Shown: positions 1 through 64,000 of the stretch, one piece after another
Layout of the letters: each line of letters starts with the position of its first letter
Position numbering within the stretch: the first letter of the stretch is position 1
Assembly (NCBI GenBank): GCA_964582365.1
Contig: CAZOQV010000001.1
Span: forward strand, 12,712-76,711
Length of the DNA stretch: 64,000 bases
Reading direction: 5' to 3'
Origin: an uncultured Gammaproteobacteria bacterium
GTDB taxonomy: Bacteria > Patescibacteriota > Microgenomatia > UBA12405
Program-made: the position numbers and the translations under genes
Notes under the pieces: model-generated
What the model saw: the letters and a program-made list of their open reading frames with translations, nothing else
Database searches by the model: none
What the model was told of the DNA's origin: nothing

Positions 1-3000
1 CCACTGGTGTTTTTCTCGCTCCTTCATTATCTACAGTCGCCACTGATACCAATGGTGATAATCTCCAATACAAAATTGAAATCTGTACTGATTCAGCCAT
101 GTCTGTTGGTTGTACTATTTTTGATCAAACTTCTTCTAATGTTGGTTGGTCAGGTCAAGACATTGGTACTTCTGCCTATTCTTCGGGCACAACTGCTACC
201 TACACTCTTCAATCCCAACTAGATGTTGGTACTTCTTACTTCTGGCGTTCTTATGCCATTGATTACTTAGGTATTAATCGTTGGTCAGAAACTCAAGCCA
301 CTCCTTATTCTTTTGTCACTAACGACAAACCTTTCACCCCTAATTTAATTGTTCCCAGCATTGGCGCTACTGATGTTTTTATTACTCCCACTTTTCAAAC
401 TGTGGCCACTGATGTTAACAACAATCCTCTTCAATACGAACTAAAAATCTGTACTGATTCTGATATGACTACTAATTGTCAAACTTTTGATCAAAGCACT
501 AACAATAGTGGTTGGTCAGGTCAGAATGTTGGTACTTCTGCCTATTCTTCGGGCACCACTGCTACCTATGTTCTCTCAATTGGAAATTCTCTAGCCAAAA
601 ATACTACCTATTATTGGAAAACCCGAGCCAAAGATTATTCTGGCTCTAACACCTGGTCTGAAACTCAAAGTACTCCCAATTCTTTTGTCACTGGTGCTAG
701 TTTTGTCCCTCTTGTCCCAAATTTAATTTATCCGGGCACTGACACTTTTTTAAGCACTGGTGTCACTTATTCTACCATTGCAACTTATCCAAATTCTGTT
801 ACTTCTGCCGATGTCAATAATGATGGTCAACCTGATTTAATTACTGCTAATTCTGGTAGTCCTGATTCCATTACTGTTTTTATCAATAAATATGGTATTG
901 GTTCTAGTACTTTTAGCTCTGGTGTTAATTATTCGACCATTGGAGTTAATCCAACTTCTATCACCTCTGCCGATGTCAATGGTGATGGTCAGTCTGATTT
1001 AATTACTGCTAATTGGAGTGGTAACATCACTGTCTTTATCAATAAATATGGTATTGGTTCTAGTACTTTTAGTGTTGGTGTTACTTATCCAACTATTGGG
1101 TCTAGTCCAACTTCTGTCACCTCTGCCGATGTCAATGGTGATGGTCAGTCTGATTTAATTACTGCTAATTGGAGTGGTAACATCACTGTCTTTATCAATA
1201 AATATGGTATTGGTTCTAGTACTTTTAGTGTTGGTGTTACTTATCCATTTCCTGGATCAAATCTAGTAGACCATTTTGTCACTTCTGCCGATGTTAATGG
1301 TGACAATCAACCTGATTTAATTACTGCCAATGATTATGCTAACGACATCACTATTTTTATTAATAAATATGGTATTGGTTCTAGTACTTTTAGTACTGGT
1401 GTTAATTATTCAACTATTGGAACTTCTCCACGTTCTGTCACTTCTGCTGATCTTAATAGTGATGGTCAACCTGATTTAATTACTGCTGATTATAGTAGCA
1501 ACAACATTACTATTTTTACTAATAAATATGGTATTGGTTCTAGTACTTTTGACGTTGGTGTTACTTATCCAACTATTGGTACTAATCCACGTTCTGTCAC
1601 TTCTGCCGATATCAATGGTGATGGTAAGCAAGATTTAATTACTGTTAATTATGGTACTCCTGATTCTTTAACAATCTTTAATAACAATGGTGATGGTACT
1701 TTTAGTATTGGTGTTACTTATCCAACTATTGGAACTGATCCATATTCTGTCACTTCTGCCGATGTCAATAGTGACGGTAGGGCTGATTTAATTACTGCCA
1801 ATTATAATAGTAGTAAAAACATCACTGTTTTTACTAATAATCATTCTTCTAACATTTCCCTTACTCCTCTTTTCCAAACAGTTACCACTGATACTGAGAA
1901 TGATTATCTTCAATATCAAATAAAGTACTGTACTGATCTTGCCATGTCTGTTGGTTGTACTACTTTTGATCAGACTAGTTCTAATGTTGGTTGGTCATCT
2001 CAAGATGTCGGTACTTCTGCCTATTCTTCAGGCACCACTGCTTCTTATGCTCTTTCTATTGGTAATTCTCTTACTGAAGGTACCACCTATTATTGGCAAT
2101 CCCAAGCCATTGATCCTGCTGGTAAAAATGAATGGTCTGATACTCAAACCACTCCTTTTACTTTTACTACTGGAGTCAGACCTAATACTCCTGTCTTAAC
2201 TTCTCCTGCAATTGGTACTACTGAAGTTTCTCGTACTCCATCCTTATCCACAGTGGCCACTGATACTAATAGTGATAATCTCCAATACAAATTTGAAATT
2301 TGTACCGATTCAGGTATGACTACCAACTGTCAAATTTTTGATCAAACTAGTTCTAATGTTGGTTGGTCAGGTCAAAACATTGGTACTTCTGCCTATTCTT
2401 CGGGCACAACTGCTACTTACATTCTTCAATCACCCTTAGATGTTGGTACTTCTTACTTCTGGCGTTCTTATGCTATTGATTATTCCAGTACCAATCGTTG
2501 GTCGTTAACCCAATCAACTGTTTATTCTTTTGTTACCATTCTTGACCAAATTCCCAATCCTCCTTTTCTTCCCTATGTCAACGACATTACTGCTCAGGCT
2601 GGCCAACAAACTCCAGTTAGTGGTTTAATCGATCATACTCCCGCCTTTTCGGCTGTTTTTGATGATCCGGACACTTCCGATACCAGTTCATTTTATCAGC
2701 TTCAAATAGGTACAGACACAGATTGGGCTAGTGCTGAAATTTGGGACAGTACTAAATCTTCAATTGGCAGTACTTGTAACGAAAATTCTCGTTGTGCCGA
2801 TATTGTTTATGGTGGGGGAACCAGCCTTGCCGATGGTTCCACCTATTATTGGCGAATTAAATTTTGGGATAATTTCGACGCCGAAGGTTCTTGGTCTGAC
2901 ACTCAACAATTTTCCATGAATAGTGTTCCAGTTGTTTCTAATGTCGTTATCAATGGTAATAATAGTATTAATCTTTCTGAAAATTTAACCATCGGTATCA

Positions 3001-3707
3001 GTTGGGTTTCTACTGTCACTGACGCCGACACTTATTTAAATCTTTCCTCTGCTACGGGTAAAATTTACCGTTCTGGACTTGGTTCAACTTGCACTTTAGA
3101 TAATAATAATTGTTATCAAGACGCTAGTTGTAATTTTTATAATTGTAGTGACAATTCTTGTTCTGTACTTTGTAGTGCCGATCTTTATTTCTTTACCGAG
3201 GCCACCGATGAAGGTTCTACTTTTGCCAGTCAACATTATGAAGCTTGGGTTGAAGTCACCGACATTGAAAGTGAAGTTGGCTCCACTATCAGCAGTTCTA
3301 CTACCGTCGATGTTAACACCATGTCTGCTTTTAGCATCGGTACTTCGATTTTTTATGGTGAAGTTTTTGCCGGCAGTGACACTGGTTCCAGCAATGCCAT
3401 CACCACCGTTACTAATACTGGTAATTCTTTAATTAATTTGGAAATTACAGGGGATTATCTCTGTACCGATTACCCCAGTTGTGGAGATCAAACCATTGAG
3501 CCTTACAATCAACAATATAATTTATCAACCTTTAGTTACGGTACTGGAACCACTTTAAGCACTTCACCTCAGAGTGTTGAAGTTGGTATTTCCAAGCCAA
3601 CCGAATCTCCATCTAATTCATTTAAAAATTTATATTGGGGCATTGGTATTCCTAACTTAAAAGAACCAGGGAATTATCAAGGAGCCACCACTATTTTATT
3701 TTATTAA
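1..3707 (+). CDS. Giant secreted/cell-surface repeat protein, 5'-truncated by the window edge (the frame is open from nt 3). It has seven FG-GAP/beta-propeller-like repeats (SADVNGDGQ.DLITAN...VFINKYGIGSSTF) and four copies of a ~90-aa module (LQY.I.ICTD...C.TFDQTS.NVGWSGQ..GTSAYSSGTTATY...TYYW...W). The C-terminal Cys-rich region has no sortase signal
   Basis: The reading frame continues upstream of nt 99, and the translation of nt 3-98 matches the later repeat TPSLSTVATDTNSDNLQYKFEICTD. The repeat motifs were read directly in the translation, and the composition is Ser/Thr/Gly-rich. Confidence 0.7.
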   Translation, partial: TGVFLAPSLSTVATDTNGDNLQYKIEICTDSAMSVGCTIFDQTSSNVGWSGQDIGTSAYSSGTTATYTLQSQLDVGTSYFWRSYAIDYLGINRWSETQATPYSFVTNDKPFTPNLIVPSIGATDVFITPTFQTVATDVNNNPLQYELKICTDSDMTTNCQTFDQSTNNSGWSGQNVGTSAYSSGTTATYVLSIGNSLAKNTTYYWKTRAKDYSGSNTWSETQSTPNSFVTGASFVPLVPNLIYPGTDTFLSTGVTYSTIATYPNSVTSADVNNDGQPDLITANSGSPDSITVFINKYGIGSSTFSSGVNYSTIGVNPTSITSADVNGDGQSDLITANWSGNITVFINKYGIGSSTFSVGVTYPTIGSSPTSVTSADVNGDGQSDLITANWSGNITVFINKYGIGSSTFSVGVTYPFPGSNLVDHFVTSADVNGDNQPDLITANDYANDITIFINKYGIGSSTFSTGVNYSTIGTSPRSVTSADLNSDGQPDLITADYSSNNITIFTNKYGIGSSTFDVGVTYPTIGTNPRSVTSADINGDGKQDLITVNYGTPDSLTIFNNNGDGTFSIGVTYPTIGTDPYSVTSADVNSDGRADLITANYNSSKNITVFTNNHSSNISLTPLFQTVTTDTENDYLQYQIKYCTDLAMSVGCTTFDQTSSNVGWSSQDVGTSAYSSGTTASYALSIGNSLTEGTTYYWQSQAIDPAGKNEWSDTQTTPFTFTTGVRPNTPVLTSPAIGTTEVSRTPSLSTVATDTNSDNLQYKFEICTDSGMTTNCQIFDQTSSNVGWSGQNIGTSAYSSGTTATYILQSPLDVGTSYFWRSYAIDYSSTNRWSLTQSTVYSFVTILDQIPNPPFLPYVNDITAQAGQQTPVSGLIDHTPAFSAVFDDPDTSDTSSFYQLQIGTDTDWASAEIWDSTKSSIGSTCNENSRCADIVYGGGTSLADGSTYYWRIKFWDNFDAEGSWSDTQQFSMNSVPVVSNVVINGNNSINLSENLTIGISWVSTVTDADTYLNLSSATGKIYRSGLGSTCTLDNNNCYQDASCNFYNCSDNSCSVLCSADLYFFTEATDEGSTFASQHYEAWVEVTDIESEVGSTISSSTTVDVNTMSAFSIGTSIFYGEVFAGSDTGSSNAITTVTNTGNSLINLEITGDYLCTDYPSCGDQTIEPYNQQYNLSTFSYGTGTTLSTSPQSVEVGISKPTESPSNSFKNLYWGIGIPNLKEPGNYQGATTILFY
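795..1860 (+). repeat. Intragenic tandem DNA repeats of about 150-170 nt, around seven units, encoding the FG-GAP-like repeats. Units 2 and 3 are near-identical at the DNA level
   Basis: The motif tctgccgatgtcaat...gatttaattactgc recurs at about 798, 966, 1126, 1284, 1446, 1603 and 1752. A >120-nt near-perfect duplicate occurs at about 966 and 1126. Confidence 0.85.
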
Positions 3708-3803
3708 TTAACAAAATAATCTCGATAAAAGCACCTAATTTGATACATTGATTTTATTTTACATAACCATTATAGTTTTAAATAGAAAGTAACAAAAAAA
3801 ATT

Positions 3804-5471
3804 ATGAAATTAAGTTCGAAAAAAATTATTATTTGTCTAGTTTTCATTGCTGTATTTTTACTGCCCATTAAAAAAATTCTGGCCGAAACTATTGCCACTT
3901 CTGTCATTGTTGGTAATTCCGCTCCTACTTTTAGTGTTCAACCTTTTGAAACAATTGCTTCTACCACCGCCGCTCCAACCAATGTCGGTTCTACTGTAAC
4001 TTTTCAAGCCACTGGTACCGATGGTAATAATGAAAATTATTATTTAGCTATTTGTAAGACCAATGCCATTACTGCCAATAACAACGGTGCTCCAACTTGT
4101 ACAGGTGGTTATTGGTGTATTTCTGGTTCCACCACTTCTGGTAGTCCTGGTAGCTGTGGTTTTGGTACTCTTCAAGCCACCCCAGAATCCAACAACTGGT
4201 ATGCTTTTATTTGTGATCATTCACCGTCTTCTGCTTGTTCAGCTTCCTCTCAAGGTACTGTTGGCGGTAACGGTTCTCCATTCGAAGTTAATCACCCTCC
4301 ATCATTTGTTTCAATCGGGGTTACCACTCCTTTAAGCCCAGGTTCAACTCAAACCTGGTCTACTACCATCGGTACTTCTGATGCCGACACCGGTGCCAGT
4401 GATACTGTCAATCTTGTTGTCTGTAAAACCACTGGTATTACCAATGGGGCTTGTGACGGTGGTGCCGCCGATACTTGGTGTAGCAGTTCTCCGGTTGCTA
4501 GTGCTCCAAGCTGTTCTATCGGTATCAGTATTCCCACTCTCGACATAGGTTATACTGCTTTTGTTTATGTTTTTGATAATCACAATTTAGCCGCCACTGG
4601 TGCTGTTCAAGCCAGTGTTGCCAATTATGTAATAAATAATATTGCTCCAGTTGTTAGTGCCATCACTTTAAATAGTTCGGTTGGAACCAGTGACATTACT
4701 TTAAATGAAGGCGCCACTACTCCAGTTGTTCTAGGTGCCACCATTACTGACAACAACGGTTGTCTTGATCTTGATTCTGTAGTTGCCAGTCTTTATCGTT
4801 CCGGTATTGGTTATTCAGATTGTGATACCGAGGGTGAAGCTAACCCTAACAATTGTTATCCCGCCATGACTTGTGAGGTTAATAATGCCGTCAATGCTTG
4901 TAGTGGTGCCACCGATGCCTCTGCCGCTTATATTTGTACTGCCAATGTTAAACATTATGCCGATCCTACGGTTGATAATACCACTTACTCTGCTCAAACT
5001 TGGCTTGATACTTTTAAGGCCAGTGATGAAGCTTTAGACGATGCCCAAACTCTTGGTGCTGGCGTTGAAATGAATGATTTATTAGCCATGGACATTGGTT
5101 CTTCCCTTGCTTTCGGTAATCTTTCTGCTGGTCAAAGTTTAAGCCCTTTAAGTGCTTTAACCGTTGTCACCGCTACTGGTAATGTCGGTCTCGATCAAAC
5201 CCTTGAAGGTACTCACATGTACAGCGTTGGTAACACCATTTCTGTTGAAAACCAAAAGTATTCTTTATCATCAGGAACCTCATATGCCAGTGGTATTGCC
5301 CTCGGTTTAACTCCTGTTGAAGCCGAATTAAATTGTAAAAAAACCACTTCTGATGTTGGTGAAACCAAACCAACCTACTGGGGTATTTACATTCCAATTG
5401 GAACAGTTGCTGGCACTTACGGTGGCACCAACACCGTCATAGCAGTTAAAGGTGAATTTGCCGCGTGGTAA
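3804..5471 (+). CDS. Secreted Cys-rich multidomain protein. It has an N-terminal signal peptide, two duplicated ~130-aa Cys-containing domains, then Ig-like domains
   Basis: MKLSSKKIIICLVFIAVFLLPIKKILA reads as a signal peptide. There is an internal duplication (GNSAPTFSV... versus VNHPPSFVS...) with conserved Cys spacing. Confidence 0.55.
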   Translation: MKLSSKKIIICLVFIAVFLLPIKKILAETIATSVIVGNSAPTFSVQPFETIASTTAAPTNVGSTVTFQATGTDGNNENYYLAICKTNAITANNNGAPTCTGGYWCISGSTTSGSPGSCGFGTLQATPESNNWYAFICDHSPSSACSASSQGTVGGNGSPFEVNHPPSFVSIGVTTPLSPGSTQTWSTTIGTSDADTGASDTVNLVVCKTTGITNGACDGGAADTWCSSSPVASAPSCSIGISIPTLDIGYTAFVYVFDNHNLAATGAVQASVANYVINNIAPVVSAITLNSSVGTSDITLNEGATTPVVLGATITDNNGCLDLDSVVASLYRSGIGYSDCDTEGEANPNNCYPAMTCEVNNAVNACSGATDASAAYICTANVKHYADPTVDNTTYSAQTWLDTFKASDEALDDAQTLGAGVEMNDLLAMDIGSSLAFGNLSAGQSLSPLSALTVVTATGNVGLDQTLEGTHMYSVGNTISVENQKYSLSSGTSYASGIALGLTPVEAELNCKKTTSDVGETKPTYWGIYIPIGTVAGTYGGTNTVIAVKGEFAAW

Positions 5472-5479
5472 TATAAATT

Positions 5480-6772
5480 ATGAAAAAACTTAGATTATTA
5501 ATCATACTCTTAACCGCCATTTTACCTTTTGTTTTAACAAAATCAGTTTTTGCCGGTTTTGGCGTTTCTCCAGCCGAAATCTATAACGACAGTCTAAAGC
5601 CAGGAGCAAAATTTGAGAAAGAAATTATTTTATCTAGATCAGATCCAGATGAGAATTTAAAAGTAATTATTGAAACTGATCTTCATGAAGCCGAATCTTG
5701 GATAAAATTTGAACCAGGTCGAGAATTTGTTTTTCCCAAAGGTGAAACTCGTATCTCTTTAAAAGTAACCATTAATGTTCCTGACAATGCTGAATTAAAA
5801 AATTACAAAGGTCTTTTAAGAATTAAAGCCGCATCCATGGATTCCACCAATTCTGGAGTTTCTATCGTCCAAGGTGCTCGCATGGAAGTTAATCTCGTCA
5901 CTACTTCCATTAATGTTGATATTTTAAGCATTAAAGGTTTAAATATTCCTAACGTCGATTTTCAGCAACCGATTAAACTTTTAGTTAATATTGAAAACAA
6001 TGGTAATACTGAAGTTACTCCTTCAAAAATTATTTTAGAAATCCAAGATTTAACTCAAACTACCATTGAAACTCAAGAAGTTACTAAACTTGATAAAGTT
6101 TCTCCCAATACCACCAAAGAAATAACTGCTGAATTTAAAAATAACCTAAACAGTGGTGAATACTTTGGTTTAGTTAAAGTTTATTTAAATGATAAATTAT
6201 TAAGATCTGATCGTTTAGTTTTCAAAATTAATGCCGCTCCAGAAGGTTACGTAGCCTTAACCACTAAAGATGCTAACTTGTTCTCCCGAATTTTTACTTT
6301 TATTAAAAATAATAAAGTCGAAACCATCGCCTTTATTTTAATTCCTCTGTTACCAATTCTTATTGGCTACATCTTATTTAAAAAATCGAAATCAACCAAG
6401 TTAAGGGTAATCTTTTTTATCGCCACTCTTGCCTATATAATTTTTATCATTATTTTAATCAGCCTTTATCATCAGAAACGTCTTAACGATCTCGCTAAAC
6501 CAGGTGATGGGGGAAATGTTCAAGGAGAAATGATTGAAGTAACTCCAACCGATATTCCCAAAGTATCTTCTCAGTCTCCTTTAATAGTAAATCAAGACAA
6601 TACTGGTTATTCTGTTTATCGAATTCCAGATTTAAGTTCCAATATCGTTTATACCGCGGTTGAGAATGAAAAACTCAATGTCGTTGGCGAAATAGAAGGT
6701 TGGTACCAGGTTTTAACCAGTAAAGGGGCTGGTGGTTGGTTACCAAAATCCAGCGTCAAGAAAACACAATAA
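5480..6772 (+). CDS. Signal-peptide protein with a central double TM anchor and a C-terminal bacterial SH3 (SH3b)-like domain
   Basis: An N-terminal hydrophobic leader, hydrophobic stretches IAFILIPLLPILIGYILF and VIFFIATLAYIIFIIILISLY, and the C-terminal motif GYSVYRIP...GWYQVLTSKGAGGWLPKSSV, which is typical of SH3b. The start lies 8 nt after the upstream stop. Confidence 0.55.
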   Translation: MKKLRLLIILLTAILPFVLTKSVFAGFGVSPAEIYNDSLKPGAKFEKEIILSRSDPDENLKVIIETDLHEAESWIKFEPGREFVFPKGETRISLKVTINVPDNAELKNYKGLLRIKAASMDSTNSGVSIVQGARMEVNLVTTSINVDILSIKGLNIPNVDFQQPIKLLVNIENNGNTEVTPSKIILEIQDLTQTTIETQEVTKLDKVSPNTTKEITAEFKNNLNSGEYFGLVKVYLNDKLLRSDRLVFKINAAPEGYVALTTKDANLFSRIFTFIKNNKVETIAFILIPLLPILIGYILFKKSKSTKLRVIFFIATLAYIIFIIILISLYHQKRLNDLAKPGDGGNVQGEMIEVTPTDIPKVSSQSPLIVNQDNTGYSVYRIPDLSSNIVYTAVENEKLNVVGEIEGWYQVLTSKGAGGWLPKSSVKKTQ

Positions 6773-6791
6773 TTGTGTAGTAAAATAGGTG

Positions 6792-8477
6792 ATGACTTCA
6801 AATTTCTCCACTATTAAAATTGCTGGTCCAGCTGGTTCTGGAATTAAATCTGCCGGCCAACTTTTTTCTAAAATTTTAATTGATCATGGTTTTAACTTAG
6901 CCGATTATAGCGAATATCCGTCTCTTGTTAGGGGAGGGCACAACACTTATCAAATCACTTTTTCCGATCAAAAAGTTTTTTCTACCCATTTTAACGTCGA
7001 TTTATTCTTTTCTGTTTATCCGGGGCATTGGCAACAACATCAAGATGAATTTACTAAATCAACTCTCATTTTTTCCGAAGAAGATTTTTCTGGTGCTAAA
7101 TCTAAAGCCAATTTTATTAATCTTCCTTTAAAAGAAATGGCCACTCAAGCTGGTAGTTCTTTAGTTATTAATACTCTTTGTTTGGGTGTTGCCACTTATC
7201 TTTACAATTTAGATGCCAAAAAAGCTAAAGAATTTATTTGTGAAGCCTATGCTAAATATGGCGAAATAAATTGCAATGCCTTTGATTTATCCTATGAATA
7301 CGCCAAAAATAATCTTTCTAAATTTCAAATTAAAATTAAAAAACCAGTTAAAAAAACCAAAATGGGTTTTAACGAAGGTAATGAAGCTTTCGGCTGGGGA
7401 TTCATCAAGGGTGGTGGTAAATTTTACGCCGCTTACCCTATGACTCCCGCCACTGGCACTCTTCACTTCTTGGCCAACAAACAAGCCGAGTTTAAATTAA
7501 CTGTTGTTCATCCAGAAGACGAGATTGCTGCCGCCAATATGGCTGCTGGAGCCGCTTTTGCCGGTGCCCGCAGCGCCACTGGCACTTCAGGTGGTGGTTT
7601 TGCTCTTATGAATGAAGTTGTTAGTTTTTGCGGTATCACTGAAATTGGTATGGTTTATTATTTAGTTTCTCGTCCTGGTCCGGCCACTGGTCTTCCCACT
7701 TGGACCAGCCAAGGTGATTTACTCCACGCTATTTATTCTGGTCACGGTGAATTTTCTAAAGTTGTTTTAGCCCCCGGTGATGTTGATGAATCTTTTGAAT
7801 TAGGCTACACCTCACTTAACTTAGCCGCTCGACTTCAAACTCCAATTATCGTCGTTAGTGATAAATTAATTGGTGAGTCAAGCTCCAGCACTAAATATTT
7901 TCCCGATATTGATGTAAAAATAGACGCAGGTGAAATAAAAACCGAAATAGAAGAAACTGATTTCAAAAGATACGCTTTCACCAAAGATGGCATTTCTCCA
8001 CTTTCTTTGCCAGGCACTCCTGGTGGTGAATTTTTATGTAACAGTTACGAACATGATGAATTTGGTTTTGCTACCGAAGATGCTGTTTTGGCCGAAAAAA
8101 TGTTTAATAAAAGAATGGCTAAACTAGAAATTGCTCAAAAAATCTGTCCTAAGGCCAATTTCTTTGCTTCCAAAAAAGCTAAAAAATTAATTTTAACTTG
8201 GGGTTCTCCCAAAGGTGCCATTTTAGAAGCCTTAAAATTAATGGACAACAAGGAAGATTTCGCTGTTTTACAATTAAAAACTCTTTGGCCAATTAATCCT
8301 GAAATTAAAACCATTATCAATGCTTTCAAAAAAATTATTGTTATTGAAAATAACGGTACCAATCAATTAATTACTCTTTTAAAATCTCAATTCGATTTTA
8401 ATCCTACTACTATTATCAATAAAAATAATGGCCGCCCTTTCTTCCCAGAAGAAATTATTGATTTACTTAAAAAGTGA
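6792..8477 (+). CDS. 2-oxoacid:ferredoxin oxidoreductase alpha subunit (KorA/OorA-type, fused gamma+alpha domains)
   Basis: The N-terminal gamma-domain motif IKIAGPAGSGIKSAGQ and the alpha-domain motif AAYPMTPATG. The length is 560 aa. Start taken at the ATG at 6792; the upstream GTG at 6789 is in frame. Confidence 0.8.
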   Translation: MTSNFSTIKIAGPAGSGIKSAGQLFSKILIDHGFNLADYSEYPSLVRGGHNTYQITFSDQKVFSTHFNVDLFFSVYPGHWQQHQDEFTKSTLIFSEEDFSGAKSKANFINLPLKEMATQAGSSLVINTLCLGVATYLYNLDAKKAKEFICEAYAKYGEINCNAFDLSYEYAKNNLSKFQIKIKKPVKKTKMGFNEGNEAFGWGFIKGGGKFYAAYPMTPATGTLHFLANKQAEFKLTVVHPEDEIAAANMAAGAAFAGARSATGTSGGGFALMNEVVSFCGITEIGMVYYLVSRPGPATGLPTWTSQGDLLHAIYSGHGEFSKVVLAPGDVDESFELGYTSLNLAARLQTPIIVVSDKLIGESSSSTKYFPDIDVKIDAGEIKTEIEETDFKRYAFTKDGISPLSLPGTPGGEFLCNSYEHDEFGFATEDAVLAEKMFNKRMAKLEIAQKICPKANFFASKKAKKLILTWGSPKGAILEALKLMDNKEDFAVLQLKTLWPINPEIKTIINAFKKIIVIENNGTNQLITLLKSQFDFNPTTIINKNNGRPFFPEEIIDLLKK

Positions 8478-8509
8478 AATTATTAATTCTTAATTATTAA
8501 CTCTTAATT

Positions 8510-9130
8510 ATGATAAATTACCGCTCTAATATCGTTCCAACTTTTTGTCCAGGTTGTCACAATTTTTTTGTCTATGCTGCCATGCAGTCGGCCTTTAATG
8601 CCATAAATTTAAAATCATCCGATTTAGCCATTAATTTTGATATTGGTTGTGTTGGCAATATGGCTGATTTTTTTAAAGTTTACGGCGTTCACACTCTTCA
8701 TGGCCGATCTGTTGCCATGGCTATGGGTGAAAAATTAGCTAACCCTAACTTGACGGTTTGTGTTGTTGGTGGTGATGGTGGTCTTTATGGTGAAGGCTTA
8801 AACCACTTAATTGCCGCCGCCAGATCAAACATAAACATCACTGTTTTTGTTTCTAATAATTATCTTTATAGTCTAACTACTGGTCAAACTAGTCCCACCA
8901 CCCCCAAAGGTTCTCGTACTAAATCCACTCCATTGGGTAACACTAATGAACCTGTCGATATTCTCAAATTAATGACAGCTATTAATCCAAATGTTTTTGT
9001 TAAATCAGTTGATGCCAAAGACATTCAAGAAGTTTCTAAAACATTTAAAGAAGCTTTGGAATTTAAAGGTTTTTCTCTGGTTGAAACTCGTCAAGAATGT
9101 CTCGCTTTTGGTAAACAATTAAAAAGTTAA
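8510..9130 (+). CDS. 2-oxoacid:ferredoxin oxidoreductase beta subunit (TPP-binding). It is unusually short at 206 aa
   Basis: CPGCHNF at the N-terminus and the TPP motif VVGGDGGLYGEGLNHL...VSNN. Confidence 0.75.
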   Translation: MINYRSNIVPTFCPGCHNFFVYAAMQSAFNAINLKSSDLAINFDIGCVGNMADFFKVYGVHTLHGRSVAMAMGEKLANPNLTVCVVGGDGGLYGEGLNHLIAAARSNINITVFVSNNYLYSLTTGQTSPTTPKGSRTKSTPLGNTNEPVDILKLMTAINPNVFVKSVDAKDIQEVSKTFKEALEFKGFSLVETRQECLAFGKQLKS

Positions 9131-9136
9131 ACAAAT

Positions 9137-9541
9137 ATGAATTTGACTTCACCAGCTAATTGGGAAGAATTAGTTAATTTAAAATCAATTTTACCAACTT
9201 GTACCCCAGAATTTGCTCGCTTAGCTGAAGATCTTAGATATTATCGTCTTTATCAAGAACTAGTCCCCAAAAAAATCAGATTAGAGATATTGGAAAGACG
9301 ATTATCTGATGACATTTGTTTTGCTAAAAATATGTTTCCTTATACTCGTCTTTTAGTTAATTTACCAAAAGTAAAACAATATTGTCTTTGGTCAAAAAAT
9401 GGTAAATTGTCCGACGAAGAAGTTGAAGCAAAAATTAATAAAACATTTCCCTCGAAATCATATTTTTGGTTTGAAAATTCAGCAGCCACTAAATCTGTTC
9501 CTGAAATCTGGCATTGCCATGTCTTTGTTAAAGAAGATTAA
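9137..9541 (+). CDS. Hypothetical protein with a conserved C-terminal motif WHCHVFVKE
   Basis: ORF only; no recognised domain. Confidence 0.35.
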   Translation: MNLTSPANWEELVNLKSILPTCTPEFARLAEDLRYYRLYQELVPKKIRLEILERRLSDDICFAKNMFPYTRLLVNLPKVKQYCLWSKNGKLSDEEVEAKINKTFPSKSYFWFENSAATKSVPEIWHCHVFVKED

Positions 9542-9586
9542 TTTGATATTATTAAAAGGGAAAAATTAAACACCCCTTTTTTAATT

Positions 9587-10654
9587 ATGAACAAATATCC
9601 GCTCTGTTTGTCGCTTGATGATGTTCTTTTATTACCTCAATTTTCTAAAATAAATTCTCGGTCAGAAGTCGATTTATCTTGGAAAATGGGTGATATTAAG
9701 TTAAAATTACCCTTAATTTCGGCCAATATGGATTGTGTTACTGGTGTCGACATGGCTGTTGCCTTAGGTAAAATTGGGGGACTTGGTGTAATTCCTCGTT
9801 TTGACAAACCAGAAATTCAATGTCAAAAAATTACAAAAATTAAGGCCGCCGGTGTTCCTGTTGCCGGTTCAATTGGTATTAAAGATGACGAATGGCAACG
9901 ACTTGAACTCCTAATCAAAACGGGTGTTGATCATATTAATATTGATGTTGCTCATGGCCATTTAAAACGAGTTCAAGATTTTTCTTATCAAATTAAAAAG
10001 AAATATCCCTTTATTAATTTATCAGCCGGAGTTGTTGGAACAGCCGATGGTGCCCGTGATCTTTTCAAAGCCGGTGTTGATATTGTTAAAGTTGGTGTTG
10101 GCCCTGGCAGTATTTGCACTACCAGAATTATGACTGGTTGTGGTGCTCCTCAGTTTACTGCCATCACCGATTGTGCCAAAGTTTCAAGACATTATCATAA
10201 AATAATTTGGGCTGATGGTGGTGTTAAAAATTCTGGTGATGCTGTCAAATGTTTGGCCGCCGGTGCCTCTGCTGTTGTTTTGGGTAATGTTTTTGCTGGT
10301 ACTGACGAAGCCCCTCCAGAAATTATTGATATTAATGGTCAAAAATATAAATCTTATAACGGTTCAACCAGTTCCATCGAAAAACAAAGACAATTAGGAA
10401 AAAATAACTCTGATAAAAACGGTCAGTATCTTAATCATATTGAAGGAGTTGAAGGATTTGTTCCTTACAAAGGTCCTCTGCTAGCACTAGTTGAAAAATT
10501 TATTGCGGGTATTAGATCTGGTTATTCTTATTGTGGAGCCACTAATACTCAAGAACTTTGGAAAAAAGCTAAATTTATTCAAGTCACCGCCGCCGGCCTT
10601 CGTGAAAATAATTTTCACGACATCATTTCTTCGTTGCCATCGTCACATAAATAA
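9587..10654 (+). CDS. IMP dehydrogenase/GMP reductase family enzyme (no CBS insert)
   Basis: The catalytic loop [24 protein letters not shown], the N-terminus [10 protein letters not shown]...ISANMDCVT, and the absence of CBS domains. Confidence 0.8.
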
Positions 10655-10709
10655 TTTAATTTGACCTATTTTGTGATATAAACAGTATGATAATTATCAT
10701 ATCTAATTT

Positions 10710-11339
10710 ATGAGTTTTCACAAAGAAACAGTTCGTGCTAATGAAGTTTTAAATGCTTACAATATCCGAAATAGAATTACTTTTGATAATCTAAATTTAG
10801 ATGGTCAAAATCACAACATACTCGATTTTGGTTGTGGGTATGGAACGCCGACTCATATTTTAGCCGAATCAATTCCACATATAGACATTATTGGATACGA
10901 TATTTCTTCAGAGAGAGTAGATAAAGCAAAACGTTTGTATTGGTCAAAACATATGGATAATATTAACTTTACTTCATCAGCGGAAGAAGTAAACAAAAAT
11001 AGTCCTTATAACAATATTATTTCTTCTTTTGTATTAGAACATTCGGGTACAGAAGTCTTAATTTATTTTAAAGATCTTTTAAAAATAGGAGGTAAATTAA
11101 TTATATTTTTTTACGATATTAAAGGAAAGGATATCGGCAACTTTGGTTTTTATACTGGTGAGGAACAAAACACTATTAAAAATATAGGACTCGAAGAATC
11201 ATTGCGAATATGGTCTAAAAATGGTGTATCAGATTATATTAAAAGTGTTCAAGATGCTGGATTTTCTGTTTTAAAAACAAAAAAATTTCCTCGAAGTAAA
11301 GGTAAATATTCTTATTTAGTTGCTCAAAAAAAGAACTAG
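10710..11339 (+). CDS. Class I SAM-dependent methyltransferase
   Basis: Motif I ILDFGCGYG. Confidence 0.65.
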   Translation: MSFHKETVRANEVLNAYNIRNRITFDNLNLDGQNHNILDFGCGYGTPTHILAESIPHIDIIGYDISSERVDKAKRLYWSKHMDNINFTSSAEEVNKNSPYNNIISSFVLEHSGTEVLIYFKDLLKIGGKLIIFFYDIKGKDIGNFGFYTGEEQNTIKNIGLEESLRIWSKNGVSDYIKSVQDAGFSVLKTKKFPRSKGKYSYLVAQKKN

Positions 11340-12089
11340 TTAATTTTTCTTTGCAATTATCGCCATAAATAAGGGAAATTCTTTTCTCGACTTATCTTCC
11401 ATATAAGCCTTAGATCCGGTGCTTTTTTTATCAGAAATCCATTCTTCAATTTTTTCAATACTAAATCCATTATCAAAAAGCATTTCACTGTAAGCCGACA
11501 GGGGATAATGAAACGACCACGTATTTTCGCTTTCTTTTTTTCCCGGATGAGCCACAATTGAAATTTCTTGTGGAGTCATATAATTATCAATTCTTCGATA
11601 TTGAATTTTTTTATTTACATCTTCGCCCCAAGAACTATGTTGAGGAATTCTAAAAATTGGATGATTTAAAACTATTACTAATTTCCCCCCTTTTTTCAAA
11701 TGTTTAGCAAAATTCCTAATTACTCCAAACGGTTTTTTAATATTCTGTAACGCTAAAATAACTGCTCCACTATCAAAATTATTTTTTACAATTGGTAAAT
11801 CTTTGCTCGCATCTGCCACATAAAATCGATGATTTGGATTTGTTTTCTTATTCTCAGCTTCTCGAATTAAATTACCCGCCAAATCAATTCCAAAATATTC
11901 CACCTTTTTATCCAAACTTCTTTCTAGTATTCCCTGTCCACAGGCTAAATCTAAAATAGATTCTCTTTCTTTTAATTTTAAAATTCTATTTAAATTTGGC
12001 ATTATTATATGTTGGTGATAGTAGTGTCCTTCATCACCGACTGCTTTGTTGTACCACCTACTTACTTTTTGCCAAGAACTGTTTTCCAT
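11340..12089 (-). CDS. Class I SAM-dependent methyltransferase
   Basis: Motif I ILDLACGQG. Confidence 0.7.
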   Translation of the reverse strand: MENSSWQKVSRWYNKAVGDEGHYYHQHIIMPNLNRILKLKERESILDLACGQGILERSLDKKVEYFGIDLAGNLIREAENKKTNPNHRFYVADASKDLPIVKNNFDSGAVILALQNIKKPFGVIRNFAKHLKKGGKLVIVLNHPIFRIPQHSSWGEDVNKKIQYRRIDNYMTPQEISIVAHPGKKESENTWSFHYPLSAYSEMLFDNGFSIEKIEEWISDKKSTGSKAYMEDKSRKEFPLFMAIIAKKN

Positions 12090-12141
12090 GATTGAATTTT
12101 AACATTTTTGTTAATTTCCACCAAAAGTAATATAATAAGTT

Positions 12142-12786
12142 ATGAAAATTAATAAAATTTATGTCATTTTTCCCCTTATTTTAATTCTCATTTCTTTTGT
12201 TTTAGCCATCTTTTTTTATCCCATTTTTCCATCTCAAATTGCCACTCATTGGGGAATAAGCGGTCAAGCCGATGGTTATTCTTCAAAAGCTTTTGGCTTA
12301 TTTTTTATGCCGATTTTATCGGTCGTTTTATTTTTTCTTTTTATTTCTTTACCAAAAATAGATCCTTACAAAAAAAATTTTGATCAATTTAAAAAATATT
12401 TTCAAAATTTTATCAACCTAATTTTTGCCTTTTTCTTTTATATTTATTTAATTACCATTATTTGGAATTTAGGCTTTCGTTTCAACATGATTCAAATTCT
12501 TTGCCCGGCTTTTGCCGCCCTTTTTTATTATGCCGGAGTTTTAATGTCTCATGCCAAACGTAATTGGTTTGTTGGTATTCGCACTCCTTGGACTATGTCC
12601 AACGAAAAAGTTTGGGATAAAACCCATAAAATAGGTGGAAAACTTTTTAAACTAACTGGTATAATTTCTTTATTGTCTTTAATTTTACCTGATCTTTCAG
12701 TATTTTTTATTTTAGTTCCCATTCTTTTCACTACTATTTTTGTCTTTATTTATTCTTACGTTGAATATAAAAAAACCGTTATATAA
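12142..12786 (+). CDS. SdpI/YhfL-family (DUF1648) polytopic membrane protein
   Basis: The pattern IATHWGISGQADGYSSK followed by multiple TM helices. Confidence 0.55.
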   Translation: MKINKIYVIFPLILILISFVLAIFFYPIFPSQIATHWGISGQADGYSSKAFGLFFMPILSVVLFFLFISLPKIDPYKKNFDQFKKYFQNFINLIFAFFFYIYLITIIWNLGFRFNMIQILCPAFAALFYYAGVLMSHAKRNWFVGIRTPWTMSNEKVWDKTHKIGGKLFKLTGIISLLSLILPDLSVFFILVPILFTTIFVFIYSYVEYKKTVI

Positions 12787-12793
12787 TATCAAG

Positions 12794-13549
12794 ATGATTA
12801 TTATTAAAACCCCATCTCAGATTGAAGGAATTCGTAAATCGTCCCATTTAGCCGCGGAAACTCTCAGACATCTTTCAACTTTTATTAAACCAGGTATTTC
12901 CACTGAAGCCTTAAATCAGATTGGTCATAAATATATTATCGATCATGGTGCTATTCCAGCTCCTCTAAACTACAATGGCTTTCCCAAAAGTATTTGTACT
13001 TCAACTAATAATGTTGTTTGCCATGGCATTCCTTCTCCCAAAGAAATTTTAAAAGAAGGGGACATTATCAATATTGATATCACCACCATTTTAAACGGTT
13101 ACTATGGCGATGTTTCCGCTTCTTTTCCGGTTGGGAAAATCAGTCAAAAATCTCAAAAACTAATTGATATTGCTAAAAAATGTCTTAACGATTCTATTAA
13201 GTGCCTTAAACCAGGTAAATATTTAAACGATTGCGTTGGTAAAATTATCGAGCCAATTGCTAAAAAAAATGGTTATAGTGTTGTTCAAGATCTTGGCGGT
13301 CACGGTGTTGGTCTTAATTTTCACGAAGAACCTTTTGTTTATCATTTTGATACCAGTCAAGAAAAAGTAATTCTAAAACCAGGAATGATTTTTACTATTG
13401 AACCAATGATAAATGATTCTCTAAATTGTCAAATTACACTCGATCGTGGCGATGGCTGGACTATTCGTACTTTTGATGGTTGCAACTCGGCTCAATTTGA
13501 ACACACCATTCTAATAACCAAAAATGGTTATGAAATATTAACAATTTGA
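12794..13549 (+). CDS. map: Methionine aminopeptidase type I
   Basis: A MetAP fold with GHGVGLNFHEEP and metal-binding positions. Start at the ATG at 12794; the ORF-track start at 12740 overlaps the upstream gene. Confidence 0.9.
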   Translation: MIIIKTPSQIEGIRKSSHLAAETLRHLSTFIKPGISTEALNQIGHKYIIDHGAIPAPLNYNGFPKSICTSTNNVVCHGIPSPKEILKEGDIINIDITTILNGYYGDVSASFPVGKISQKSQKLIDIAKKCLNDSIKCLKPGKYLNDCVGKIIEPIAKKNGYSVVQDLGGHGVGLNFHEEPFVYHFDTSQEKVILKPGMIFTIEPMINDSLNCQITLDRGDGWTIRTFDGCNSAQFEHTILITKNGYEILTI

Positions 13550-13556
13550 TAACTTT

Positions 13557-13585
13557 AAAAACTTTATAACTTGATAAACTAAACT
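13557..13585 (+). promoter_or_regulatory. Conserved leader motif AAAACTTTATAACTTGATAAACTAAACT directly abutting the folD start codon; copy 1 of 2
   Basis: Near-identical to 29017-29055. Confidence 0.3.
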
Positions 13586-14419
13586 ATGATCATTCTTGAC
13601 GGCAAAAAACTTTCAGAAAAATTTTTAAATTATTTGAAATTAGAAATTGGAAATTTAGGAATTAAACCAACTCTAGATATAATTATTGTCGGTTCTGATC
13701 CTTCCAGTCAAAAATATGTTGCCATGAAACAGGAAAAAGCTCAATCGATTGGTATCGGTGGTTCAATTCATCAACTTAATCAAGATTCCACCACTGAAGA
13801 AGTTTTATCCTTAGTTCAAAATTTAAACCAAAATAAAAATGTTAACGCTTTTATGATTCAATTGCCTCTTCCTCCTCAAATTGACACTCAAAAAGTATTA
13901 TTAGCCATCGATCCTAAAAAAGATGCTGACGGTCTTAGTCCTTGTAATTTAGGTCTTCTTTTTCAGAAAAAATCCAACGGAATTCCTTCCGCCACTGCCT
14001 TTGGAATTATGAGGTTATTAGAAGAGTATAAAATTAATGTCAGCGGTAAAAATGCGGTAATAATTGGTCGTAGTTCAGAGGTCTCAATTCCATTATTTGC
14101 CTTACTTATGGCCAAAAATGCCACAGTAACTATTTGTCACACCCACACCGAAAACCTAAAAGAAATTTGTTCCCAAGCTGATATTTTAGTTTCTTCAATT
14201 GGTAAACCAAAGTTTTTTGGTCCAGATTTTGTCAAACAAGATGCTGTTGTTATTGATGTTGGTTTCGCCACTGATCCTGCTACTGGCAAAACTACTGGTG
14301 ATTTTGATTTTGATCAAGTTGCCAAAAAAACCAGTTTTATTACTCCCGTTCCCGGTGGTGTCGGCCCTATGACCGTCACTTCACTTCTTTTCAATACCGT
14401 CCAAATCGCCAAAAATTAG
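13586..14419 (+). CDS. folD: Bifunctional methylene-THF dehydrogenase/cyclohydrolase
   Basis: ILDGKKLSEKF...VGSDPSSQKYVAMKQ and the Rossmann motif GRSSEVS. Confidence 0.9.
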   Translation: MIILDGKKLSEKFLNYLKLEIGNLGIKPTLDIIIVGSDPSSQKYVAMKQEKAQSIGIGGSIHQLNQDSTTEEVLSLVQNLNQNKNVNAFMIQLPLPPQIDTQKVLLAIDPKKDADGLSPCNLGLLFQKKSNGIPSATAFGIMRLLEEYKINVSGKNAVIIGRSSEVSIPLFALLMAKNATVTICHTHTENLKEICSQADILVSSIGKPKFFGPDFVKQDAVVIDVGFATDPATGKTTGDFDFDQVAKKTSFITPVPGGVGPMTVTSLLFNTVQIAKN

Positions 14420-14425
14420 TTTGTT

Positions 14426-15412
14426 TTAGTAACTAGTCTGATAAGTAGAAAATACATCAGGAACTAATTGACCTCCATTATCAAGAATTTTTTTTGCCGC
14501 TTGGTCTCCTTTAAGAAAATAATCAAACCAGGCCCCACCAAAAGTGATTGTCGTTTCAAGTACTTTACTGTTTGCCATTGTTGGTTTTTTATCTAACATT
14601 GCCGCTACCGCGTCCCCAGATACTGATCCAGTTGGCGAAAATTGAACATGATTAGCTCCATTAAGAATAAGCAATGCTTTTTTAGCTTTAGTTGTTAAAC
14701 CATAAAGGGTTTTTGATGCTTCTGGAGTCACAATACTATCCAAAGTTCCGGCCAAATACATAATTGGTACACTAGTTGAAGAAATATTACTATATATAGT
14801 ATTCATTGATTTTTCTATATATTTTCCCAATAATAAGTTTGTTGTTAAGCTTGATACCAACTTCATTGCTCCAGTGCTTTTATCTGCCGGTGCAATTGCT
14901 AAAACTGCCTTTAGGTTTGCTGTTCCAGTAGTAAATAACGCCACATCTGCCCCCATTGAATGACCAACTATTCCCACTTTGCTTAAATCTACTTTACCTG
15001 TTAAAGAAGTTTCAAATTTATTTTTAGAAGATAAATAGGCTAAAAGAAAATTAGTTAATCTTTTTCCTTCTTCCATATTTACTCCTGGGATTATTCGATT
15101 AGGCATTGCCACAATATATCCTTTATTCGCCATAGCTTCGGCAAACCAAACATAATAAGAATACTGTGCTGCCATTCCATGGTTAACAATAATCACTGGA
15201 TAAGGAGATGGGTTTTGATTAGTTCCAGATGGATAATAAAGTCCAAATTTGTAAATACCAAGATTTATATCCTCTTTAGCATAAGTTGCGGCTAGCACTT
15301 CCGGTTTCTTTACTAAAAAAAGAGAAACCCCGATTATTAATCCCAACATAATCACCGATAACGTTGGTATGGGTTTAAACCAAGAAAACAAATTCTTTTT
15401 GGTAGATTTCAT
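14426..15412 (-). CDS. Secreted alpha/beta hydrolase (esterase/lipase-like)
   Basis: A signal peptide/TM anchor, the nucleophile elbow GHSMGADV, and downstream catalytic D and H. Confidence 0.65.
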   Translation of the reverse strand: MKSTKKNLFSWFKPIPTLSVIMLGLIIGVSLFLVKKPEVLAATYAKEDINLGIYKFGLYYPSGTNQNPSPYPVIIVNHGMAAQYSYYVWFAEAMANKGYIVAMPNRIIPGVNMEEGKRLTNFLLAYLSSKNKFETSLTGKVDLSKVGIVGHSMGADVALFTTGTANLKAVLAIAPADKSTGAMKLVSSLTTNLLLGKYIEKSMNTIYSNISSTSVPIMYLAGTLDSIVTPEASKTLYGLTTKAKKALLILNGANHVQFSPTGSVSGDAVAAMLDKKPTMANSKVLETTITFGGAWFDYFLKGDQAAKKILDNGGQLVPDVFSTYQTSY

Positions 15413-15492
15413 ATACTAGTTAAATACTTATTTCAACCTATGTCAAGCATTATTAATTAATTTAGCTTTATTTTTTTAAAAAAATATAATTT

Positions 15493-15501
15493 TGATATAA
15501 T
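15493..15501 (+). promoter_or_regulatory. Extended -10 promoter element TGATATAAT ending 6 nt before the ATG at 15508, which implies a leaderless or near-leaderless transcript
   Basis: A TGnTATAAT match; there is no room for a Shine-Dalgarno sequence. Confidence 0.35.
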
Positions 15502-15507
15502 CTTTTT

Positions 15508-15750
15508 ATGAAAATACAACTTTTTGACCGTGGAACCCCAAAAGGTAAACAATTATTTACTAATCTTGAAGAAGTCTGTCGACGACTTCAAATCGATTGG
15601 GATCCAGAATATATTAAAGACATGTCTCGGGTAATTAGTATGGGTCTTCAAGGCAACACTATTCTTTTAATCGACAACGAAGTTGCTTTTATGGATAAAT
15701 ATCCATCAACCAAAGAACTAGAATCAATTATTAGTGATTTTCAAAAATAA
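15508..15750 (+). CDS. Small hypothetical protein (80 aa)
   Basis: ORF with a plausible promoter. Confidence 0.4.
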   Translation: MKIQLFDRGTPKGKQLFTNLEEVCRRLQIDWDPEYIKDMSRVISMGLQGNTILLIDNEVAFMDKYPSTKELESIISDFQK

Positions 15751-15751
15751 A

Positions 15752-15961
15752 ATGTTTTTTAAAAAAATTTGTCGTCATCTTGTTAAAAACAAATTATTTC
15801 TCACGATTCTAGAAGCTTTTGCTTTTGTCACGATATGGCGCGGAACTTGGGGTCTTTTAGATAAATATTTATTTCCCGATTCACCTCAAATTAGTTATTT
15901 AACTTCAATCGCTATTGGTCTTACTTTACTTTTTATTTTTAGAGATAAATTAATCGATTAA
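15752..15961 (+). CDS. Small hydrophobic membrane protein (69 aa from the ATG)
   Basis: A hydrophobic core, LFLTILEAFAFVTIW...IAIGLTLLFIF. Confidence 0.3.
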   Translation: MFFKKICRHLVKNKLFLTILEAFAFVTIWRGTWGLLDKYLFPDSPQISYLTSIAIGLTLLFIFRDKLID

Positions 15962-16696
15962 AAATAATCTCTTCGCATTTTCATCAATTATTTTTTCTGT
16001 TTCTTTAAAACGTAATTTCCAAATTTCCGCTACTTTTTCATAAATATATTTAACATATTCTGGTTTATTTTCTTCGCCTCTAAAAGGTACTGGCGTTAAA
16101 TAAGGGCAATCAGTTTCTAATAACAACCTATCTTTGGGTATATTTTTAACAATTTCTTCTAATCCAATTTCATAAGTCAAATTTCCATCAATTCCAAAAT
16201 ACCAATTTTCTCCTAAATCAATTACTTTTTTAATTCTTTTATTTCCCCCAGCATAACAATGAAAAACACCAGATAAATTTTTATATTCTTTCAGAATTTC
16301 TATTACTTCATCAACTGCTTTTCTAGCATGAATTATCAATGGTTTTTTATATTTTATTGCCAATTCGATTTGCGTTCTAAAAAGTTTTTCCTGCTTGTCC
16401 GCCATAGCTTTAGCGTCGGCGGATTTGTCTGGTAAATCAGAGTAATCCAATCCGCATTCACCAATAGCTACAATTTTTTTATGATTTTTTTTGACTATTT
16501 TTTTAAGTTCGGCAGGGGAGTTATCAGCTTCTTGTGGATGAATACCTACGCTAACTAATAACTTATCAGGATATTTTTTACCTAAAATAAGGTTATTTTT
16601 AGAAGTTTCGATTGTTGCCGCCGCTAAAATAATTTTATCAATCCCCTTGTCAATGTCGCACAATCTCCCTTCCAGATGAGCATGTGTATCAATCAT
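15950..16696 (-). CDS. tatD: TatD-family metal-dependent DNase/hydrolase
   Basis: MIDTHAHL at the N-terminus, with conserved His/Glu/Asp positions. Confidence 0.85.
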   Translation of the reverse strand: MIDTHAHLEGRLCDIDKGIDKIILAAATIETSKNNLILGKKYPDKLLVSVGIHPQEADNSPAELKKIVKKNHKKIVAIGECGLDYSDLPDKSADAKAMADKQEKLFRTQIELAIKYKKPLIIHARKAVDEVIEILKEYKNLSGVFHCYAGGNKRIKKVIDLGENWYFGIDGNLTYEIGLEEIVKNIPKDRLLLETDCPYLTPVPFRGEENKPEYVKYIYEKVAEIWKLRFKETEKIIDENAKRLFLID

Positions 16697-16697
16697 C

Positions 16698-18104
16698 TTA
16701 TTTTATCCTTGGAAATAAAGATTTTTCCAACGGTTTTACCTCATTTTTAAAACAATTTTCGATTTTTTTGGCCACTTCTGGCATCACAATTTGTAAGTGG
16801 TAGGAGGCAGTTTGAATATTTTTGATACATTCATTTAACACCGCAATTCTTTCTGGATTATCTTTTTCTAATTTCCATGGAGTAGTTTGATTTAGTTTTA
16901 AATTTGACGCATCAATCCATTTTTCAAACACCAAATTAATAGCTTCATCTAATTTTAAATTGTCAATCAATTTCTCAAATTCATTATCAAATTCAATTTT
17001 AATTTCTTCTGTTTTTACACCTTCAGATAATTTAGCTACTCTGGAAACTAAATTCCCTAAATTATTAGCCAAATCAGCATTATATTTTTCTTTAAATCTC
17101 TCCATTCCCACATCACTATCATTATCCGTCGGAAAAGATCTGGCCACTAAATATCTAGCCCCCTCCACTCCGAATATGTCAACTAATTGTCGTGGTGAGA
17201 TAACATTTCCCAAAGATTTCGACATTTTTTGTCCATCAACCATGTAAAAACTATGAGTATAAGTTTTTTTAGGTAACGCAATTTTGGCTGACAATAACAT
17301 TGCTTGCCAAATCACCGTATGAAACCACAAAATTTCTTTACCCAATAAATGTAAGTCAGCTGGCCAAAAATCCTTTTTACCTTCTAAAAATTGAGTTGCA
17401 CTATAATAATTTATTAAAGCATCAAACCACACATAAACAGTTTGTTTTGAATCCCAAGGAGTAGGAATTCCCCAAGCTACATTTTCCCTAGAAATTGACA
17501 CATCTCTAATTCCACTCTTTAATTTAGACAATATCTCTATTTTTTTTCCTTCTGGAAAAATATAATTAGTTTTTTCGTCTTCAATTAAATTAATAATTTG
17601 ATGAATATATTTACTTAATCTAAAAAACCAATTTTCTTCACTTTTAAAAACTGTTTTTTCTGGTGGGTGAAGATTGCAATGTTTATCAATCAAATCAGCC
17701 TCAGTTAAAAATTTTTCACAACCGATACAGTATAAACCTTCATATTTATCTTTATATACATCGCCATTATCGTAAATTTTTTGTAAAACCTCAGCCACCA
17801 CTTTTTCATGTCTTGGATCTGTCGTTCTAATAAAAAAATCATTACTTATATTTAACTCTTTCCAAGCACATTCAAATCTGGGTGAAATTTTATCGCAGTA
17901 TTCTTTTGTTCCGCAACATTCTTTTTGAGCCGATTCTGCCACCTTTTGGCCATGTTCATCTGTTCCAGTTAAAAAGAAGACTTCTTCCCCTTTCGCTCGG
18001 TGCAATCTCGCCACCATATCCGCTGCCACAGTCGTGCAGGTGTGTCCAATATGAGGAACGTCGTTAATATAATAAATTGGTGTTGTTACAAAAAATTTCT
18101 TCAT
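16698..18104 (-). CDS. metG: Methionyl-tRNA synthetase (short form without the C-terminal tRNA-binding domain)
   Basis: The HIGH-type motif PHIGH, KMSKS, and Zn-knuckle cysteines. ATG at 18104; GTG at 18107. Confidence 0.9.
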   Translation of the reverse strand: MKKFFVTTPIYYINDVPHIGHTCTTVAADMVARLHRAKGEEVFFLTGTDEHGQKVAESAQKECCGTKEYCDKISPRFECAWKELNISNDFFIRTTDPRHEKVVAEVLQKIYDNGDVYKDKYEGLYCIGCEKFLTEADLIDKHCNLHPPEKTVFKSEENWFFRLSKYIHQIINLIEDEKTNYIFPEGKKIEILSKLKSGIRDVSISRENVAWGIPTPWDSKQTVYVWFDALINYYSATQFLEGKKDFWPADLHLLGKEILWFHTVIWQAMLLSAKIALPKKTYTHSFYMVDGQKMSKSLGNVISPRQLVDIFGVEGARYLVARSFPTDNDSDVGMERFKEKYNADLANNLGNLVSRVAKLSEGVKTEEIKIEFDNEFEKLIDNLKLDEAINLVFEKWIDASNLKLNQTTPWKLEKDNPERIAVLNECIKNIQTASYHLQIVMPEVAKKIENCFKNEVKPLEKSLFPRIK

Positions 18105-18122
18105 CACCCTTATTTTCCCACA

Positions 18123-18443
18123 TTATTTAGTTTTTTTCTTGGTTACTTTTTTGATTACTTTCTTTGCGACCGCTTTTTTGGCCACAACTTTTTTAACACC
18201 TTCAGTTCCAGCTTTTTTAGAATAATGTGATTTAAGTCTGTCAGCTTTATTTTTATGAAAAAGATTATTCTTAACCGCTTTGTCGATAATAGAATAAACT
18301 CCTTTCAAAGATTCCTTGGTTGGTTTAGCTAAAAACTTTTTAACAGTAGTTTTTAACTTGTCTTTAAAAGAAACATTGTCCTTATGATTTTTCAAGGACT
18401 TTCTAAGTGATTTTTTTGCAGATAAACTAATTGGCATAGGCAT
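18123..18443 (-). CDS. rpsT: Ribosomal protein S20 with a Lys-rich C-terminal extension
   Basis: SAKKSLRKSLKNHKDN and LFHKNKADRLKSHYSKK match S20 motifs. The tail is AKKAVAKKVIKKVTKKKTK. Confidence 0.65.
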   Translation of the reverse strand: MPMPISLSAKKSLRKSLKNHKDNVSFKDKLKTTVKKFLAKPTKESLKGVYSIIDKAVKNNLFHKNKADRLKSHYSKKAGTEGVKKVVAKKAVAKKVIKKVTKKKTK

Positions 18444-18511
18444 TATTTTATCTTAACAATTACTTTTTTACAACTATATATAATGGCTAGTAATCAGATA
18501 TAATTTAAATT

Positions 18512-20125
18512 ATGACCGTCAAAGAGAGAATCAGACTTATAAGTCAAAAAAAACAAAGTACTATTTTGTCCGCCTCTTTGGTTTTGGCCACCACTTTTAT
18601 TGCTTCTTCCATCCTTGGTCTTCTAAGAAATCGTTTTCTTTACGCTAAATTTTATTCTTGTTGTGTTGCTGATCTTGATGTTTACAACGCCGCTTTTCGC
18701 ATTCCAGATTTAATTTTCAAACTTTTAGTTACCGGAGTTTTATCCGCTTCATTTATACCTGTTTTTTCCAGTTATCTACATAAAAATAAAAAAGCGGCTG
18801 ATGAAATTGCTTCTAGTGTTATTAATTTGCTCTTAATTGCCTTTATTATTATTTCTTCACTTTCTTTTATTTTTATAAAACCAATTTCCAGTTTAATTGC
18901 CTCCGGTTTTTCAGCCGATCAATTAGTTTTAATGGCCAATATCAGTCGAATTTTACTTTTTGCTCAAATATTTTTTCTTCTTAGTAATTTTGTCACCGCC
19001 ATTTTGCAAGTCAATCAAAATTTTATTATTCCCGCTCTTTCCCCTATCGTTTACAACTTATTTATTATCATCAGTATTTTTACTCTAACTCCTATTTTTG
19101 GAATTTATGGCGTTGCTATTGGTACTGTTATTGGCGCTTTTTTCCATCTTGCCATTCAAATACCAGTACTTCGCCATCAAGGTTTCCTTTATTCTCGTCA
19201 AATTAATCTAAAATTATCCGGTGTTAAAGAAATTTTTAGACTCATGGTCCCCAGAGTTTTATCGCTTGGATTAGGTGAAATTGAAAGTACTGTCACACTA
19301 TTTTTTGCCAGTTCATTGGCCTCCGGCTCCATCTCTCTTTTGAATCTTGCTCTTCAATTTATGTATTTACCAAGTCGTATTTTTGGCACCACCGTTGGTC
19401 AAGCCTCACTTCCAGCTCTTTCCAAAAACATTGCCCAAAATGAAATAGATAAGTTTAGAAATACTGTTAATAAAATTATAATTCAAAGTTTATTTATTGC
19501 CGTTCCTGTAAGTGTTTTAATCTTAGTTGAAAGAGTTTCTATCATTAGAATTCTTTATGGATCTCAAGAATTTCCTTGGTCTGCCACCATATTAACCTCC
19601 AAAATTTTAGCTTTCTTAATTCCTGGAATTGTTTGTCAAGCTGTAGTTCAAATATTAATTCGAGCTTTTTATGCTCTTCATAATACCAAGATTCCTTTCG
19701 TAATCTCTGCTATTTCTCTAATAGTAAATATTGTTGCCAGTTTCTTATTTATTCGTTTTACCAATCTTGGTGTTCTCGGCTTGGCTATCAGTGTTTCTAT
19801 CGGTAATTTAATTCAACTTTTTGGTTTATTAATCATGTTTATCAAAATTGTTGACGGCTTTGATTGGTCTTTAATGTTTAGCAAGTTTTACAAAATATTA
19901 ATTTCTTCAATTTTTATGGGTATTGTGTCTTGGTTATCTATAAAATTTTTAGATCTTTTTATTTTAGATACTGCTCGTACAATTTCTGTTTTAATTTTAG
20001 CCACCATATCTTCACTTATTGGCTTATTTACCTATGTTTTTATTGTTGTTTTTTTAAAAATGGATGAGATTAAAGATTATCGAAAATATTATTTAAGATT
20101 CAAGGATTTTATTTTCCACAGATAG
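18512..20125 (+). CDS. murJ: Lipid II flippase MurJ/MviN
   Basis: The N-terminus LRNRFLYAKF...DLDVYNAAFRIPDLIFKLLV and about 14 TM segments. Confidence 0.85.
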   Translation: MTVKERIRLISQKKQSTILSASLVLATTFIASSILGLLRNRFLYAKFYSCCVADLDVYNAAFRIPDLIFKLLVTGVLSASFIPVFSSYLHKNKKAADEIASSVINLLLIAFIIISSLSFIFIKPISSLIASGFSADQLVLMANISRILLFAQIFFLLSNFVTAILQVNQNFIIPALSPIVYNLFIIISIFTLTPIFGIYGVAIGTVIGAFFHLAIQIPVLRHQGFLYSRQINLKLSGVKEIFRLMVPRVLSLGLGEIESTVTLFFASSLASGSISLLNLALQFMYLPSRIFGTTVGQASLPALSKNIAQNEIDKFRNTVNKIIIQSLFIAVPVSVLILVERVSIIRILYGSQEFPWSATILTSKILAFLIPGIVCQAVVQILIRAFYALHNTKIPFVISAISLIVNIVASFLFIRFTNLGVLGLAISVSIGNLIQLFGLLIMFIKIVDGFDWSLMFSKFYKILISSIFMGIVSWLSIKFLDLFILDTARTISVLILATISSLIGLFTYVFIVVFLKMDEIKDYRKYYLRFKDFIFHR

Positions 20126-20142
20126 TCATATATACTGAATAT

Positions 20143-20721
20143 ATGGTCACTAAAAAAGAGCTGTCCCTTTTACCTGAATCTGAAAATCCAAGATCTTTTG
20201 GGGCTCGTTTTTTTAAGTGGTTAACCACTACCGGCAGAGTTGTAATTATTATAACTGAGTTTATTGTTATTTCCGTTTTTATTTCTCGTTTTTGGCTAGA
20301 TCGTAAAAACTCAGATTTATCTGAGGTTGTTCGTCAAAAACAAGCAATTTTAGAAAGCACTACTCCTTTTATCACTGAGTTTGTTGGACTTCAAAAAAGA
20401 TTATCTTTTATAAAAGATTTTTATTCGAATCAGCCAAATTATAATCAGCAAATTAATTCTTTGGTTTCCAGTACTCCATCTGATCTTTTTTATAATAAGA
20501 TTTCCGTTTTTACCGACGAAAAAACTAAAACAACAGTTATTACTACTTCTTTATCGGCCTACAAAGAAGAAAGCATTGTTTTGTTTATAACCAATCTAAT
20601 GTTGAACCCAGACATTGATCAAGTAAATATAAGTAAAATTGAAAAGAAAGAAAAAGAAAATCAATATTCCATTTCTCTCACTTTAAACTTTAAGAAAGCT
20701 CCAGCAGCTAATAAAATATGA
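20143..20721 (+). CDS. Single-TM bitopic protein, PilN-like (SLLP motif) or possibly divisome FtsL/DivIC-like
   Basis: The N-terminal ELSLLPE motif, a TM helix and a periplasmic domain. The ORF is translationally coupled to the next one. Confidence 0.35.
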   Translation: MVTKKELSLLPESENPRSFGARFFKWLTTTGRVVIIITEFIVISVFISRFWLDRKNSDLSEVVRQKQAILESTTPFITEFVGLQKRLSFIKDFYSNQPNYNQQINSLVSSTPSDLFYNKISVFTDEKTKTTVITTSLSAYKEESIVLFITNLMLNPDIDQVNISKIEKKEKENQYSISLTLNFKKAPAANKI

Positions 20722-21344
20722 TCAATACTAAAAATTGGTTTCAACTCAGACCTATGTATAGCTATATTCGAAAGCAGGCTGAAAACCAAAAATTTTTAAA
20801 ATATCTCGAGGTCGGTGGTACTTTTACTTTAATAGCTATTTTTTTATTTTTTGCCATTTTGCCCACCATGACCACCGTCTTTTCTCTTTTAGGTGATATA
20901 AAATCAAAAGAAATATATATTAAAAAAGTTAACGCCAAAATTAGTACTATTATTAAAGCTCAAAGCACATATGCCCAAGTTCAGGAAAATTTTTCATTAG
21001 TAGAAGATAGTTTTCCTTCGCAACCTCGATATCATAATGGAGCTTCTAACCTAGCTACTCTTTTTAGAGATTCGTTTTTAGATATAAATCAAATAAATTT
21101 TAGTTTAAACGATAAGTCTCGTGAGAGTAAGGATAATAGTTTTGGTTCTTATCAAGTCAACATAAGTGGCGAAGGACAGTATTCTGATATTCTAAATATA
21201 ACCAAAAACATGCTTAATAATCGTCGTCTAATTAATGCTTCTAATATTCAAATAAATCAATTAGAAGCTGACAAAAATAAAACAGGGTCAAATAAAGTTA
21301 AAATTAATATTTCTAATGATTTATATTATCTACTTGACGACTAA
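20718..21344 (+). CDS. Single-TM bitopic protein, PilO-like or divisome-like
   Basis: A TM helix followed by a coiled coil; ATGA overlap with the upstream ORF. Confidence 0.3.
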   Translation: MINTKNWFQLRPMYSYIRKQAENQKFLKYLEVGGTFTLIAIFLFFAILPTMTTVFSLLGDIKSKEIYIKKVNAKISTIIKAQSTYAQVQENFSLVEDSFPSQPRYHNGASNLATLFRDSFLDINQINFSLNDKSRESKDNSFGSYQVNISGEGQYSDILNITKNMLNNRRLINASNIQINQLEADKNKTGSNKVKINISNDLYYLLDD

Positions 21345-21655
21345 TGGAAAAAAATAAAATATCTTCCTACTTCATATTTATCTCTTTTTTTACTTTTTTG
21401 ACTGTATTTCTTTCTATAATTCAAAAAAGCTATTTTAGTTTTACTACTCCTCAAAAGTCAGTCGAAAATAATGCTCTTTTAGATAATTTTAATCCAGCTT
21501 TAGATTTAACTATTATTTCCACCATTGAATCTAAAAATAAAAATACTGACGAATTTTTCGATTTTTCAATTATAAAATCAAATCAGTCTGTTACTCCTAC
21601 TCCGGCTACTGAGACGTTAATTGCAACTTCGTCTGGTGAGGAGGTTACCCCTTGA
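21344..21655 (+). CDS. Small N-terminally anchored membrane protein
   Basis: A TM helix at residues 8-28, with TGATG coupling to the next gene. Confidence 0.3.
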   Translation: MEKNKISSYFIFISFFTFLTVFLSIIQKSYFSFTTPQKSVENNALLDNFNPALDLTIISTIESKNKNTDEFFDFSIIKSNQSVTPTPATETLIATSSGEEVTP

Positions 21656-23010
21656 TGTTTAAAGAAAAAAAATTTCCTACTATTCTTGGTCTTTTGCTTC
21701 TTTTTGGAGGAGTTGTTGCTGGGGTTTTTTTAACCAATCAACGAACCGGTTTTGTTTCCAAAGCCAATAGTAGTTGTCAACCTAAAAACCCTCAAATAAC
21801 CAATACTACCAACAATTCTGCTTCTATTTCTTTTGTGACCGAATCGTCTTGTTTTTCCTCTCTTCTTATTAATAATCAGACAATCGAAAACAAAGCTGCT
21901 GTTAGTGTTGATCAAAAAAGCAAAATTCATTATTTTGATGTTAATAATTTAACTCCTGCTGCTAATTATATTTTTTCTTTTATTATCGATGGGAAAAAAT
22001 ACGAAGAACCTTCATATGAATTTAAAACAGCTGATAATCCCAGTGGTTCAATTCCGTCTTCAAATTTAGCTTGGGGTCGAGTTTTTACTCCAGAACCAGA
22101 GTTAAAAGCTGCCCATAAAGTTATTGTTTTTCTTACCATTCCTGGATCAACACCTTTATCTGCTCTTGTTACTTCTTCTGGCAATTGGAACATTTCTTTA
22201 GCCAACAGTTTTAACGAGTCGAAGACTGGCAGATTTACTGCAACTAAAAATATCAGTGAAGAAATTATTGTAATTGATCAAAATAATCAAGCCACTCAGA
22301 TTACAGGTAATACTTCGAATAATAATCCAGTTCCAGACATTATCTTAGGTCAAAATCAATTTTCCGCCGCCGCTATTATTTATGACACGGAAACTGATAC
22401 TGGTTCTTTATCTTCTGTTACTCCAGCTTTAGAATCAAAAGAGCTAGATATTTTAAACCCAAAAGAAAATGAAGCTATTTCTACTCAGAAACCAGATTTC
22501 TTTGGAACTAGTCCTGGTAACTCTATTATTAAAATAGAAATTCATTCTCCGACAACTTATAGCGGGGAAGTTGTTTCTAATAGCGATGGTTCTTGGAATT
22601 GGTCTCCACCTTCAAATCTAGAACCAGGAGAACACACCATCACTGCCACCACTATTATTAATGGAGTTGAAAAAATAATAACCAGAAAATTTACTGTTCT
22701 TGCTACTGACAGTGGTCTTGCTTACACCGCTTCTTCTTCAGCTACTACTCCTACCCCTACCCCTACTGTTACTTCCATTCCTACTATTGCTCCTACCCCT
22801 ACTACTATGGAAATTTCTACCCCCACTGCCACTATAATTCCAACTTCAACTCCCGATGAAATTCCCACTTCTTCTCCCACTGTTATGGTTAGTACTCCTA
22901 GCACTAGCTCTGGTATTCCCAAAACTGGTAATCTATTTTCCACAATTCTATTACTTTTAGTCTCATCATCTTTTATTGCTTTTTCTTTTTTCTCTTTTAA
23001 GAAAAAATAA
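21655..23010 (+). CDS. Cell-surface protein with a C-terminal sortase sorting signal (IPKTG + hydrophobic segment + KKK), a Pro/Thr-rich stalk and Ig-like domains
   Basis: The SD GGAGG lies 10 nt upstream of the ATG at 21655. The C-terminus is SGIPKTGNLFSTILLLLVSSSFIAFSFFSFKKK, and a PT-rich linker spans 22740-22910. Confidence 0.6.
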   Translation: MFKEKKFPTILGLLLLFGGVVAGVFLTNQRTGFVSKANSSCQPKNPQITNTTNNSASISFVTESSCFSSLLINNQTIENKAAVSVDQKSKIHYFDVNNLTPAANYIFSFIIDGKKYEEPSYEFKTADNPSGSIPSSNLAWGRVFTPEPELKAAHKVIVFLTIPGSTPLSALVTSSGNWNISLANSFNESKTGRFTATKNISEEIIVIDQNNQATQITGNTSNNNPVPDIILGQNQFSAAAIIYDTETDTGSLSSVTPALESKELDILNPKENEAISTQKPDFFGTSPGNSIIKIEIHSPTTYSGEVVSNSDGSWNWSPPSNLEPGEHTITATTIINGVEKIITRKFTVLATDSGLAYTASSSATTPTPTPTVTSIPTIAPTPTTMEISTPTATIIPTSTPDEIPTSSPTVMVSTPSTSSGIPKTGNLFSTILLLLVSSSFIAFSFFSFKKK

Positions 23011-23054
23011 TATTTTATTTTCAGTCGACTGTTTTTAATGGTATCATTATTCAA

Positions 23055-23984
23055 ATGTCAGGAATATTTTTTTTTAACGCTGTATCAAGAGAAATTCGTG
23101 TTTCTCAATGGATAAAAAATTTAAGTATTTTTTCGGCTATCATCTTAAATGGTCAACTTCTTAATCCTCTACTTTTTTGGAAGACTTTTTTTGCCTTTAT
23201 TGCTTTTTGTTTATTGTCCTCTTCTTCTTATATCGTCAATGATCTTTTTGATGTTAAAAAAGATCGACTACACCCTGTCAAAAAAAACCGTCCCATTGCT
23301 CATGGTGATATCTCGGAAGCAACCGGAATTTTTTTGGCTTTCCTTCTTCTTTTTTTAGGGCTAGGAATAACTATCTTTATTAGTTATGGGTTTTTTATCC
23401 TTTCTCTTGTTTTTGTTTTACTTCAATATTCCTATTCTCTGTTTTTAAAAAAGAAGGCCATTATCGACATCATGGGAATTGCTTTGTTTTTTATAATTCG
23501 TGCTTATGCCGGTGAAGTCGTTACTGGTTATCATCTTCCCATTTGGATCATGCTAACTGTTATCTTTTTATCTTTATTTATCGCTAGTGGAAAACGTCGT
23601 AGCGAATTGGTAAATATTGGTACTAAAACTCGTTCGGCTTTGGCTGGTTACGGTAAAAGTTTATTAAATTTTTATACCACCATGTTTGCTGTTTGTACTT
23701 TAATAACCTACGCCATGTTTACTTTTTTGGAAGAATCAATCAGTTTCACTGGTTCTGGTATTTTACATAATTTTCTCTTGGAAAATTTTCCTAACGCTTT
23801 AAATCGTAAATGGTACATGGTCACCCTTTTACCGGTAATTTTTGGCATTATGCGCTATGGTCAAATAATTTTTGAAATGCAAGAAGGTGAGAGACCAGAA
23901 AGAATAGTTGCTCGTGATATGCCAATTTTATTTTCAGTTCTAATTTGGGGATTGATGATAATTGGTATTATCTATGTACTCTAA
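23055..23984 (+). CDS. UbiA-family prenyl-phosphate phosphoribosyltransferase-like protein (DPPR-synthase/Rv3806c-like)
   Basis: The motif NDLFDVKKDRLHPVKKNRPIAHG (NDxxDxxxD followed by RPIA.G) and 8-9 TM helices. Confidence 0.7.
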   Translation: MSGIFFFNAVSREIRVSQWIKNLSIFSAIILNGQLLNPLLFWKTFFAFIAFCLLSSSSYIVNDLFDVKKDRLHPVKKNRPIAHGDISEATGIFLAFLLLFLGLGITIFISYGFFILSLVFVLLQYSYSLFLKKKAIIDIMGIALFFIIRAYAGEVVTGYHLPIWIMLTVIFLSLFIASGKRRSELVNIGTKTRSALAGYGKSLLNFYTTMFAVCTLITYAMFTFLEESISFTGSGILHNFLLENFPNALNRKWYMVTLLPVIFGIMRYGQIIFEMQEGERPERIVARDMPILFSVLIWGLMIIGIIYVL

Positions 23985-25566
23985 TAAAATAAAAAAATTT
24001 CTAATTCCATTTTTTTTGATATTTCTGATTATTTTTACTCGCTTTTCTTTTCTCAATTGGGGTAACGGTTTTTTCTTTAATCCAGATGAAAATAATATGG
24101 CCAATGCTGTATTAAAAATGACTCCATCAGATCTTAATCCAAAATTTTTTGCCTATGGTCAATTCCCGCTTTTTTTAACTTTTTTTACCACTCCTCTTCA
24201 TAAATTTTCCACCATTATTTTAACTCTTCGTTTTTGGTCAGCCACTTTTTCTTCCCTGTCAATTTTATTTTTTTATCTTATTGCCAATCATATTTTTAAA
24301 TCTAAAAAATTAAACTACATTTTTACCTTATTATTAATTTTTACTCCGGGATTAATTCAATCTGCTCATTTTGGCACCACTGAATCGCTTTTAATTTTTG
24401 TTTTTTCTGTCAATATTTTTTTGTCTTTAAAATATTATCAAGATCAAAAAAAACTATATTTTCTATTTTCAATTTTAATCAGTGCTATCGGTCTTGGCTC
24501 TAAGATAACAGCTATATTCTTCATTTTACCTATCTATTTTTGTTTCTTTTTGATTTTTTTAAAAGATAAAAAAATTTTAAATTTTATTTTCACTGTTTTT
24601 ATTTTCACTCTTCTAGTTTCACTTCTCTCACTCCTTTTTTCTCCATTTAACATCATAAAATTTTCAGATTTTAAATCATCAATGGTTTACGAAACATCAG
24701 TGGCTACTGGTAAAACTCTAGTTTTTTACACTCGTCAATTTGAAAACTCATTACCTTACCTTTTTCAAATTAAAAAAGTTTTTCCATATGCTAACGGTAT
24801 TTTTATCTTCATTTTTTCTTTTATAGGATTTTATTTATTTCTTAAATCATATTTCTTAAACTTGCCCCGCAACTGCTGGGGTCATAAATCAAATTTACTT
24901 TTAGTATTAATTCCTTCAATAATATATTTTGCTTATTCTGGTCAACTTTTTATTAAATGGTCTCGTTTTGTCTCACCTCTTTTTTTTATTGCTCCGTTTT
25001 TTTGTCTTTTTATTTTTCAAAAAATTAAAAACAAATTTTTAACTTTAATTTTATTAATAATTATGATTACTCCTGGAGTTTATTTTTTCTCAAAATATTT
25101 TTCACCAGACATCAGAATTAATGCTTCTAATTGGATTAATTCAAATATCCCAGCAGATTCTTTTGTTTTATCTGAAGGCGGAAATGTTGTGGATATTCCT
25201 CTTTCAAATAACAAACTTCATATTAGTAATTTTGATTTTTATCAATTGGATTCAAATAATAGTTTTTTTAATAAATTGACCAATGATTTAACTTCGGCTG
25301 ATTATATTTTTATTCCTTCTCGCCGGGTTTTTAAAAATCAAAATAATAAAAATTATCCAATATCACAAAAATATTATCAAAATTTATTTTCAGAAAATAT
25401 CGGTTTTAAGGAAATAAAAATTATTAATAATCAAAAAGATTTATTTTTAAATTCTGAAAATGCTGAAGAAACTTGGTCTGTTTTTGATTCCCCCACTATT
25501 AGAATTTACAAAAAAGTTATCAATTTGTCTCCAGATGATTACCAAGAATTGTTTAAAAATAATTAA
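23974..25566 (+). CDS. GT-C superfamily (PMT/ArnT-like, GT39/83) polyprenyl-phosphate-sugar-dependent glycosyltransferase
   Basis: About 12 TM helices and the loop-1 motif NPDENNMANA. It is a paralog of the next gene, sharing LNPKFFAYG.FP. Confidence 0.65.
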   Translation: MYSNKIKKFLIPFFLIFLIIFTRFSFLNWGNGFFFNPDENNMANAVLKMTPSDLNPKFFAYGQFPLFLTFFTTPLHKFSTIILTLRFWSATFSSLSILFFYLIANHIFKSKKLNYIFTLLLIFTPGLIQSAHFGTTESLLIFVFSVNIFLSLKYYQDQKKLYFLFSILISAIGLGSKITAIFFILPIYFCFFLIFLKDKKILNFIFTVFIFTLLVSLLSLLFSPFNIIKFSDFKSSMVYETSVATGKTLVFYTRQFENSLPYLFQIKKVFPYANGIFIFIFSFIGFYLFLKSYFLNLPRNCWGHKSNLLLVLIPSIIYFAYSGQLFIKWSRFVSPLFFIAPFFCLFIFQKIKNKFLTLILLIIMITPGVYFFSKYFSPDIRINASNWINSNIPADSFVLSEGGNVVDIPLSNNKLHISNFDFYQLDSNNSFFNKLTNDLTSADYIFIPSRRVFKNQNNKNYPISQKYYQNLFSENIGFKEIKIINNQKDLFLNSENAEETWSVFDSPTIRIYKKVINLSPDDYQELFKNN

Positions 25567-27334
25567 AAAAAGAAAAAATATTTTTTTATTAATATTAATT
25601 TTTTTGATATCTTTTTCTTTTAGAATCATCGGACTAAATTGGGATCAAGGTAACCATCTCCATCCAGACGAAAGGATGATTACTATGGTGGCAGAAAAAA
25701 TTGCTTTTCCCACTATCGACCCCAAATTAACTTTAAGCGAAAAAGTTGGAATTTTGTTTGATTCCAAGTCTTCTCTTAATCCAAAATTTTTTGCCTACGG
25801 ATCTTTTCCGATCTATTTACTAAAAGGAGTTTCTTATCTGCTTTCTTTTGTAGACCCGTCATTAGTCACTTACGGAAAAATGAATTTAGTCGGTCGTTTT
25901 TTATCAGCTATTTTTGATTCTTTAACAGTCATATTAATTTTTAAAATAACCTTACAAATTTTTAACTCAAATAAAAAGGCCCTATTTGCGGCTTTATTTT
26001 ATTCTTTATCAATATTACCAATACAACTTTCTCACTTTTACGCTGTCGATACTCTCTTAACTTTTTTTATTTTTTTTACTCTATATCACGCGATCTGTCT
26101 TTATCAAAAATTTAATTTTAGAAATGCTCTTTTTGTTGGAATTGGTTTTGGTCTTTCCTTGGCCACTAAAATAAGTGCCACTGTTTTAGTTTTTTCTCTA
26201 GGTATTGGTTTAATTGTTAGTATTTTTCTTTCACTTAAAAAAGAAATTTTTGGAGAAAATATCAGTTTTCTAAAGAAAATTAGAAAATATTTAGGAAAAA
26301 TATTTAGTCTTAAGTTTTGGAGTTTTAGAAAACAACATCAATTAAAAGACATATTTCTTTATTTTTTATTAATAATGTTTGTTACGGAAATAGTTTTTAT
26401 TGCTTTTCAGCCATTTGCCCTTTTTGATTTTAATGAATTTTGGAAACAACTTAATCAGCAAAAAGCCATGACAAAAAACGCTTTTATTTTTCCTTACACT
26501 CTTCAATATGTCAATACAATTCCCTATCTCTATCAACTAAAAAATATATTTTTATGGGGGTTAGGGCCAGTCTTTGGGATTTTTGCTTTGTTCGGCGGAA
26601 TTTACACTTTTTTAAAATTAATTAAAGGCTTATTTACTCCGGGTAATGAAAAATCTGAAGGTTCTCAATTAATCATTTTTTCCTTTTTTATTATTTATTT
26701 TTTAATTATTGGACGATTTGCTGTAAAGTTTAATCGTTATTGTTTACCACTTTATCCAATTTTTGCCATTTTTGCCTCCAACTTTATTTTTTCTCTTAAA
26801 AAGAAAAAATTAATTATTGTTTTTTCATTGTTTCATTTTTTGTGGTTATTTGCTTTTATGAATATTTACAAAGTTCCAAATACTCGTGTCTCTGCCACTG
26901 AATGGATTAAACAAAATGTTCCTGCGGGCAGTACTATTCTAAGAGAACATTGGGATGACGGTCTTCCTTTGGGTTATCATAATAATTTAAATTTAATCGA
27001 ATTGCAGTTATATGATTCGGATAATAATCCCCAAAAATGGCCTTCGATTAAAAATTATTTAAATAAAGGCGACTATTTAATTATCGCCAGTAACCGACTT
27101 TATACTCCTCTCCAAAAACTAACCGATTGTAAAAATTTACCTAAAGATAAGTGTTATGTCACCACTGCCAATTATTATAAAGATTTATTTTCAGACAAAT
27201 TAGGTTATTCTAAAGTAGCCGAATTTTCTAGTTATCCAAACATTTTTGGTTTAAATATCAACGATCAATCAGCTGACGAATCATTCACTGTTTATGATCA
27301 TCCCAAAGTGATAATATTTAAAAATATTAATTAA
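25535..27334 (+). CDS. GT-C superfamily glycosyltransferase, paralog of the 23974..25566 gene
   Basis: The HPDER loop motif and polytopic topology. The start is uncertain: the ATG at 25535 overlaps the upstream gene by 32 nt, and the ORF-track start at 25460 overlaps it by 107 nt. Confidence 0.65.
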   Translation: MITKNCLKIIKKRKNIFLLILIFLISFSFRIIGLNWDQGNHLHPDERMITMVAEKIAFPTIDPKLTLSEKVGILFDSKSSLNPKFFAYGSFPIYLLKGVSYLLSFVDPSLVTYGKMNLVGRFLSAIFDSLTVILIFKITLQIFNSNKKALFAALFYSLSILPIQLSHFYAVDTLLTFFIFFTLYHAICLYQKFNFRNALFVGIGFGLSLATKISATVLVFSLGIGLIVSIFLSLKKEIFGENISFLKKIRKYLGKIFSLKFWSFRKQHQLKDIFLYFLLIMFVTEIVFIAFQPFALFDFNEFWKQLNQQKAMTKNAFIFPYTLQYVNTIPYLYQLKNIFLWGLGPVFGIFALFGGIYTFLKLIKGLFTPGNEKSEGSQLIIFSFFIIYFLIIGRFAVKFNRYCLPLYPIFAIFASNFIFSLKKKKLIIVFSLFHFLWLFAFMNIYKVPNTRVSATEWIKQNVPAGSTILREHWDDGLPLGYHNNLNLIELQLYDSDNNPQKWPSIKNYLNKGDYLIIASNRLYTPLQKLTDCKNLPKDKCYVTTANYYKDLFSDKLGYSKVAEFSSYPNIFGLNINDQSADESFTVYDHPKVIIFKNIN

Positions 27335-27346
27335 AATAATTAAAAA

Positions 27347-28387
27347 ATGAAACAAACTATATTTATAACCGGAGGATCGGGATTTTTAGGCATAAATATG
27401 GTTAGGTTTTTGTTAGAAAAAAAGAAAAATATTATAAATTACGATATTGCTGATTTTAATTATCCAGAGAAATCCAAAATTAAAAGCTATCTTGCCGATA
27501 TCAGAGATAAAGAGAAACTGACAAAGGCCATGAAAGGGGCGGATATTGTTTTACACTTTGCCGCTGCTTTACCGCTTTATTCTAAAGAGGATATTTTTTC
27601 CACCGAAATAGATGGCACTAGAAACGTTTTACAATCGGCATTTGAAAATGGAATTAAAAAAGTTATTTATATTTCTTCGACGGCAGTTTATGGTATTCCA
27701 GATCATCACCCTATAGTTGAAACAGATAAATTAATTGGTGTTGGTCCCTACGGTGAATCTAAAATTAAGGCTGAAGAAATTTGTCGCCAATTTCGCAAAG
27801 AAGGGATGTGTATTCCTATTCTTAGACCAAAATCATTTATAGGGCCAGAACGATTAGGTGTTTTTTCTTTATTTTATAATTGGGCCAAAGATGGTAAAAA
27901 TTTTCCCTTAATTGGTAACGGTCGCAATCGTTATCAATTATTAGCAGTAATCGATTTGTGTCAAGCCGTTTGGGCGGTTATGAACGGCGAGGATAACAAA
28001 GTTAATGATGTTTTTAATATTGGTGCCAAAGAATTTAAAACCATGAAAGATGATTATCAATCAGTCCTTGATTATGCTGGTTTTGGTAAAAAAATTATCT
28101 GCTTTCCGGCCAAACCAGTTATTTTTACGCTTAAAGTATTAGAAGCACTTCATCTTTCTCCTTTTTATGCCTGGATTTATGAAACAGCCGCCAAAGATTC
28201 TTTTGTTTCTATCAAAAAAGCCGAAAAAATACTGAAATTTAACCCAAGATACTCCAATCAAGATGCCTTATTGGAAAATTACAAATGGTACTTGAAAAAT
28301 TTAGATCAATTTCAAAATACCACCGGTATTTCTCATCGTGTCCCCTGGAGCCAGGGCATTTTTAAAATAGTTAAAAATTTTTTCTAA
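27347..28387 (+). CDS. NAD-dependent epimerase/dehydratase (extended SDR)
   Basis: GGSGFLG (GxxGxxG) and the catalytic YGESK. Confidence 0.8.
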   Translation: MKQTIFITGGSGFLGINMVRFLLEKKKNIINYDIADFNYPEKSKIKSYLADIRDKEKLTKAMKGADIVLHFAAALPLYSKEDIFSTEIDGTRNVLQSAFENGIKKVIYISSTAVYGIPDHHPIVETDKLIGVGPYGESKIKAEEICRQFRKEGMCIPILRPKSFIGPERLGVFSLFYNWAKDGKNFPLIGNGRNRYQLLAVIDLCQAVWAVMNGEDNKVNDVFNIGAKEFKTMKDDYQSVLDYAGFGKKIICFPAKPVIFTLKVLEALHLSPFYAWIYETAAKDSFVSIKKAEKILKFNPRYSNQDALLENYKWYLKNLDQFQNTTGISHRVPWSQGIFKIVKNFF

Positions 28388-28432
28388 AAATATTATTGAT
28401 ATAATTCAAGTCATAACCATACATATAAATAT

Positions 28433-29017
28433 ATGACTTTAGCTGTATTGAAAAAAAATTTTTTATTTTGGCAACCAAAAACAGATTGGTTTAAAAAAAT
28501 ATCAAAATACAAATATGGTAATTGTTTTTTAGTTTTTATAAATTACATTATTTGGATTTTTTTGTTTTTTGTTTCCTTTCTTTTAATTAAAGAACAAACA
28601 AACATTTTTTGGCAGTTATTTACCGCTACTTTTATCAGTGAAATAGTTGAAAAATTTTTAAAAGTTCAACCACTTTGGAGAAGACCACTTCATTTAGGTA
28701 ATAATACTTTGCCAAATGGACTATTAAAATCTTGGTATAAAAAAGGAAGTTTTCCCTCCGGCCATGCCATAAAAGCCACTTTCTTTTTACTTTTTGTCTT
28801 GCAATATTCTGGTATTATCAATCCTTTTATTTTTACAATTATTATTGTAGCTCTAGTTTTAATTCGTATTTTCCTTGGTCTTCACTATCCAATTGATGTT
28901 CTTGGAGGAATTCTCATTGGCATTCTCATTTGGATACCAGTTCATTTTTTAACTTTCCCTATTTTTTTAACCGAAATAATTAAGACCATTTTTAATTTTG
29001 TTTTCTGTATTACTTGA
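28433..29017 (+). CDS. PAP2-family lipid phosphatase
   Basis: All three PAP2 motifs are present: KVQPLWRRP, PSGH and RIFLGLHYPID. Confidence 0.75.
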   Translation: MTLAVLKKNFLFWQPKTDWFKKISKYKYGNCFLVFINYIIWIFLFFVSFLLIKEQTNIFWQLFTATFISEIVEKFLKVQPLWRRPLHLGNNTLPNGLLKSWYKKGSFPSGHAIKATFFLLFVLQYSGIINPFIFTIIIVALVLIRIFLGLHYPIDVLGGILIGILIWIPVHFLTFPIFLTEIIKTIFNFVFCIT

Positions 29018-29055
29018 AAAAACTTTATAACTTGATGAACTTGATAAACTAAACT
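29017..29055 (+). promoter_or_regulatory. Conserved leader motif, copy 2, with an extra 9-nt CTTGATGAA unit, directly abutting the start of the 29056 membrane-protein gene
   Basis: aaaaactttataacttgatgaacttgataaactaaact followed by atg. Confidence 0.3.
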
Positions 29056-31185
29056 ATGTTGTCAGATTTAACTTTTATTCTTGCTTGGTGGTTTTTAATT
29101 TTTGTTTTAGGAATTATTTTTCTACCATTAACCACAGTTTTCTTTAAAAAGTTTTGGGACAAAGGATACATTTTTTCTAAAATAAGTTGTATTGCTGTCT
29201 TAACCTATTTGATTTTTATAGGCGGTATTTTTAAAGTTTTAACTTTCACAAATTTAAATTTATTTTTAATTTTATTTTTATTATTTTTAATAAATTTATT
29301 TTTTCTTAAACATAAAAACAATTTTTCGGTTTTTAAAAAAACCATAAAAGAAAATTATAAAACTTTTATTTTTGAAGAAATTTTATTTCTTTTTATTTTA
29401 ATAGCTTGGTCTTTTGTTCGTGGTTTTACTCCCGACATTGAAGGTCTAGAAAAATATATGGATTGGGGATTTATGAATTCTGCCTTAAAATCCAAATTTT
29501 TACCACCACTAGATATGTGGTTTTCTGGTGAAATTATAAATTATTATTATTTTGGTCATTTAATTTTTGCTGTTTTAACCAAATTAAGTACCATTAGCTC
29601 GGCCATTACCTACAATTTATCAATTGCCACTCTTTGTGCTCTTACTTTTGTATCTTCTTTTTCCATTGCCTCTAATTTAGTTTTTCTTTCCATAAAGAAA
29701 AATCTGCCCTCCTTGTCAAGGGAGGGTGTCCGTAGGACGGGTGGGTTTCGAAAAATAATTACTGCTGGACTAATCTCTGCTTTACTCTTAACCTTTGGAG
29801 GGAACCTCCATTCTGTTTACAAAATTACAAAAATAAATATTAAAGATAATGGCAAATTTGTTTTAACTCAAAAAGCCATTAATGATTCAATTAATAAATA
29901 TTGGTATCCCGACGCCACTCGTTTTATTGGTTACGACCCAGATGTTAAAGATAAAACCATCCATGAATTTCCTCTTTATAGTTTTGTAGTTTCTGATCTT
30001 CATGGTCATGTCAACGACATCCCCGTCATTTTATTTTTTATGGCCTTTTTAATAGCTATTAGTTTTTCTTCATCAAGTTTAATTAATGTTCTTTTGATTG
30101 TTGTTTCTGGCTTCACTTTGTCGATTGCCTACATGACCAACGCTTGGGATTTCGCTGTTTACGGTCTTTTATTTGCTTTTTTTACTCTTTTTTCAAACTT
30201 AAAAAACTCTAAAAATCCTATCGGAAAAACTTTTATTAATGGAATTTTAACTATTGCTTGTTGGTTTATTTTCTCTCTTCCTTTTTCTTTGAAATTTATT
30301 CCCATGGCCAGTGGTTTAAAACTTTCCGATGTCCATAGTCATTTTTATCAATTATTTATTTTGTATGGCGGTTTTTGGCTGATTTGCTTACCGTTTTTAA
30401 TATTATTTTTTAAAAAAATAATTTTTAGAAATTTGAAATTTGAAATTAGAAATTCAGATTTATTTGTCTTTGCCGCTATCACCACTGCCACTCTTTTAAT
30501 AATTATTCCTGAAATAATTTATTTAAAAGATATTTACATCTATGAATATCGTCGTGCTAATACTATGTTTAAATTAGTTTATCAGGCTTTTATTATGTAC
30601 TCTCTGGTTTCTGGCTATGTTTTTTATAAAGTTAAAAGTCTATTAAAATCCAAATGGCTTAATGTTTTATATGGTTTATTGTTCGCCTTAGTTTTTTTTG
30701 TTCATATGATTTATCCCTATTTTGCCATTAAATCATTTTATGGATCTTTTAAAAATTACAAAGGTTTATGGGGTTTAAATTATTTAAAAAATGATTACGT
30801 TGATAATTTTGCCGCTATTAATTGGATTAATGAAAATATCTCTGGTCAACCAGTAATGCTAGAAGCAGTAGGCGATAGCTATACTACTTTTAACCAAGTT
30901 TCTGTCTCTACTGGACTACCAACTGTTCAAGGTTGGATTGTTCATGAATGGCTTTGGCGCGGTGGATATGACAAACCAAAACAACGGCAAGATGATGTTC
31001 AAAATATTTATGAAAATGAAAATACCGAAAGGTTAAAAATTTTAATTCAAAAATACAATATTAAATATATCTTTGTTGGCACCAAAGAATACGAAAAATA
31101 TCCTAAATTAAATGATAAAAATTTTAAAGAAATCGGGGGGCAAATTATTTTTCAGTCTGGTAAAACCAAAATTTACCGGCTATAG
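29056..31185 (+). CDS. Large polytopic membrane protein with a C-terminal soluble domain, a putative GT-C-type glycosyltransferase
   Basis: More than 12 TM helices, the loop motif FPLYSFVVSDLHGHV, and co-linear placement with the GT-C/UbiA/PAP2 cluster. Confidence 0.5.
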   Translation: MLSDLTFILAWWFLIFVLGIIFLPLTTVFFKKFWDKGYIFSKISCIAVLTYLIFIGGIFKVLTFTNLNLFLILFLLFLINLFFLKHKNNFSVFKKTIKENYKTFIFEEILFLFILIAWSFVRGFTPDIEGLEKYMDWGFMNSALKSKFLPPLDMWFSGEIINYYYFGHLIFAVLTKLSTISSAITYNLSIATLCALTFVSSFSIASNLVFLSIKKNLPSLSREGVRRTGGFRKIITAGLISALLLTFGGNLHSVYKITKINIKDNGKFVLTQKAINDSINKYWYPDATRFIGYDPDVKDKTIHEFPLYSFVVSDLHGHVNDIPVILFFMAFLIAISFSSSSLINVLLIVVSGFTLSIAYMTNAWDFAVYGLLFAFFTLFSNLKNSKNPIGKTFINGILTIACWFIFSLPFSLKFIPMASGLKLSDVHSHFYQLFILYGGFWLICLPFLILFFKKIIFRNLKFEIRNSDLFVFAAITTATLLIIIPEIIYLKDIYIYEYRRANTMFKLVYQAFIMYSLVSGYVFYKVKSLLKSKWLNVLYGLLFALVFFVHMIYPYFAIKSFYGSFKNYKGLWGLNYLKNDYVDNFAAINWINENISGQPVMLEAVGDSYTTFNQVSVSTGLPTVQGWIVHEWLWRGGYDKPKQRQDDVQNIYENENTERLKILIQKYNIKYIFVGTKEYEKYPKLNDKNFKEIGGQIIFQSGKTKIYRL

Positions 31186-31197
31186 TTAAATTTGCTC

Positions 31198-33111
31198 ATG
31201 GAAGATATTTTAGAAGGATTAAATCAAAATCAAAAAGAAGCTGTTGTTTACACTGGTTCGCCTTTACTTTTATTGGCTGGAGCTGGTTCCGGCAAGACTC
31301 GCGTTTTAACTCATCGGGTGGCCTATTTTATTCAAAAGAAAATTGCCAAACCATCAGAGATTTTATTACTCACTTTCACCAATAAAGCCGCCGAAGAAAT
31401 GCGACAGCGAACAACCAAACTTTTATCTACGATCAACCAAAAATCTACGACCTATGACCTACGATCTAATTCCTTTTTTGCTGGGACCTTTCACTCTTTT
31501 TGTTGTCGTGTTCTACGCGCTGATGGTGAAAATATCGGTATCCCCCAAAAATTTCTTATTTACGATTCTAATGATCAAGAAAATTTAATTAAAAATATCC
31601 TTCACGAACTCGGGCTAACTCCTCAAGAATTTAAACCATCTAGTGTTCTTTATTTTATTGAAGCCGCTAAAAATTCTTTTCAAACTCCAAAAGAAATGTC
31701 GGCTCAAAGCAGTGGTTTTTGGCAAGATTATGCTTGTAAGATTTATACTCGTTATCAAGAAAAATTATTTAATTTTCATGCTCTCGATTTTAACGATCTT
31801 CTTTTCAAAACCGCTGAATTATTTTCTCAATATCCCAACATTTTGTCTAAATATCAAGAAATTTATAAATTTATTATGGTTGATGAATATCAGGATACTA
31901 ATCAAATTCAATATCTTTTAACCAAACTTTTGGCTCAAAAATATAAACAAATCACTGTTGTTGGTGACGCTTCTCAAGCTATTTATGGTTGGAGAGGGGC
32001 TGATTATCGAAATTTGGTCAATTTCACCACTGATTTTAAAAATGCCAAGATTATCAATCTTGAACAAAATTATCGTTCTACTCAAATTATTCTTGACGCC
32101 GCCAACGCTGTCATTTCCAAAGATAAATCTCATCCGATCTTAAAATTATTTACTGACAAAAAATCAGCAGATAAAATAAAAATATTTGAAGCCGAATCTG
32201 AAGTTGCCGAAGCCGATTTTATTGCTCAAAAAATTAAATTTATTAATGATAATTTAAAAATTCCTCTACGAAACATTGCCGTTCTTTATCGAATGAACGC
32301 TCAGTCTCGTGTTTTGGAAGAAGCTTTTTTACGCCAAACTATTCCCTATGTTTTGTTAGGTGGAACTCGTTTTTATGAACGGGCCGAGATTAAAGATATT
32401 TTATCTATGCTTCGTTATGCCAGTGATCAGGCCGATCATATTTCAGAAGAGAGAATTGAAAAAGCTTTAGGTAAACGTAAAAAAGCCCATCTTCACGAAC
32501 ATATTAATAATATAGAGTTAGACAATCTTACCTCTCTTCAAATTTTAGAATCTTTGGTCATTAATTCTAATTACCTCGATAAATTTGATAGTAAAGATGA
32601 GGAAGATCAAAAAAGAATTGAAAACATCAAAGAATTAAAATCTGTCGCCGCTCAGTTTCCCCTTCTTACTGATTTTTTAGAAAATATAACCTTAGTCCAA
32701 CAAGAATATTCTCTTCAAGAAAAAAATAAGAAAAAAGAAAATCGTGACGGTGTTAAATTAATGACTCTTCATAGTGCTAAAGGTTTGGAATTTGAAGTGG
32801 TCTTTATGGTCGGTTTTGAAGAGGGAATTTTGCCTCATTCCCGGTGTTTAATTGACGAATCCCAAATTGAAGAAGAACGCCGTCTTTGTTATGTTGGCAT
32901 TACTCGTGCTAAAGATTATCTTTGTATTTCTTATGCCACTCGTCGTTTATTTTTTGGTAAAAGTAGTCTAAATGAAGCCAGTCGATTTTTAGCCGATATC
33001 CCCAGTGAATTGGTTGAATTTGAAGAAAGTTTGGAAATTATTCGTGATTATCGTCACCCCAAAAAATCCCAAAACGATGATGATATCATTTATGACCCTG
33101 ATATTTATTAA
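31198..33111 (+). CDS. UvrD/PcrA/Rep-type superfamily-1 DNA helicase
   Basis: LNQNQKEAV, Walker A AGAGSGKT and UvrD motifs through VGITRAK. Confidence 0.85.
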   Translation: MEDILEGLNQNQKEAVVYTGSPLLLLAGAGSGKTRVLTHRVAYFIQKKIAKPSEILLLTFTNKAAEEMRQRTTKLLSTINQKSTTYDLRSNSFFAGTFHSFCCRVLRADGENIGIPQKFLIYDSNDQENLIKNILHELGLTPQEFKPSSVLYFIEAAKNSFQTPKEMSAQSSGFWQDYACKIYTRYQEKLFNFHALDFNDLLFKTAELFSQYPNILSKYQEIYKFIMVDEYQDTNQIQYLLTKLLAQKYKQITVVGDASQAIYGWRGADYRNLVNFTTDFKNAKIINLEQNYRSTQIILDAANAVISKDKSHPILKLFTDKKSADKIKIFEAESEVAEADFIAQKIKFINDNLKIPLRNIAVLYRMNAQSRVLEEAFLRQTIPYVLLGGTRFYERAEIKDILSMLRYASDQADHISEERIEKALGKRKKAHLHEHINNIELDNLTSLQILESLVINSNYLDKFDSKDEEDQKRIENIKELKSVAAQFPLLTDFLENITLVQQEYSLQEKNKKKENRDGVKLMTLHSAKGLEFEVVFMVGFEEGILPHSRCLIDESQIEEERRLCYVGITRAKDYLCISYATRRLFFGKSSLNEASRFLADIPSELVEFEESLEIIRDYRHPKKSQNDDDIIYDPDIY

Positions 33112-33127
33112 CCTGATAAAATAACTC

Positions 33128-33466
33128 ATGGAAATAACCAAAAAAGAACAATCTCAAGTTTTTCATAATGGCAACGTAACTGCTCATGAATATCCAACAA
33201 AAAATAAAAACATTAGTGGCGGTTTTGTTGAGATAAGAGGCCGACATCCAGAGAAAGGTTGGATTTGTAACCAAGAGTGTACAGAATTAGTTTTTATTAC
33301 CAAAGGATCTGTTACCTTAACTACTGAGAAAGAATCTGTTTTCCTAAATGAAATGGATCAAGTAATTATTAATCCAAAAGAAAGATATTATTGGGATGGT
33401 AATTGTGTTGCTTTTGTTCCCTCTACTCCTCCATGGACTCCAGAACAAACTGAAATTGTTGAATAA
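33128..33466 (+). CDS. Small cupin-fold protein
   Basis: A beta-barrel pattern with conserved G/H/E positions. Confidence 0.4.
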   Translation: MEITKKEQSQVFHNGNVTAHEYPTKNKNISGGFVEIRGRHPEKGWICNQECTELVFITKGSVTLTTEKESVFLNEMDQVIINPKERYYWDGNCVAFVPSTPPWTPEQTEIVE

Positions 33467-33478
33467 AAAACTAACTTT

Positions 33479-34108
33479 ATGACAAAAAATATCAAAGAAT
33501 TAATCTCTATTATCTTTGATTGGTTAGCCATAAAAGACCCTCTTGAAAAATCAGATTTAATTTTCGTTTTTGGTGGGCCTACTTTGAGCCAAGTTAAAAA
33601 AGCCAGACAAATTTTTGATCAAGATTTTGCTCCTTATATTATAGTTACCGGCAACACTGGTACTTTTAATAATCCAGATTGGAATAAGCCTATCGCTAAT
33701 ATTTTTTGTGATTTTTTAGTCGAAAACAAAGTTAATCCAGAGAATATTTTAGTTCAAAATAGTTCAATGAATACTTTGGAAGATGTTACTTTTTCTATTC
33801 CTATTATCAAAGCCAAAATCCAGAATTTTAAAAAAGTAATTTTGGTTTCTAATCCGATGCACCAACGTCGTTGTTTTGCTACTTTCAAAAAACAATTTCC
33901 TTTCAAGGTTGAAATCATTAATCAAGCCGGTGATGAACCAGATCTTACCAAAGCTGATGAACAAGAAATTATTTCAATTGGCACTAGGTGCCTTCAAGAA
34001 TATGAAAGATTGATAAAATATTCACAGAAAGGCGATATTGAAACTAGTATAATTCCTGAAAAGGTAACTAACGCTTATATTCAATTAAAAAATATTTTAG
34101 GCGTCTAA
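33479..34108 (+). CDS. DUF218 (YdcF/ElyC/SanA-family) protein
   Basis: The pattern SDLIFVFGGPT...YIIVTGNTG. Confidence 0.6.
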   Translation: MTKNIKELISIIFDWLAIKDPLEKSDLIFVFGGPTLSQVKKARQIFDQDFAPYIIVTGNTGTFNNPDWNKPIANIFCDFLVENKVNPENILVQNSSMNTLEDVTFSIPIIKAKIQNFKKVILVSNPMHQRRCFATFKKQFPFKVEIINQAGDEPDLTKADEQEIISIGTRCLQEYERLIKYSQKGDIETSIIPEKVTNAYIQLKNILGV

Positions 34109-34114
34109 TTAATT

Positions 34115-35158
34115 ATGTCCACTAAGATTCTTACTATTAAAGACAAAGAAATCTACAATTCGAAAATAATTCATCCAGTTCAAACGTGGGATTGGGGAGA
34201 TTTTCAAATTTCTCAAGGTCACACAGTTTATCGTCTCGGTGTTTTCAATAATGATGACAAAATAATTTCCGCCTATTCCATCAGTTTTCATAAAGTTCCC
34301 AAAACTAAATTTTCTATTGGCACTATTCTCCGTGGCCCAGAAATTGATGATGAAACCATTAAAAAAGTTACTGAAATTGCCCAACAAGAAAATGCTATTT
34401 TTGTTAAATTCGAACCAAATGTTATTTATCAAAAATTTGACAATTTAAATAATAAATCTCTTATTTTTCCAAAACCAGATTTTAAACATCTAAAAAAATC
34501 ACCCAAGGTTGCCTTTTATCCATTCACTTACATAGTTGATTTAACTAAAACCGAAACTGAAATTTTAGAATCAATGCACTCCAAAACTCGCTACAATATC
34601 CGAGTTGCTAACCGTTATGGTGTTGAAATTAAAGAACAAACTGACGATCAAGGCTTTGAAATTTATTTAAAACTTCTCCTTGCCACCACTAAACGCCAAG
34701 GGTTTTATTTACACACCGAAAAATATCATCGTGATTTATGGAAGAAATTAAAGAAAACTGGCATGATTCATATTATGTTGGCTTCTTATGATAATCAAGT
34801 TATTTCCGCTTTTATGATTTTTAATGTCAAAGATCAATTATTTTATCCATATGGTGCGTCTCTCGATATTAATCGCCAAGTTATGGCTCCGACTCTTTTA
34901 ATGTGGGAAGTAATTAAACTTGGTCAAAAATTAAAATGTTCGACTTTTGATATGTGGGGTTGTCTTGGTCCTCACGCCAAAGAAACTGAAAATGGTTATG
35001 GTTTTCACCGATTTAAACAAGGATTTGGTGGTGAACTTAATGAATATGTTGGTACTTACGATTTAATCATCAACCCGACTTTATATAAAATTTACAATTC
35101 AGTTGATAAAATTCGCTGGAAACTTCTCCGTCTCAAAGCCTCAATTTTAAGAAAATAA
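34115..35158 (+). CDS. FemAB-family peptidyltransferase (peptidoglycan interpeptide-bridge formation)
   Basis: FemAB/Acetyltransf_8-like conservation (YPYGAS, RFKQGFGG). Confidence 0.65.
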   Translation: MSTKILTIKDKEIYNSKIIHPVQTWDWGDFQISQGHTVYRLGVFNNDDKIISAYSISFHKVPKTKFSIGTILRGPEIDDETIKKVTEIAQQENAIFVKFEPNVIYQKFDNLNNKSLIFPKPDFKHLKKSPKVAFYPFTYIVDLTKTETEILESMHSKTRYNIRVANRYGVEIKEQTDDQGFEIYLKLLLATTKRQGFYLHTEKYHRDLWKKLKKTGMIHIMLASYDNQVISAFMIFNVKDQLFYPYGASLDINRQVMAPTLLMWEVIKLGQKLKCSTFDMWGCLGPHAKETENGYGFHRFKQGFGGELNEYVGTYDLIINPTLYKIYNSVDKIRWKLLRLKASILRK

Positions 35159-35267
35159 AAACGGCCAAAAATTAAAACAAAAAATACTAATTAGTATTAA
35201 ATGTTTTAGCCTTTAGCCGTTGGTAGCGTCTATACAAAAAGTTAAAAAAATAGACACCTGGACATCT

Positions 35268-35579
35268 TTAATCTTTTACAACCTCACAACATTTTTCTGC
35301 AAAAATAAATTCATCAAACATAAGGTCATCATTTTTTTTCCACCACTTGGCAGCTTTTTCATTAGTTGCAGCAATAGCTTTCATAGCTGTCTCATGGGAT
35401 ATTCTGTAGCCTCCGATGTTTTCATTATCGTTTCTTCTCATATAATCTACCTGAAAAAAATCTGTATTATCATCGCTAAGGTCTTGTATACCAAGTGTAT
35501 CCAATTCAAGGTTAACCCATGCTTCTCTAACCCATTTTGGAGGTTCACCTGTCGGCGTAGAAACAATTCGAATTTTCAT
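35268..35579 (-). CDS. Hypothetical acidic protein (103 aa)
   Basis: A protein-like composition; preferred over the overlapping + strand ORF. Confidence 0.4.
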   Translation of the reverse strand: MKIRIVSTPTGEPPKWVREAWVNLELDTLGIQDLSDDNTDFFQVDYMRRNDNENIGGYRISHETAMKAIAATNEKAAKWWKKNDDLMFDEFIFAEKCCEVVKD

Positions 35580-35658
35580 CTTTTATCCCTGCTTTATTTC
35601 AATGTACTTTTTGTATCAAAGTATAACATAGTGTCCTACAATCAATAATAAAAATAAT

Positions 35659-36039
35659 TTATTCTTCAACCACCACTTTATCAGTCGAAATACTTGGTGA
35701 ATGAATTGAAATTGTTTCGCAATTTTCCAAAAATTCGACTTTAACCACATTATTAACATCAATAAAAATAAATTCTCCCGTTTTTACCAAAACCATCTTG
35801 TCATTAATCAAATAATTTGCCTTACCTTTAAGCATAATATTCACCTCAACTTTTTTCTGATGATAATGTTTTTTACAAATATGACCTTTTTCATGTTTAG
35901 CAAATTGAATTTCTAAATCATCAGTTTTACACGGATTGTCTTCTTCAAAAAATGATCCTACAAACCAACCTCTAGTTTTTTCAAAATCACTCATCTTTCC
36001 GCTAAAAAATTTTCCATTTCCCAATTTTTTTGTATCCAT
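35659..36039 (-). CDS. Cupin-domain protein
   Basis: Two-His cupin motifs (HICKKHYH...E, G.ANYL). Start at the ATG at 36039; the TTG at 36075 is an alternative. Confidence 0.45.
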   Translation of the reverse strand: MDTKKLGNGKFFSGKMSDFEKTRGWFVGSFFEEDNPCKTDDLEIQFAKHEKGHICKKHYHQKKVEVNIMLKGKANYLINDKMVLVKTGEFIFIDVNNVVKVEFLENCETISIHSPSISTDKVVVEE

Positions 36040-36101
36040 ATTTAAAAAAATTATAACATTTTTACTAAAAACCAATTTGAAAAAATAAGGTAAAATACAC
36101 T

Positions 36102-36401
36102 ATGTCTTCGCCAAAGATTTCTCTAACTGAATTACAACACATCGCCAAATTATCACGTCTGGAAATTGACCCCAAAAAACAAAATGAATTAGCAGACCAA
36201 TTATCAGAAACCGCCAATTATATTGATGTTTTAAAAGAATTAAATACCGCCGATATCAATCCCACTTCTCAAGTTAACAACAAACACAATGTTTTGCGTC
36301 AGGATGTCATTGAAGATTCACTAAGCCAAACTGATGCTTTGTCTCAGGCTCCAGAAACTTATAATGGTTATTTTAAAACCGCCGCCACCATTAAAAAATA
36401 A
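36102..36401 (+). CDS. gatC: Glu/Asp-tRNA amidotransferase subunit C
   Basis: LTELQHIAKLSRLEI...NYIDVL, in the conserved gatCAB operon. Confidence 0.85.
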   Translation: MSSPKISLTELQHIAKLSRLEIDPKKQNELADQLSETANYIDVLKELNTADINPTSQVNNKHNVLRQDVIEDSLSQTDALSQAPETYNGYFKTAATIKK

Positions 36402-36403
36402 TT

Positions 36404-37795
36404 ATGTCCAATTTAAATAAATTAAACTTATTAGAAGCCGTCGAGGGGATTAAAAATAAAAAATTTACTTCCATTGAATTAGTAACTGATTGTTTTGCCC
36501 AAATTGAAAAACTAGAACCAACTCTAAATTCTTTTGTCACTCTTTGTAAAGAAGACGCTTTCAAAAAATCAGAAAATATAGATTTTACCCAACCTTTGGC
36601 TGGAATTCCTATTGCTATTAAAGATAATTTTTGTATTAAAGGTGTCAAAACCACCGCTTCCTCTAAACTTTTAGAAAATTATCAAGCCCAATATACTGCC
36701 ACTGTTGTCGACCGTCTAGAAAAAGCCGGCGCCATTGTTATTGGCAAAACCAACATGGATGCCTGGGCTCACGGTTCTTCAACTGAAACTTCTGATTTTG
36801 GTTCAACCAAAAATCCTTGGAATCCAAATCACTTACCAGGAGGATCTTCTGGTGGCTCTGCTGCCGCTGTCGCTTCTGATGAAGTTACCACCTCAATTGG
36901 TTCCGAAACTGCCGGTTCTATCCGTCAGCCGGCCGCTTGGTGCGGTATGGTTGGTCTTAAGCCAACTTATGGTCGTGTCAGTCGTTATGGTGTCATTGCC
37001 ATGGCTTCATCTATGGATTCTCCCGGTCCAATCACTAAAACTGTCGATGATGCCGCTTTGCTTTTATCCATAATTTCTGGCCATGATCCAAAAGATGCTA
37101 CCAGTATTGACCAACCATCTTGGTCAATACCAAAATCTTTAACCGATTTAAAAGGTTTAAAAATTGGTTTACCCAAACATTATTTCCCCAGAAATATTAA
37201 ATCAGAAGTTAAACAAGCTGTCTTAGAGGCGGCTGAAACTCTTAAAAAACTTGGCGCCGAAATTATAGAGTTGGATGTTTTAGATCCAAAATATGCCATT
37301 GCTGTCTACACTATTTTACAGCGATCCGAAGTCTCTTCAAATTTAGCCCGTTTTACTGGTATTCGTTATGGTCATGATCGTTCTTTTTTTGGCGATGAGG
37401 CCAAGAGGAGAATTATGCTTGGTACTTACACTCTTTCCAGTGGTTATTACGACGCTCATTACATTAAAGCTCAACAAGTCAGAACTTTAATTATTGAAGA
37501 TTTTAAAAAACAATTTCAAAAAGTCGATGCCATTATCGGTCCCACTTCTCCCACCACTGCTCTTGCTCTCGGTGCCACTGATGGTCAAGCTATGTTTGGT
37601 GAATTAGAAGATATGTTGGTGGAACCATCAACTCTTGCCGGTCTTCCGGGAATTTCTCTTCCATGCGGATTTGCCGATGGCTTACCAATTGGCCTTCAAA
37701 TAATTACACCTCAGCTTCGTGAAGATCTCGCCGTTCAAATCGCTCGTCTTTTTGAATCATCAACTGATTATCATTTACAAAAACCAAAATTATGA
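36404..37795 (+). CDS. gatA: Glu/Asp-tRNA amidotransferase subunit A (amidase signature)
   Basis: GGSSGGSAAAVA and the Ser-cisSer-Lys triad region. Confidence 0.9.
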   Translation: MSNLNKLNLLEAVEGIKNKKFTSIELVTDCFAQIEKLEPTLNSFVTLCKEDAFKKSENIDFTQPLAGIPIAIKDNFCIKGVKTTASSKLLENYQAQYTATVVDRLEKAGAIVIGKTNMDAWAHGSSTETSDFGSTKNPWNPNHLPGGSSGGSAAAVASDEVTTSIGSETAGSIRQPAAWCGMVGLKPTYGRVSRYGVIAMASSMDSPGPITKTVDDAALLLSIISGHDPKDATSIDQPSWSIPKSLTDLKGLKIGLPKHYFPRNIKSEVKQAVLEAAETLKKLGAEIIELDVLDPKYAIAVYTILQRSEVSSNLARFTGIRYGHDRSFFGDEAKRRIMLGTYTLSSGYYDAHYIKAQQVRTLIIEDFKKQFQKVDAIIGPTSPTTALALGATDGQAMFGELEDMLVEPSTLAGLPGISLPCGFADGLPIGLQIITPQLREDLAVQIARLFESSTDYHLQKPKL

Positions 37796-39240
37796 AAATC
37801 ACACCCATAATTGGTCTTGAAGCCCACGTTGAACTAAAAACCAAATCAAAAATGTTTTGTAGTTGTAATGCCGAGCATTTTCACGCCGAACCAAACACCC
37901 ACACCTGTCCAGTTTGTCTTGGTCTTCCAGGAGCACTACCAGTTCCCAATCAAGTCGCCTGTGAATCTTGTGTCAAATTAGGTTTAGCTCTTAATTGCGA
38001 CATAAATCCAATTACTTTTTTTGAAAGAAAAAATTATTTTTATCCAGATTTAGCCAAAAGTTACCAGATAACTCAACTTCAAAAACCTTTTTCTATTAAT
38101 GGCAAAATTACTATTGATGGTCACGAAATTCGAATTAATCGCGCCCACATGGAAGAGGACACTGGTAAATCAGTTCATCAAAATGTTGATGGCCAAGATT
38201 CAACTTTAATTGATTTTAATCGTTCTGGAGTTCCGTTAGTTGAAATTGTTTCTGAGCCAGATATTGATTCAGCTGAACTTGCCAAAAAGTATTTACTCAA
38301 AATCCAACAAATTATCCGATACATAGGCGTTTCCGATGCTGATATTGAAAAAGGCAGCATGCGTTGTGAACCAACCGTCAATTTAAAAATTGAAGATAAT
38401 GGGGAAGTTTTTTACACCCCATTGGCCGAAATTAAAAATGTGGCTTCCTTAACTGGTGTTTTAAATGCCATAAATTACGAAATTAACCGTCAGACTGAAA
38501 ATTTTAAAGAAACTCGTGAAGTAAAATCAAAAACCAACAAAACCACTCGAGGTTGGGATGCTAATAAAAATCAGACTTTTTTACAACGCGAAAAAGAAGG
38601 GTCGGCTGATTATCGTTATTTTCCTGAACCAGACATTCCGTCAATTGAATTTACTCAATCTCAAATTGAGGCGATTAAAAAAACTCTGCCAGAATTACCA
38701 GATCAAAAAATTATCAGATATAAAAAAGATTTTAGTTTAAATGATTATGATGCCACTCAAATAGCTGAAAATATTGATTTTTCTACTATTTATGAAACCG
38801 CCATTAGTCTTTCATCTTCTCCTGATTTTGCCAAATTCACCGCTAATTTATTTTTAGGTGCCATTAAAACTTACTTAAATGAAAATAGTGAAGAACTAGA
38901 TGATCAAAAAATTAATCCTCAATTTTTTCTTGATTTATTTACCTCTGTTTCCAAATCTGAAATTTCGGCCACTGTCGCCAAACAAGTCATTATCGACAGT
39001 TATAAGTCAGGTGAAAATCCAGTCGAAATTGCCAAAAGTAAGGGATTGCTTCAAGTTTCTGACTCTGGTGAAATTGAAAAAATTGCTACCGAAGTTATTT
39101 CTCAAAATCCAAAAGCAGTTGAAGATTACCAGAAAAATCCAGCTTCTATTGGCTTTTTAATTGGCCAACTCATGAAAGCCTCCAAAGGATCCGCCAATCC
39201 CCAACTCGCCAAAGAAATTTTAGAAAAATTATTAAAATAA
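37792..39240 (+). CDS. gatB: Glu/Asp-tRNA amidotransferase subunit B
   Basis: PIIGLEAHVEL and the C-terminal YqeY-like domain. ATGA overlap with gatA. Confidence 0.9.
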   Translation: MKITPIIGLEAHVELKTKSKMFCSCNAEHFHAEPNTHTCPVCLGLPGALPVPNQVACESCVKLGLALNCDINPITFFERKNYFYPDLAKSYQITQLQKPFSINGKITIDGHEIRINRAHMEEDTGKSVHQNVDGQDSTLIDFNRSGVPLVEIVSEPDIDSAELAKKYLLKIQQIIRYIGVSDADIEKGSMRCEPTVNLKIEDNGEVFYTPLAEIKNVASLTGVLNAINYEINRQTENFKETREVKSKTNKTTRGWDANKNQTFLQREKEGSADYRYFPEPDIPSIEFTQSQIEAIKKTLPELPDQKIIRYKKDFSLNDYDATQIAENIDFSTIYETAISLSSSPDFAKFTANLFLGAIKTYLNENSEELDDQKINPQFFLDLFTSVSKSEISATVAKQVIIDSYKSGENPVEIAKSKGLLQVSDSGEIEKIATEVISQNPKAVEDYQKNPASIGFLIGQLMKASKGSANPQLAKEILEKLLK

Positions 39241-39792
39241 ATGACCAATTTTCCACTTACCGATATTGAAATCAAAGACATTGCTGAAAAATTAAAAAAA
39301 CTCGAACCAGGTTTTTTACCTTTCGATCTTTTTTATCAATTCAATCGATTAAAAGTTACGATCACTATCGAAGTTGTTCCGCTTTGTTTTGATCCAGAAG
39401 GCAATGTATGTGTCGTTTTATTTGATCGTGGCCCCAACGATGCTTGGTGGCCTAATTTATATCACACCCCGGGAACTTGTTTAATTGACAGCGATATCCC
39501 AAAAGAAGACGAGTGGGGATTACCAACTCGCGCTTTTGAAAGATTAAAAAATGGCGAATTAAAGGGAATTAATTTAATTAACGATCCTATTTTTGTTAAT
39601 AATCTTAGTCATAAAGTTCGTCGCGGTCCCGAATCAGTTCATGTTTATATTCAAGAAGTTGACTATGAATCAGCAAAATCTTATCTTTTCCCAGTCTCAA
39701 ATCTCCCCAAAAATATTTTAGATCATCAAATAAATATGATTCAGAAATGTGCTTCTATTTTTAAAAACAAAAAATCTGCTAATATTAATTAA
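39241..39792 (+). CDS. Hypothetical protein, possibly a degenerate NUDIX-like fold
   Basis: ORF only; a weak G..E......ERL..GEL pattern. Confidence 0.35.
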   Translation: MTNFPLTDIEIKDIAEKLKKLEPGFLPFDLFYQFNRLKVTITIEVVPLCFDPEGNVCVVLFDRGPNDAWWPNLYHTPGTCLIDSDIPKEDEWGLPTRAFERLKNGELKGINLINDPIFVNNLSHKVRRGPESVHVYIQEVDYESAKSYLFPVSNLPKNILDHQINMIQKCASIFKNKKSANIN

Positions 39793-39956
39793 ATAATAAT
39801 TTAATCAATAAAATGCCTGCTAAAAAAACCTCCCCAAAAAAACCTGCTAAAAAAACAGTCGCTAAAAAAATCACAGTTAAAAAAGTAACCTGTTGCAGTC
39901 AAAACCCAAATTTTTTAGTAGTCTTGCTTGCTACTTCTGTCATCGCTATCGTTTTT

Positions 39957-40562
39957 CTATTCTATTATCTCTAATAAATTTTTTATAGTTTTAATACCTT
40001 GGATTTTTTCATCATTTATTCTGTTAATCCAGATTACATTAAAACGATTTAAAGTTTTCAATTTTTCCACGACTTCTTTCTTATCGTCGACGATAATCGC
40101 CCCATCGGGTAATTTTGTTAAAAATTCAGGGTTTAACTTGTCTCTATCTATAAAAACAAATTTTTCTTCAAAAAAATCTTCAACTCCAGATAATTTTATT
40201 TTCATTTTTTGAAGAGCAACAAATCCCTGAGAATAAATACCTAGATTAAATTTATCTTTTAATTTATCTAAAACCGAAATAGCTTCTGGAAATAAAGCTT
40301 GTGAATAAATTCCTAATTTATCGGAATTAAAATCTTCTAATTCAATTTTTTTGCCAAATTTTTCCTCAAAACTTTGTACAAAAGTATCTATCCGAAAATC
40401 ATCTGATTTTTCTAAGTTATTAAAATATTTTTCTTCAACTTCAAAAATTATCTCTTCCGACACTTCACATATTCTGGCCAAATTACTTCTTAATCTTTTT
40501 TTATATTCAACTTTGCTAAATAATGTGTCATCCCAATCAAATAGAATTAAAGGTTTTATCAT
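39957..40562 (-). CDS. HAD-superfamily hydrolase
   Basis: Motif I LFDWDDTLF (DxDxT). Confidence 0.7.
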   Translation of the reverse strand: MIKPLILFDWDDTLFSKVEYKKRLRSNLARICEVSEEIIFEVEEKYFNNLEKSDDFRIDTFVQSFEEKFGKKIELEDFNSDKLGIYSQALFPEAISVLDKLKDKFNLGIYSQGFVALQKMKIKLSGVEDFFEEKFVFIDRDKLNPEFLTKLPDGAIIVDDKKEVVEKLKTLNRFNVIWINRINDEKIQGIKTIKNLLEIIE

Positions 40563-40598
40563 TAGTCATATTCTACCTCATGAGCTAAAATATCCTTA

Positions 40599-43500
40599 GT
40601 GACTAATTTTCAAATCGAATATCAAAAATTAAACCCAGAACAGAAACTAGCTGTCGACACCATTGAAGGTCCAGTTATGGTTATTGCTGGCGCTGGTACT
40701 GGTAAAACCCAAACTATCGCTTTAAGAATTGCCAATATATTGGACAAAACTGATACTAAGCCCAGCTCTATTTTATGTCTAACCTACACCGACGTGGCTG
40801 CCAACAACATGAGAAATCGTTTACTAAACATGATCGGTTCAGATGCTTACAAAATAAAAATTTGTACCTTTCATGCTTTTTGTAATGATATTATTTCCTC
40901 AAACTCTCAATATTTTCCTTTTGCCTCCTCTAATTTAAAAGCCATCGATGATTTAGAAACCATTGAAATTATCAAAAATATCATTGATCATCTTGAAAAT
41001 TCTTCTCCTCTCATTTCTTGGGGTGATCGATATTGCTACCAAAAAAGTATTTTAGATTGTATTCATTTAGTTAAAAGAGAAAGCATCAGTCAAGAAACTT
41101 TATTGAAACTAATCGACGACCAAGAGCTATTTTTTAAAAATTCTAGCGAACTTATTAATCAACTCGCCAATGTTCGGGCCACCAAAAATAATTATCCTCA
41201 AATTAACCAAATTTTAGATAATTTAGAAAATTCCGAGTTTGCTTCACTCAATCTTAAAAGCCATATCAAGATAATCAGAAGCGGCAATGAAAATTTAAGT
41301 CTTGTTAAAAACGAAATTCGCAAGTTTTATCAAGATTTTGAAAAAAATATCCCTAAACAAAAAGAATTCGTTAAAATTTTTGATTTGTACCAAAAAGAAC
41401 TTCAAAAAAAATCTCTTTACGACTATGAAGACATGATTTTATTTGTCATCAATGCTTTCACTGACAACCCCGATCTTTTACTCAATTTTCAGGAGAAATA
41501 CCAATATATTCTCGTCGACGAATATCAAGACACCAATTCTAGTCAAAATAAAATTATCGAGATGTTGGGTAATTATTACGATAACCCCAATATCTTTGTT
41601 GTCGGTGACGATGATCAATCGATTTTTAGATTTCAAGGTGCTTCTATCGAAAATATTTATAACTTTTACCAAAAATATCACCCAGAAAAAGTTGTTTTAA
41701 AAAATAATTATCGTAGTCACAAATTAATTTTGGAATCATCAGATAATGTCATTAGTCATAACAAAAATCGCATTGCTAACTTAATTACCGATATTGACAA
41801 AACCTTAATTGCCAATAAAGACTACGATCCTGATCCAATTAATTTAGCCGTTTTAAATTCCAACATTGAAGAAGATTATTATCTCTCTCAAAAAATTTCT
41901 AATTTAATTAAGTCTGGTGAAAAACCAGAAGAAATTGCCATTTTACTTCGCAAAAATCGTGATGCCGATGAATTAAGCAAAATGTTATCTGCTTTTGGTG
42001 TTAAATTTTTTCTTCCCTCCGATTCCAATATTCTTAAAAATCCCCTCATTACTCAACTCCTAAAATTACTCGAATTTATCAATAATCCAAACCACAATGA
42101 ATCCGTTTATCACATTTTAGCGGCTCCATTTTTAAAATTAAATTCTCTTGATTTAGTTAAAATTTTAAAATCAAAAGTTGTTCTTTGTGATCTAATTTTT
42201 GATCAAAGCAAAATTGACAGTCTTGAAATTTCTGATAAATCCAAACATATAATTTCTAAATTTGGTAAAAAAATTGCCAAAACTAAGGTTGATTTAGAAA
42301 ATTATCCCCTCGAAAAAGTTCTCAATAAAATTTTAAAAAGATTTCGAATCTTAAAATATTTATTAGCCAAAAATGACGTTGATTCTCTTAATCAGGTCTA
42401 CACTTTTTACAAACTTCTTAAAGACACTGTTATTAAAAAAGATCTTACTTTAAAAGAATTTATAAATCGAATTCAATTATATGTCGACAATAATCTTTCA
42501 ATTTCTTCTCCCTCGATCACTTATGATTCTTCCGATTCTATTAAAATATTAACTGTTCATGGTGCCAAAGGTTTGGAATTTGACCATGTTTTTATTTATC
42601 GATTGCTTGAAGATTCTTGGGAAAAACAACGTGATTTTAATAAATTAAAATTACCTTTTGGTGTTCTTTCCAGTGAAATTACTAAAAGTATTGAAGACGA
42701 CTATGAAGAAGATCGTCGTCTGTTCTATGTGGCCTTAACTCGTGCCAAAAAACAAATTTATCTATCTTATTCTCAATATAAAGAAAACGGAAAAAATCAA
42801 AATCCCTCTGTTTTTGTTTCTGAAATTGATAGTCATTTAATTGAAAATATAAAATTCAATGATAAGGCCAACGCTCTAAAAACTTATTATCAATTCACCG
42901 ATTTTTCTCATGACTTAAAACCAGATCTTACTACTTATCTAAAAGACTACTTAACTAATCACTATAAGTTTAATGTTAGTCATCTCAATTCTTATCTCCG
43001 CTGTCCACTTTGTTTTTATTACAAAACTATTTTAAGAATTCCACAAAATAAGGAAAAATTCAGTAGTTTTGGTACCGCCATTCATGCAGCTCTATCCAAT
43101 TTTTATCAAAAAAAATCCAAAGAAGAAGTTATTAATAGTTTTGAACAAAGTTTAAAAAACGAAAGATTGCCAAAATCAGACTATCAATGGTGCCTAACTA
43201 ATGGTCAAAAACTATTAACTGAATATTATGATCAATATGTCGATTCTGTTAAAGACGATAATATTTGTGAATACAATTTTGCCAATGAGAACATTGTTTA
43301 CAACAACATTCCCTTAACTGGAAAAATAGATCTTATAAAAAAAGTTGAAAATGGCAAAATTAACGTTGTTGATTTTAAAACCGGTAATTCCGACAGTAAA
43401 TATAAAGAACTTTCACCCGAAGGGGATTATTATCGTCAAATTGTTTTTTATAAATTATTACTCGATATTAAAAACGATTCTCGTTTCCAATTCAACCAAG

Positions 43501-43694
43501 GCATTATCGATTTTGTTGAAAAAAGTAAATTGAAAAAATCTTTTGTTCGAAAAGAAATTAATGTTTCCGACGATGATTTGAATAAATTAAAAACTCAAAT
43601 CGAAGAGGTTTATCAAAAAATCTTAAATCTGGAATTCTTTGAAACCGGCAAAGATTGCAAAGATAAAGACCATTTACATTATTTACTGAAATAA
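40599..43694 (+). CDS. UvrD-family helicase fused to a C-terminal PD-(D/E)xK (Cas4/RecB-like) nuclease domain (AddA-like single-chain helicase-nuclease)
   Basis: LNPEQKLAV and AGAGTGKT in the N-terminal region. The C-terminus carries Cys residues (CPLCFYY), VVDFKTG and YYRQIVFYKLL (the QxxxY nuclease motif). The start is a GTG. Confidence 0.7.
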   Translation: MTNFQIEYQKLNPEQKLAVDTIEGPVMVIAGAGTGKTQTIALRIANILDKTDTKPSSILCLTYTDVAANNMRNRLLNMIGSDAYKIKICTFHAFCNDIISSNSQYFPFASSNLKAIDDLETIEIIKNIIDHLENSSPLISWGDRYCYQKSILDCIHLVKRESISQETLLKLIDDQELFFKNSSELINQLANVRATKNNYPQINQILDNLENSEFASLNLKSHIKIIRSGNENLSLVKNEIRKFYQDFEKNIPKQKEFVKIFDLYQKELQKKSLYDYEDMILFVINAFTDNPDLLLNFQEKYQYILVDEYQDTNSSQNKIIEMLGNYYDNPNIFVVGDDDQSIFRFQGASIENIYNFYQKYHPEKVVLKNNYRSHKLILESSDNVISHNKNRIANLITDIDKTLIANKDYDPDPINLAVLNSNIEEDYYLSQKISNLIKSGEKPEEIAILLRKNRDADELSKMLSAFGVKFFLPSDSNILKNPLITQLLKLLEFINNPNHNESVYHILAAPFLKLNSLDLVKILKSKVVLCDLIFDQSKIDSLEISDKSKHIISKFGKKIAKTKVDLENYPLEKVLNKILKRFRILKYLLAKNDVDSLNQVYTFYKLLKDTVIKKDLTLKEFINRIQLYVDNNLSISSPSITYDSSDSIKILTVHGAKGLEFDHVFIYRLLEDSWEKQRDFNKLKLPFGVLSSEITKSIEDDYEEDRRLFYVALTRAKKQIYLSYSQYKENGKNQNPSVFVSEIDSHLIENIKFNDKANALKTYYQFTDFSHDLKPDLTTYLKDYLTNHYKFNVSHLNSYLRCPLCFYYKTILRIPQNKEKFSSFGTAIHAALSNFYQKKSKEEVINSFEQSLKNERLPKSDYQWCLTNGQKLLTEYYDQYVDSVKDDNICEYNFANENIVYNNIPLTGKIDLIKKVENGKINVVDFKTGNSDSKYKELSPEGDYYRQIVFYKLLLDIKNDSRFQFNQGIIDFVEKSKLKKSFVRKEINVSDDDLNKLKTQIEEVYQKILNLEFFETGKDCKDKDHLHYLLK

Positions 43695-43697
43695 ATC

Positions 43698-45593
43698 TCA
43701 GCCTGCTCCTCCACCACCTCCGCCGCCGCCGCCGCCACCACCGCCAGATGAACCACCTGATGATCCAGCACCAGAAGCACCATAACTTGAACTAGCTGTT
43801 GTTGAAATGTTATTTATAGCCGACGTTAAAGAATTCAGACTGCTTGAAAAATCGCCAAAATTACCCATGTTTCCACACCAATACGTTGTCATTATAATTT
43901 GGTCATTACTATCACTAAAATTAACCGGTAACTGACTTATTGCTTTTGTAGAAATTCCCAAAACTGTTCCATAAACTAAATATTTTTCCCATAAAATTAT
44001 CGAGTCGATTGGGTAATTTTTAGTCACTTCGTATTCTTTTAAATGTTTTTTAAAAGCTATCCATTTGGCTGTTTCTTCAGCTCCCAATTCTGTCCTTTTT
44101 TCTTTAAACCTTATCATAACTAATATCACCACCAAAAAAACAAAAAAAATAAAACTATTTAAAAATCCAACTATTGATACCGATCCTAACCAAAATTCTA
44201 TTATCATTAACAAAACCATTAAAATAATAGTTTTACTATAACTAATAGAGTGAGAATTTTTTTCAAAATAACCTTCTTCTAAATTTTCTTCTAAAACTAA
44301 ATCTGGGAATTTTTTGAAAAAAGATTGGCTTTCAAATTGGTGATTTCTACACCATATCGAAATGTTTTTTAATTTAATTCCTTCAATGTTTTCTCCACCC
44401 AAAACTACATTGCTAAGACTAATTTTTTGTAAAAATTTATGAACATAAGTTTCAATTTTTGATGCTTCATTAAAATCTTTTTTTAGAGGTACTAAATAAT
44501 AATTGTAATCTTTTATTAGGAAACCTTCTTTTTGGTCACTTCTCATTATTTTATAAAAACGATGTTGAACCAAAGATAAGATTGTCGAAGTGAAAGAATT
44601 TGGTGTTAAATATTTTGTTGAACTAATTAATTGTTCAATTTGAGCCGGGTCAATATCACTTGGAGCCTCCCACAATCTGCCCGATAAGTTTATTTCCGGT
44701 AGTTTTAACTCCTTTCCATACTTTTTAAAATTTTTAACTTTACCTATAAACAGGATTAATCCAATTATCAATAACCCAAACGAAATAATTGAAAAAACAA
44801 TTTCTTTTATTTTATTTTCTTGTTTTTGTTTTTCAGTCTGATCAATAAAACTTTGTTCTTCTAATTCAATTTCTGATTTACTTAAATTTCCAATAATCCC
44901 ACCAGTAAAGATATTTTTGGGTAATAAAATTCTTCCTTCAAAAAAAGTTCCAGAATATAATCTACCAACTGTAAAAGTTACTTTACTGGAATCAGGAATT
45001 GAAACAGTCCCATTCAATGGCCCGTGTAACCAAGCTTTAATTTCATCCCCTGGAATATTTTCTGGTAAATTAATTTGAGCCGAAACATTATTTTGACTAA
45101 TTTCCCAATCATCTCCAATTAATTTCCAATACAATTCAGCTGTGTCGGTGTTTAAAGTAATGGCGTTAGAAATCTCATATTTAATTTTAAAAGTCTTTTT
45201 TCCACCATCAGTTCGGTAAAACCATCTAATATAATATTTATCTGTTTGTTCCTCAACATAAAAACTAGAAACTGGTTTAACTGTGTTGTGTTGTTTTTTA
45301 TTTTTAGAATCCAATTCGGTATAGCATTCTTTTTCGTCACAAACTTCAAAATTTTTCAAAATATAAGATTCATTTCTATTACCAGTTTTATTTATATATT
45401 CATAAGCATAGGTATAACTTCCATTAAAAGAAAAAACTCTTGTTTCTTCCACTCTCATTGAACCATCTGTTTTTAATTGACCTAAAATATTTACCTTATC
45501 AATCGAATAAGATTTATCCGCCGCATTAATTGGTTTTGCTAAAAATAATAATAAGAATAATCCTAAAATTTTGAAATGCTTCATTAATCTCAT
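43698..45593 (-). CDS. DUF2207-type membrane protein with a signal peptide, an extracellular domain, TM helices and a C-terminal poly-Gly/Ser tail
   Basis: The N-terminal signal, three TM helices mid-protein, and the tail SGGSSGGGGGGGGGGGGGAG encoded by a (CCG)n-rich island. Confidence 0.55.
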   Translation of the reverse strand: MRLMKHFKILGLFLLLFLAKPINAADKSYSIDKVNILGQLKTDGSMRVEETRVFSFNGSYTYAYEYINKTGNRNESYILKNFEVCDEKECYTELDSKNKKQHNTVKPVSSFYVEEQTDKYYIRWFYRTDGGKKTFKIKYEISNAITLNTDTAELYWKLIGDDWEISQNNVSAQINLPENIPGDEIKAWLHGPLNGTVSIPDSSKVTFTVGRLYSGTFFEGRILLPKNIFTGGIIGNLSKSEIELEEQSFIDQTEKQKQENKIKEIVFSIISFGLLIIGLILFIGKVKNFKKYGKELKLPEINLSGRLWEAPSDIDPAQIEQLISSTKYLTPNSFTSTILSLVQHRFYKIMRSDQKEGFLIKDYNYYLVPLKKDFNEASKIETYVHKFLQKISLSNVVLGGENIEGIKLKNISIWCRNHQFESQSFFKKFPDLVLEENLEEGYFEKNSHSISYSKTIILMVLLMIIEFWLGSVSIVGFLNSFIFFVFLVVILVMIRFKEKRTELGAEETAKWIAFKKHLKEYEVTKNYPIDSIILWEKYLVYGTVLGISTKAISQLPVNFSDSNDQIIMTTYWCGNMGNFGDFSSSLNSLTSAINNISTTASSSYGASGAGSSGGSSGGGGGGGGGGGGGAG

Positions 45594-45619
45594 TAACTTA
45601 TTATAGATTATAATTGTCT

Positions 45620-46051
45620 ATGAAAATTAAAATAAAACGTTTTGATAAAACCTTACCTCTACCAGTTCATAAAACCAGCGGGGCAGTAGCAGTTGATTTA
45701 TATTCTCGATTAGATTTTAATATTGAACCAAAACAAATTGCCTATATTCCCATGAATGTCGCTATAAAAATCCCCGATGGTTATTTTATTATCCAAACTC
45801 CTCGTAGCTCTACCCACAAATTAGGCTTAATGGCTATTAATAGTGTTGGTGTTTTTGATCGCGATTATTGTGGTGACAACGATGAATATCATTTTGCTGC
45901 TTATAATTTCACCGACAAACCGGTATTTATTGAAAAAGGAACTCGTCTTTGTCAATTAGTTTTAATAAAATGTGAAAATTTTGAATTCGATGAAGTCGAC
46001 TCAATGGATGCCGTCGATCGTGGCGGCTTCGGCACAACAGGGGTACACTAA
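45620..46051 (+). CDS. dut: dUTP diphosphatase
   Basis: dUTPase motifs (AVAVDLYS, GVFDRDYCGD). The ATG is at 45620. Confidence 0.8.
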   Translation: MKIKIKRFDKTLPLPVHKTSGAVAVDLYSRLDFNIEPKQIAYIPMNVAIKIPDGYFIIQTPRSSTHKLGLMAINSVGVFDRDYCGDNDEYHFAAYNFTDKPVFIEKGTRLCQLVLIKCENFEFDEVDSMDAVDRGGFGTTGVH

Positions 46052-46069
46052 TTTAGTGTAATATTAATT

Positions 46070-48082
46070 ATGGAAAATCAACCAAACATTCAAAATAATA
46101 ATTCTAGTCTTGAAAATATTAATTCTCAAACGCCGCAAGCTGAACCAGAAATCAAACCAAAATCAAATAAAATCATTCCAATTTTAATAGGTGTATTTTT
46201 TGTCTGTGCTATTTCTGTGGTTGCTTATTTTTTGGGTAGCAAAAATTTTTTTAAGAAAAATATTATCGTCGATAATCATCCCAAAGAAACTCCCAATTCC
46301 ACCCCAACTCCAGAAGAAGTGCCTCTTTTTTCCGGTCAAATTCAAAGATTAACCCAAAACTTAAAATTATTTAAAAGTGTTGTATATGGATATGAAACTG
46401 TTGATAGTGATGTCTACTACAGTGCTGGTATTTTTAATAAAGGTGAATTAAAAGGTTACACTCGTATTATTGCCATTAAAAAAGAAGAAGGTCCAGGAGA
46501 TCCATATGTTTATATTTTAGCCACAAAAGATTTTGAAACTTTTATTTTAGATGACCCAAACAATAATATCTCCAAACCAGAAGATAATTATCAAAATCCA
46601 TATTCAGTTTTAGATAAAACCAAAATAATATCTACTAAAAATTTTGATACTAATCAAACCAATGAAATTAGTTTGGATCAAAAATTTTCCTTATATTTTA
46701 AAACCTTTTTTACCAAACCTTCTGAAACTAATAAAGTTGATAAATATGGCAACAAAATTTATGAATACACTTTAATCACTGATTTTTCTTCTTACCAAAA
46801 ATTAACCTCTCCGGTTAATAATTTAACTTTTTATTTTAAGCCTTATACAAATAATCAATATTTTGATCAACTTAATCAAAGTCAAAAAGACAAGGAATTA
46901 ATTAAAGAAAAATATTTTTCTGGAGAGACAAGTATAATTGTTGTTGATTCCACTGGCTTACCATTAAATTATTTATTAACCACGGCTGAAAATATAAAAA
47001 TTTATCAACAAAAAAATGCCGTCAACGACATTTCCTTAAAAGGTTCTGTTCTTCCAAGTTTTACTTTTACCAGTTCGGCTATTGAAAACAAAAATAATCT
47101 TCAATTTTATAAAACCTATGCTACTGCCATTCCAAGCGGCTGTTTTTTGTCTCTTAGTACCAAGGTAATCAATATTAATGATAACGATCTTGAACAAATT
47201 GGAACAGTTTCAAATACCCAAATTTATCGATTAAAAGATAGAAATAACCCCCTCTACAAGTTGGCTTTTGATAATAAAATGGAATACTATAATTTAGTAA
47301 CAATGCCATCAGAATGGGACAATATTAATAAAGGTGTAAAAAAACCAACTTTTGAAGAATATATTGATAATAACCCTTTATTATTCATTAAAGACTATTG
47401 GCAACGCTGGGTCGCTTTAGGTGAATACGACATTCAACTTCCTGGTGGTTGTGGCAAACCTGTTATTTATTTATACCCACAAAAAACCACCGAAATTTCG
47501 GTTAAATTTAATGTTCCAGTTCAATTCACTACCGACATTCCAGAATACAAAAATTCATGGAATGTTTTAGCTAGTCCAAATGGTTCACTCAAAGACCTAA
47601 ATCAAAAAGACGACGACTGTAATAAAATTGATTCCAATAAATTTGGTTCAGAATATGCCGCTGAGGCTTGTAAAACTAATAATTATCCTTATCTTTATTG
47701 GGCTGGAAATATAATTTCTCAAAAATATCCAGAAATAAATAAAGGATGGATTATTGATAAAAAAGATATCAATAATTTTCTGGAAGAAAAACTTACTCAA
47801 GTTGGTTTGAATTCTCAAGAGAAAAAAGATTTTATTAGATACTGGTTACCAGAAATGTTGGCTAAAAATACTCCATATTATCGAGTTAGTTTTTTACAAA
47901 CAAGTGAACTAAATCAATTATTTCCAATGACTGTCGAGCCAAGACCAGATAGTATCTTTAGAATCTTTTTAGATTATTTACCCTTAGCTCAGAAACCATC
48001 TCAAAAAATAGAACCTCAATCATTAAACAAAATAATCCGTGAAGGTTTCACCCTGGTTGAATGGGGTGGCTTAAAAAGATAA
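46070..48082 (+). CDS. Large N-terminally anchored extracytoplasmic protein of unknown function
   Basis: A single TM helix (residues 35-55) followed by a ~600-aa ectodomain. Confidence 0.45.
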   Translation: MENQPNIQNNNSSLENINSQTPQAEPEIKPKSNKIIPILIGVFFVCAISVVAYFLGSKNFFKKNIIVDNHPKETPNSTPTPEEVPLFSGQIQRLTQNLKLFKSVVYGYETVDSDVYYSAGIFNKGELKGYTRIIAIKKEEGPGDPYVYILATKDFETFILDDPNNNISKPEDNYQNPYSVLDKTKIISTKNFDTNQTNEISLDQKFSLYFKTFFTKPSETNKVDKYGNKIYEYTLITDFSSYQKLTSPVNNLTFYFKPYTNNQYFDQLNQSQKDKELIKEKYFSGETSIIVVDSTGLPLNYLLTTAENIKIYQQKNAVNDISLKGSVLPSFTFTSSAIENKNNLQFYKTYATAIPSGCFLSLSTKVININDNDLEQIGTVSNTQIYRLKDRNNPLYKLAFDNKMEYYNLVTMPSEWDNINKGVKKPTFEEYIDNNPLLFIKDYWQRWVALGEYDIQLPGGCGKPVIYLYPQKTTEISVKFNVPVQFTTDIPEYKNSWNVLASPNGSLKDLNQKDDDCNKIDSNKFGSEYAAEACKTNNYPYLYWAGNIISQKYPEINKGWIIDKKDINNFLEEKLTQVGLNSQEKKDFIRYWLPEMLAKNTPYYRVSFLQTSELNQLFPMTVEPRPDSIFRIFLDYLPLAQKPSQKIEPQSLNKIIREGFTLVEWGGLKR

Positions 48083-48117
48083 CTAAACCTTGAATTCAGT
48101 TAGTGTAAAATAAACTT

Positions 48118-49314
48118 ATGACCTTTATTTACATTCTCTTAATTCTAATTTTAATCGCTTTGATTTTTTTAATTCTTAAATCAAAAAAAACCGATAATAC
48201 GGCAGAATTAATTAAAGAACTTGATAAAATTCAAATAAAATTGGAAAATTCAATCAAACAGGATTTTTCTTTAAATCGCCAAGAATTAAATACCTCTTTT
48301 AATAATTTTTCCATTAAATTAGACCAACTTATAACTGGAATAAGTACTAATTTAAATCAAGTCCGAGAATCTATTGAAAAACGACTCGAGTTAATTCAAA
48401 AAGATAATTCAGATCAACTTGAAAAAATGCGGGTTACTGTCGATGAAAAATTACAAAGCACCTTAGAAAAAAGACTCGGGGAATCCTTTAAACAAGTCAG
48501 TACTCAATTAGAATCAGTTTATAAAGGTTTAGGCGAAATGCAGACTTTGGCCATTGGTGTTGGTGATTTAAAAAAGGTTTTGTCTAATGTAAAAATTCGT
48601 GGAACTTGGGGAGAAGTTCAATTAAACAGTTTATTAGAACAAATTTTAACCAATGATCAATATGATAAAAATGTCGCTGTCAAAAGCGGTAGTTCCGACC
48701 GAGTTGAATTTGCCATTCGTCTTCCGGGCAAAGATGACGAAAATAAACAATGTTGGTTACCAATTGATTCCAAATTTCCTTTGGAAGATTATCAAAATTT
48801 AATTAAAGCCCAAGACGCTGTTGATTTGATTCAAATTGAAATTTCTTCAAAAGCTTTGGAAAACAGAGTTAAAACCGAAGCTAAATATATTTTTGACAAA
48901 TATATTGATCCACCTCATACCACCGATTTTGCCATTCTTTATCTCCCTATCGAAGGTTTATACGCTGAAATTACCCAAAAACAGTCATTAGTTGACACTC
49001 TCCAAAGACAATATCGGGTTACTATCGCTGGTCCAAATACTATTGCTGCTTTGCTCAACAGTTTACAAATGGGTTTCCGCACTTTGGTCATTGAAAAAAG
49101 ATCCTCGGAGGTTTGGTCAGTTCTCGGAACTATTAAAAAAGAATTTGGTCTTTTTGGCGATCTTCTGGTTAAAACTAAAAAGAAACTTCAAGAAGCCACT
49201 AACACTATCGATGATGCCAGTTCAAAATCGAAAACTATTACCGGCAAACTAAATAAAGTTCAAAGTCTTACTGAAACTACAGACGAAAAAATAATTAGTT
49301 CTCTCCATGAATAA
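48118..49314 (+). CDS. rmuC: DNA recombination protein RmuC
   Basis: An N-terminal TM helix, a coiled coil, and the RmuC nuclease-like core WLPIDSKFPLEDY...ILYLPIEGLY. Confidence 0.8.
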   Translation: MTFIYILLILILIALIFLILKSKKTDNTAELIKELDKIQIKLENSIKQDFSLNRQELNTSFNNFSIKLDQLITGISTNLNQVRESIEKRLELIQKDNSDQLEKMRVTVDEKLQSTLEKRLGESFKQVSTQLESVYKGLGEMQTLAIGVGDLKKVLSNVKIRGTWGEVQLNSLLEQILTNDQYDKNVAVKSGSSDRVEFAIRLPGKDDENKQCWLPIDSKFPLEDYQNLIKAQDAVDLIQIEISSKALENRVKTEAKYIFDKYIDPPHTTDFAILYLPIEGLYAEITQKQSLVDTLQRQYRVTIAGPNTIAALLNSLQMGFRTLVIEKRSSEVWSVLGTIKKEFGLFGDLLVKTKKKLQEATNTIDDASSKSKTITGKLNKVQSLTETTDEKIISSLHE

Positions 49315-49615
49315 GAAGTTTTTTTACTATTCTCTTACTTTTGCTTCTATTTTTTTAATTTTTATTAACTTGGTTTCACCTGAACTTCTTTGGCCAAAAA
49401 TAATTTTCTTTTTTATTATCTTTTGTTTTTTCTTTTCCACTATTTGTATTTTCTCTAAAAAATATTTAGCCAATCTAATCAAAGCCTTTTATTTACTTTC
49501 CCTCGTTTTACTCTTGTTTTTCAACCAACTTGATTTACTAAATTTTATAACCACCACCTTTTTACTGATCATAATTTTATTTCTAACTAATTCTAGTAAA
49601 AAAGATAAAAATTAA
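49307..49615 (+). CDS. Small polytopic membrane protein (102 aa)
   Basis: Three hydrophobic helices; overlaps the rmuC stop. Confidence 0.35.
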   Translation: MNKKFFYYSLTFASIFLIFINLVSPELLWPKIIFFFIIFCFFFSTICIFSKKYLANLIKAFYLLSLVLLLFFNQLDLLNFITTTFLLIIILFLTNSSKKDKN

Positions 49616-49752
49616 TGTATAATAGGCCGATAATAATTTTTCACTAAGCGAAAAAAATATTAGCACTTTAATCATTTTGTTTTTTTAAAAATATTCCCTT
49701 TTTTGGGATTTATATATAAAATAAACAATCAAAGTTGAAAGGGGTAAATATC

Positions 49753-49920
49753 ATGAGAAGATTCTGTACTGTTCTTGCTATTCTTTTTGTCCTTTCCTCA
49801 AATTTATATCCGAACTATCCAGCAATTATTCCCAGTAAAACAGTCATCTCGCCTCCTTCTGAAGCTTCTCTAAAAGCTGCGCGAGATGAAAACAAGAAGC
49901 ACATCTTTTCAATTTTATAA
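49753..49920 (+). CDS. Small (55 aa) signal-peptide-bearing peptide
   Basis: An RBS AAAGGGG 8 nt upstream of the ATG, MRRFCTVLAILFVLSS leader, and a strong terminator immediately downstream. Confidence 0.35.
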   Translation: MRRFCTVLAILFVLSSNLYPNYPAIIPSKTVISPPSEASLKAARDENKKHIFSIL

Positions 49921-49940
49921 CCCTTGATCGAATAGTAATA

Positions 49941-49992
49941 AGCCGACAAATTTGTGCAACATCAACACAAATCTATTGTCGGCTTTTATTTC
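49941..49992 (+). terminator. Rho-independent terminator (bulged hairpin of about 16 bp plus a T-run)
   Basis: agccgacaaatttgtg...cacaaatctattgtcggct followed by tttatttc. Confidence 0.7.
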
Positions 49993-49997
49993 CCCTC

Positions 49998-50034
49998 TTG
50001 ACACCTTTTAGCAGTCGATCTATTATATTGCTAA
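49998..50034 (+). promoter_or_regulatory. Sigma70-type promoter (TTGACA-17-TATTAT) overlapped by a CIRCE-like inverted repeat TTAGCA-N15-TGCTAA, immediately upstream of hrcA
   Basis: TTGACA at 49998-50003 and TATTAT at 50021-50026; TTAGCA at 50008-50013 and TGCTAA at 50029-50034. The hrcA ATG is at 50036. Confidence 0.5.
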
Positions 50035-50035
50035 T

Positions 50036-50773
50036 ATGTCAGACTTAACCCAACGACAAATAAAAATACTTAAATGTGTTGCCGAGGAATTCATTGAGAC
50101 CGCCTCTGCGGTCGGCTCTGAAACTCTCGAAAAAAAATATTCTTTAGGTATCTCTTCGGCCACTATTAGAAATGAAATGATGATTCTCACTCAGCTAGGT
50201 TTTCTAAAAAAAGGTCATCTTTCTTCAGGCCATGCCCCAACTTCTCTGGGTCTTAAATATTATGTTCGAAATTTAATGACCACTAAAAATTTATCCGTTA
50301 GCGATGAAATTGGTGCTAAGGAAAAAGTGTGGGAATACAGAAATGAATTTGATAAATTACTTCGTGAAACCACTAAAGAATTAGCTCAACGAACTAAATC
50401 TATGGCCATCGCCACTACTGATCAAGGTACTGTTTATAATTATGGTGCTTCAAATTTACTCGAAGAACCTGAATTTTTCAACATCGATGTTACCAGAACT
50501 GTTTTATCTTTAATTGACAATGCTGATTTTTGGTATCAAATTATTAAAAAAGCTGGTGATTTAAATCCAGAATCTACCGAAATAGTTCATCTTTTAATTG
50601 GTGAAGATCTTGGTATGGAATATCTTGAATCTTGTGGTTTTGTTTATCAAAATTACGAATCTGGTCCACATCGTGGTATTGTTGGTATCATTGGTCCGGC
50701 TCGTTTTAGATATTCATATGTCGTCCCTGTCGTTGATTATTTTGCCGAGTTACTCTCAACTATTAGTCGTTAA
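50036..50773 (+). CDS. hrcA: Heat-inducible transcription repressor HrcA (short, 245 aa)
   Basis: An N-terminal winged-helix region (RQIKILKCV...ISSATIRNEM) and the operon context hrcA-grpE-dnaK-dnaJ. Confidence 0.75.
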   Translation: MSDLTQRQIKILKCVAEEFIETASAVGSETLEKKYSLGISSATIRNEMMILTQLGFLKKGHLSSGHAPTSLGLKYYVRNLMTTKNLSVSDEIGAKEKVWEYRNEFDKLLRETTKELAQRTKSMAIATTDQGTVYNYGASNLLEEPEFFNIDVTRTVLSLIDNADFWYQIIKKAGDLNPESTEIVHLLIGEDLGMEYLESCGFVYQNYESGPHRGIVGIIGPARFRYSYVVPVVDYFAELLSTISR

Positions 50774-50780
50774 ATAAATT

Positions 50781-51245
50781 ATGGCAACAGATAAAAAAAA
50801 TAAATCAAACATTAAAAACACCGAGTTACTTGAAAAAATTTCTTCATTAGAAGAAAGATTAGCCAGATCTTTGGCTGATTATTCTAATTTAGAAAAAAGA
50901 ATTGAATCTCAACGACAATTATTTGTCACTTTGGCCACCACTTCTATTTTAAGTAAGATGATTGAAGTTTTAGATAATTTTTATCTAGCTCAAAGTCATC
51001 TCAATAATCCTGGTCTTAAGATGGCCATTGATAAATTTAACTCTGTTTTAAAAACAGAGGGTTTAGAAGAAATTAATCCAGTTAATCTAGAATTTGATCC
51101 TCAATCGATGGAATGTATCGAGGTTGTCGACGGCCACGAAAATTTCGTCATTGAAGTGAGAAAACTAGGTTACAAACTAAACGGTCACGTTATCCGTCCG
51201 GCTCAAGTTTCGGTCGGAAAAACCTCTAACCCCATTACTAATTAA
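50781..51245 (+). CDS. grpE: Nucleotide exchange factor GrpE
   Basis: A coiled-coil N-terminus and a GrpE C-terminal beta domain. Confidence 0.85.
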   Translation: MATDKKNKSNIKNTELLEKISSLEERLARSLADYSNLEKRIESQRQLFVTLATTSILSKMIEVLDNFYLAQSHLNNPGLKMAIDKFNSVLKTEGLEEINPVNLEFDPQSMECIEVVDGHENFVIEVRKLGYKLNGHVIRPAQVSVGKTSNPITN

Positions 51246-51260
51246 TATATACAAAAAACT

Positions 51261-53156
51261 ATGTCAAACAAAATAATCGGAATCGATTTAGGTACTACCA
51301 ACTCTTGCGTCGCAGTAATGGAAGGTGGTTCCCCAAAAGTTATTTTTAGTTCAGAAGGTCGCAACACTATTCCTTCTATTGTCGAACCAGTCAAAAAGCT
51401 GGTTGGCGATTTAGCCAAACGACAAATGGTTTTGAACTCCAAAAACACTATCTATAGTGTTAAGCGTCTTATGGGTCGACGTATTGATGATCCAGAGGTT
51501 AAAAAAACTCAAACTGTTGCTCCATATAAAATTGTCGCCGGTAAAGACAAAATGGCTGCTATCGAGATTGACGGCAAGACTTACACTCCTCAGGAAATTT
51601 CATCTATGATTTTGCAAAAAGCCAAAGCTGATGCTGAAAAATATCTTGGTGAAAAAGTCACCGATGCTGTTATCACCGTCCCTGCTTACTTTGATGATTC
51701 TCAAAGACAAGCTACAAAACAAGCTGGTGAAATCGCCGGTCTTAATGTTCAACGAATTGTTAATGAACCAACTGCCGCTGCTTTAGCCTATGGTATGGAT
51801 AAAAAACAAAACGGAGTTATTGCTGTCTATGATTTAGGAGGGGGAACTTTTGATATTTCCATTCTCGAAATTGGTGATGGTATTTTTGAAGTTAAATCTA
51901 CCAACGGAGATACTTTCCTTGGTGGCGATGATTTTGATCAAAAAATTATTACTTGGATTATTGATGATTTTCAAAAACAAAACGGAGTTGATCTAAGTAA
52001 AGATCCTCAAGCCTTACAACGTGTTCGCGAAGCTGCCGAAAAAGCCAAAATTGAACTCAGTTCAGCTGCTGAAACCGAAATTAATTTACCATTCATTACT
52101 CAAAAGGATGGTCAACCTCTTCATTTAACTAAAAAGTTAACTCGCTCTGAATTGGAAAAATTAATTGATGATTTAGTTCAAAAAACCATAGGTCCAGTCG
52201 AAAAAGCTCTAAAAGATGCCAAAGTAACCAAGTCTGATATTAAAGAAATCATTATGGTCGGAGGCATGACTCGTATGCCTAAAGTTCAAGAAGTTGTTAA
52301 AAACTTCTTCGGTAAAGATTTAAATAATACCGTAAACCCGGACGAAGTTGTTGCCATCGGTGCTGCCGTTCAAGGTGCTGTTTTAACTGGTGAAGTTAAA
52401 GATGTTGTCCTTTTGGACGTCACACCGTTAACTTTCGGAATTGAAACTGCTGGTGGCGTCAGAACTCCTTTAATTGATCGAAATACTACTGTTCCTACCA
52501 AGAAATCTCAAGTTTTCACTACCTATGCCGACAATCAACCTCAAGTGGAAATTAATGTTCTTCAAGGTGAACGTCCTATGGCGGCTGATAACAAATCTTT
52601 AGGCCGATTCATTCTCGATGGGATTGCTCCAGCTCCACGTGGTATGCCTCAAATTGAAGTCACTTTTGATATTGATAGCAATGGTATTCTTTCTGTCTCT
52701 GCTAAAGATAAGGGCACTGGCAAAGAACAAAGAATCACCATTCAAAATGCTACCAACTTAAAAGAAGAAGAGATTGAGCAAATGAAAAAAGAAGCCGAAG
52801 CTCATGCTCGTGAAGACGAAGAAAAGAAAGGTTTAGCCGAATCTAAGAACAAACTTGATGCAACTATTTTTTCTGGTGAAAAAACCTTGAAAGATTTTGC
52901 TGATAAAGTTAAACCGGAAGATAAAACCAAAATAGAAGAAAAAATTAAAGAATCTAAAGATATTTTATCTAAATCAGATGCTAAAAAAGATGAATTAGAT
53001 AAAGCTTCAGACGAGCTTAGTCAAATTCTTCAAACCATCGGTGCTGCTATTTATCAACAGCAACAACCTGGACAATCAGGGCCAGAAACTCCAACCGAAG
53101 AGCCCAAAAAAGCTGATGATAAAAAAGAAGCTGAAGAAGGCGAAGTCGTCCAATAA
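51261..53156 (+). CDS. dnaK: Chaperone DnaK (Hsp70)
   Basis: [22 protein letters not shown] and the full Hsp70 architecture. Confidence 0.95.
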
Positions 53157-53164
53157 AAATTAAT

Positions 53165-53193
53165 AATTAATATTGTAGAGACGTCCCGCTGGG
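53165..53193. repeat. REP-like palindrome copy 1: GTAGAGACG-N11-CGTCTCTAC (extendable to 13 bp with one G.U pair)
   Basis: Perfect 9-bp arms in the dnaK-dnaJ spacer, GC-rich against an AT-rich background. Confidence 0.6.
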
Positions 53194-53232
53194 GCGTCTC
53201 TACGCGATTGTTGATAATGATAAAATAGACCC

Positions 53233-54090
53233 ATGAAAAAAGATTTTTACGAAACACTTGGCGTTTCCAAAAGCGCTTCTAAAGATGAAATTAAAAGTGC
53301 CTACAGAAAGGCGGCTTTAAAGTTTCATCCAGATCGTAATAAAGCCCCAGATGCCGAAGAAAAATTCAAAGAAATCAACGAAGCTTATGAAGTTTTAAGT
53401 AATTCTGAAAAAAAATCCGCTTACGATCAATTTGGGCATGCTGCTTTTGACCCATCTTCAGGTGGTTTTGGTGGTCATACTTATACTCAACAAAACGGTC
53501 CTAATTTTACCTACACCCAAAGCAGTAATCCTTTTGGCGGAGCTGACTTTGATTTTGGCGGATTTAGTAATCCATTTGATATTTTTGAACAATTTTTTGG
53601 AGGTGGCAGTTTTAGTGGTCAGCAAGGCCGAAGTAAACGAATCGAAACTTATAAAATTTCGATTTCTTTTCTAGAAGCCGCTAATGGTTGTCAAAAAGAA
53701 GTTTCTATCGATGGTAAGAAAAAAACTATCAAAATTCCTGCCGGTGTTGACGATGGTCAAAAAATTCGTTTTTCTGAATTTATTTTATATATCGACGTTT
53801 TACCTGATAAAGTTTTTAGACGCGAAGGTAACGATGTTTATGTTAATGCCAATATTAGCCTAACCCAAGCCATTTTTGGTGATACCATTGAAGTTCCTAC
53901 TTTGGATGAACCATTAAAAATTCGGGTTAAATCCGGTACTCAGCCAAATACTTTAGTCCGTCTTCGAGGCCAGGGGATTAAAGATGTAAATGGCTATGGA
54001 AAGGGCGATTTTTATATTCGTCTTTTTGTTGAAATTCCTACTAAACTATCTTCTCGTCAAAAAGACCTCTTAAAACAGCTCGATTTGTAA
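53233..54090 (+). CDS. dnaJ: DnaJ-family co-chaperone lacking the Cys-rich zinc-finger domain
   Basis: A J-domain ([13 protein letters not shown]), a G/F region, no CxxCxGxG repeats, length 285 aa. Confidence 0.8.
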
Positions 54091-54138
54091 TTTTTCTGGT
54101 ATAATCTATACATATTAATTTTGCAGTGTTTTAACCTG

Positions 54139-54161
54139 GGGCTGACAAAGCCCTTTTTTTT
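54139..54161 (+). terminator. Rho-independent terminator after dnaJ
   Basis: gggct-gacaa-agccc followed by T8. Confidence 0.55.
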
Positions 54162-54185
54162 ACCCTGCATATTTAAGGAAACAAA

Positions 54186-55184
54186 ATGGATTTAAAAAAA
54201 CTACCAAAAACAGAATTTGCCGCAGCTGTGGCTCAAATCGCTGGTGAAAGAAACATCGATGTTCAATCTATTTTAGATTCAATTGAATTTGGACTTATCT
54301 CTGCTTATCAACGCGATCAAAAAGAACATGGCGTCATCATTTCAGAAGAAGATAAATTTACTGTTGAATTAGCTCCAGAAAATGGATCTTTCAAAGTTTA
54401 CAAAATCGATGGTGATAAAAAAATTGATGTTACCCCTCCTGGTTTTGGCCGAATTGCTGCTCAAACTGCTAAACAAGTCATTGACCAAAAAATTCACGAA
54501 GTTGAAAAAGAAACTGTTGTGACTGAATTTACCAAAAAGATTGGTACTCTTATTTCTTGTGTTGTATTAAAAAATGATCCTTATAAAATGGTTGTCGGTG
54601 TTGGCAAAACTGAAGGTATCTGTCCTAAAGATGAACAAATTAGAGATGAGATTCTTCCTCTTGGTTCAAAAAAATTATTTTTATTGAAAGAAATTCTTCA
54701 CGATGAAAATGGTCGCAGTGAGATTATTTTGTCTCGTCGAGATAATGCTTTTGTTAAAGAATTATTTGCTCGTGAAGTTCCAGAAGTTTCTAATGGTTCA
54801 GTTGTCATTGAAAAAATTGCCAGAATTGCTGGTGAAAGAACTAAAATTGCCGTCTCTTCAAACCAACCAGGAATTGATTCTGTTGGTTCTTGTATTGGTC
54901 AAAAAGGTTCTCGTATCCAAGCCATTTTAAACGAATTACCAATGGAAGAAAAAGTTGACGTTGTCGCTTTTTCCCAAAATTTAAACCAATTTATTGCTCA
55001 AGCTCTTTCTCCAGCTCAAGACGTCAAAGTTATTGAAGTCAGAAACAGCTGTGCCTACGTTACTGTCCCAGAATCACAATTAGCTTTAGCTATTGGATCT
55101 GGTGGTGATAATGTTCGTTTGGCTGGTCAATTAGTTGGTCTTGAAATTAAACTTACTCAAGATTTGATCAAATCATCTAAGTAA
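54186..55184 (+). CDS. nusA: Transcription termination/antitermination factor NusA (short, 332 aa)
   Basis: N-terminal, S1 and KH domains. An RBS AAGGAAA precedes the ATG. Confidence 0.9.
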   Translation: MDLKKLPKTEFAAAVAQIAGERNIDVQSILDSIEFGLISAYQRDQKEHGVIISEEDKFTVELAPENGSFKVYKIDGDKKIDVTPPGFGRIAAQTAKQVIDQKIHEVEKETVVTEFTKKIGTLISCVVLKNDPYKMVVGVGKTEGICPKDEQIRDEILPLGSKKLFLLKEILHDENGRSEIILSRRDNAFVKELFAREVPEVSNGSVVIEKIARIAGERTKIAVSSNQPGIDSVGSCIGQKGSRIQAILNELPMEEKVDVVAFSQNLNQFIAQALSPAQDVKVIEVRNSCAYVTVPESQLALAIGSGGDNVRLAGQLVGLEIKLTQDLIKSSK

Positions 55185-55215
55185 ATTTACTTTCGTTATT
55201 CCTTAAAATCTAATT

Positions 55216-56649
55216 ATGACTAATGATAATAAATTAACACGTCCGCCAATTGTTGCTCTCATGGGCCATATTGATCATGGCAAAACGACCCTTCTGGATA
55301 AAATTCGTTCTACTAATCTTTGGAAAAAAGAATCCGGAGGAATCACTCAACACATTAATTCCTACCAAGCTCAATTTACCGAAAAAGACGGACAAATCAA
55401 ACTAATTACTTTTATCGACACTCCTGGCCATGCTGCCTTTATTAACATGCGTGCTTGCGGTGCCAAGGCTACTGATATCGTTGTCTTAGTTGTTTCTGCC
55501 GTTGAAGGTATTATGCCTCAAACCAAAGAATGTATAGAACATATTAAAAAATGTAATTTGCCTTTTATTGTGGCTATGAATAAAATGGATCTTGAAAATG
55601 CTGCCCCTGACAAAATTAAGGGTCAATTAGTCGAATTAGGTTATACTCCAGAAGAATATGGTGGTCAAACTGCTGTTATTCCTGTTTCAGCTAAGACTGG
55701 CAAAGGTATTGATCAATTGTTAGAAATGATTCTTATCAATGCTGATGTTTTAGAATTAAAAGCCGATTCTGAAGGTTGTTTTGAAGCTGTTATTATTGAA
55801 TCTCGTCTCGACAAAAACCGTGGCCCGGTGGCCTCTTTAATTATCAGTAATGGCACTCTAAAAATTGGGGACATTGTTTATTCCGAAGACATTCTTTGTA
55901 AAGTTAAAGCCTTAATTGATTGCAACGGTCAACAATTAAAAGAAGCTGGTCCTAGCGTTCCGGTTGAAGTTTTAGGTTTTGAAAGAGTTCCTTCAGTTAG
56001 TTCTTTGGTTACTTCCAATAAAACCGAATGTTCAGAAAAGAAAGAGCATAAGGTTTTACTCGAATCAACCGAAGAAAATCCTAAATTAAAGGTTATTCTC
56101 AAAGCTGACGTTAAAGGCACCCTTGAAGCTCTGGAAAATAGTTTTAATGACGATGTTATCATTATTTCTTCTAGTATCGGAGCTGTTAGTGATAATGATG
56201 TTTTTATGGCTGAAGCTGCCAAAGCTCAAATTTTTGCTTTCAATGTTTCCACTCCAAAACATATTACCCAAATTGCCGAAAGTGCTAAAGTTAGAATTTT
56301 TGAATCTCGAATTATCTATCAAATTATTGAAGACATTCAAAACCAGGTTTTAAAACTCCTAGAACCAACTATTGACGAAACGGTTCTTGGCGAAGGTTTG
56401 ATTAAAGCTGAATTTAAGATTGATAAAGTTCGTATCTCTGGAGTTCAATGTACTAAGGGTGAAATTGGAAAAGGGGAATTAATTCATCTTAAACGTGATG
56501 GAAAAATCATTAAAGACACTAAAGTTGAAGGTATCCGTCAAGGTAAAAATATCGTTGAAAAATTAAAGTCGGGGACTGATTGCGGTATGACCTTTAAGCC
56601 TTATGTTGACTTTAAGGTAGGAGATGTTATAATATCCTATAAGAATTAA
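55216..56649 (+). CDS. infB: Translation initiation factor IF-2 (minimal form, 477 aa)
   Basis: G-domain motifs [21 protein letters not shown]. Confidence 0.9.
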
Positions 56650-56666
56650 AAATTAGCAGGTTTTCT

Positions 56667-57362
56667 ATGAAAAATTATCAAGTTTCAGAAATTAAAAATC
56701 TTTTAGGAACCGCCAAAACGGCTCTTATTACTGTTTCTCAATTAAGTATTGACAGTATTGGTTCGGCTTTGGCCTTAGCTTTAATTTTAAAGAAATCCAA
56801 CATTTCGGTTAAAGTTTTTTGTCCCAATCCAACCGATGCTAATTATTCCAAATTAAGTGGTCTTGAACTTTTAACTAACAATTATAATCAAAACGACTTA
56901 ATCGTCACCCTTGACTATCCTTTAGATCAAATTGAAAAAGTTACTTACAACCAAGATGGTGGAAAACTAAATTTAGTTGTCCAAACCAAAGATGGTTCTC
57001 AAAAAGTTGCTGAAAATCAAATTTTAATTAGTAATCAAGCTACCGCTGCTGACATTAACTTTATGTTAGGCGATGAAAACCTTTTAGGTGCCAATGCTAA
57101 TATGGTTCAAAAAGGTAACTGGATTAATATTTCTCCATCTAGTATTGAAAAAACTTGGGCCAAAGTAAACATTATTGATCAAGATGCTCCTTTTTCTGAA
57201 ATCTTAACCTTTTTATTACCTATGCTCGATTTACAATTGAACCCAGAAGCAGCTAAAAATCTTTTAATTGCTCTTCGTGTTGCTACCCAATCTTTCTCAA
57301 TTAATGTTTCTCCTGAAACATTTGAAGCTGGTGCCAATTGTCTCCGCGCCACCCAAGGCTAA
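56667..57362 (+). CDS. Hypothetical protein, possibly a degenerate DHH-family (NrnA-like) N-terminal domain
   Basis: DSIGSALALALIL resembles the DHH motif DGDAIGSALAL. Confidence 0.35.
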   Translation: MKNYQVSEIKNLLGTAKTALITVSQLSIDSIGSALALALILKKSNISVKVFCPNPTDANYSKLSGLELLTNNYNQNDLIVTLDYPLDQIEKVTYNQDGGKLNLVVQTKDGSQKVAENQILISNQATAADINFMLGDENLLGANANMVQKGNWINISPSSIEKTWAKVNIIDQDAPFSEILTFLLPMLDLQLNPEAAKNLLIALRVATQSFSINVSPETFEAGANCLRATQG

Positions 57363-57366
57363 TTTT

Positions 57367-57377
57367 TGTGTTATAAT
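57367..57377 (+). promoter_or_regulatory. Extended -10 element TGTTATAAT upstream of rpsO, with a ~75-nt leader
   Basis: A TGnTATAAT match at 57369-57377. Confidence 0.35.
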
Positions 57378-57454
57378 CTCATCTGACTAAAAACGGTTTT
57401 TTGGTAGCCATTCCAAGATATTATAAATTTAACCGATTTTAGCCAAATAATCCT

Positions 57455-57724
57455 ATGGCATTAACCACAGAAGAAAAAAAAGTTATTATTGAGAAATACG
57501 CTCAAGACAAAGGTGATACTGGTTCCCCAGAAGTTCAAATCGCTATTTTATCTAAGGCAATCGAAAAGCTCCAAGGTCATTTAACCGAAAATAAACACGA
57601 TTCTCCTGCAAAACGCGGAATTTTAAGTAAAATTTCCAAAAGACGACGTTTACTTCGTTATCTTTCAAATCACAATCCTGAAACATACACTACCGTCATC
57701 AAATCTCTCGGTCTCAAGAAATAA
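57455..57724 (+). CDS. rpsO: Ribosomal protein S15
   Basis: Conserved S15 over the full length (GDTGSPEVQIAILS...RRRLLRYL). Confidence 0.9.
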   Translation: MALTTEEKKVIIEKYAQDKGDTGSPEVQIAILSKAIEKLQGHLTENKHDSPAKRGILSKISKRRRLLRYLSNHNPETYTTVIKSLGLKK

Positions 57725-57748
57725 TTTCAGTTTCAGTTATAATCAATT

Positions 57749-59956
57749 ATGAAAATGTATACAAAAGATATTTTAGTGGGCGACAAAAAAATTACCCTTT
57801 CAACAGGAAAAATCGCTCCTCAAACCAATGCCTCTGTCGTGGCTCAATACGGCAACACCACTGTTTTAGCCACAGTTTTAATGGGTAAAACCGATGAATC
57901 AAAAGATTATTTTCCTTTATCGATCGAATTTCAAGACAAACTTTACGCTGGTGGTATTGTCAAAGGTAGTAAGTGGATGAAGCGAGAAGGTGGTCCTTCA
58001 GACACAGCAGTTCTTTCCGGCCGAATTATTGATAGATCTTTACGTCCTCTTTTCCCAGCTGATTTTTTAAACGAAGTTCAAATTATCGTTACTGTTTTAA
58101 GTAACGATAAAAATAATGATACTGTTATTCCAGCTTTTACCGCTGCTGCTGCTGCCTTGGCTATTTCTGACATTCCTTTCAATGGTCCAGTTTCCGTCGT
58201 TCGCGTTGGTTTAATCAATGAAAAATTAGTTTTAAACCCATCAACCGAAGAATTATTAAATTCTTCCATGGATCTTTTAGTTTGCACTGGCCCTGCTGGT
58301 GTCAATATGATTGAATGCGATGCCAACATTGTTTCCAACGATATTGCTTTAAAAGCCATAGAGTTGGCTAAAACTACTGGTGATGAAATTAATAAAGAAA
58401 TTACTGCTTGGGTCAAAGAATGTGGTAAAGAAAAATTAAAATATGAATCCGCTGGCCCATCTGCTGAATTAATCACTGAAATCGAATCTAAAATTAAAAA
58501 AGATGTTGAATCATTTTTAGAAGCTGGTGTTGATGGTGGTCACATGATTGGTCAAGAAAAAATCACTGATCGAATTTTAGAAGAATATAAAGCTAAAATT
58601 AAATCAGAAGAAGTTTCTAAAAATCATGTCGTCGCGGCCGTTGATTCTATTGTTAGATCTGCTCTTAGAGTTAGAACTATTAAAGGTCTTCGTTATGATC
58701 ACCGAAAAATGGATGAAGTTCGTCCTTTAATTGTCGAAGCTGGTGTTTTACCATGTGTCCATGGTTCTGCATTTTTCCAAAGAGGTTTAACTCAAGCCAT
58801 TACTGTCACCGCTCTTGCTCCTTTAGCCGACAAACAATATCTCGAAGATTCTAGTGGTGAAACCACCAAGAGATATATCCACTATTATTCTGCCGCTCCT
58901 TACTCAACTGGTCAAACCGGTCGTGTTGGTCGCCCAGGTCGTCGTGAAATTGGTCATGGTGCCCTAGCTGAAAAAGCTCTACTTCCAGTTATTCCTTCAG
59001 AAGAAGAATTTCCCTACACTATTGTTTTAACTTCCGAAATTATGTCTCAAAACGGATCATCTTCTATGGCTTCAACTTGTGGATCCACCATGTCTTTAAT
59101 GGACGCTGGTGTTCCTATTAAAGATAAAGTCGCTGGAATTTCCATCGGTCTTATGGCTGAAACTGATGATAAATATGTTTTATTAACTGATATTGCCGGT
59201 ATTGAAGACCACGATGGTGATATGGATTTCAAAATTACTGGTACTCGAAACGGTATTACTGCCATTCAATTAGACATCAAAAGAGAAGGTATTACTTTAC
59301 CTATGATTTCCGATACTTTTGTCGCTTCAACTAAAGCTCGACTTCAAATTTTAGACAAAATGGAAGCCACTTTAGCTGCTCCTCGTGCTGAATTATCTGA
59401 ATTTGCTCCAAAAATTAAAATGGTTGCTTTACCAGAAGACAAAATTGGCGAAGTAATTGGCAGTGGTGGCAAAACCATCAAAGCCTTAATGGAAAAATAT
59501 CAAGTTCAAATTGATATTGATGATAATGGTAAAGCTTCAATTTCTGCCCAAAATCAGGAAAATATTGATAATGCTGCTTATGAAATCGAATCCATGATTA
59601 AAGAAGTTCAAATTGGTGAAGATTACGAAGGTGTGGTTACTCGAGTTGAAAACTTTGGTGCTTTTGTTGAACTCTTACCAGGTCGAGAAGCCTTGCTTCA
59701 TGTTTCTGAAATGACAGGTGGATTTTTATCCGATCCTTCAACTATTATTAAAGTTGGTGATCGTTTAAATGTCAAAATCTCTGGATTTAACGACAATCAT
59801 CAAATTAAATTATCATCTCCTGAATTCAAAGCTGCTCATCCGGGTCAACCCAGAGAAGAAGGCCAAGGTCAAGATAATCGAACCGGTGGTTTCCGAAATT
59901 TCACTCCACCTCGTCGAGACGATAACCGCAATGGCGGTTTCCGCCCTCGAAGATAA
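57749..59956 (+). CDS. pnp: Polynucleotide phosphorylase with an RGG-type Arg/Gly-rich C-terminal tail
   Basis: Two RNase PH domains, KH and S1 domains, and the tail GGFRNFTPPRRDDNRNGGFRPRR. Confidence 0.9.
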   Translation: MKMYTKDILVGDKKITLSTGKIAPQTNASVVAQYGNTTVLATVLMGKTDESKDYFPLSIEFQDKLYAGGIVKGSKWMKREGGPSDTAVLSGRIIDRSLRPLFPADFLNEVQIIVTVLSNDKNNDTVIPAFTAAAAALAISDIPFNGPVSVVRVGLINEKLVLNPSTEELLNSSMDLLVCTGPAGVNMIECDANIVSNDIALKAIELAKTTGDEINKEITAWVKECGKEKLKYESAGPSAELITEIESKIKKDVESFLEAGVDGGHMIGQEKITDRILEEYKAKIKSEEVSKNHVVAAVDSIVRSALRVRTIKGLRYDHRKMDEVRPLIVEAGVLPCVHGSAFFQRGLTQAITVTALAPLADKQYLEDSSGETTKRYIHYYSAAPYSTGQTGRVGRPGRREIGHGALAEKALLPVIPSEEEFPYTIVLTSEIMSQNGSSSMASTCGSTMSLMDAGVPIKDKVAGISIGLMAETDDKYVLLTDIAGIEDHDGDMDFKITGTRNGITAIQLDIKREGITLPMISDTFVASTKARLQILDKMEATLAAPRAELSEFAPKIKMVALPEDKIGEVIGSGGKTIKALMEKYQVQIDIDDNGKASISAQNQENIDNAAYEIESMIKEVQIGEDYEGVVTRVENFGAFVELLPGREALLHVSEMTGGFLSDPSTIIKVGDRLNVKISGFNDNHQIKLSSPEFKAAHPGQPREEGQGQDNRTGGFRNFTPPRRDDNRNGGFRPRR

Positions 59957-59994
59957 TCTAAGCAATTGGTTCTAAATTCTTGTATAATTTTTTA

Positions 59995-61056
59995 ATGACT
60001 GAAAATTTGTTAACCACTCAAGAGGCGATTAAACGTCTAACTGATAAAGTTGCCTCCGTCAAGGTTCCTGAAAATTTAGCGTCTAAATTACAGGAGCTTT
60101 TTATGCAATTAGAAATCAATGCTCAAAATGAAATGTCTTTTTGGTCAAGTTATTACAACATTTCTAAATACATTGATTGGGTCATTTCCGTTCCTTGGTT
60201 TAATCAAACTAAAGACATTTTAGATTTAAATTATGCCAAACAAAAACTTGATGAAGAACATTTTGGTTTAGACACCATCAAAGAGAGACTCATGGAATAT
60301 ATTTCCGTCATGTCTCTTCAAAAAATGCGTAATCCAAGTGAATCAGTTCATGCCCCTGTTCTTTTGTTTGTTGGTTTAGTTGGTACTGGTAAAACCACCA
60401 TGGCCAAATCTATTGCTCAAGTTTTAGGTCGTGAAATCATCAGAATTCCTTTTGGTGGTTTAGGTGATGCTAATTATCTTCGTGGTCGTTCTCGAACCAA
60501 TCCTGATTCTGAGCCAGGTCAAATTATAAAAGGTTTGGTCAATTGTAAAAGTAATAATCCAGTTATTTTATTAGATGAAATTGACCGTGTGGCCGACGAT
60601 GCTCTCAACACCATCATGGGTGTTTTAGTTGAAATTCTTGACCCAGAACAGAATAATCATTTTACTGATCATTATTTAGACTATCCGGTTGATCTTTCTC
60701 AGGCCATTTTTTGTGCTACCTGTAACAACACTTCTCGTATTGCTACCGCTGTTATGGATCGTTTGGAAGTTATTCAAATGCCATCATATAATGACGACGA
60801 AAAAACTGCCATTGCCAGAGACTATCTCTTACCTCGAGCTTTGAAGAATAATGGTTTAACCGTAAATGATCTTCAAGTTTCAGATAATATGTGGTCACAA
60901 ATTGTCCGACCTCTTGGTTTCGACGCTGGTGTTCGTACTCTTCAACGTAATATTGAAGGTATGTGTCGCAAAGTTGCCAAAATTATTTTAGAAGGTAAAA
61001 TTCGACAAGTTGTCGTCGACGAATCTAACGTCAAAACTTTCTTACCTCAATGGTAA
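59995..61056 (+). CDS. Lon-like AAA+ ATPase module with no N-terminal substrate domain and no C-terminal Ser-Lys protease domain
   Basis: It aligns by eye to E. coli Lon residues of about 250-585: YIDWVISVPW, HFGLDTIKERLMEY, Walker A GLVGTGKT, LLDEID, VLDPEQN...DHYL, AGVRTLQR. It ends 80 nt before rnj. Confidence 0.7.
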   Translation: MTENLLTTQEAIKRLTDKVASVKVPENLASKLQELFMQLEINAQNEMSFWSSYYNISKYIDWVISVPWFNQTKDILDLNYAKQKLDEEHFGLDTIKERLMEYISVMSLQKMRNPSESVHAPVLLFVGLVGTGKTTMAKSIAQVLGREIIRIPFGGLGDANYLRGRSRTNPDSEPGQIIKGLVNCKSNNPVILLDEIDRVADDALNTIMGVLVEILDPEQNNHFTDHYLDYPVDLSQAIFCATCNNTSRIATAVMDRLEVIQMPSYNDDEKTAIARDYLLPRALKNNGLTVNDLQVSDNMWSQIVRPLGFDAGVRTLQRNIEGMCRKVAKIILEGKIRQVVVDESNVKTFLPQW

Positions 61057-61184
61057 TTTTAAAAAGATACTTAAGCGATTTTTTAGGTAAAATTAATTAA
61101 GAAAAAGTTATTAGTTCTGAACATATTTGTGGTTCGTTGTTCAGACATTTATTATTATTTATATTTATAATCACAAAAAAAATT

Positions 61185-62930
61185 ATGTTAAATCAAAAAA
61201 CAAAAATTATTAATGCTCCAAATCAGGTCCGAGAATATCATTCCGGCACTGATTCTGTCCGAATCAGTTCACTTGGTGGGTTCGGTGACGTCACTCAGAA
61301 TATGTTCGTTTACGAATTTATTCCCAGTGGTGATGTTTCCAAAAGCCAAATTATTATAGTCGATTGTGGCGTCGGTTTTCCTGAAGAAGATGCTTTTGGC
61401 GTCGATCTTCAAATTCCCGACACTCATTATCTTCAAGATAAAAAAGACCGAATTTTAGGCATATTTATTACTCATGGTCACGAAGACCATATCGGTGCTG
61501 TCCGTTTTATTCTGCCTATTTTAGGTCAAAATATTCCGGTTTATGCCCCAAAGCTTGCCGCTGCTTTTATTGAAGCCAGATTGGCCGAAAGCAATGTTCG
61601 TGCTAATCTTCAAACTTACGACAATCTAACTCCGCCAATTACTAAAGGCGTTTTTACTATTGACCCAATTCGTCTTACTCATTCTATTCCTGACACTTTT
61701 CACTTCGCCATTACCACTCCCATAGGTATTTTTTATCACGGTTCTGATTTTAAGTTTGATCTTTTCCCTCTTGATGGTAAAGGTGCTGATTATTCCCATA
61801 TTGCTCGTGTCGGTCAAACTGGAAAAGTTATTGCCTTAATGTCAGATAGTTTAGGTTCTGATCATGAAGGTTGGTCTCCATCTGAAAGTTCTATTGCTCA
61901 AAATTTCAAACAAGAAATTATTTCGGCTAAAGGGCGTGTTTTTGTTACTTCAATCTCCAGTAACATTATTCGTTGGACTCAAGCCATTGAATACGGCAAA
62001 AGTGTCGGTCGAAAAATAGTTATCGTTGGCTTTTCCGTTGATCGAGCCATCAGTATTGCCAAAGATTTGGGTTATGTAAATCTAGCCGATTCTGATATTA
62101 TTCCTATCGAACGAGTTAAAAACTTTTCTGAAAATAAACTTATGTTTTTAGTTGCTGGTTTTGCCGGTCAACCAGATTCTGCTCTAAGCAAAATGGTTAT
62201 GGGCAAACATAAAGTTAAAATAAAATCCGGAGATAAGGTAATTTTTTCATCTCCAGATTATATCCCTGGCACCACTTCTAATATTTTCAGCATGATTGAT
62301 CTTTTATCAAAAATGGGGGCTGAAGTCGTCTACGGTGAAAAAGAAGAATTACATGTTTCTGGTCACGGATATCAAAAAGAACATGCTCTTTTAATTAATT
62401 TATTAAAACCAAAATATCTATTACCAATTGGTGGTAATTATCGTCATCTTAAAAGTTATCAACAGATGGCTAAAAAACTAGGTTACACTGAAGAACAGGT
62501 AATTTTACCTGATTTCGATGGTACAGCCACTTTTCATAATAATGGAACAGTTGACACTAATTATCATATTTCCATTAGAAAAGTTTTAATTGATGGATTT
62601 GGTGTTGGTGATGTCGGAACTACTGTTTTGCGTGATCGAAAAGTATTGGCTGAAGATGGTATGTTTTCGGTTGTTCTTTTAGTTGAAAAAATATCTGGTC
62701 AATTAACTAAACCGCCAGTAGTTCTCAGTCGAGGTTTTGTTTTTATGAAAGAAAACACCGAGCTGATCGATTATTTAAAACTTGAAATTACTAATAAATT
62801 TAATCAAGCCACCAGTTCTCCGGCCAATATGGATTTCATTCGTGAAGAAGTTCAGGCTTATGTCGAGGAAATTATCTACAAAAAAACCGGCCGCCAACCC
62901 ATGGTCTTGCCGTTGGTGATTGAGGTTTAA
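61185..62930 (+). CDS. rnj: Ribonuclease J (metallo-beta-lactamase/beta-CASP)
   Basis: HGHEDHIGA, beta-CASP motifs and a C-terminal domain. ATG at 61185; a TTG at 61137 is in frame. Confidence 0.85.
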   Translation: MLNQKTKIINAPNQVREYHSGTDSVRISSLGGFGDVTQNMFVYEFIPSGDVSKSQIIIVDCGVGFPEEDAFGVDLQIPDTHYLQDKKDRILGIFITHGHEDHIGAVRFILPILGQNIPVYAPKLAAAFIEARLAESNVRANLQTYDNLTPPITKGVFTIDPIRLTHSIPDTFHFAITTPIGIFYHGSDFKFDLFPLDGKGADYSHIARVGQTGKVIALMSDSLGSDHEGWSPSESSIAQNFKQEIISAKGRVFVTSISSNIIRWTQAIEYGKSVGRKIVIVGFSVDRAISIAKDLGYVNLADSDIIPIERVKNFSENKLMFLVAGFAGQPDSALSKMVMGKHKVKIKSGDKVIFSSPDYIPGTTSNIFSMIDLLSKMGAEVVYGEKEELHVSGHGYQKEHALLINLLKPKYLLPIGGNYRHLKSYQQMAKKLGYTEEQVILPDFDGTATFHNNGTVDTNYHISIRKVLIDGFGVGDVGTTVLRDRKVLAEDGMFSVVLLVEKISGQLTKPPVVLSRGFVFMKENTELIDYLKLEITNKFNQATSSPANMDFIREEVQAYVEEIIYKKTGRQPMVLPLVIEV

Positions 62931-62940
62931 ACTTTTTCTA

Positions 62941-62972
62941 TTGTAGAGACGCGATTAATCGCGTCTCTACAA
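62941..62972. repeat. REP-like palindrome copy 2: a perfect 32-nt palindrome TTGTAGAGACGCGATTAATCGCGTCTCTACAA
   Basis: Self-complementary over its whole length; lies 11 nt after the rnj stop and 42 nt before the transposase-like gene. Confidence 0.65.
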
Positions 62973-63013
62973 ATTTAAATTTATTTTTTTAACTTTTCTT
63001 GCCATAATTATTT

Positions 63014-63586
63014 ATGGTAATTGTAAATAATCCAACCAAATTTGCCGACAAATTTAAACTAAAATCATCTCGTCTAACCAGTTGGGATTATTCCACCCCT
63101 GGATATTATTTCATCACCATCTGTACTCTTAATCATAATAATTTCTTTGGAAAAATTATTAATAATAAAATAATTTATTCAAAACGTGGTGAAATTGCTA
63201 AATCTGAATTATTAAAAACATTCGAAATTAGAAAAAATATTAAATTACACGAATGGATTATTATACCTAATCATGTTCATATTTTAATGGAAATAAAATA
63301 TCAAAATTATCAACTAAATAGATGTAGAGACGTTCCGCAGAACGTCTCTACAGAATCGAAAAAGTTTTCAGTTATTTCTCCTAGATCAAATTCTATTTCA
63401 AATATTATTAAACAATTCAAATCCGCCGTTACAAGGCAAATCAATCCCCAAACCATATTTTTTGGATGGCAACCCCGTTTCCACGATGAAATCATTAAAG
63501 ATGAAAAAAAATTATTAATAGTCAAAGAATATATTAAAAATAATATTATAAATTGGAACAAGGATAAATATTTTATAAAATCATAA
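63014..63586 (+). CDS. IS200/IS605-family HuH transposase-like protein of the REP-associated (RAYT/TnpA_REP) type, with the catalytic Tyr position apparently substituted
   Basis: The HuH motif PNHVHILMEI, helix KQFKSAVTRQIN, and C-terminal WQPRFHDEIIKDE, which parallels RayT WQRNYYEHVIRNE. An in-frame palindrome lies in the CDS. Confidence 0.55.
   Translation: MVIVNNPTKFADKFKLKSSRLTSWDYSTPGYYFITICTLNHNNFFGKIINNKIIYSKRGEIAKSELLKTFEIRKNIKLHEWIIIPNHVHILMEIKYQNYQLNRCRDVPQNVSTESKKFSVISPRSNSISNIIKQFKSAVTRQINPQTIFFGWQPRFHDEIIKDEKKLLIVKEYIKNNIINWNKDKYFIKS
63323..63352. repeat. REP-like palindrome copy 3 (13-bp arms TGTAGAGACGTTC/GAACGTCTCTACA, 4-nt centre), embedded in frame in the transposase-like CDS
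   Basis: It encodes RCRDVPQNVST between the HuH motif and the downstream helix. Confidence 0.6.
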
Positions 63587-63600
63587 GCTATAATAAAGCC

Positions 63601-64000
63601 ATGAGATACTCACAACTTTTCGGTAAAACCAGTAAAACTGTTGCTTCTGATGCTGACAGTATTAATGCTAAATTGTTAACACAAGGCGGTTTCGTTCAAA
63701 AAGAAATTTCTGGTGTTTATAATTATTTACCCTTAGGTATCAGAGTTTTAACAAAAATTCAAAACATTGTTCGTGAAGAAATGAATAAAATTGGAGGGCA
63801 AGAAATATTAATGCCTGCCATGACTCAAGAAGAAAATTGGGAAATCACTGAAAGAAACTCTATGGATGTTCTTTTTCATTTAAAAGGACAAGGTGATACT
63901 AGCTTAGTTTTAAACCCTACTCACGAAGAAGTTGTCACTCCTTTAGCTCAAAAATATCTTTTTTCTTATCGAGATTTACCAGTTGCTGTTTATCAAATTC
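63601..64000 (+). CDS. proS: Prolyl-tRNA synthetase, N-terminal part (3'-truncated by the window edge)
   Basis: MRYSQLFGKT...ISGVYNYLPLGIRVLTKIQNIVREEM matches the ProRS N-terminus. The ORF runs to the end of the window. Confidence 0.8.
   Translation, partial: MRYSQLFGKTSKTVASDADSINAKLLTQGGFVQKEISGVYNYLPLGIRVLTKIQNIVREEMNKIGGQEILMPAMTQEENWEITERNSMDVLFHLKGQGDTSLVLNPTHEEVVTPLAQKYLFSYRDLPVAVYQI

What the first reader, a model, noticed from the sequence alone, without database searches (positions are those of the whole stretch)
20143..23010. MurJ-adjacent trio of single-TM proteins plus an IPKTG sortase substrate
Three translationally coupled small bitopic proteins follow murJ; the first has a PilN-like SLLP N-terminus. 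The fourth gene is coupled by a TGATG overlap and preceded by a strong GGAGG SD. It encodes a 451-aa protein with Ig-like domains, a PT-rich stalk and a textbook sortase signal (IPKTG + hydrophobic segment + KKK). The group could be a pilus or competence assembly module (PilN/O-like) or divisome components (FtsL/DivIC/DivIB-like) with a cell-wall-anchored partner
Basis: partly seen in the sequence, partly recalled or inferred. Interest (0 to 1): 0.5.

Follow-up and report, generated by a model that had tools for sequence, protein, structure and literature searches.

The report
PilN–PilO pilus module with wall-anchored partner
Two of the small membrane proteins after murJ are divergent PilN and PilO (type IV pilus alignment proteins) of an uncultivated Shapirobacteria-type (CPR/Microgenomates) bacterium. 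Across this lineage they are always translationally coupled to an orphan small membrane protein and to a three-domain surface protein with a sortase-like anchor signal, a pairing that has not been described.

Summary
Four tightly coupled genes (20143-23010, +) follow murJ. Gene 1 is a divergent PilN. Pfam is sub-threshold on the window protein, but 110 of 125 family representatives hit PF05137. The family profile hits M. xanthus PilN at E=2e-8. The AF2 model's best PDB match is Thermus PilN. Gene 2 is PilO: Pfam gives 21.0 bits against a cut-off of 22, 30 of 38 orthologs hit PF04350, and the top PDB hit is PilO. Gene 3 is an orphan bitopic protein with one short conserved motif.

Gene 4 has a signal peptide, three beta-sandwich domains, a PT-rich linker and a C-terminal IPKTG + hydrophobic + KKK signal. 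That signal is conserved as [IVML]Px[TSA]G in 117 of 120 homologs.

The divisome reading found no support. No pilM, pilB, pilC or sortase lies in the 64 kb window or in about 160 related loci. The literature reports sortase as near-ubiquitous in Microgenomates.

The module murJ/rpsT–pilN–pilO–g3–g4 persists across about 30%-identity relatives despite rearrangements. The PilN/PilO calls are already made by public annotation pipelines. The conserved link to a wall-anchored partner is the modestly new part. Interest is about 0.35.

The parts
18512..20125 (+). murJ (lipid II flippase), a conserved neighbour and not part of the module proper
   Evidence: Pfam MurJ E=7.3e-77. It is adjacent to the module in all 80 Shapirobacteria loci. 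In distant Microgenomates it is also adjacent but on the opposite strand, with rpsT in between.
20143..20721 (+). g1: divergent PilN (192 aa). It has a cytoplasmic N-terminus with an invariant SLLP, one TM, a long coiled-coil helix and an alpha-beta-beta-alpha-beta-beta domain.
   Evidence: Pfam PilN E=2.3e-3, 18.4 bits, below GA 22.8. 110 of 125 family representatives hit PF05137. The family profile hits M. xanthus PilN 3jc8_Na at E=2e-8. The AF2 model has pLDDT 83. The Foldseek top hit is Thermus PilN 4bhq, followed by GspL/EpsL/PulL/XcpY domains.
20164..20175 (+). SLLP motif (aa 8-11) in the cytoplasmic N-terminus of g1, the counterpart of the PilN INLLP motif
   Evidence: S8, L9, L10 and P11 are invariant in 32 orthologs. 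The consensus of 125 wider relatives is INLLP. E. coli HofN has INFLPWR.
20718..21344 (+). g2: PilO (208 aa), overlapping g1 by ATGA
   Evidence: Pfam PilO E=4e-4, 21.0 bits vs GA 22. 30 of 38 orthologs hit PF04350, best 2e-8. The ortholog profile's top PDB hit is M. xanthus PilO 3jc8_Oa at E=1e-3. Orthologs are named 'type 4a pilus biogenesis protein PilO' by NCBI and 'Tfp pilus assembly protein PilO' by JGI.
21344..21655 (+). g3: orphan small bitopic protein (103 aa). It has an N-terminal TM, the conserved motif LLxPxxPxLDxxxLxxIExR and an S/T/P-rich tail.
   Evidence: No Pfam, NCBIfam or PDB match. A homologous small ORF sits between pilO and g4 in both Shapirobacteria and distant Microgenomates.
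21640..21644 (+). GGAGG Shine-Dalgarno-like sequence, 10 nt before the g4 ATG
   Evidence: Read directly from the sequence.
21655..23010 (+). g4: secreted three-domain beta-sandwich stalk protein (451 aa) with a PT-rich linker and an LPXTG-like C-terminal sorting signal
   Evidence: The AF2 model has pLDDT 80. It shows a helix at aa 7-26, beta-sandwiches at aa 44-124, 138-252 and 265-348, a disordered stretch at aa 353-422 and a helix at aa 427-449. Pfam Big_13 E=4e-7. A distant ortholog also hits fn3/Pur_ac_phosph_N and CarboxypepD_reg. Foldseek returns only generic FN3/Ig tandem arrays.
22915..23007 (+). C-terminal sorting signal of g4: IPKTG (22915-22929), a hydrophobic segment (22930-22998) and KKK (22999-23007)
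   Evidence: [IVML]Px[TSA]G is present in 117 of 120 homologs. TIGR01167 LPXTG_anchor scores 11.1 bits over aa 422-451, cut-off 15.9. In distant lineages the motif is [VIT]P[DE]SG-xLxPT.

Best explanation
The window comes from a Candidatus Shapirobacteria-like (CPR, Microgenomates) genome. Genes 1 and 2 encode the PilN and PilO subunits of the type IV pilus 'alignment' platform. Both are bitopic membrane proteins whose coiled coils and ferredoxin-like ectodomains pair outside the membrane. PilN's short cytoplasmic N-terminus (invariant SLLP, the local form of INLLP) is the handle that normally docks the actin-like PilM.

In this lineage pilN-pilO are not in the main pilus locus. They form a translationally coupled operon with two lineage-specific envelope proteins. 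One is a small bitopic protein (g3). The other is a Sec-exported stalk of three beta-sandwich domains (g4). Its PT-rich linker and [IVML]Px[TSA]G + hydrophobic (+ usually basic) C-terminus are most simply read as a sortase signal for covalent attachment to peptidoglycan.

The inferred mechanism is that g3 and g4 sit where pilP/pilQ sit in diderm pilMNOPQ operons. They would tie the membrane platform to the cell wall of an organism that has no outer membrane and no secretin.

Shown: the gene structure, PilN/PilO family and fold, the domain architecture of g4, conservation of the C-terminal motif, and conservation of the four-gene module.

Inferred: interaction with a PilM encoded elsewhere, sortase cleavage of g4, and any physical or functional link of g3/g4 to the pilus machine.
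For: PilN.

PilO.

Coupling: 4-nt and 1-nt overlaps at the junctions.

Module conservation:
- All 80 GTDB Shapirobacteria loci long enough to show the module keep murJ-g1-g2-(g3)-g4.
- All 38 distant Microgenomates loci with enough downstream sequence have a small ORF and a profile-detectable g4 relative after pilO. Of these, 24 are full-length with the C-terminal signal.
- This holds although the murJ-rpsT pair is inverted and the hrcA-dnaK block has moved.

Sorting signal:
- The motif is conserved in 117 of 120 homologs.
- 54 unrelated neighbouring ORFs in related loci carry LPx[AST]G-xxxP[TS]-TM C-termini. One reaches the TIGR01167 cut-off, which indicates a clade-wide sorting system.
- FemAB is present in the window.

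Literature:
- PilB/T/C/M/N/O are enriched in CPR, PilQ is absent, and sortase is near-ubiquitous in Microgenomates (PMC6744442).
- A complete Microgenomates genome lists PilA/B/C/D/T/M at one locus, without PilN/O, and has a sortase (PMC7143001).
Against: - The window proteins themselves fall just below the Pfam cut-offs (18.4/22.8 and 21.0/22).
- The Foldseek E-values for g1 are modest (2e-3).
- No pilM, pilB, pilC, pilD, pilin or sortase gene is in the 64 kb window or within 10 kb of the module in about 160 related loci. Membership in a working pilus machine and sortase processing are therefore not demonstrated for this genome.
- g4 scores below the LPXTG_anchor cut-off.
- In distant lineages the motif drifts to VPDSG/TPESG/ATDSG, and some Shapirobacteria homologs lack the basic tail.
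- g3 and g4 show no similarity to PilP, PilQ or any pilus protein.
- The neighbours are cell-envelope biosynthesis genes (murJ, UbiA, PMT-type GT-C, PAP2, DUF2298), which fits a non-pilus envelope role equally well.
Confidence: 0.6

Rival explanations
1. The PilN/PilO-like pair has been recruited away from pili. Together with g3 and g4 it would form a Microgenomates-specific envelope complex that works with cell-wall or surface-glycan biogenesis (MurJ lipid II flippase, UbiA prenyltransferase, PMT-type glycosyltransferases, PAP2, DUF2298). For example, it could scaffold secretion, glycosylation or wall attachment of surface proteins.
For: - The module is always next to murJ and rpsT and usually near PMT/DUF2298 genes. 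This holds even in lineages where other neighbours have been rearranged.
- pilM is never adjacent.
- In distant lineages the module is followed by further secreted and sorted proteins.
- No terminator-like site lies between murJ and UbiA.
Against: - The N-terminal PilM-binding-type motif is invariant, which argues for a cytoplasmic PilM-like partner.
- PilN/PilO family proteins are only known in type IV filament machines (established knowledge).
- Adjacency of pilMNOPQ-type genes to a peptidoglycan synthase gene also occurs in E. coli (hofM-mrcA) without implying a non-pilus role.
- Strong general synteny in these small genomes weakens any inference from neighbourhood.
Confidence: 0.2
2. g4 is an ordinary surface adhesin or stalk protein that merely shares an operon with pilN-pilO. 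Its C-terminus would be a plain membrane anchor, or the signal for a different sorting enzyme, rather than a sortase substrate.
For: - Fold matches are generic FN3/Ig adhesin arrays.
- TIGR01167 scores below its cut-off.
- Position 4 varies among T/S/A, and distant motifs (VPDSG, ATDSG, DLDSG) depart from LPXTG.
- Many neighbouring LPxAG proteins lack the positively charged tail typical of sortase signals.
- No sortase was found nearby.
- Five of 38 distant loci have a truncated g4 without the anchor.
Against: - Start and stop codon overlaps with g3/pilO are conserved over deep divergence.
- The tripartite signal is retained in 117 of 120 close and 24 of 38 distant homologs.
- LPXTG_anchor is the only sorting-domain model that matches at all, with no PEP-CTERM or VPDSG-CTERM hit.
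- Sortase is reported as near-ubiquitous in Microgenomates (PMC6744442).
Confidence: 0.25
3. The three small bitopic proteins are divisome components (FtsL/DivIC/DivIB-like) placed next to murJ.
For: Only the topology (single TM plus coiled coil) and the murJ neighbourhood.
Against: - No FtsL/FtsB/DivIC/FtsQ/DivIB hit in Pfam or NCBIfam for any of the three.
- The g1 fold matches PilN/GspL/PilO and not the POTRA domains of FtsQ/DivIB.
- The profiles hit PilN and PilO in the PDB.
Confidence: 0.03

Closest known systems
PilN (PF05137; Thermus thermophilus PilN 4BHQ, Myxococcus xanthus PilN in 3JC8)
   Same: Size of about 190 aa. Short cytoplasmic N-terminus with an (I/L)(N/S)LLP motif, one TM, a coiled coil, and an alpha-beta-beta-alpha-beta-beta ectodomain. 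The gene lies immediately before pilO.
   Different: The window protein scores just under the Pfam cut-off. No pilM lies upstream; murJ or rpsT is there instead. The motif is SLLP rather than NLLP in the Shapirobacteria.
PilO (PF04350; M. xanthus PilO in 3JC8)
   Same: Bitopic, about 210 aa, with a conserved C-terminal RR(L/I)V region aligned to PilO. It follows pilN with overlapping codons.
   Different: 21.0 bits against a cut-off of 22. It is followed by an orphan small protein and a wall-anchored protein rather than by pilP/pilQ or nothing.
pilMNOPQ / hofMNOPQ operons of diderm bacteria
   Same: Gene order N-O followed by two envelope proteins. The operon neighbours a peptidoglycan-synthesis gene: mrcA in E. 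coli and murJ here.
   Different: No pilM in the operon. g3 and g4 are not homologous to the PilP lipoprotein or the PilQ secretin. CPR lack PilQ (PMC6744442).
LPXTG sortase substrates of Gram-positive bacteria (TIGR01167)
   Same: Signal peptide, beta-sandwich domains, a Pro/Thr-rich wall-spanning linker, and a pentapeptide ending in G, followed by a hydrophobic segment and a K-rich tail.
   Different: The motif is [IVML]Px[TSA]G, or VPDSG-like in sister lineages. The model score is below its cut-off. The cognate sortase was not located.
T2SS GspL/GspM periplasmic domains
   Same: The same ferredoxin-like fold. They rank 3, 4, 14 and 48 among the Foldseek hits for g1.
   Different: g1 lacks the large cytoplasmic actin-like domain of GspL. 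No T2SS genes are present.
Pam pili of CPR bacteria (Troman et al. 2026, bioRxiv 10.64898/2026.03.03.709456), especially PamR (two FnIII domains plus a C-terminal TM)
   Same: CPR-specific Ig/FnIII-type surface proteins with a C-terminal membrane segment. They are reported in Microgenomatia.
   Different: The pam operon has chaperone-like PamC/D and lies beside ATP synthase genes. Here the context is pilN-pilO/murJ, with no chaperone-like gene. No sequence comparison was possible because the Pam sequences are not held.

Membership tests
PilN (PF05137) | Match to the curated family profile above its gathering score | tested here: inconclusive
   The window protein scores 18.4 bits, E=2.3e-3, against a cut-off of 22.8. 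However, 110 of 125 representatives found with the ortholog profile hit PF05137 at E<=1e-3, best 1.7e-15.
PilN (PF05137) | Profile-level homology to an experimentally placed PilN | tested here: met
   The family profile A2 hits M. xanthus PilN (3jc8_Na) at E=2.1e-8 as the only significant PDB hit.
PilN (PF05137) | Architecture and fold: short cytoplasmic N-terminus, one TM, coiled coil, ferredoxin-like alpha-beta-beta x2 ectodomain | tested here: met
   The AF2 model (pLDDT 83) has H19-95, H100-109, E116-124, E131-139, H142-154, E158-169 and E174-183. The Foldseek top hits are 4bhq PilN (prob 1.0, TMt 0.63), followed by GspL-family domains and PilO.
PilN (PF05137) | Conserved N-terminal INLLP-type motif (PilM-binding peptide) | tested here: met
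   SLLP is invariant in 32 orthologs. INLLP is the consensus in 125 relatives. Compare E. coli HofN INFLPWR. That this motif binds PilM is established knowledge (Thermus PilM-PilN peptide structure), recalled and not tested here.
PilN (PF05137) | Encoded with pilM and other pilus genes | tested here: not met
   No pilM/B/C/D/T in the 64 kb window. The upstream neighbour is murJ or rpsT in all related loci that extend upstream, about 150 of the 164. Whether pilM exists elsewhere in the genome could not be tested.
PilO (PF04350) | Match to the curated family profile | tested here: inconclusive
   21.0 bits, E=4e-4, against a cut-off of 22 for the window protein. 30 of 38 orthologs hit PF04350, best 2e-8. 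Orthologs are named PilO by NCBI PGAP and JGI.
PilO (PF04350) | Homology to a structurally placed PilO, and position directly after pilN | tested here: met
   The ortholog profile's top PDB hit is M. xanthus PilO 3jc8_Oa at E=1e-3. The gene overlaps pilN by ATGA.
Sortase (LPXTG-type) substrate | C-terminal pentapeptide + hydrophobic segment + basic tail recognised by TIGR01167 | tested here: inconclusive
   IPKTG + 23 hydrophobic residues + KKK is present. TIGR01167 scores 11.1 bits against a cut-off of 15.9. The motif is conserved as [IVML]Px[TSA]G in 117 of 120 homologs.
Sortase (LPXTG-type) substrate | N-terminal Sec signal peptide | tested here: met
   A K-rich n-region, a hydrophobic helix at aa 7-26 and then SKA|N. 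This was judged by eye; no signal-peptide predictor was available.
Sortase (LPXTG-type) substrate | A sortase encoded in the same genome | not testable with these tools
   None was found in the window (Pfam/NCBIfam scans) or in 164 related loci (TLxTC search). The literature reports sortase as near-ubiquitous in Microgenomates (PMC6744442).
Divisome FtsL/DivIC(FtsB)/DivIB(FtsQ) | Profile or fold similarity to FtsL, FtsB/DivIC or the POTRA-containing FtsQ/DivIB | tested here: not met
   No such Pfam or NCBIfam hit for g1-g3 at E<=1 and E<=0.1 respectively. No such structure appears among the listed (best 50) Foldseek matches of g1.
PilP / PilQ | Lipoprotein with a PilP beta-sandwich domain; secretin and N0 domains | tested here: not met
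   g3 has no lipobox and no family hit. g4 hits only Big_13 and generic FN3/Ig folds.

The most novel reading that the evidence does not exclude
In Microgenomates, which have type IV pili but no outer membrane and no secretin, the pilus alignment platform may have acquired its own cell-wall module. This module would be a small bitopic adaptor (g3) plus a sortase-anchored, probably glycosylated three-domain stalk (g4), joined in sister lineages by further sorted and Cys-rich proteins. Together they would form the peptidoglycan-spanning collar or guide of the machine, a monoderm functional replacement for PilP/PilQ/TsaP. It is encoded beside the lipid II flippase gene, so that wall insertion and wall synthesis could be coordinated.
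Probability: 0.2. Interest if true: 0.65.

Novelty: new variant of a known kind. Interest (0 to 1): 0.35.

Why it matters
CPR/Patescibacteria depend on type IV pili for host attachment, motility and probably DNA uptake. How a type IV pilus crosses a Gram-positive-type wall is poorly understood in any monoderm.

This work finds a conserved operon that couples PilN/PilO to a wall-anchored protein across a large uncultivated lineage. That gives a concrete candidate for the missing membrane-to-wall link. It also defines a lineage-specific sorting motif ([ILVM]Px[TSA]G-xxxPT) that could be used to list the sorted surface proteome of Microgenomates.

If the link is only genomic, the finding reduces to a correct but routine annotation of divergent pilN/pilO.

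Tried and rejected
- Divisome reading: rejected, with no profile or fold support.
- Sequence search of the g1 ortholog profile alone against the PDB: nothing significant. It worked only after widening the family.
- hhalign of the g1 and g2 profiles: no significant relation (prob 3.7%). hhalign of the family profile against E. coli HofN: weak (prob 45%).
It was repeated with A3.
- Search for sortase by the TLxTC motif in 6,162 ORFs of 164 loci: none. No other sorted protein in the window.
- NCBIfam at E<=10 on g4 and on sorted neighbours: only LPXTG_anchor appeared, with no PEP-CTERM or VPDSG-CTERM type model.
- g3: no PDB, Pfam or NCBIfam match.
- g4 fold search: only generic FN3/Ig arrays. 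The afdb50 library was unavailable.
- Attempts to extend beyond the window ends by exact-protein look-up: three gave no record and one gave a short contig.
- Promoter and terminator scan of 18000-24200: no more sites than in shuffled sequence.
- Pam pilus relation: considered and set aside on gene context. It was not tested by sequence.
- Literature search for the INLLP motif: nothing relevant.
Full report
**What is there.** The window is low-GC (about 0.26-0.40). Its gene content fits a CPR/Patescibacteria genome, and homologs of the genes in question carry the names Candidatus Shapirobacteria or Woesebacteria.

Downstream of murJ (18512-20125; Pfam MurJ E=7e-77) lie four same-strand ORFs:
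- g1 20143-20721 (192 aa)
- g2 20718-21344 (208 aa)
- g3 21344-21655 (103 aa)
- g4 21655-23010 (451 aa)

The junctions are ATGA, TAATG and TGATG. A GGAGG lies 10 nt before the g4 ATG.

**Gene 1 is PilN.** On its own the protein gives only a sub-threshold Pfam PilN hit (E=2.3e-3, 18.4 bits against 22.8). It has 334 close homologs, some named PilN by JGI.

A profile of 32 orthologs finds 987 representatives among 1.84 billion proteins. Of 125 representatives tested, 110 hit PF05137, with a best E-value of 1.7e-15. The widened profile hits M. xanthus PilN (3jc8_Na) at E=2e-8 as the only significant PDB match.

The AF2 model (pLDDT 83) shows a TM plus coiled-coil helix (aa 19-95) followed by alpha-beta-beta-alpha-beta-beta. 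Its best PDB matches are, in order:
- Thermus PilN (4bhq)
- the GspL/EpsL/PulL/XcpY periplasmic domains
- Amuc_1100
- PilO of 3jc8

No divisome protein appears among the listed (best 50) matches.

The cytoplasmic N-terminus carries an invariant SLLP. In the wider family this reads INLLP; compare E. coli HofN INFLPWR. From established knowledge, this is the peptide that binds PilM.

**Gene 2 is PilO.** Four results support this:
- Pfam PilO scores 21.0 bits against 22.
- 30 of 38 orthologs hit PF04350.
- NCBI and JGI name orthologs PilO.
- The ortholog profile's top PDB hit is M. xanthus PilO (E=1e-3).

**Gene 3 is an orphan.** It is conserved across Microgenomates as an N-terminal TM plus the motif LLxPxxPxLDxxxLxxIExR plus an S/T/P-rich tail. 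It has no match in Pfam, NCBIfam or the PDB.

**Gene 4.** The AF2 model (pLDDT 80) gives the following layout:
- an N-terminal hydrophobic helix (signal peptide)
- three beta-sandwich domains
- a disordered PT-rich stretch of about 70 residues
- a C-terminal helix

By Pfam on this protein and on a distant ortholog, the three domains are FN3-like, CarboxypepD_reg-like and Big_13. Structural neighbours are generic FN3/Ig arrays.

The C-terminus is IPKTG + hydrophobic segment + KKK. The motif is conserved as [IVML]Px[TSA]G in 117 of 120 homologs. In lineages at about 30% identity it reads [VIT]P[DE]SG-xLxPT.

TIGR01167 (LPXTG_anchor) is the only sorting-signal model that matches. It scores below its cut-off for g4 (11.1 against 15.9) and just above it for a neighbouring LPQSG protein in a related locus.

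In related loci, 54 unrelated ORFs carry LPx[AST]G-xxxP[TS]-TM C-termini. The clade therefore appears to have a common sorting signal, although those ORFs often lack the basic tail.

**Context.** No pilM, pilB, pilC, pilD, pilT, pilin or sortase is detectable in the 64 kb window. A FemAB-family gene is present.

In 80 species-level Shapirobacteria genomes the block tatD-metG-rpsT | murJ-g1-g2-g3-g4-ubiA-PMT-PMT-PAP2-DUF2298 is invariant.

In 80 metagenome loci of more distant Microgenomates (g1 about 30% identical), the order is murJ(-) rpsT(+) pilN pilO small-ORF g4. The hrcA-grpE-dnaK-dnaJ-nusA block lies beyond murJ there, whereas in the window it sits about 30 kb away.

The four-gene module and its murJ/rpsT neighbourhood thus survive an inversion and other rearrangements. 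All 38 distant loci with enough sequence have a g4-related gene after the small ORF:
- 24 are full-length with the anchor signal.
- 5 are truncated.
- 2 are 350-aa variants without the anchor motif.
- 7 give only weak, partial matches.

Several lineages add a Pro/Cys-rich membrane protein and LPxAG proteins downstream.

**Literature.** Meheust et al. 2019 (PMC6744442) report three things. PilB/T/C/M/N/O are enriched in CPR. PilQ is absent. [quoted passage not shown]

A closed Microgenomates genome lists its pilus genes at one locus, including PilM but not PilN/O, and also has a sortase (PMC7143001). That fits pilN-pilO being encoded apart from the main locus, as seen here. Saccharibacteria, by contrast, keep pilM-N-O together (PMC11623550).

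The recently described Pam pili of CPR have a different operon context.

**Interpretation.** The PilN/PilO assignment is solid at the family level (confidence about 0.9). It is already made by public pipelines for orthologs.

What is not in the literature I could search is the lineage-wide translational coupling of pilN-pilO to an orphan bitopic protein and a wall-anchor-type stalk protein. These two occupy the position that pilP-pilQ occupy in diderms.

The most economical mechanism has three parts. PilN/PilO form the membrane platform that docks a PilM encoded elsewhere. g4 is exported and attached to peptidoglycan by the housekeeping sortase. g3 and g4 then connect or guide the machine through the wall. 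The last two steps are inference.

The main rival is a non-pilus envelope role, suggested by the murJ/UbiA/PMT neighbourhood. A parallel weakens that argument: E. coli hofMNOPQ abuts mrcA.

**Verdict.** This is a new variant of a known system, of modest interest.

Noticed in passing
L125:12793-14061, L097:12871-14301, L117:8400-9599 (absent from the window between 23010 and 23055): In distant Microgenomates a fifth gene follows g4. It starts 'MPD(Q/E)N', has a Pro-rich cytoplasmic N-terminus, and has a TM resembling g4's N-terminal TM (…TILGLLxLxGGxGAGVxL). It also has a Cys-rich ectodomain and a conserved C-terminal beta domain (CLNIKAFDTDW…). It has no Pfam or NCBIfam hit.
   Followed up: partly
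54 ORFs in L001-L164, e.g. L001:12951-14180, L123:4955-5512, L129:16405-18066: Unrelated secreted proteins near the module share a C-terminal LPx[AST]G-xxxP[TS]-hydrophobic signal. It usually ends in LILL/LLLAL with no basic tail. This looks like a clade-wide, atypical sorting signal. Only one of those tested reaches the TIGR01167 cut-off.
   Followed up: partly
L165 (E. coli K-12 3518500-3524500): hofMNOPQ lies divergently next to mrcA (PBP1a). Pilus alignment genes therefore sit beside a peptidoglycan-synthesis gene, mirroring pilN-pilO beside murJ here.
   Followed up: no
window 34115-35158: A FemAB-family gene (E=3e-37) is present. It implies peptide cross-bridges on lipid II, the usual nucleophile for sortase anchoring.
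   Followed up: no
window 50036-55184 versus L125:2157-7849: The hrcA-grpE-dnaK-dnaJ-nusA block directly abuts murJ in distant Microgenomates. In the window it lies about 30 kb downstream of the module. The module's murJ/rpsT neighbourhood therefore survived rearrangements that moved other neighbours.
   Followed up: partly
window 63014-63586: A 190-aa ORF resembles a REP-associated tyrosine transposase (NCBIfam NF047646, 52.8 bits, below the cut-off of 80).
   Followed up: no
window 99-3707 and 3804-6772: There is a 1202-aa FG-GAP repeat protein with an Ig-like domain. It is followed by a 555-aa protein with no family hit and a 430-aa protein ending in an SH3b domain. This may be another surface-protein cluster. 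None of the three carries the C-terminal sorting signal.
   Followed up: no
window 23962-25566 and 25460-27334: The two PMT_2-type GT-C glycosyltransferase ORFs overlap by 107 nt as listed. In an identical contig the second gene is called shorter (599 aa, L003), so its true start is probably downstream. PMT-type enzymes next to a protein with a long S/T/P-rich linker suggest O-glycosylation of g4. This is speculative.
   Followed up: no

Follow-up and report, generated by a model that had tools for sequence, protein, structure and literature searches.

What does a run of six closely packed genes in the genome of a Candidatus Shapirobacteria bacterium make, and on what does its product act? The original prediction, which was based on the 64-kb stretch of DNA analysed here (the window), described six co-directional genes and related them to the mycobacterial pathway for lipid-linked arabinose. 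All six open reading frames are indeed present and packed at 23055-31185 (+ strand), and each of the gene families that had been named was recovered by Pfam and NCBIfam profile searches. The host is a tiny, uncultured bacterium of the monoderm-type CPR. The six genes are as follows:

23055..23984, + strand: UbiA-superfamily gene of the PPPRS/DPPR-synthase type (309 aa)
23974..25566, + strand: GT-C1, PMT_2/GT39-like, core gene (530 aa; alternative TTG start at 23962, 534 aa)
25535..27334, + strand: GT-C2, PMT_2/GT39-like (599 aa; alternative ATG start at 25460, 624 aa)
27347..28387, + strand: extended GalE-like SDR, NAD-dependent epimerase/reductase, accessory gene (346 aa)
28433..29017, + strand: PAP2 lipid phosphatase, proposed by analogy to Rv3807c as polyprenyl-P-ribose-5-phosphate 5'-phosphatase (194 aa)
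29056..31185, + strand: DUF2298/Chlor_Arch_YYY membrane protein with a GT-C fold and an AglB-like C-terminal globular domain, core gene (709 aa)

With the starts of public gene callers, the two overlapping pairs that had been reported are UbiA/GT-C1 (11 nt) and GT-C1/GT-C2 (32 nt), and the remaining gaps within the six genes are 12, 45 and 38 nt. The motifs that had been quoted were all found, namely NDLFDVKKDRLHPVKKNRPIAHG in the UbiA protein, GGSGFLG and YGESK in the SDR, and KVQPLWRRP, PSGH and RIFLGLHYPID in the PAP2 protein. The arrangement is not due to chance: of the 58 loci from GTDB species representatives in which UbiA and DUF2298 are both present, 56 repeat the order UbiA-GT-C1-...-PAP2-DUF2298, and it is seen in more metagenome contigs as well. 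At least 58 Shapirobacteria genomes, counted at species level, keep the locus, whose accessory region varies. This is a new point, and in relatives the variable region includes GT4 and methyltransferase genes. The six genes do not form a unit with boundaries of its own: they are part of a longer co-directional, packed run that extends from MurJ (18512) to FemAB (35158). Promoter and terminator scans gave no signal above chance.

By its sequence, the UbiA protein is a phosphoribosyltransferase of the DPPR-synthase type. It belongs to Pfam UbiA (E = 1.3e-24), and its top NCBIfam models are the DPPRS model NF008978 (188 bits, against an equivalog cutoff of 207), NF008977 (183 against 234), and NF008976 (144 against 474), whereas the models of other UbiA subfamilies (MenA, UbiA, CyoE, chlorophyll synthase, and archaeal lipids) reach at most 53 bits. 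The protein is thus a divergent member below the equivalog cutoffs, and is therefore filed as 'PPPRS-type' and not as an equivalog of the mycobacterial enzyme. Similarly, the solved structure of Rv3806c (PDB 8J8J) is matched over the full length (E = 1.3e-31), in comparison to 2e-6 for ordinary prenyltransferases (4TQ3). The NDxxDxxxD motif of cytoplasmic loop 1 (N62-D63-x-x-D66-x-x-x-D70) aligns to N73-D74-x-x-D77-x-x-x-D81 of Rv3806c, and 11 of the 13 residues that bind PRPP or polyprenyl phosphate in 8J8J/8J8K are identical: R22, K28, Y70, N73, D77, K87, R90, Q135, Y138, K143, and K191 of Rv3806c correspond to R15, K21, Y59, N62, D66, K76, R79, Q124, Y127, K132, and K180, respectively. Ten of these eleven are invariant across 33 homologues, and both Q124 and K180 are invariant. 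The two changed residues are Y157, which is F146 here (F also occurs in some mycobacteria), and K208, which is S194. In Rv3806c, phosphoribose is contacted by K28, Y70, N73, and Q135, sites that are not common to ordinary UbiA enzymes (PMC10994848). All four are kept, together with the pyrophosphate-binding residues R22, K87, R90, Y138, and K143 (Rv3806c numbering), and the assignment to the Rv3806c type rather than to quinone or haem prenyltransferases is therefore upheld. If the protein were a conventional aromatic or haem prenyltransferase, as its place in Pfam UbiA and the label '4-hydroxybenzoate polyprenyltransferase' on homologues in some source databases might suggest, then its clustering with glycosyltransferase genes would be incidental; this is barely credible and is effectively refuted by the model scores, by the retention of Rv3806c-specific PRPP-binding residues, and by synteny with PAP2 and GT-C genes that is kept in at least 56 species.

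The fifth gene encodes a PAP2 phosphatase (Pfam PAP2, E = 2e-13) in which the three predicted motifs can be read directly: KX6RP as K77-x6-R84-P85, PSGH as P108-S-G-H111, and RX5HX3D as R145-x5-H151-x3-D155, although the Ser that precedes the Arg of the third motif (SRX5HX3D) is Ile here. UbiA and PAP2 occur together in 56 of the 58 GTDB loci, and loci with enough flanking sequence always have both or neither; in the metagenome set they occur jointly in 12 of 12 loci and never singly. Given this genomic context, and by analogy to Rv3807c, the protein is proposed to dephosphorylate polyprenyl-P-ribose-5-P. If it were instead a carrier-lipid recycler (an undecaprenyl-diphosphate phosphatase), then ribose-5-phosphate would be kept on the donor or cleared by another enzyme. 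Such a role is very improbable. Its NCBIfam matches are confined to undecaprenyl-diphosphatases, PgpB, and LpxE, none of them stronger than E = 1e-7 and all well under cutoff, and PAP2 active sites usually face outward, the orientation of this protein being ambiguous by hydropathy. However, a housekeeping recycler is not expected to track UbiA, whereas PAP2 is present exactly when UbiA is and a small HAD-like protein replaces it where UbiA is absent. Additionally, there is a precedent in mycobacteria, in which 5'-dephosphorylation is performed by Rv3807c, likewise a PAP2 enzyme (PMC11127046).

The SDR is less closely tied to these two enzymes. It matches Pfam Epimerase (PF01370, E = 1.2e-38), but no NCBIfam equivalog was reached and no DprE2 model was among the 25 best matches. 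The proposed likeness to DprE2 did not hold beyond the generic Rossmann fold, as the protein is of the extended, GalE-like type. It reads SSTAVYG/YGESK where 4,6-dehydratases read STDEVYG, and so lacks the Asp-Glu pair of the latter. An SDR orthologue is present in 8 of the 58 related loci and absent from most loci that contain UbiA, and orthologues (43% identity) are also found in sister-lineage loci with no UbiA within 10 kb. The SDR is therefore an accessory gene with a weak tie to the pentose donor. Wherever an SDR orthologue occurs (8 loci), GT-C2 has an orthologue too, at 57% identity or higher; close orthologues of GT-C2 and the SDR move together as one variable module. The absence of a DprE1-like FAD oxidase from the cluster, which had been pointed out, extends to the entire window, in which no DprE1 (FAD_binding_4) was found among all ORFs of at least 100 aa. 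Epimerisation by the SDR alone, which had been offered as one outcome, is conceivable and has a published precedent in ORF13 (PMC11127046).

The GT-C fold is common to the three large membrane proteins, as established by superposition on solved enzymes and, for GT-C1, through its paralogy to GT-C2. GT-C1 (Pfam PMT_2, 1.8e-7; PMT, 3.6e-7) and GT-C2 (PMT_2, E = 7.9e-13) are full-length paralogues (27% identity, E = 6e-43), as predicted, and passing the PMT/PMT_2 thresholds indicates only domain membership in the GT39/PMT class. The PMT_2 family also spans ArnT-like lipid/glycan transferases, i.e., those with non-protein acceptors. For the AF2 model of GT-C2 (pLDDT 89.7), every significant Foldseek match was a GT-C enzyme (STT3, AglB, ALG9/12, Pmt4, ArnT, PglB). 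In its first extracytoplasmic loop, the acidic motif H43-P-D45-E46-R47 is invariant; the first loop of GT-C1, which has an orthologue in 56 of the 58 related loci, carries an NPDEN motif. The sixth protein scores 473 bits on TIGR03662 (Chlor_Arch_YYY; cutoff 300.25) and matches PF10060 (DUF2298) at E = 1.6e-92, and the GT-C-like nature suggested for it is supported by structure comparison of the predicted fold. Around its YYYxG motif, the broad family shows no variation at N162-Y163-Y164 and very little at Y165 and G167. Thousands of proteins belong to DUF2298, a family to which no function has been assigned. One related locus (L069) is cut down to UbiA-PAP2-DUF2298, without PMT_2 genes, and DUF2298 is thus a plausible user of the donor.

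The upstream neighbours, which are outside the enzyme set, include candidates for the acceptor and for a flippase:

18512..20125, + strand: MurJ, MOP-superfamily flippase (Pfam MurJ, E = 7.3e-77; MatE, E = 1.4e-14)
20143-20721, + strand: PilN-like (weak Pfam PilN match, 0.0023, below cutoff)
20718-21344, + strand: PilO-like (weak Pfam PilO match, 0.0004, below cutoff)
21344-21655, + strand: single-TM protein of 103 aa with a TP-rich tail, conserved neighbour
21652..23010, + strand: Big_13 Ig-like surface protein, candidate acceptor, with a Ser/Thr/Pro-rich stalk and an IPKTG + TM + KKK sorting signal

The synteny of the PilN-like, PilO-like, and 103-aa genes (20143..21655) is kept in Shapirobacteria and sister lineages. 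The Big_13 protein is directly upstream of the glycosylation genes both in loci of the UbiA type and in those of the sister lineages. Among its 71 orthologues, 53 have a [LIVM]PxTG-like motif followed by a TM helix, many of the C-termini inspected have a basic tail, and the stalk is 31-55% S/T/P. The earlier suggestion of an adjacent sortase-type surface protein thus holds for the sorting signal on this neighbour, but no sortase gene lies within the window. That the glycosylation locus always adjoins PilN/PilO-like genes and a sortase-anchored protein with an S/T/P-rich stalk is a new point. No MATE, SMR, or GtrA flippase is found among the six genes, and gaps of at most 45 nt leave no space for a missed ORF. 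The lone flippase-type gene near the cluster is MurJ, 3 kb upstream, which adjoins the locus in all Shapirobacteria loci with enough flank and is divergently oriented in sister lineages. It is most likely the housekeeping lipid II flippase, and is a weak candidate for the donor flippase.

Overall, the locus probably encodes a lipid-carrier-dependent system of the polyprenyl-phosphoribose type, by which pentofuranose is attached outside the cytoplasm. The UbiA enzyme, at the cytoplasmic face, would move 5-phosphoribose from PRPP onto polyprenyl phosphate, as its strong homology and substrate-binding residues indicate. PAP2 would then take off the 5-phosphate to give polyprenyl-P-ribofuranose, a step suggested by the Rv3807c analogy and the strict co-inheritance with UbiA. 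Where it is present, here and in a minority of relatives, the SDR might epimerise the lipid-linked ribose to xylofuranose or arabinofuranose via a transient keto intermediate. The donor would be flipped by a transporter encoded outside the six genes, and the two PMT_2 paralogues and DUF2298, judging from their fold, would move the pentose onto an extracytoplasmic acceptor. The best candidates for this acceptor are the adjacent wall-anchored protein with the S/T/P stalk and a peptidoglycan-associated polymer. With three transferases here, and GT4 and methyltransferase genes in the variable region of relatives, an oligomeric or polymeric product seems likelier than one side-chain sugar.

In sister lineages, a FAD oxidoreductase and a HAD-like protein stand in place of UbiA and PAP2, which is also a new point, and the GT-C genes, the SDR, and DUF2298 occur with no UbiA or PAP2 within 10 kb. 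Therefore, the transferases are not intrinsically tied to a PRPP-derived donor. If the donors are mixed, then UbiA and PAP2 would feed polyprenyl-P-ribose to one transferase (probably DUF2298), while the PMT_2 pair would O-glycosylate protein, namely the Big_13 stalk, with a polyprenyl-P-hexose produced elsewhere as donor, and the SDR would act on a nucleotide sugar instead of the lipid-linked pentose. This arrangement is unlikely, but several observations are consistent with it: the PMT_2/PMT domains are over cutoff, and public annotation calls the PMT_2 proteins GT39; sister-lineage loci have the PMT_2 genes, the SDR, and DUF2298 but no UbiA; the minimal locus L069 has UbiA-PAP2-DUF2298 but no PMT_2 genes; the SDR is found with both types of cassette; the STP-rich anchored protein is always adjacent; and one sister locus (L083) has a GT2 gene of a size typical of polyprenyl-P-hexose synthases. 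Against it, no GT2 or other polyprenyl-P-hexose synthase, and no polyprenyl-P-mannose synthase, was found at the window's locus, the PMT_2 family includes non-protein transferases such as ArnT, and the UbiA/GT-C1 and GT-C1/GT-C2 overlaps imply tight co-expression.

A single PRPP-derived pentose donor, the preferred reading, has experimental parallels. Systems in which a polyprenyl-phosphoribose synthase and a phosphatase are combined with a GT-C enzyme and, optionally, with an epimerase have been described as widespread (Kelly et al., PNAS 2024; PMC11127046), and this logic (PPPRS, phosphatase, optional SDR epimerase, and GT-C) was shown experimentally for ORF15-ORF14-ORF12 of Citrobacter youngae O1/O2, with ORF13 in O2 (PMC11127046). 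The pairing of a PPPRS with a phosphoribosyl phosphatase is found here as UbiA and PAP2 in one co-directional unit. As in C. youngae, the window locus has a UbiA-type synthase that is predicted to use PRPP, a putative dedicated phosphatase, an optional GalE-like SDR, and GT-C enzymes that would act outside the membrane, and its UbiA protein also scores 166 bits on the HAD-UbiA fusion model PRK08238 (NF006088). In contrast, the C. youngae phosphatase is a fused HAD (PRP) domain whereas that of the window is a separate PAP2 membrane protein. The GT-C enzymes of the window locus number three and belong to PMT_2 and DUF2298, its six genes include no MATE flippase, O-antigen backbone genes are absent, and the host is of the monoderm type.

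The likeness to the mycobacterial and corynebacterial DPA pathway (Rv3806c, Rv3807c, DprE1, DprE2, Rv3789, Emb/Aft) is less complete, as the window is without DprE1, its SDR is not a classical SDR like DprE2, the cluster has no equivalent of the flippase-type Rv3789 (GtrA family), and its GT-C proteins have no sequence-level match to Emb/Aft proteins. In Pseudomonas aeruginosa group IV pilin D-arabinofuranosylation (TfpW, PsPA7_6245-6249), a GT-C enzyme O-glycosylates a surface protein with a lipid-linked pentofuranose that derives from a PPPRS; the window glycosylation genes are beside PilN/PilO-like genes and an S/T/P-rich surface protein. However, the window locus is without a pilin gene, PilB/C/M, or a DprE1/E2 homologue, and the link to pili is one of adjacency, with PilN/PilO matches below Pfam cutoffs. 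In Azorhizobium caulinodans, Nod factors are arabinosylated through NoeCHOP, of which NoeC is an Rv3806c-type UbiA enzyme; NoeH and NoeO are of the DprE1/E2 type, which is absent from the window, and the acceptor is a lipo-chitooligosaccharide.

The suggestion that no such pathway had been described for this kind of bacterium was too strong, since such systems were called widespread in a 2024 study (PMC11127046) and homologues of the UbiA protein from Shapirobacteria already carry the name 'decaprenyl-phosphate phosphoribosyltransferase' in public annotation. The pathway kind is known from tuberculosis bacteria and some Gram-negatives, and had not previously been pointed out in Shapirobacteria. 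The result thus adds a phylum, and another combination of enzymes, to a recently defined pathway type, without a new principle. A broader proposal, tentative and on balance doubtful, is that DUF2298 is a new GT-C family by which Microgenomates glycosylate their cell wall or the proteins anchored in it, with an evolutionarily swappable donor cassette (UbiA and PAP2 versus a FAD oxidoreductase and a HAD-like protein), and that its Shapirobacteria members use PRPP-derived polyprenyl-P-pentofuranose to build a surface polymer or protein glycan that contains pentofuranose and resembles arabinan, ribofuranan, or xylofuranan. The present analysis gives DUF2298 its first functional context, a GT-C fold tied to lipid-carrier glycosylation genes across Microgenomates. 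The envelope of CPR/Patescibacteria is almost entirely uncharacterised, yet their epibiotic lifestyle relies on it; the prediction here is that Shapirobacteria would decorate a surface molecule with a PRPP-derived pentofuranose.

The original prediction of a six-gene cluster for lipid-linked pentose was confirmed as an observation, with six + strand open reading frames (ORFs) at exactly the predicted positions in the window. Gene starts are those of public gene callers on an identical contig, and family values come from a Pfam/NCBIfam scan:

23055-23984, + strand: gene 1, UbiA-type polyprenyl-phosphate phosphoribosyltransferase (UbiA, 1.3e-24)
23974-25566, + strand: gene 2, GT-C1, PMT_2 membrane glycosyltransferase (PMT_2 and PMT, over cutoff)
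25535-27334, + strand: gene 3, GT-C2, PMT_2 membrane glycosyltransferase (PMT_2 and PMT, over cutoff)
27347-28387, + strand: gene 4, GalE-like extended SDR (Epimerase PF01370, 1.2e-38)
28433-29017, + strand: gene 5, PAP2 lipid phosphatase (PAP2, 2e-13)
29056-31185, + strand: gene 6, DUF2298 protein (DUF2298, 1.6e-92; TIGR03662 Chlor_Arch_YYY, 473 bits against a cutoff of 300)

With these starts, UbiA overlaps GT-C1 by 11 nt and GT-C1 overlaps GT-C2 by 32 nt, and the other junctions leave gaps of 12, 45 and 38 nt. The six genes lie inside a longer co-directional, tightly packed run from MurJ (18512) to FemAB (35158) and have no separate boundaries of their own. Scans for promoters and terminators around the cluster performed no better than on shuffled sequence, and operon boundaries were therefore not placed. 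An Rfam scan of the window gave no match at the gathering threshold. The names carried by close homologues assign the organism to Candidatus Shapirobacteria (Patescibacteria/Microgenomates).

The gene 1 product was set apart from MenA, UbiA and CyoE by HMM discrimination. Its best four NCBIfam models are three for decaprenyl-phosphate phosphoribosyltransferase (188, 183 and 144 bits) and PRK08238 (166 bits), which we take to represent a HAD-UbiA fusion architecture, as in Citrobacter ORF15; models for quinone, haem, chlorophyll and archaeal-lipid prenyltransferases all score at most 53 bits. The phosphoribosyltransferase scores are slightly under the equivalog cutoffs, and the protein is therefore a divergent member of that group. 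Among solved structures, it matches mycobacterial Rv3806c (8J8J) over its full length at E = 1.3e-31, and ordinary UbiA prenyltransferases only at 2e-6. The latter do not share the phosphoribose-binding sites of Rv3806c (PMC10994848). Substrate-binding residues were taken from that cryo-EM study and transferred via the 8J8J alignment. All four phosphoribose contacts (K28, Y70, N73, Q135) are kept as K21, Y59, N62 and Q124, the Mg ligand D77 as D66, the pyrophosphate cluster (R22, K87, R90, Y138, K143) as R15, K76, R79, Y127 and K132, and the lipid-phosphate ligand K191 as K180. Y157 is replaced by Phe, as in some mycobacteria (PMC10994848), and the only lost residue is K208 (S194). The mapped residues are invariant in 33 homologues. 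Model scores, structure match and binding residues thus all place the protein, as predicted, with the phosphoribosyltransferases and not with the quinone or haem enzymes.

The three large membrane proteins are all GT-C enzymes, as had been proposed, GT-C1 through paralogy to GT-C2 alone (full-length, 27% identity, E = 6e-43). The AlphaFold2 model of GT-C2 (pLDDT 89.7) matches solely GT-C folds at E <= 0.001, namely STT3, AglB, PglB, ALG9/12, DPY19, Pmt4 and ArnT. Its first extracytoplasmic loop carries an H-P-D-E-R motif, invariant in 47 homologues, which aligns with N-P-D-E-N in GT-C1. Similarly, the DUF2298 model (pLDDT 80.9, pTM 0.88) matches only GT-C folds. The link of DUF2298 and the GT-C2 family to GT-C comes through fold comparison only; sequence and profile searches of both against PDB sequences gave nothing significant, and STT3 was not among the Pfam matches of 41 DUF2298 members at E <= 10. 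Any likeness of the 'TIHE' and 'WLWRGG' stretches of DUF2298 to the oligosaccharyltransferase motifs TIXE and WWDYG is therefore not claimed here. The DUF2298 family is large (6364 cluster representatives at E <= 0.001), and a literature search for the function of DUF2298, TIGR03662 or PF10060 found nothing relevant.

The SDR had been assigned the fold of DprE2, but the likeness ends at the Rossmann fold, the protein being of the extended type. It reads SSTAVYG where dTDP-glucose 4,6-dehydratases have STDEVYG, followed by YGESK, and thus has the Ser/Thr-Tyr-Lys triad without the dehydratase Asp-Glu pair. This residue pattern is that of a predicted epimerase or reductase; no NCBIfam equivalog was reached. 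As noted earlier for the cluster, DprE1 is missing: no FAD_binding_4 protein was found among ORFs of at least 100 aa in the 64-kb window. The same set contains no sortase.

Comparison with other genomes shows which genes travel together. A scan of GTDB species representatives with UbiA, by clade-specific peptide patterns, gave 80 loci (120 matches), every one of them Shapirobacteria-like. The kept order is MurJ - PilN-like - PilO-like - small protein - Big_13 - UbiA - GT-C1 - [variable] - PAP2 - DUF2298 - UvrD - FemAB. Over the 58 loci holding both UbiA and DUF2298, GT-C1 and PAP2 are each present in 56 and a GT-C2-family gene in 54; an SDR orthologue occurs in only eight, each of which also has a close GT-C2 orthologue, at 57% identity or more. 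The locus is cut down to UbiA-PAP2-DUF2298 in L069; L010 has these three genes too, with DUF2298 truncated. The GT-C1-PAP2 interval is hypervariable across loci L003-L082 (1.5-9 kb), its content differing by species. In 28 loci it includes a GT4 glycosyltransferase encoded on the opposite strand; its other contents are methyltransferases (FkbM-type and class I), SDRs (GDP-mannose-dehydratase-like and others), DUF362 and additional PMT_2 genes. The interval resembles a serotype-like diversification site of a surface glycan. Many public records of this locus type (L003, L005, L009, L010, L041, L083 and others) bear the titles 'uncultured Gammaproteobacteria', 'Candidatus Methanoperedens', 'Candidatus Limnocylindrales' or 'Candidatus Parcubacteria/Woesebacteria'; these titles are probably binning or labelling errors, since gene content and identities point to Microgenomates.

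A broader search, with a diverse DUF2298 alignment against metagenome contigs and two look-ups via GT-C2 homologues, recovered sister Microgenomates lineages with the same frame as Shapirobacteria, [MurJ] - PilN - PilO - Big_13 - ... - DUF2298 - UvrD - FemAB, which also encloses GT-C genes and the SDR. The UbiA slot is occupied there by an FAD oxidoreductase (NF005560 'hypothetical protein', about 400 bits), and the PAP2 slot by a small soluble HAD-like protein that has LISSR and DDD after an N-terminal FDLDKV (HAD motif I):

L083: 5574-6821, FAD oxidoreductase; 16268-16816, HAD-like protein
L084: 7023-8360, FAD oxidoreductase; 14401-14979, HAD-like protein
Many of the loci L103-L164: both genes

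The HAD-like protein has only weak HAD IIIB matches and could not be connected with the phosphoribosyl-phosphatase domain described in the literature. No phosphoribosyltransferase lies within 10 kb of this cassette. Sequence of 7 kb or more upstream of DUF2298 is available in 37 loci. Of these, 12 hold both UbiA and PAP2, none holds just one of the two, and 15 hold the FAD oxidoreductase, always without UbiA. Where 800 nt or more lies upstream, PAP2 is present in 18 loci and the HAD-like protein in 24, and no locus has both. The sister-lineage set of FAD oxidase, SDR and phosphatase echoes DprE1/DprE2/Rv3807c, but the folds are unrelated. In L083 (19071-21701) and L084 (17328-21710), DUF2298 is followed not by UvrD but by T4SS-like genes (T4SS_pilin, PrgI-like, TraC-like and a TraG/VirB4-type ATPase).

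These data bear on two parts of the interpretation. The PAP2 protein has all three expected motifs (KX6RP, PSGH, RX5HX3D); its sole family-level NCBIfam matches, to undecaprenyl-diphosphatases, PgpB and LpxE, are weak, and by hydropathy and the positive-inside rule residues 59-77 are possibly membrane-spanning, which leaves the side of the active site ambiguous. Because it is co-inherited with UbiA, the best evidence here, PAP2 is taken as a partner of UbiA rather than a general recycler of carrier lipid. The sister lineages also indicate that dependence on a PRPP-derived donor is not inherent to the GT-C genes, the SDR or DUF2298, which weakens part of the interpretation.

A candidate acceptor is encoded directly upstream of UbiA (21652-23010). 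This Ig-like (Big_13) protein has a stalk rich in Ser/Thr/Pro and a sorting signal made up of IPKTG, a transmembrane segment and KKK. An [LIVM]PxTG-like motif is kept in 53 of 71 orthologues, with stalks of 31-55% S/T/P. Some Shapirobacteria DUF2298 homologues (P0128, P0149, P0152, P0154, P0155) end in a peptidoglycan-binding LysM domain, which suggests that the outer domain of the enzyme is at the peptidoglycan and that it acts at the cell wall. From these two features, the acceptor could be the anchored Big_13 protein or a wall-associated polymer.

Further features of the window were noted. The Big_13 gene closes a module (20143-23010) with PilN-like and PilO-like proteins (under Pfam cutoffs) and a single-TM protein of 103 aa whose tail is TP-rich; throughout Microgenomates this module stays next to MurJ and the glycosylation genes. 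Since it adjoins neither a pilin gene nor PilM, PilB or PilC, it may be no type IV pilus module at all. A Gly/Val-rich 110-aa ORF on the - strand (22722-23054) runs antisense to the 3' portion of the Big_13 gene, which is Pro/Thr-rich; the ORF is almost certainly just a shadow of this repeat-like coding sequence. Three more proteins with a probable surface or adhesion role are encoded at 99-3707 and 3804-6772: a 1202-aa FG-GAP/dockerin-like repeat protein, then one of 555 aa that matches no family and one of 430 aa that ends in an SH3b domain. A 190-aa ORF (63014-63586) weakly matches IS200-like Y1 transposases (E = 2.8e-6, no single stretch passing).

The locus follows the same logic as that of Citrobacter youngae, where alpha-ribofuranose or xylofuranose side chains were shown experimentally (Kelly et al., PNAS 2024, PMC11127046). 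There, ORF15 joins a UbiA-type polyprenyl-phosphoribose synthase to a HAD phosphatase, ORF14 is a MATE flippase and ORF12 a GT-C enzyme founding GT136, and serotype O2 also has ORF13, a lone GalE-like SDR epimerase (PMC11127046). With UbiA and PAP2 separate, the window combination is closer to the mycobacterial system, but it lacks DprE1/E2; unlike C. youngae, it has no dedicated flippase, and its GT-C families (PMT_2, DUF2298) have so far no tie to pentofuranose transfer. Some Shapirobacteria homologues are already annotated publicly as 'decaprenyl-phosphate phosphoribosyltransferase', and a literature search found no paper on such a pathway in CPR bacteria. Overall, the earlier interpretation is correct in outline, apart from the DprE2-like reading of the SDR, and the locus is a testable entry point to CPR envelope glycobiology that also gives DUF2298 a functional context.

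Follow-up and report, generated by a model that had tools for sequence, protein, structure and literature searches.

Lon is the textbook AAA+ motor fused to its own protease. Within the HCLR clade of AAA+ proteins, peptidases usually work with AAA+ partners that are free-standing, and two of these, ClpX and HslU, carry an aromatic-hydrophobic-Gly pore loop together with peptidase-docking elements (the IGF loop and a C-terminal tail). LonC has a degenerate, inactive ATPase. It has been stated that "all Lons ... contain an ATPase and protease domains" (PMC9569914). The protease domain is kept even in LonC (Lon-like-Ms of Meiothermus taiwanensis) and in LonB/LonBA, which are derived from Lon and have an altered domain set (PMC9569914). 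In LonA, an N-terminal three-helix bundle (NTD-3H) forms a cap over the AAA+ ring (10.1101/617159). Residues Tyr398 and Ile399 of Lon were identified by cryo-EM and mutagenesis as a pincer that grips the substrate, and the replacement I399A severely impairs degradation with the ATPase hardly altered (10.1101/617159; PMC8913295). For LONP1, one report describes a protease-independent, chaperone-like anti-aggregation activity that requires ATP hydrolysis (PMC8368198).

A gene encoding a protease-less Lon-type AAA+ ATPase was identified at positions 59995..61056 (+) of the 64-kb stretch of DNA analysed here (the window). The gene starts with ATG at 59995 and ends with a stop codon at 61054-61056, and it was recognized by matches to Pfam, TIGR00763 and Lon structures in the PDB, by an AF2 model and by Foldseek. 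The product contains 353 aa, and the frame, with its stop codon, is the 354-aa ORF of the preliminary description. Pfam detects an AAA domain (PF00004, residues 123-261) and a Lon_lid domain (PF22667, residues 284-335) and no further domain; the S16 domain PF05362, which carries the Ser-Lys dyad, gave no match in the protein. The TIGR00763 "lon" model is matched at positions 252-570 of 795 (E 3e-96), and the score of 323.7 bits lies under the cutoff of 608.05 because the model is unmatched at both ends. The PRK10787 score (243) is also under its cutoff (891). In the PDB, the protein is matched from end to end by the ATPase part of the B. subtilis, Meiothermus, Thermus, E. coli, Y. pestis and human Lons (E 1e-63 to 2e-76), including residues 10-338 of the B. 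subtilis Lon 3m6a (E 2e-76). In the AF2 monomer (pLDDT 87, pTM 0.81), three helices at the N-terminus are followed by an alpha/beta subdomain of the Rossmann type and a lid made of helices, and the best 50 PDB matches retrieved with this model by Foldseek are all Lon or LONP1 ATPase modules (TM ~0.8). The PADLOC defence models gave only generic AAA-core matches to the ATPase, of which the best was DolB (46 bits) in the P-loop region.

The three-helix bundle (residues 8-65; 60016..60189, +) is composed of AF2 helices 8-20, 26-42 and 46-65, aligns with LonA residues ~252-300 and is the equivalent of the LonA NTD-3H. The protein starts at about LonA residue 252, and it lacks the LAN domain and long helix found ahead of NTD-3H in LonA. 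The AAA+ alpha/beta subdomain (residues 78-262; 60226..60780, +), delimited by PF00004 and the AF2 secondary structure, is followed by the Lon-type lid, or alpha subdomain (residues 263-353; 60781..61053, +), which corresponds to PF22667 and includes Trp300, an RPLGFD motif and the sensor-2 Arg314. Three residues follow the final helix of the lid, and the C-terminus falls where LonA would start its linker toward the protease; structure alignments place it at the point where the protease-domain linker of the solved Lons starts. No S16 protease or LAN domain was detected in any frame of the 64-kb window by tblastn with queries taken from the N-terminal and the protease domain of three full-length Lons (best E 0.2-1), and no full-length Lon was found within the window. 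A frameshift or a hidden protease domain is ruled out by these searches. The gene was confirmed to encode the Lon motor alone, a segment that begins with the three-helix bundle and finishes with the AAA+ lid. The blocks of the Lon ATPase core listed in the preliminary description (YIDW..VPW, H.GL...K.R..EY, Walker A GLVGTGKT, Walker B LLDEID, LDPEQN and AGVR.L.R) were all found, and its statements that the frame ends before the Ser-Lys protease domain and has no N-terminal substrate domain agree with the Pfam and tblastn results.

The protein shares three elements with LonA (three-helix bundle, AAA+ alpha/beta subdomain and Lon-specific lid), with 37-40% identity across its 353 aa. Walker A, Walker B, sensor-1, the arginine finger, sensor-2 and the LDPEQN block occupy the same positions in both, and the predicted fold superposes on the Lon and LONP1 ATPase modules. 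Unlike LonA, the family has no LAN/PUA-like N domain, no long coiled-coil helix and no S16 Ser-Lys protease domain, and its pore loop 1 reads x-Pro-Asp/Glu-Ala/Ser-Glu instead of Tyr-Ile/Val-Gly-Ala-Met. Of five features of LonA membership, only the AAA+/lid/three-helix module is present; the protease domain, the LAN domain, a score above the curated cutoff and the pore-loop pincer are all lacking. The name "Lon protease" should not be used for the family protein. LonC and LonB/LonBA resemble the family as Lon derivatives with altered domain sets, whereas the family has an intact ATPase, no protease and no membrane anchor; LonC, with its protease kept and its ATPase dead, is the mirror image of the family. 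ClpX and HslU are likewise single free-standing AAA+ modules of the HCLR clade encoded apart from the protease, but neither their pore loop nor their docking elements are evident in the family. The chaperone-like activity of LONP1/Pim1 requires the Lon ATPase rather than proteolysis (PMC8368198), but it is known from a full-length enzyme with intact pore loops and N domain.

The best 120 database clusters (69-100% identity) all have lengths of 352-353 aa. A profile search added members with 52-56% identity and 352-358 aa, giving a total of more than 130 clusters at 52-100% identity with lengths of 352-358 aa. Further clusters, found by an exhaustive search of representatives at 50% identity, are also protease-less (348-703 aa), with no LAN or S16 domain in any of them. 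Some of these clusters carry disordered extensions, which are Gln/Pro-rich at the N-terminus or of low complexity at the C-terminus. Among the named members, the NCBI label is [quoted passage not shown] and the JGI label is "ATP-dependent Lon protease". Neither Pfam nor NCBIfam has a family for the protease-less ATPase in particular, and no paper describing the family was found among full-text results pairing Lon with CPR, Patescibacteria or protease-less terms.

A scan of one genome per species returned 80 loci, of which 42 belong to Patescibacteria (at least 42% identity) and 38 are canonical Lon loci of other phyla. The 42 family loci come from Shapiro-, Ames-, Levy-, Roizman-, Davies-, Pace- and Nomurabacteria, from "Saccharibacteria" and from several evidently mislabelled MAGs. 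The stop codon is located 0-9 codons past the lid in 42/42 of these loci, and no S16 or LAN similarity is present within 10 kb on either side at any of them. In the same scan, S16 was found immediately downstream in all 38 canonical loci, which served as positive controls, so the scan was able to reveal a protease domain where one is present. The window gene shows a dN/dS of 0.09-0.17 against three orthologues, a range that indicates purifying selection on the family. The family is best explained as a conserved, LonA-descended protein of Patescibacteria (CPR) from which the LAN and S16 domains have been permanently lost.

There is almost no probability that the gene instead derives from a full-length lon by recent truncation, by decay to a pseudogene or through an error of assembly or reading frame. 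The sole point in favour of such an origin is that the ORF end coincides with the start of the LonA protease linker; against it stand the identical length of 352-353 aa across more than 120 independent clusters and assemblies, the position of the stop codon in 42 species, and a downstream region in which no frame holds S16-like sequence and rnj is only 80-128 nt away. The recent truncation offered in the preliminary description is refuted by the length conserved in >130 clusters and 42 species-level loci and by the dN/dS of ~0.1, whereas its other proposal, a genuine protease-less Lon-like protein, is strongly supported by the same conservation together with the invariant ATPase residues and by Patescibacteria relatives that are protease-less at every locus.

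The residues of the ATPase were counted in an alignment of 193 family sequences and 41 canonical LonA sequences. The equivalent elements of E. coli LonA are Walker A at 356-363, Walker B at 419-424, N473, R484 and R542 (PMC9569914). Walker A of the window protein, GLVGTGKT (residues 127-134; 60373..60396, +), keeps Lys133, and its Gly, Lys and Thr are present in 193/193 family sequences. The Pro-Pro of the LonA motif GPPGVGKT is replaced by Leu-Val in the window protein and by Leu-Val/Ala/Gln in the family; at position 128, Leu is found in 188/193 family members versus Pro in 41/41 canonical Lons. Walker B, VILLDEID (residues 190-197; 60562..60585, +), contains Asp194 and Glu195, each conserved in 193/193. 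The sensor-1 Asn244 (60724-60726) and the arginine finger Arg256 (60760-60762), which together span 60724..60762 (+), are also conserved in 193/193, and the sensor-2 Arg314 (60934-60936, +) in 192/193. K133, D194/E195, N244, R256 and R314, including the Walker B and sensor residues, are accordingly kept in 192-193 of the 193 family sequences. The lid bears a signature of the family, Trp300 (192/193) with RPLGFD, versus x-x-YTRE in LonA.

As judged by this alignment, every residue for ATP binding and hydrolysis is invariant, including the trans-acting arginine finger. We infer that Lon-like ring assembly and ATP consumption have been kept, because the catalytic and arginine-finger residues are invariant. 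The protease domain supplies much of the ring interface of LonA, and it is the invariant arginine finger from which a hexamer lacking that domain is predicted.

The pore loops differ from those of LonA. Canonical LonA pore loop 1 reads His-Arg-Arg-Thr-Tyr-Ile/Val-Gly-Ala-Met/Leu-Pro-Gly, with Tyr in 41/41, Ile or Val in 41/41 and Gly in 39/41 sequences. In the window protein this loop has been rebuilt as RSRTNPDSEPG (residues 165-175; 60487..60519, +), where Asn169 corresponds to Tyr398, Pro170 to Ile399, Asp171 to Gly and Glu173 to Met/Leu. The Tyr398 position is unconstrained in the family (H in 42, Y in 37, N in 36, R in 29 and F in 13 of 193 sequences, and others), whereas the Ile/Val position has become Pro in 164/193, the Gly position Asp/Glu in 177/193 and the Met/Leu position Glu in 189/193. 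Pore loop 2, RVADDALNTIM (residues 198-208; 60586..60618, +), has also been rebuilt. Where LonA has aromatic-Arg-Gly-Asp, the window protein has Ala-Leu-Asn-Thr and the family has Ala-Leu/Arg-Asn/Ala-Thr/Asp. Position 203 is Ala in 159 family sequences versus Phe in 23, Trp in 8 and Tyr in 6 of the canonical Lons. The two positions preceding this Ala (201-202) are mostly Asp or Glu in the family and Asp-Asp in the window protein. By these counts, the engine has been kept and the part that contacts the substrate has been rewritten. Some residual gripping ability is possible in some family members, because Tyr or Phe is present at the Tyr398 position in 50/193 (26%). The C-terminus ends in FLPQW within the closest clade only and in PQW, QMY, NYY, QAW, SEV and others across the family; given this variation, no conserved C-terminal docking motif of the HbYX type is evident.

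The ATPase gene (X) is located in a block with the order hrcA-grpE-dnaK-dnaJ-nusA-infB-(DHH-like)-rpsO-pnp-X-rnj. The upstream neighbour, pnp (57749..59956, +), encodes a PNPase with two RNase_PH domains, KH and S1. The S1 domain ends at residue 689 and is followed by an Arg/Gly-rich tail of ~45 aa (residues 690-735; nt 59816-59953, +); such tails, of 33-107 aa, are also found at 30/32 related loci. The downstream neighbour, rnj (61185..62930, +), encodes RNase J (RNase_J_b_CASP, RNase_J_C and RMMBL). Its frame is open from TTG 61137, with ATG 61185 as the likely start, and the 80-nt gap between the two genes given in the preliminary description holds for the TTG and becomes 128 nt for the likelier ATG. 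The position between pnp and rnj was also given correctly, and the description of the gene held in each detail that was checked. In the two gaps that separate the three genes pnp, X and rnj, no terminator-like + strand site was found, and a strong intrinsic-terminator-like hairpin with a 14-bp stem and a T-rich tail lies just 3' of rnj (62941..62972, +). No Rfam family or tRNA was detected across the 64-kb window.

The order rpsO-pnp-X-rnj is present at about two-thirds of the family loci, from 86% down to ~46% protein identity. The end of pnp lies less than 400 nt upstream in 19/39 testable loci and within 10 kb in 7 more, and the start of rnj less than 400 nt downstream in 13/36 and within a few kb in 14 more. 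The linkage to pnp and rnj is missing at ~10/42 loci, where groESL, UDG or other genes are the neighbours. Divergently adjacent groES-groEL genes were found at 6/42 loci, in six species of a Roizmanbacteria-type clade with a conserved promoter-like motif, TTGTCAAGTG...TCTGCTAA, in front of the ATPase gene. Linkage to RNA decay is frequent and not obligatory, and linkage to proteostasis occurs in another clade. Further neighbours in the family include UDG, M16/M23 peptidases and unrelated genes.

A perfect TATAAT hexamer (59983..59988, +) is located 6 nt before the ATG of the ATPase gene, and no Shine-Dalgarno sequence precedes that ATG. This start arrangement is seen at 10/32 orthologous starts versus 2% of random ATGs, and at 6 of the 41 genes in the window (the ATPase gene, pnp and four others); consensus promoter matches around the ATPase gene are at chance level. 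The hexamer may be the gene's own promoter, yielding a leaderless mRNA, and because the arrangement recurs, separate and possibly leaderless transcription is as likely as an operon. The sole CIRCE-like repeat in the window lies upstream of hrcA; none was found ahead of the ATPase gene or in the intergenic regions beside groES. Control of the ATPase gene by HrcA/CIRCE is ruled out, as no CIRCE operator lies upstream.

The favoured reading, with a probability of about 0.55, is that the ATPase is a ring-forming, ATP-hydrolysing, non-proteolytic remodeller or chaperone derived from LonA, which would act without canonical threading. The predicted ring would keep ATP hydrolysis, and its channel would be lined by ~4 acidic residues per subunit with no conserved aromatic-hydrophobic pincer, so that proteins would probably not be threaded or unfolded hand over hand toward degradation. 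The protein would be non-proteolytic because it has no protease domain and no adjacent peptidase. It is also unlikely to be a canonical threading unfoldase, because the Tyr position is unconstrained and Pro and acidic residues are substituted beside it; the term unfoldase used in the preliminary description is doubtful for a protein in which neither the Tyr-Ile/Val-Gly of pore loop 1 nor the aromatic residue of pore loop 2 is conserved and acidic residues take their place. Its action would be an ATP-driven remodelling or chaperoning without proteolysis, and its clients would probably be basic or disordered segments. By analogy with LONP1, a protease-independent anti-aggregation role would be the simplest function left to such a module. 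The groES-groEL neighbour in one clade and the hrcA-grpE-dnaK-dnaJ genes ~7 kb upstream of the ATPase gene in the window offer a supporting context for a chaperone, but the groESL context is limited to 6/42 loci and no CIRCE operator is present upstream.

An accessory role in RNA degradation, in which the ring would bind PNPase and/or RNase J and act on them, or on basic RNA-binding clients, by remodelling or regulation, is unlikely. The conserved gene order over a wide range of protein identity, the proximity of pnp and rnj at many loci, the three genes without an intervening + strand terminator and with a strong one past rnj, and the co-occurrence of Arg/Gly-rich PNPase tails with acidic pore loops are all consistent with it. 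However, the linkage is missing at about a quarter of the loci given above, and synteny is weak functional evidence because CPR genomes conserve gene order generally. In addition, pnp and the ATPase gene each have their own -10-like element at the start codon and may be transcribed separately. The association with RNA metabolism proposed in the preliminary description is suggestive to this extent: it is favoured by the adjacency of pnp and rnj and opposed by loci that lack it, including the clade beside groES-groEL. A more specific form of this idea is quite doubtful. It holds that an acidic ring (~24 Asp/Glu per hexamer), in place of aromatic paddles, would grip Arg-rich disordered tails electrostatically, with the PNPase tail as a natural client, in a Patescibacteria-specific degradosome of PNPase, RNase J and a Lon-derived ring. 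The pairing of tail and pore is conjectural and confounded by shared ancestry. An analogy may be drawn with katanin and spastin, where a pore has a charge complementary to a disordered, oppositely charged tail; the central pore of katanin is reported to bind the negatively charged C-terminal tails of tubulin. These enzymes, however, are of another AAA+ clade, their charge is the opposite one, and aromatic residues are still at work in their pore loops.

The same motor could serve a split Lon, in which the ATPase would feed a self-compartmentalised peptidase, S16 or another, encoded by a gene of its own, in the manner of ClpX-ClpP or HslU-HslV. Such a partnership is improbable, although all ATPase residues are intact and free-standing motors are usual in the clade: split genes usually remain adjacent, and a separate S16 gene was found neither in the 64-kb window nor in the 10-kb flanks of the relatives. 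Moreover, neither the pore-loop-1 pincer for translocation nor the pore-loop-2 aromatic residue is conserved, and no docking motif is evident at a C-terminus that ends at the lid, because this end is unconserved across the family. Equally improbable is a regulatory paralogue that would co-assemble or compete with a full-length LonA of the same genome, forming mixed rings in which protease and LAN domains would be less numerous. The elements that make the ring contacts of LonA (NTD three-helix bundle, AAA+ interfaces and arginine finger) are retained, and identity to the LonA of many phyla is ~40%, but no full-length Lon of Patescibacteria occurs among the 38 canonical loci or among the named closest full-length matches, which, among those listed, are from Deinococcus, Spirochaetota and Clostridiales. 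The lid positions W300 and RPLGFD also differ from LonA.

The family shows a Lon motor retained on its own across a whole bacterial radiation under strong selection, with the ATPase residues intact and the gripping loops turned acidic. The family offers a natural experiment on the role of the Lon ATPase without proteolysis and on the function of an AAA+ ring without aromatic pore loops. The JGI label "ATP-dependent Lon protease" is wrong for the genes of this family and would inflate Lon counts in metabolic reconstructions of CPR. The finding bears on the quality control of protein, and possibly of RNA, in organisms with genomes of ~1 Mb.

The pnp gene upstream of the Lon-type ATPase gene encodes a polynucleotide phosphorylase (PNPase) with an Arg/Gly-rich C-terminal tail of 45 aa (window 59816-59953, residues 690-735; final residues ...GGFRPRR) that follows the S1 domain and is probably disordered. 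The PNPases of model bacteria terminate at the S1 domain. Of 32 related Patescibacteria loci, 30 encode PNPases with tails of 33-107 aa (L003-L005, L012-L026, L030-L031, L036-L037, L039, L041-L043, L046-L048 and L052), the exceptions being L009 and L044, where the tail comprises just 10-13 aa. The Patescibacteria-type rpsO-pnp-ATPase-rnj block is present in many public MAG records (L012, L014, L015, L016, L021, L024 and others) whose titles read "uncultured Gammaproteobacteria/Pseudomonadales bacterium" or "Candidatus Methanoperedens sp.", and these titles probably represent placeholder or mis-binned taxonomy.

Other genes flank this block. In model bacteria, the interval between infB and rpsO is occupied by rbfA and truB. 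The window carries there a gene for a 231-aa protein (56667-57362) that gives only a faint match to a DHH domain, and a similarly sized gene (231-251 aa) that has no Pfam match lies between infB and rpsO in L003 and L004. The window IF2 is short, and its length of 477 aa is consistent with the lack of the N-terminal region. Downstream, a strong rnj terminator (62941-62972) is directly followed by a 190-aa ORF (63014-63586), of which only the C-terminal part shows a weak match to the IS200-like Y1 transposases (PF01797, E = 3e-6).

A CIRCE-like inverted repeat, TTAGCAGTC-N9-TATTGCTAA, is located at 50008-50034, directly 5' of hrcA (50036), and heads the hrcA-grpE-dnaK-dnaJ genes; no CIRCE-like element was found upstream of the Lon-type ATPase gene in the window. 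The ATPase gene of a Roizmanbacteria-type clade (L032, L034, L035, L038, L040 and L045; about 9470-9970 in most of the six loci) adjoins groES-groEL and is divergent from it. A conserved motif, TTGTCAAGTG-N10-TCTGCTAA, lies 5' of the ATPase gene in this clade and looks more like a -35/-10 promoter than CIRCE. Three of the six loci also contain a convergent RNaseH-like (PF04308) gene 3' of the ATPase gene.

Within the protease-less family, disordered N-terminal extensions rich in Gln/Pro/Thr and 100-350 aa long occupy the position of the LonA N-terminal substrate-binding (LAN) domain in some branches, and other branches carry Ser/Asn-rich C-terminal extensions at the position of the LonA protease. 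The extended members include the database proteins P0143 and P0272 (669-703 aa), P0134, P0141, P0149 and P0266 and, as a second group, P0154 and P0161. Other architectures occur among the database matches. Some of the top matches, including P0121 (1113 aa) and P0124 (997 aa), have a hydrophobic N-terminus, then two or three Lon-type AAA+ modules in tandem and, after these, just one S16 protease domain; in P0121, the LonA-like pore loop is kept in the last module only. P0168 (1127 aa) and P0180 (973 aa) are canonical full-length Lons extended C-terminally past the protease domain, by about 300 extremely Lys/Arg/Asp-rich residues in P0168 and by about 400 aa in P0180. The P0180 extension is a low-complexity stretch rich in Ala/Ser/Pro/Glu that contains patches rich in Arg/Lys and has a basic end rich in Lys/Thr/Ala.

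Shine-Dalgarno sequences precede only about 3 of 51 gene starts in the window, and an A/T-rich context, "..aattATG", recurs at many of the starts. A TATAAT/TATACT hexamer is located 5-7 nt 5' of the ATG at 6 of 41 ATG starts, compared with 2.2% of random ATGs (p = 3e-4). Example gene starts are those at 12142, 18512, 20143, 45593 (minus strand), 57749 and 59995. The excess of the hexamer close to the ATG, together with the near-absence of Shine-Dalgarno sequences, suggests that leaderless mRNAs are frequent in the window.

Follow-up and report, generated by a model that had tools for sequence, protein, structure and literature searches.

The nuclease gene and its three palindromes

The stretch of DNA analysed here, a window of 64 kb, carries at 63014..63586 on its forward strand a gene for a protein of 190 amino acids that Pfam, a PDB profile search and Foldseek identify as a putative tnpAREP/RAYT; it would be a single-strand DNA nuclease of HuH-Y1 type, belonging to TnpAY1 subclass 2.4. 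Its neighbours are a 597-aa ORF of metallo-beta-lactamase type, which lies upstream, and a class II aminoacyl-tRNA synthetase gene (Pfam tRNA-synt_2b and HGTP_anticodon). Three GC-rich palindromes with the arms GTAGAGACG…CGTCTCTAC are present in the window; their cores are GTAGAGACGTCCCGCTGGGGCGTCTCTAC (53175-53203), GTAGAGACGCGATTAATCGCGTCTCTAC (62943-62970) and GTAGAGACGTTCCGCAGAACGTCTCTAC (63324-63351). All three had been recognised in an initial annotation of this DNA, where the first was placed about 10 nt too low, at 53165-53193.

The first copy, built as GTAGAGACG-TCCCGCTGGGG-CGTCTCTAC, sits around 10 kb from the RAYT gene in the 76-nt spacer between the ORFs 51261-53156 and 53233-54090, which from a reading of their sequence we take to be putative dnaK and dnaJ genes. 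The second is a perfect palindrome of 32 nt (62941..62972, core 62943-62970), as had been described; it begins 11 nt past the stop codon of the 597-aa ORF and ends 42 nt before the ATG of tnpAREP, of which it would be the upstream REP. The third (63323..63352, core 63324-63351) lies within the gene itself, in the loop that joins the HuH strand to the long helix after it; together with one flanking base on each side its core makes up exactly codons 104-113 of the ORF (CRDVPQNVST), and the earlier description of an exact segment of 30 nt and 10 codons, in frame between the HuH motif and the following helix, is thus correct. No strand is assigned to any of the three, and no REP was found downstream of the gene in the window.

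All three window copies are of the double-foot type (5′ GT[AG]G … C[TC]AC 3′), as in subclass 2.4, and each can form a hairpin with 9-12 perfect pairs. Folded as single-stranded DNA they reach -12.5 kcal/mol (z -5.3) for the first copy, -16.3 kcal/mol (z -9.9) for the second and -14.0 kcal/mol (z -7.3) for the third, and their GC content is 50-66% against 32.7% for the window. The 10-mer TGTAGAGACG, with at most one mismatch, is matched 9 times in the window, where 1.08 +/- 0.98 matches, or around one such arm, would be expected by chance; 9 matches were reached in 0 of 100 shuffles. The first two copies have the 5′ flank ATTGTAGAGACG in common, again as first described, and the core, inner stem and loop differ among all three.

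An Rfam search with the hairpins returned no matching family; they are therefore not a curated RNA motif. The palindromes could also be read as ordinary intrinsic terminators or host regulatory hairpins that have nothing to do with the ORF, given that the one at 62941-62972, past the end of the upstream ORF, is marked as resembling a terminator and that many REPs have been suggested to be RNA elements downstream of genes (PMC3733652). This is extremely improbable: the 9-nt foot and stem co-occur with the gene family in more than 60 loci of unrelated phyla, including inside coding sequence, and the T tails are weak or absent. Furthermore, a secondary role as a terminator would be compatible with the identity of these elements as REPs, and is no alternative to it. 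The terminator reading was rejected; it fits the second copy alone, and weakly.

In a 3.1-kb Logan contig (L001) from the same organism, with an identical gene, the assembly starts at the perfect 32-nt palindrome 62941-62972, which probably interrupts de Bruijn assembly, and in CPR genomes such REPs may be a systematic cause of fragmented assemblies.

A predicted complete HuH-Y1 enzyme

An HVHIL HuH motif and a HuH-type fold had both been proposed for the 190-aa ORF, and both proposals are borne out. The ORF matches Pfam Y1_Tnp (PF01797) above the cutoff (27.9 bits, cutoff 23, E 2.8e-6). With the NCBIfam model NF047646 (REP_Tyr_transpos), which was built on the E. coli type, it scores 52.8 bits, below the equivalog cutoff of 80, and the ORF therefore does not count as an equivalog of the E. 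coli enzyme of subclass 2.2; with the NCBIfam model transpos_IS200 it scores 16.8 against a cutoff of 55. There are 193 homologs of the protein, and an alignment of 42 homologs was the basis of both the profile search and the AlphaFold model. Searched with this profile, the PDB gave a sole significant match, 4er8 (E. coli TnpAREP), in which W-Q-P-R-F and Y-I-x-x-N are aligned. The AF2 model (pLDDT 74.9, pTM 0.71) likewise had 4er8_A as its top Foldseek match in the PDB (E 5.6e-5, TM 0.58 on the target), followed by the TnpA proteins of IS608, ISDra2 and IS200.

Three motifs, all on the forward strand, carry this assignment. The HuH motif, H87-V88-H89 (63272..63280) in the context PNHVHIL, fits the subclass 2.4 signature NH[IFV]H. 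The segment WQPRFHDEIIK (W152-K162, 63467..63499) aligns with W94-R104 of E. coli TnpAREP, which is the segment that contacts the GTAG foot; in the E. coli protein W94, Q95, E100, H101 and R104 contact GTAG (PMC6006769), and both binding and cleavage require GTAG (PMC8266576). The third is the Y motif YIKNN (63530..63544), in which Y173 is the predicted catalytic tyrosine and N177 a predicted metal ligand, in the positions of E. coli Y115 and N119. Among the 42 aligned homologs H87, H89, W152, Q153, Y173, N176 and N177 are invariant.

It had been suggested that the catalytic tyrosine is replaced by F or H in WQPRFHDEII, and the absence of a tyrosine from this segment, together with the fact that the three REPs of the window are unlike one another, could be taken to mean that the ORF is a catalytically dead relic and the palindromes fossils. 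However, WQPRFHDEII is the segment contacting GTAG and not the tyrosine motif. In the profile alignment it pairs with WQPRFWEHAI of E. coli (W94-I103), which is how 4er8 reads, the E. coli sequence having been misquoted as WQRNYYEHVI, and it is EYIKNN that pairs with the E. coli DYIYIN, placing Y173 on Y115 and N177 on N119. The Y115F mutant of TnpAEc is catalytically dead (PMC8266576), and N119 has been assigned a metal-ligand role (PMC6006769). Since Y173 corresponds to Y115 and H87, H89 and N177 are invariant with it, the catalytic tyrosine is present. In addition, the ORF is intact, with 60-79% identity kept in dozens of relatives, and all three hairpins retain their perfect pairing. A dead relic can thus be dismissed with little hesitation; as judged from the aligned residues and the model, the enzyme looks catalytically complete, with the HuH-Y1 fold and the catalytic residues intact. 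The locus thereby corrects what had appeared to be a dead transposase.

One departure from the class is seen in the Y motif, Y173-I-K-N-N177-I, in which isoleucine takes the place of the proline of the class-2 pattern Y---NP; most homologs have proline here and some valine.

A further alternative is that the gene and its flanking hairpins are an autonomous insertion sequence of IS200/IS605 type, moving as a unit, and not a domesticated REPtron. The subclass 1.1 TnpA proteins of IS608 and ISDra2 share the HuH-Y1 fold and recognise subterminal hairpins in single-stranded DNA. Three observations speak for such an element: in many relatives the gene has hairpins on both of its sides, its distribution among taxa is patchy, and the gene context differs between the window and three relatives (L082, L083 and L084). 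In those relatives the gene lies between a RarA-like AAA gene and GIY-YIG/Ogt-like genes, a difference in neighbourhood from the window that means that the gene moved, or the region was rearranged, within Shapirobacteria-like genomes. IS200/IS605 elements, however, have a class-1 Y---Q motif, are multi-copy, move as a unit, often with tnpB, and lack dispersed solo hairpins, whereas the motif here is class-2 Y---N(P), the 64-kb window has one copy of the gene and no paralog, no tnpB neighbours the gene there, it has no downstream hairpin, and hairpins occur alone, far from any RAYT. Members of subclass 2.4 average 1.5 copies per genome, with 40% identity between copies (PMC6006769), which also speaks against an autonomous element. 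On the Y motif and the copy number the insertion sequence reading, which we regard as very unlikely, was rejected.

The REP inside the gene

The third REP lies in a variable part of the protein. The alignment of the 42 homologs is gapped and variable in length exactly between the HuH motif and alphaC, and in the AF2 model pLDDT is low over the loop 95-127 (around 50 at residues 100-125). In this same loop the homologs carry 0-3 copies of either CRDV…VST or VET…SLQ, which are the same DNA read in two frames. Relatives of the ORF number more than 544 in species-representative genomes of many phyla (Shapirobacteria and other CPR, Bacteroidota, Cyanobacteria, Chloroflexota, Gamma- and Deltaproteobacteria, Planctomycetota and others).

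Double-foot hairpins (GT[AG]G…C[TC]AC, at least 8 perfect pairs) were sought within and beside the gene at loci from many phyla. Such a hairpin is found inside the gene, 12-103 nt after NHxH, in 55 of 84 loci (65%), compared with 16/80 upstream and 15/84 downstream, about 20% for either flank, although occupancy of the flanks may be underestimated by these settings. The stems are as perfect within the gene as outside it. The in-gene REP is read as GTA-GAG-ACG (VET) in 23 cases and as xGT-AGA-GAC ([CGR]RD) in 28, and never in the third frame, which would read TAG. Three quarters (75%) of the REPs are 28 nt long; positions 1-9 (GTAGAGACG) are almost invariant across phyla, and positions 10-13 and the loop vary with pairing kept. 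External REPs number 62, and 29 of them are no more than 150 nt from an end of the gene (15 upstream, 14 downstream); REPs are also dispersed beyond this distance. The core of the internal REP is exactly that of an external REP of the same locus in 9 of 26 cases, a match equalled by 0 of 2000 permutations. The flanks of 103 REPs yielded no tetranucleotide as a target or cleavage motif, just a preference for a pyrimidine at -1 (78% C/T).

Tandem arrays were observed beside RAYT homologs in two MAGs of Bacteroidota, at 12090-13013 of L036 and at 9402-9881 and 10672-11056 of L078; they have periods of 179, 178 and 137 nt and 2.7-5.2 units, with one double-foot REP in each unit.

It is clear from these counts that the REP in the gene, first thought to be special to this copy, is a family trait: the same hairpin occupies the same loop in most of the 84 homolog loci, and in-frame REPs inside the gene are known from, and a published hallmark of, subclass 2.4 (PMC6006769), so the arrangement is not new. 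Nor was the REP recently inserted here. In L083 (76% amino acid identity) this REP has the same position and reading frame and differs once, in the loop, and therefore the internal REP of the window was inherited. An identical REP copy also ends 11 nt upstream of the gene in L083. Another relative, L084, has two full internal copies and a decayed half-copy, along with four external copies within 12 kb, and in L082 (69% identity) both the REP core and the frame are different. The in-gene REP very probably came from a common ancestor of several Shapirobacteria-like relatives, and was kept either by constraint or by homogenisation.

The REP family also reaches well beyond the nuclease gene. The exact 28-mer GTAGAGACGTTCYGCAGAACGTCTCTAC is found on 53 metagenome contigs. 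These hold 70 REPs, 50 of which have no RAYT homolog at their locus; another 13 come within 200 nt of such a homolog, and 6 lie within one. Among CPR-like metagenome contigs the same REP occurs in frame in genes for PheT (L098, around 2937; L100, 1626; L117, 2372), the NAD-dependent DNA ligase LigA (L127, 834; L132, 2305), the dihydrouridine synthase Dus (L105, 535; L111, 1312) and LeuS (L097, 56), and twice in that for MiaA (L096, 597 and 812). The encoded peptides are [RG]RDVLQNVST or VETFCRTSL, and the Pfam domains resume on both sides of the insert. Because copies are dispersed and in frame, the REP family is, or was, mobile in this lineage, and that the REP survives in frame in loops is a general phenomenon, not one confined to the nuclease gene. 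These insertions in essential genes of Shapirobacteria-like genomes are a concrete source of lineage-specific protein insertions in CPR. REPs within genes, DNA ligase and tRNA synthetase genes included, have been reported before (Di Nocera et al. 2013, PMC3733652); those intragenic REPs and the Rickettsia palindromic elements (PMC3733652) are likewise palindromic repeats in frame in protein genes, as seen here in CPR-like contigs, but there host genes in general carry them, whereas here the gene so decorated is that of the REP's own nuclease.

The in-gene REP could, instead of a tolerated passenger, be a selected cis element, either an autoregulatory site for binding or cleavage on the enzyme's own gene or transcript, or a linked "master copy" by which the cognate substrate would accompany the gene in horizontal transfer. 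Selection would be consistent with the excess of internal over flanking REPs, with stems as perfect inside the gene as outside, and with the comparison of the window and L083, in which the REP is identical at 27/28 positions and third codon positions (synonymous sites) are 68% identical. The foot GTAGAGACG is, in addition, invariant across phyla (CPR, Cyanobacteria, Bacteroidota and Proteobacteria) whose proteins are 35-48% identical. Yet the internal REP is absent from about a third of the loci and present in others as 2-3 copies or as decayed half-copies, the distance of the REP from NHxH varies widely, the same REP is in frame in unrelated housekeeping genes, and internal cores track the local external REPs, as repeated insertion or homogenisation predicts. 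A high occupancy would also be possible if just precise, in-frame loss were viable. On balance a selected element seems unlikely, though less so than the other alternatives: the higher occupancy and conservation hint at selection and do not show it. Were it true, the in-gene REP would be the one that matters for the function of the system, and enzyme and substrate would be inherited and horizontally transferred as one unit. The in-gene REP is in any case the best-conserved REP of these REPtrons, and uses just the two frames free of stops.

A probable REPtron of subclass 2.4

Taken together, we consider it likely, at around 85%, that the locus is a REPtron of TnpAY1 subclass 2.4, with a gene for a catalytically intact HuH-Y1 enzyme as predicted from its sequence and cognate double-foot REPs of 28-29 nt; the pairing of a REP with a RAYT, as first suggested, is supported. 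The association of the enzyme gene and the hairpins is physical. The REP in the dnaK-dnaJ spacer is very likely a dispersed member of the same REP population. Subclass 2.4 was defined by Quentin, Siguier, Chandler & Fichant 2018 (BMC Genomics 19:475; PMC6006769) and is the same as group 4 of the RAYTs in Bertels et al. 2017 (PMC5581495). The placement rests on motifs, architecture and REP type. As described, the subclass combines the motifs NH[IFV]H, WQ and YIxNNP with proteins that are 194 aa long at the median, an insertion of variable length between beta3 and alphaC, and double-foot REPs; GTAGAGAC…GTCTCTAC REPs appear in Table S1 (PMC6006769). Here the motifs are NHVH, WQ and YIKNN in a protein of 190 aa, and the variable beta3-alphaC insertion, the double-foot REPs and the GTAGAGAC…GTCTCTAC consensus are shared. 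The subclass is also one of low copy number, and the window has one copy of the gene. The locus differs from the described subclass in the isoleucine that replaces the proline of YIxNNP and in having a REP on its upstream flank only. It also differs in its host, as PMC6006769 names Cyanobacteria, Bacteroidetes and "various phyla" and not CPR/Patescibacteria; group 4 is common in Cyanobacteria, Chlorobia and Caldilineae, with flanking 16-mers of modest abundance (Bertels et al. 2017, PMC5581495).

The host genome is small and AT-rich, and is probably that of a member of the CPR/Patescibacteria (Shapirobacteria-like). Among the papers listed by our literature search none treats RAYT/TnpAREP systems in CPR/Patescibacteria, although one preprint pairs both terms, and a string search of the literature with GTAGAGACG gave just unrelated primer sequences. 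With this locus a REPtron subclass that was already described gains a host with a small, AT-rich and probably CPR genome; by itself the locus adds little.

The best match in both sequence and fold is E. coli TnpAREP/RayT (YafM; subclass 2.2, 4er8), the enzyme of the REP/BIME system. The two share the HuH-Y1 fold, the aligned WQPRF, Y115/Y173 and N119/N177, REPs with a GTAG foot, and a single-copy gene flanked by REPs. However, the proteins are only around 16% identical, and that of E. coli has a C-terminal extension and lacks the insertion in the loop. In the E. coli REP a lone unpaired GTAG foot accompanies a bulged stem, and such REPs do not occur within the gene.

The whole mechanism is drawn from homology with the TnpA of IS608 and with E. 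coli TnpAREP: the enzyme would bind the REP hairpin on single-stranded DNA, for instance on the lagging-strand template, and read the GTAG foot through its WQPRF…D… segment. DNA beside the hairpin would then be cleaved and rejoined by means of Y173 and a metal bound by H87, H89 and N177, and now and then this would copy or move REPs, preferentially to sites near the gene. As the hairpin is fully symmetric, it offers the same substrate on both strands. REPs would thus build up close to the gene, where one coding position, the disordered loop after the HuH strand, tolerates them, and in that loop a REP would survive just in the two reading frames without the TAG stop. Within its 64 kb the window holds 3 copies, which all differ in inner stem and loop and of which none is downstream of the gene, and so it gives no sign of recent copying in this genome.

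Two minor observations concern the types of REP. The 9-mer GTAG-A-GACG of the window REPs (complement CGTC-T-CTAC) holds a GTAG tag and, nested inside it, a CGTC tag; in Di Nocera et al. (PMC3733652) these tags define two separate REP superfamilies, the CGTC superfamily having no known transposase. The presence of both in one 9-mer may be a coincidence. The upstream REP of the window, with the core GCGATTAATCGC, is identical over 28 nt to REPs at 1469 of L047, a contig labelled as uncultured Gammaproteobacteria, and at 2454 of L099, a CPR-like metagenome contig in which it sits 27 nt past a REP of the TTCTGCAGAA type. From this identity and the two types in L099 it follows that several REP subfamilies coexist, some of them shared across distant bins, by HGT or mis-binning.
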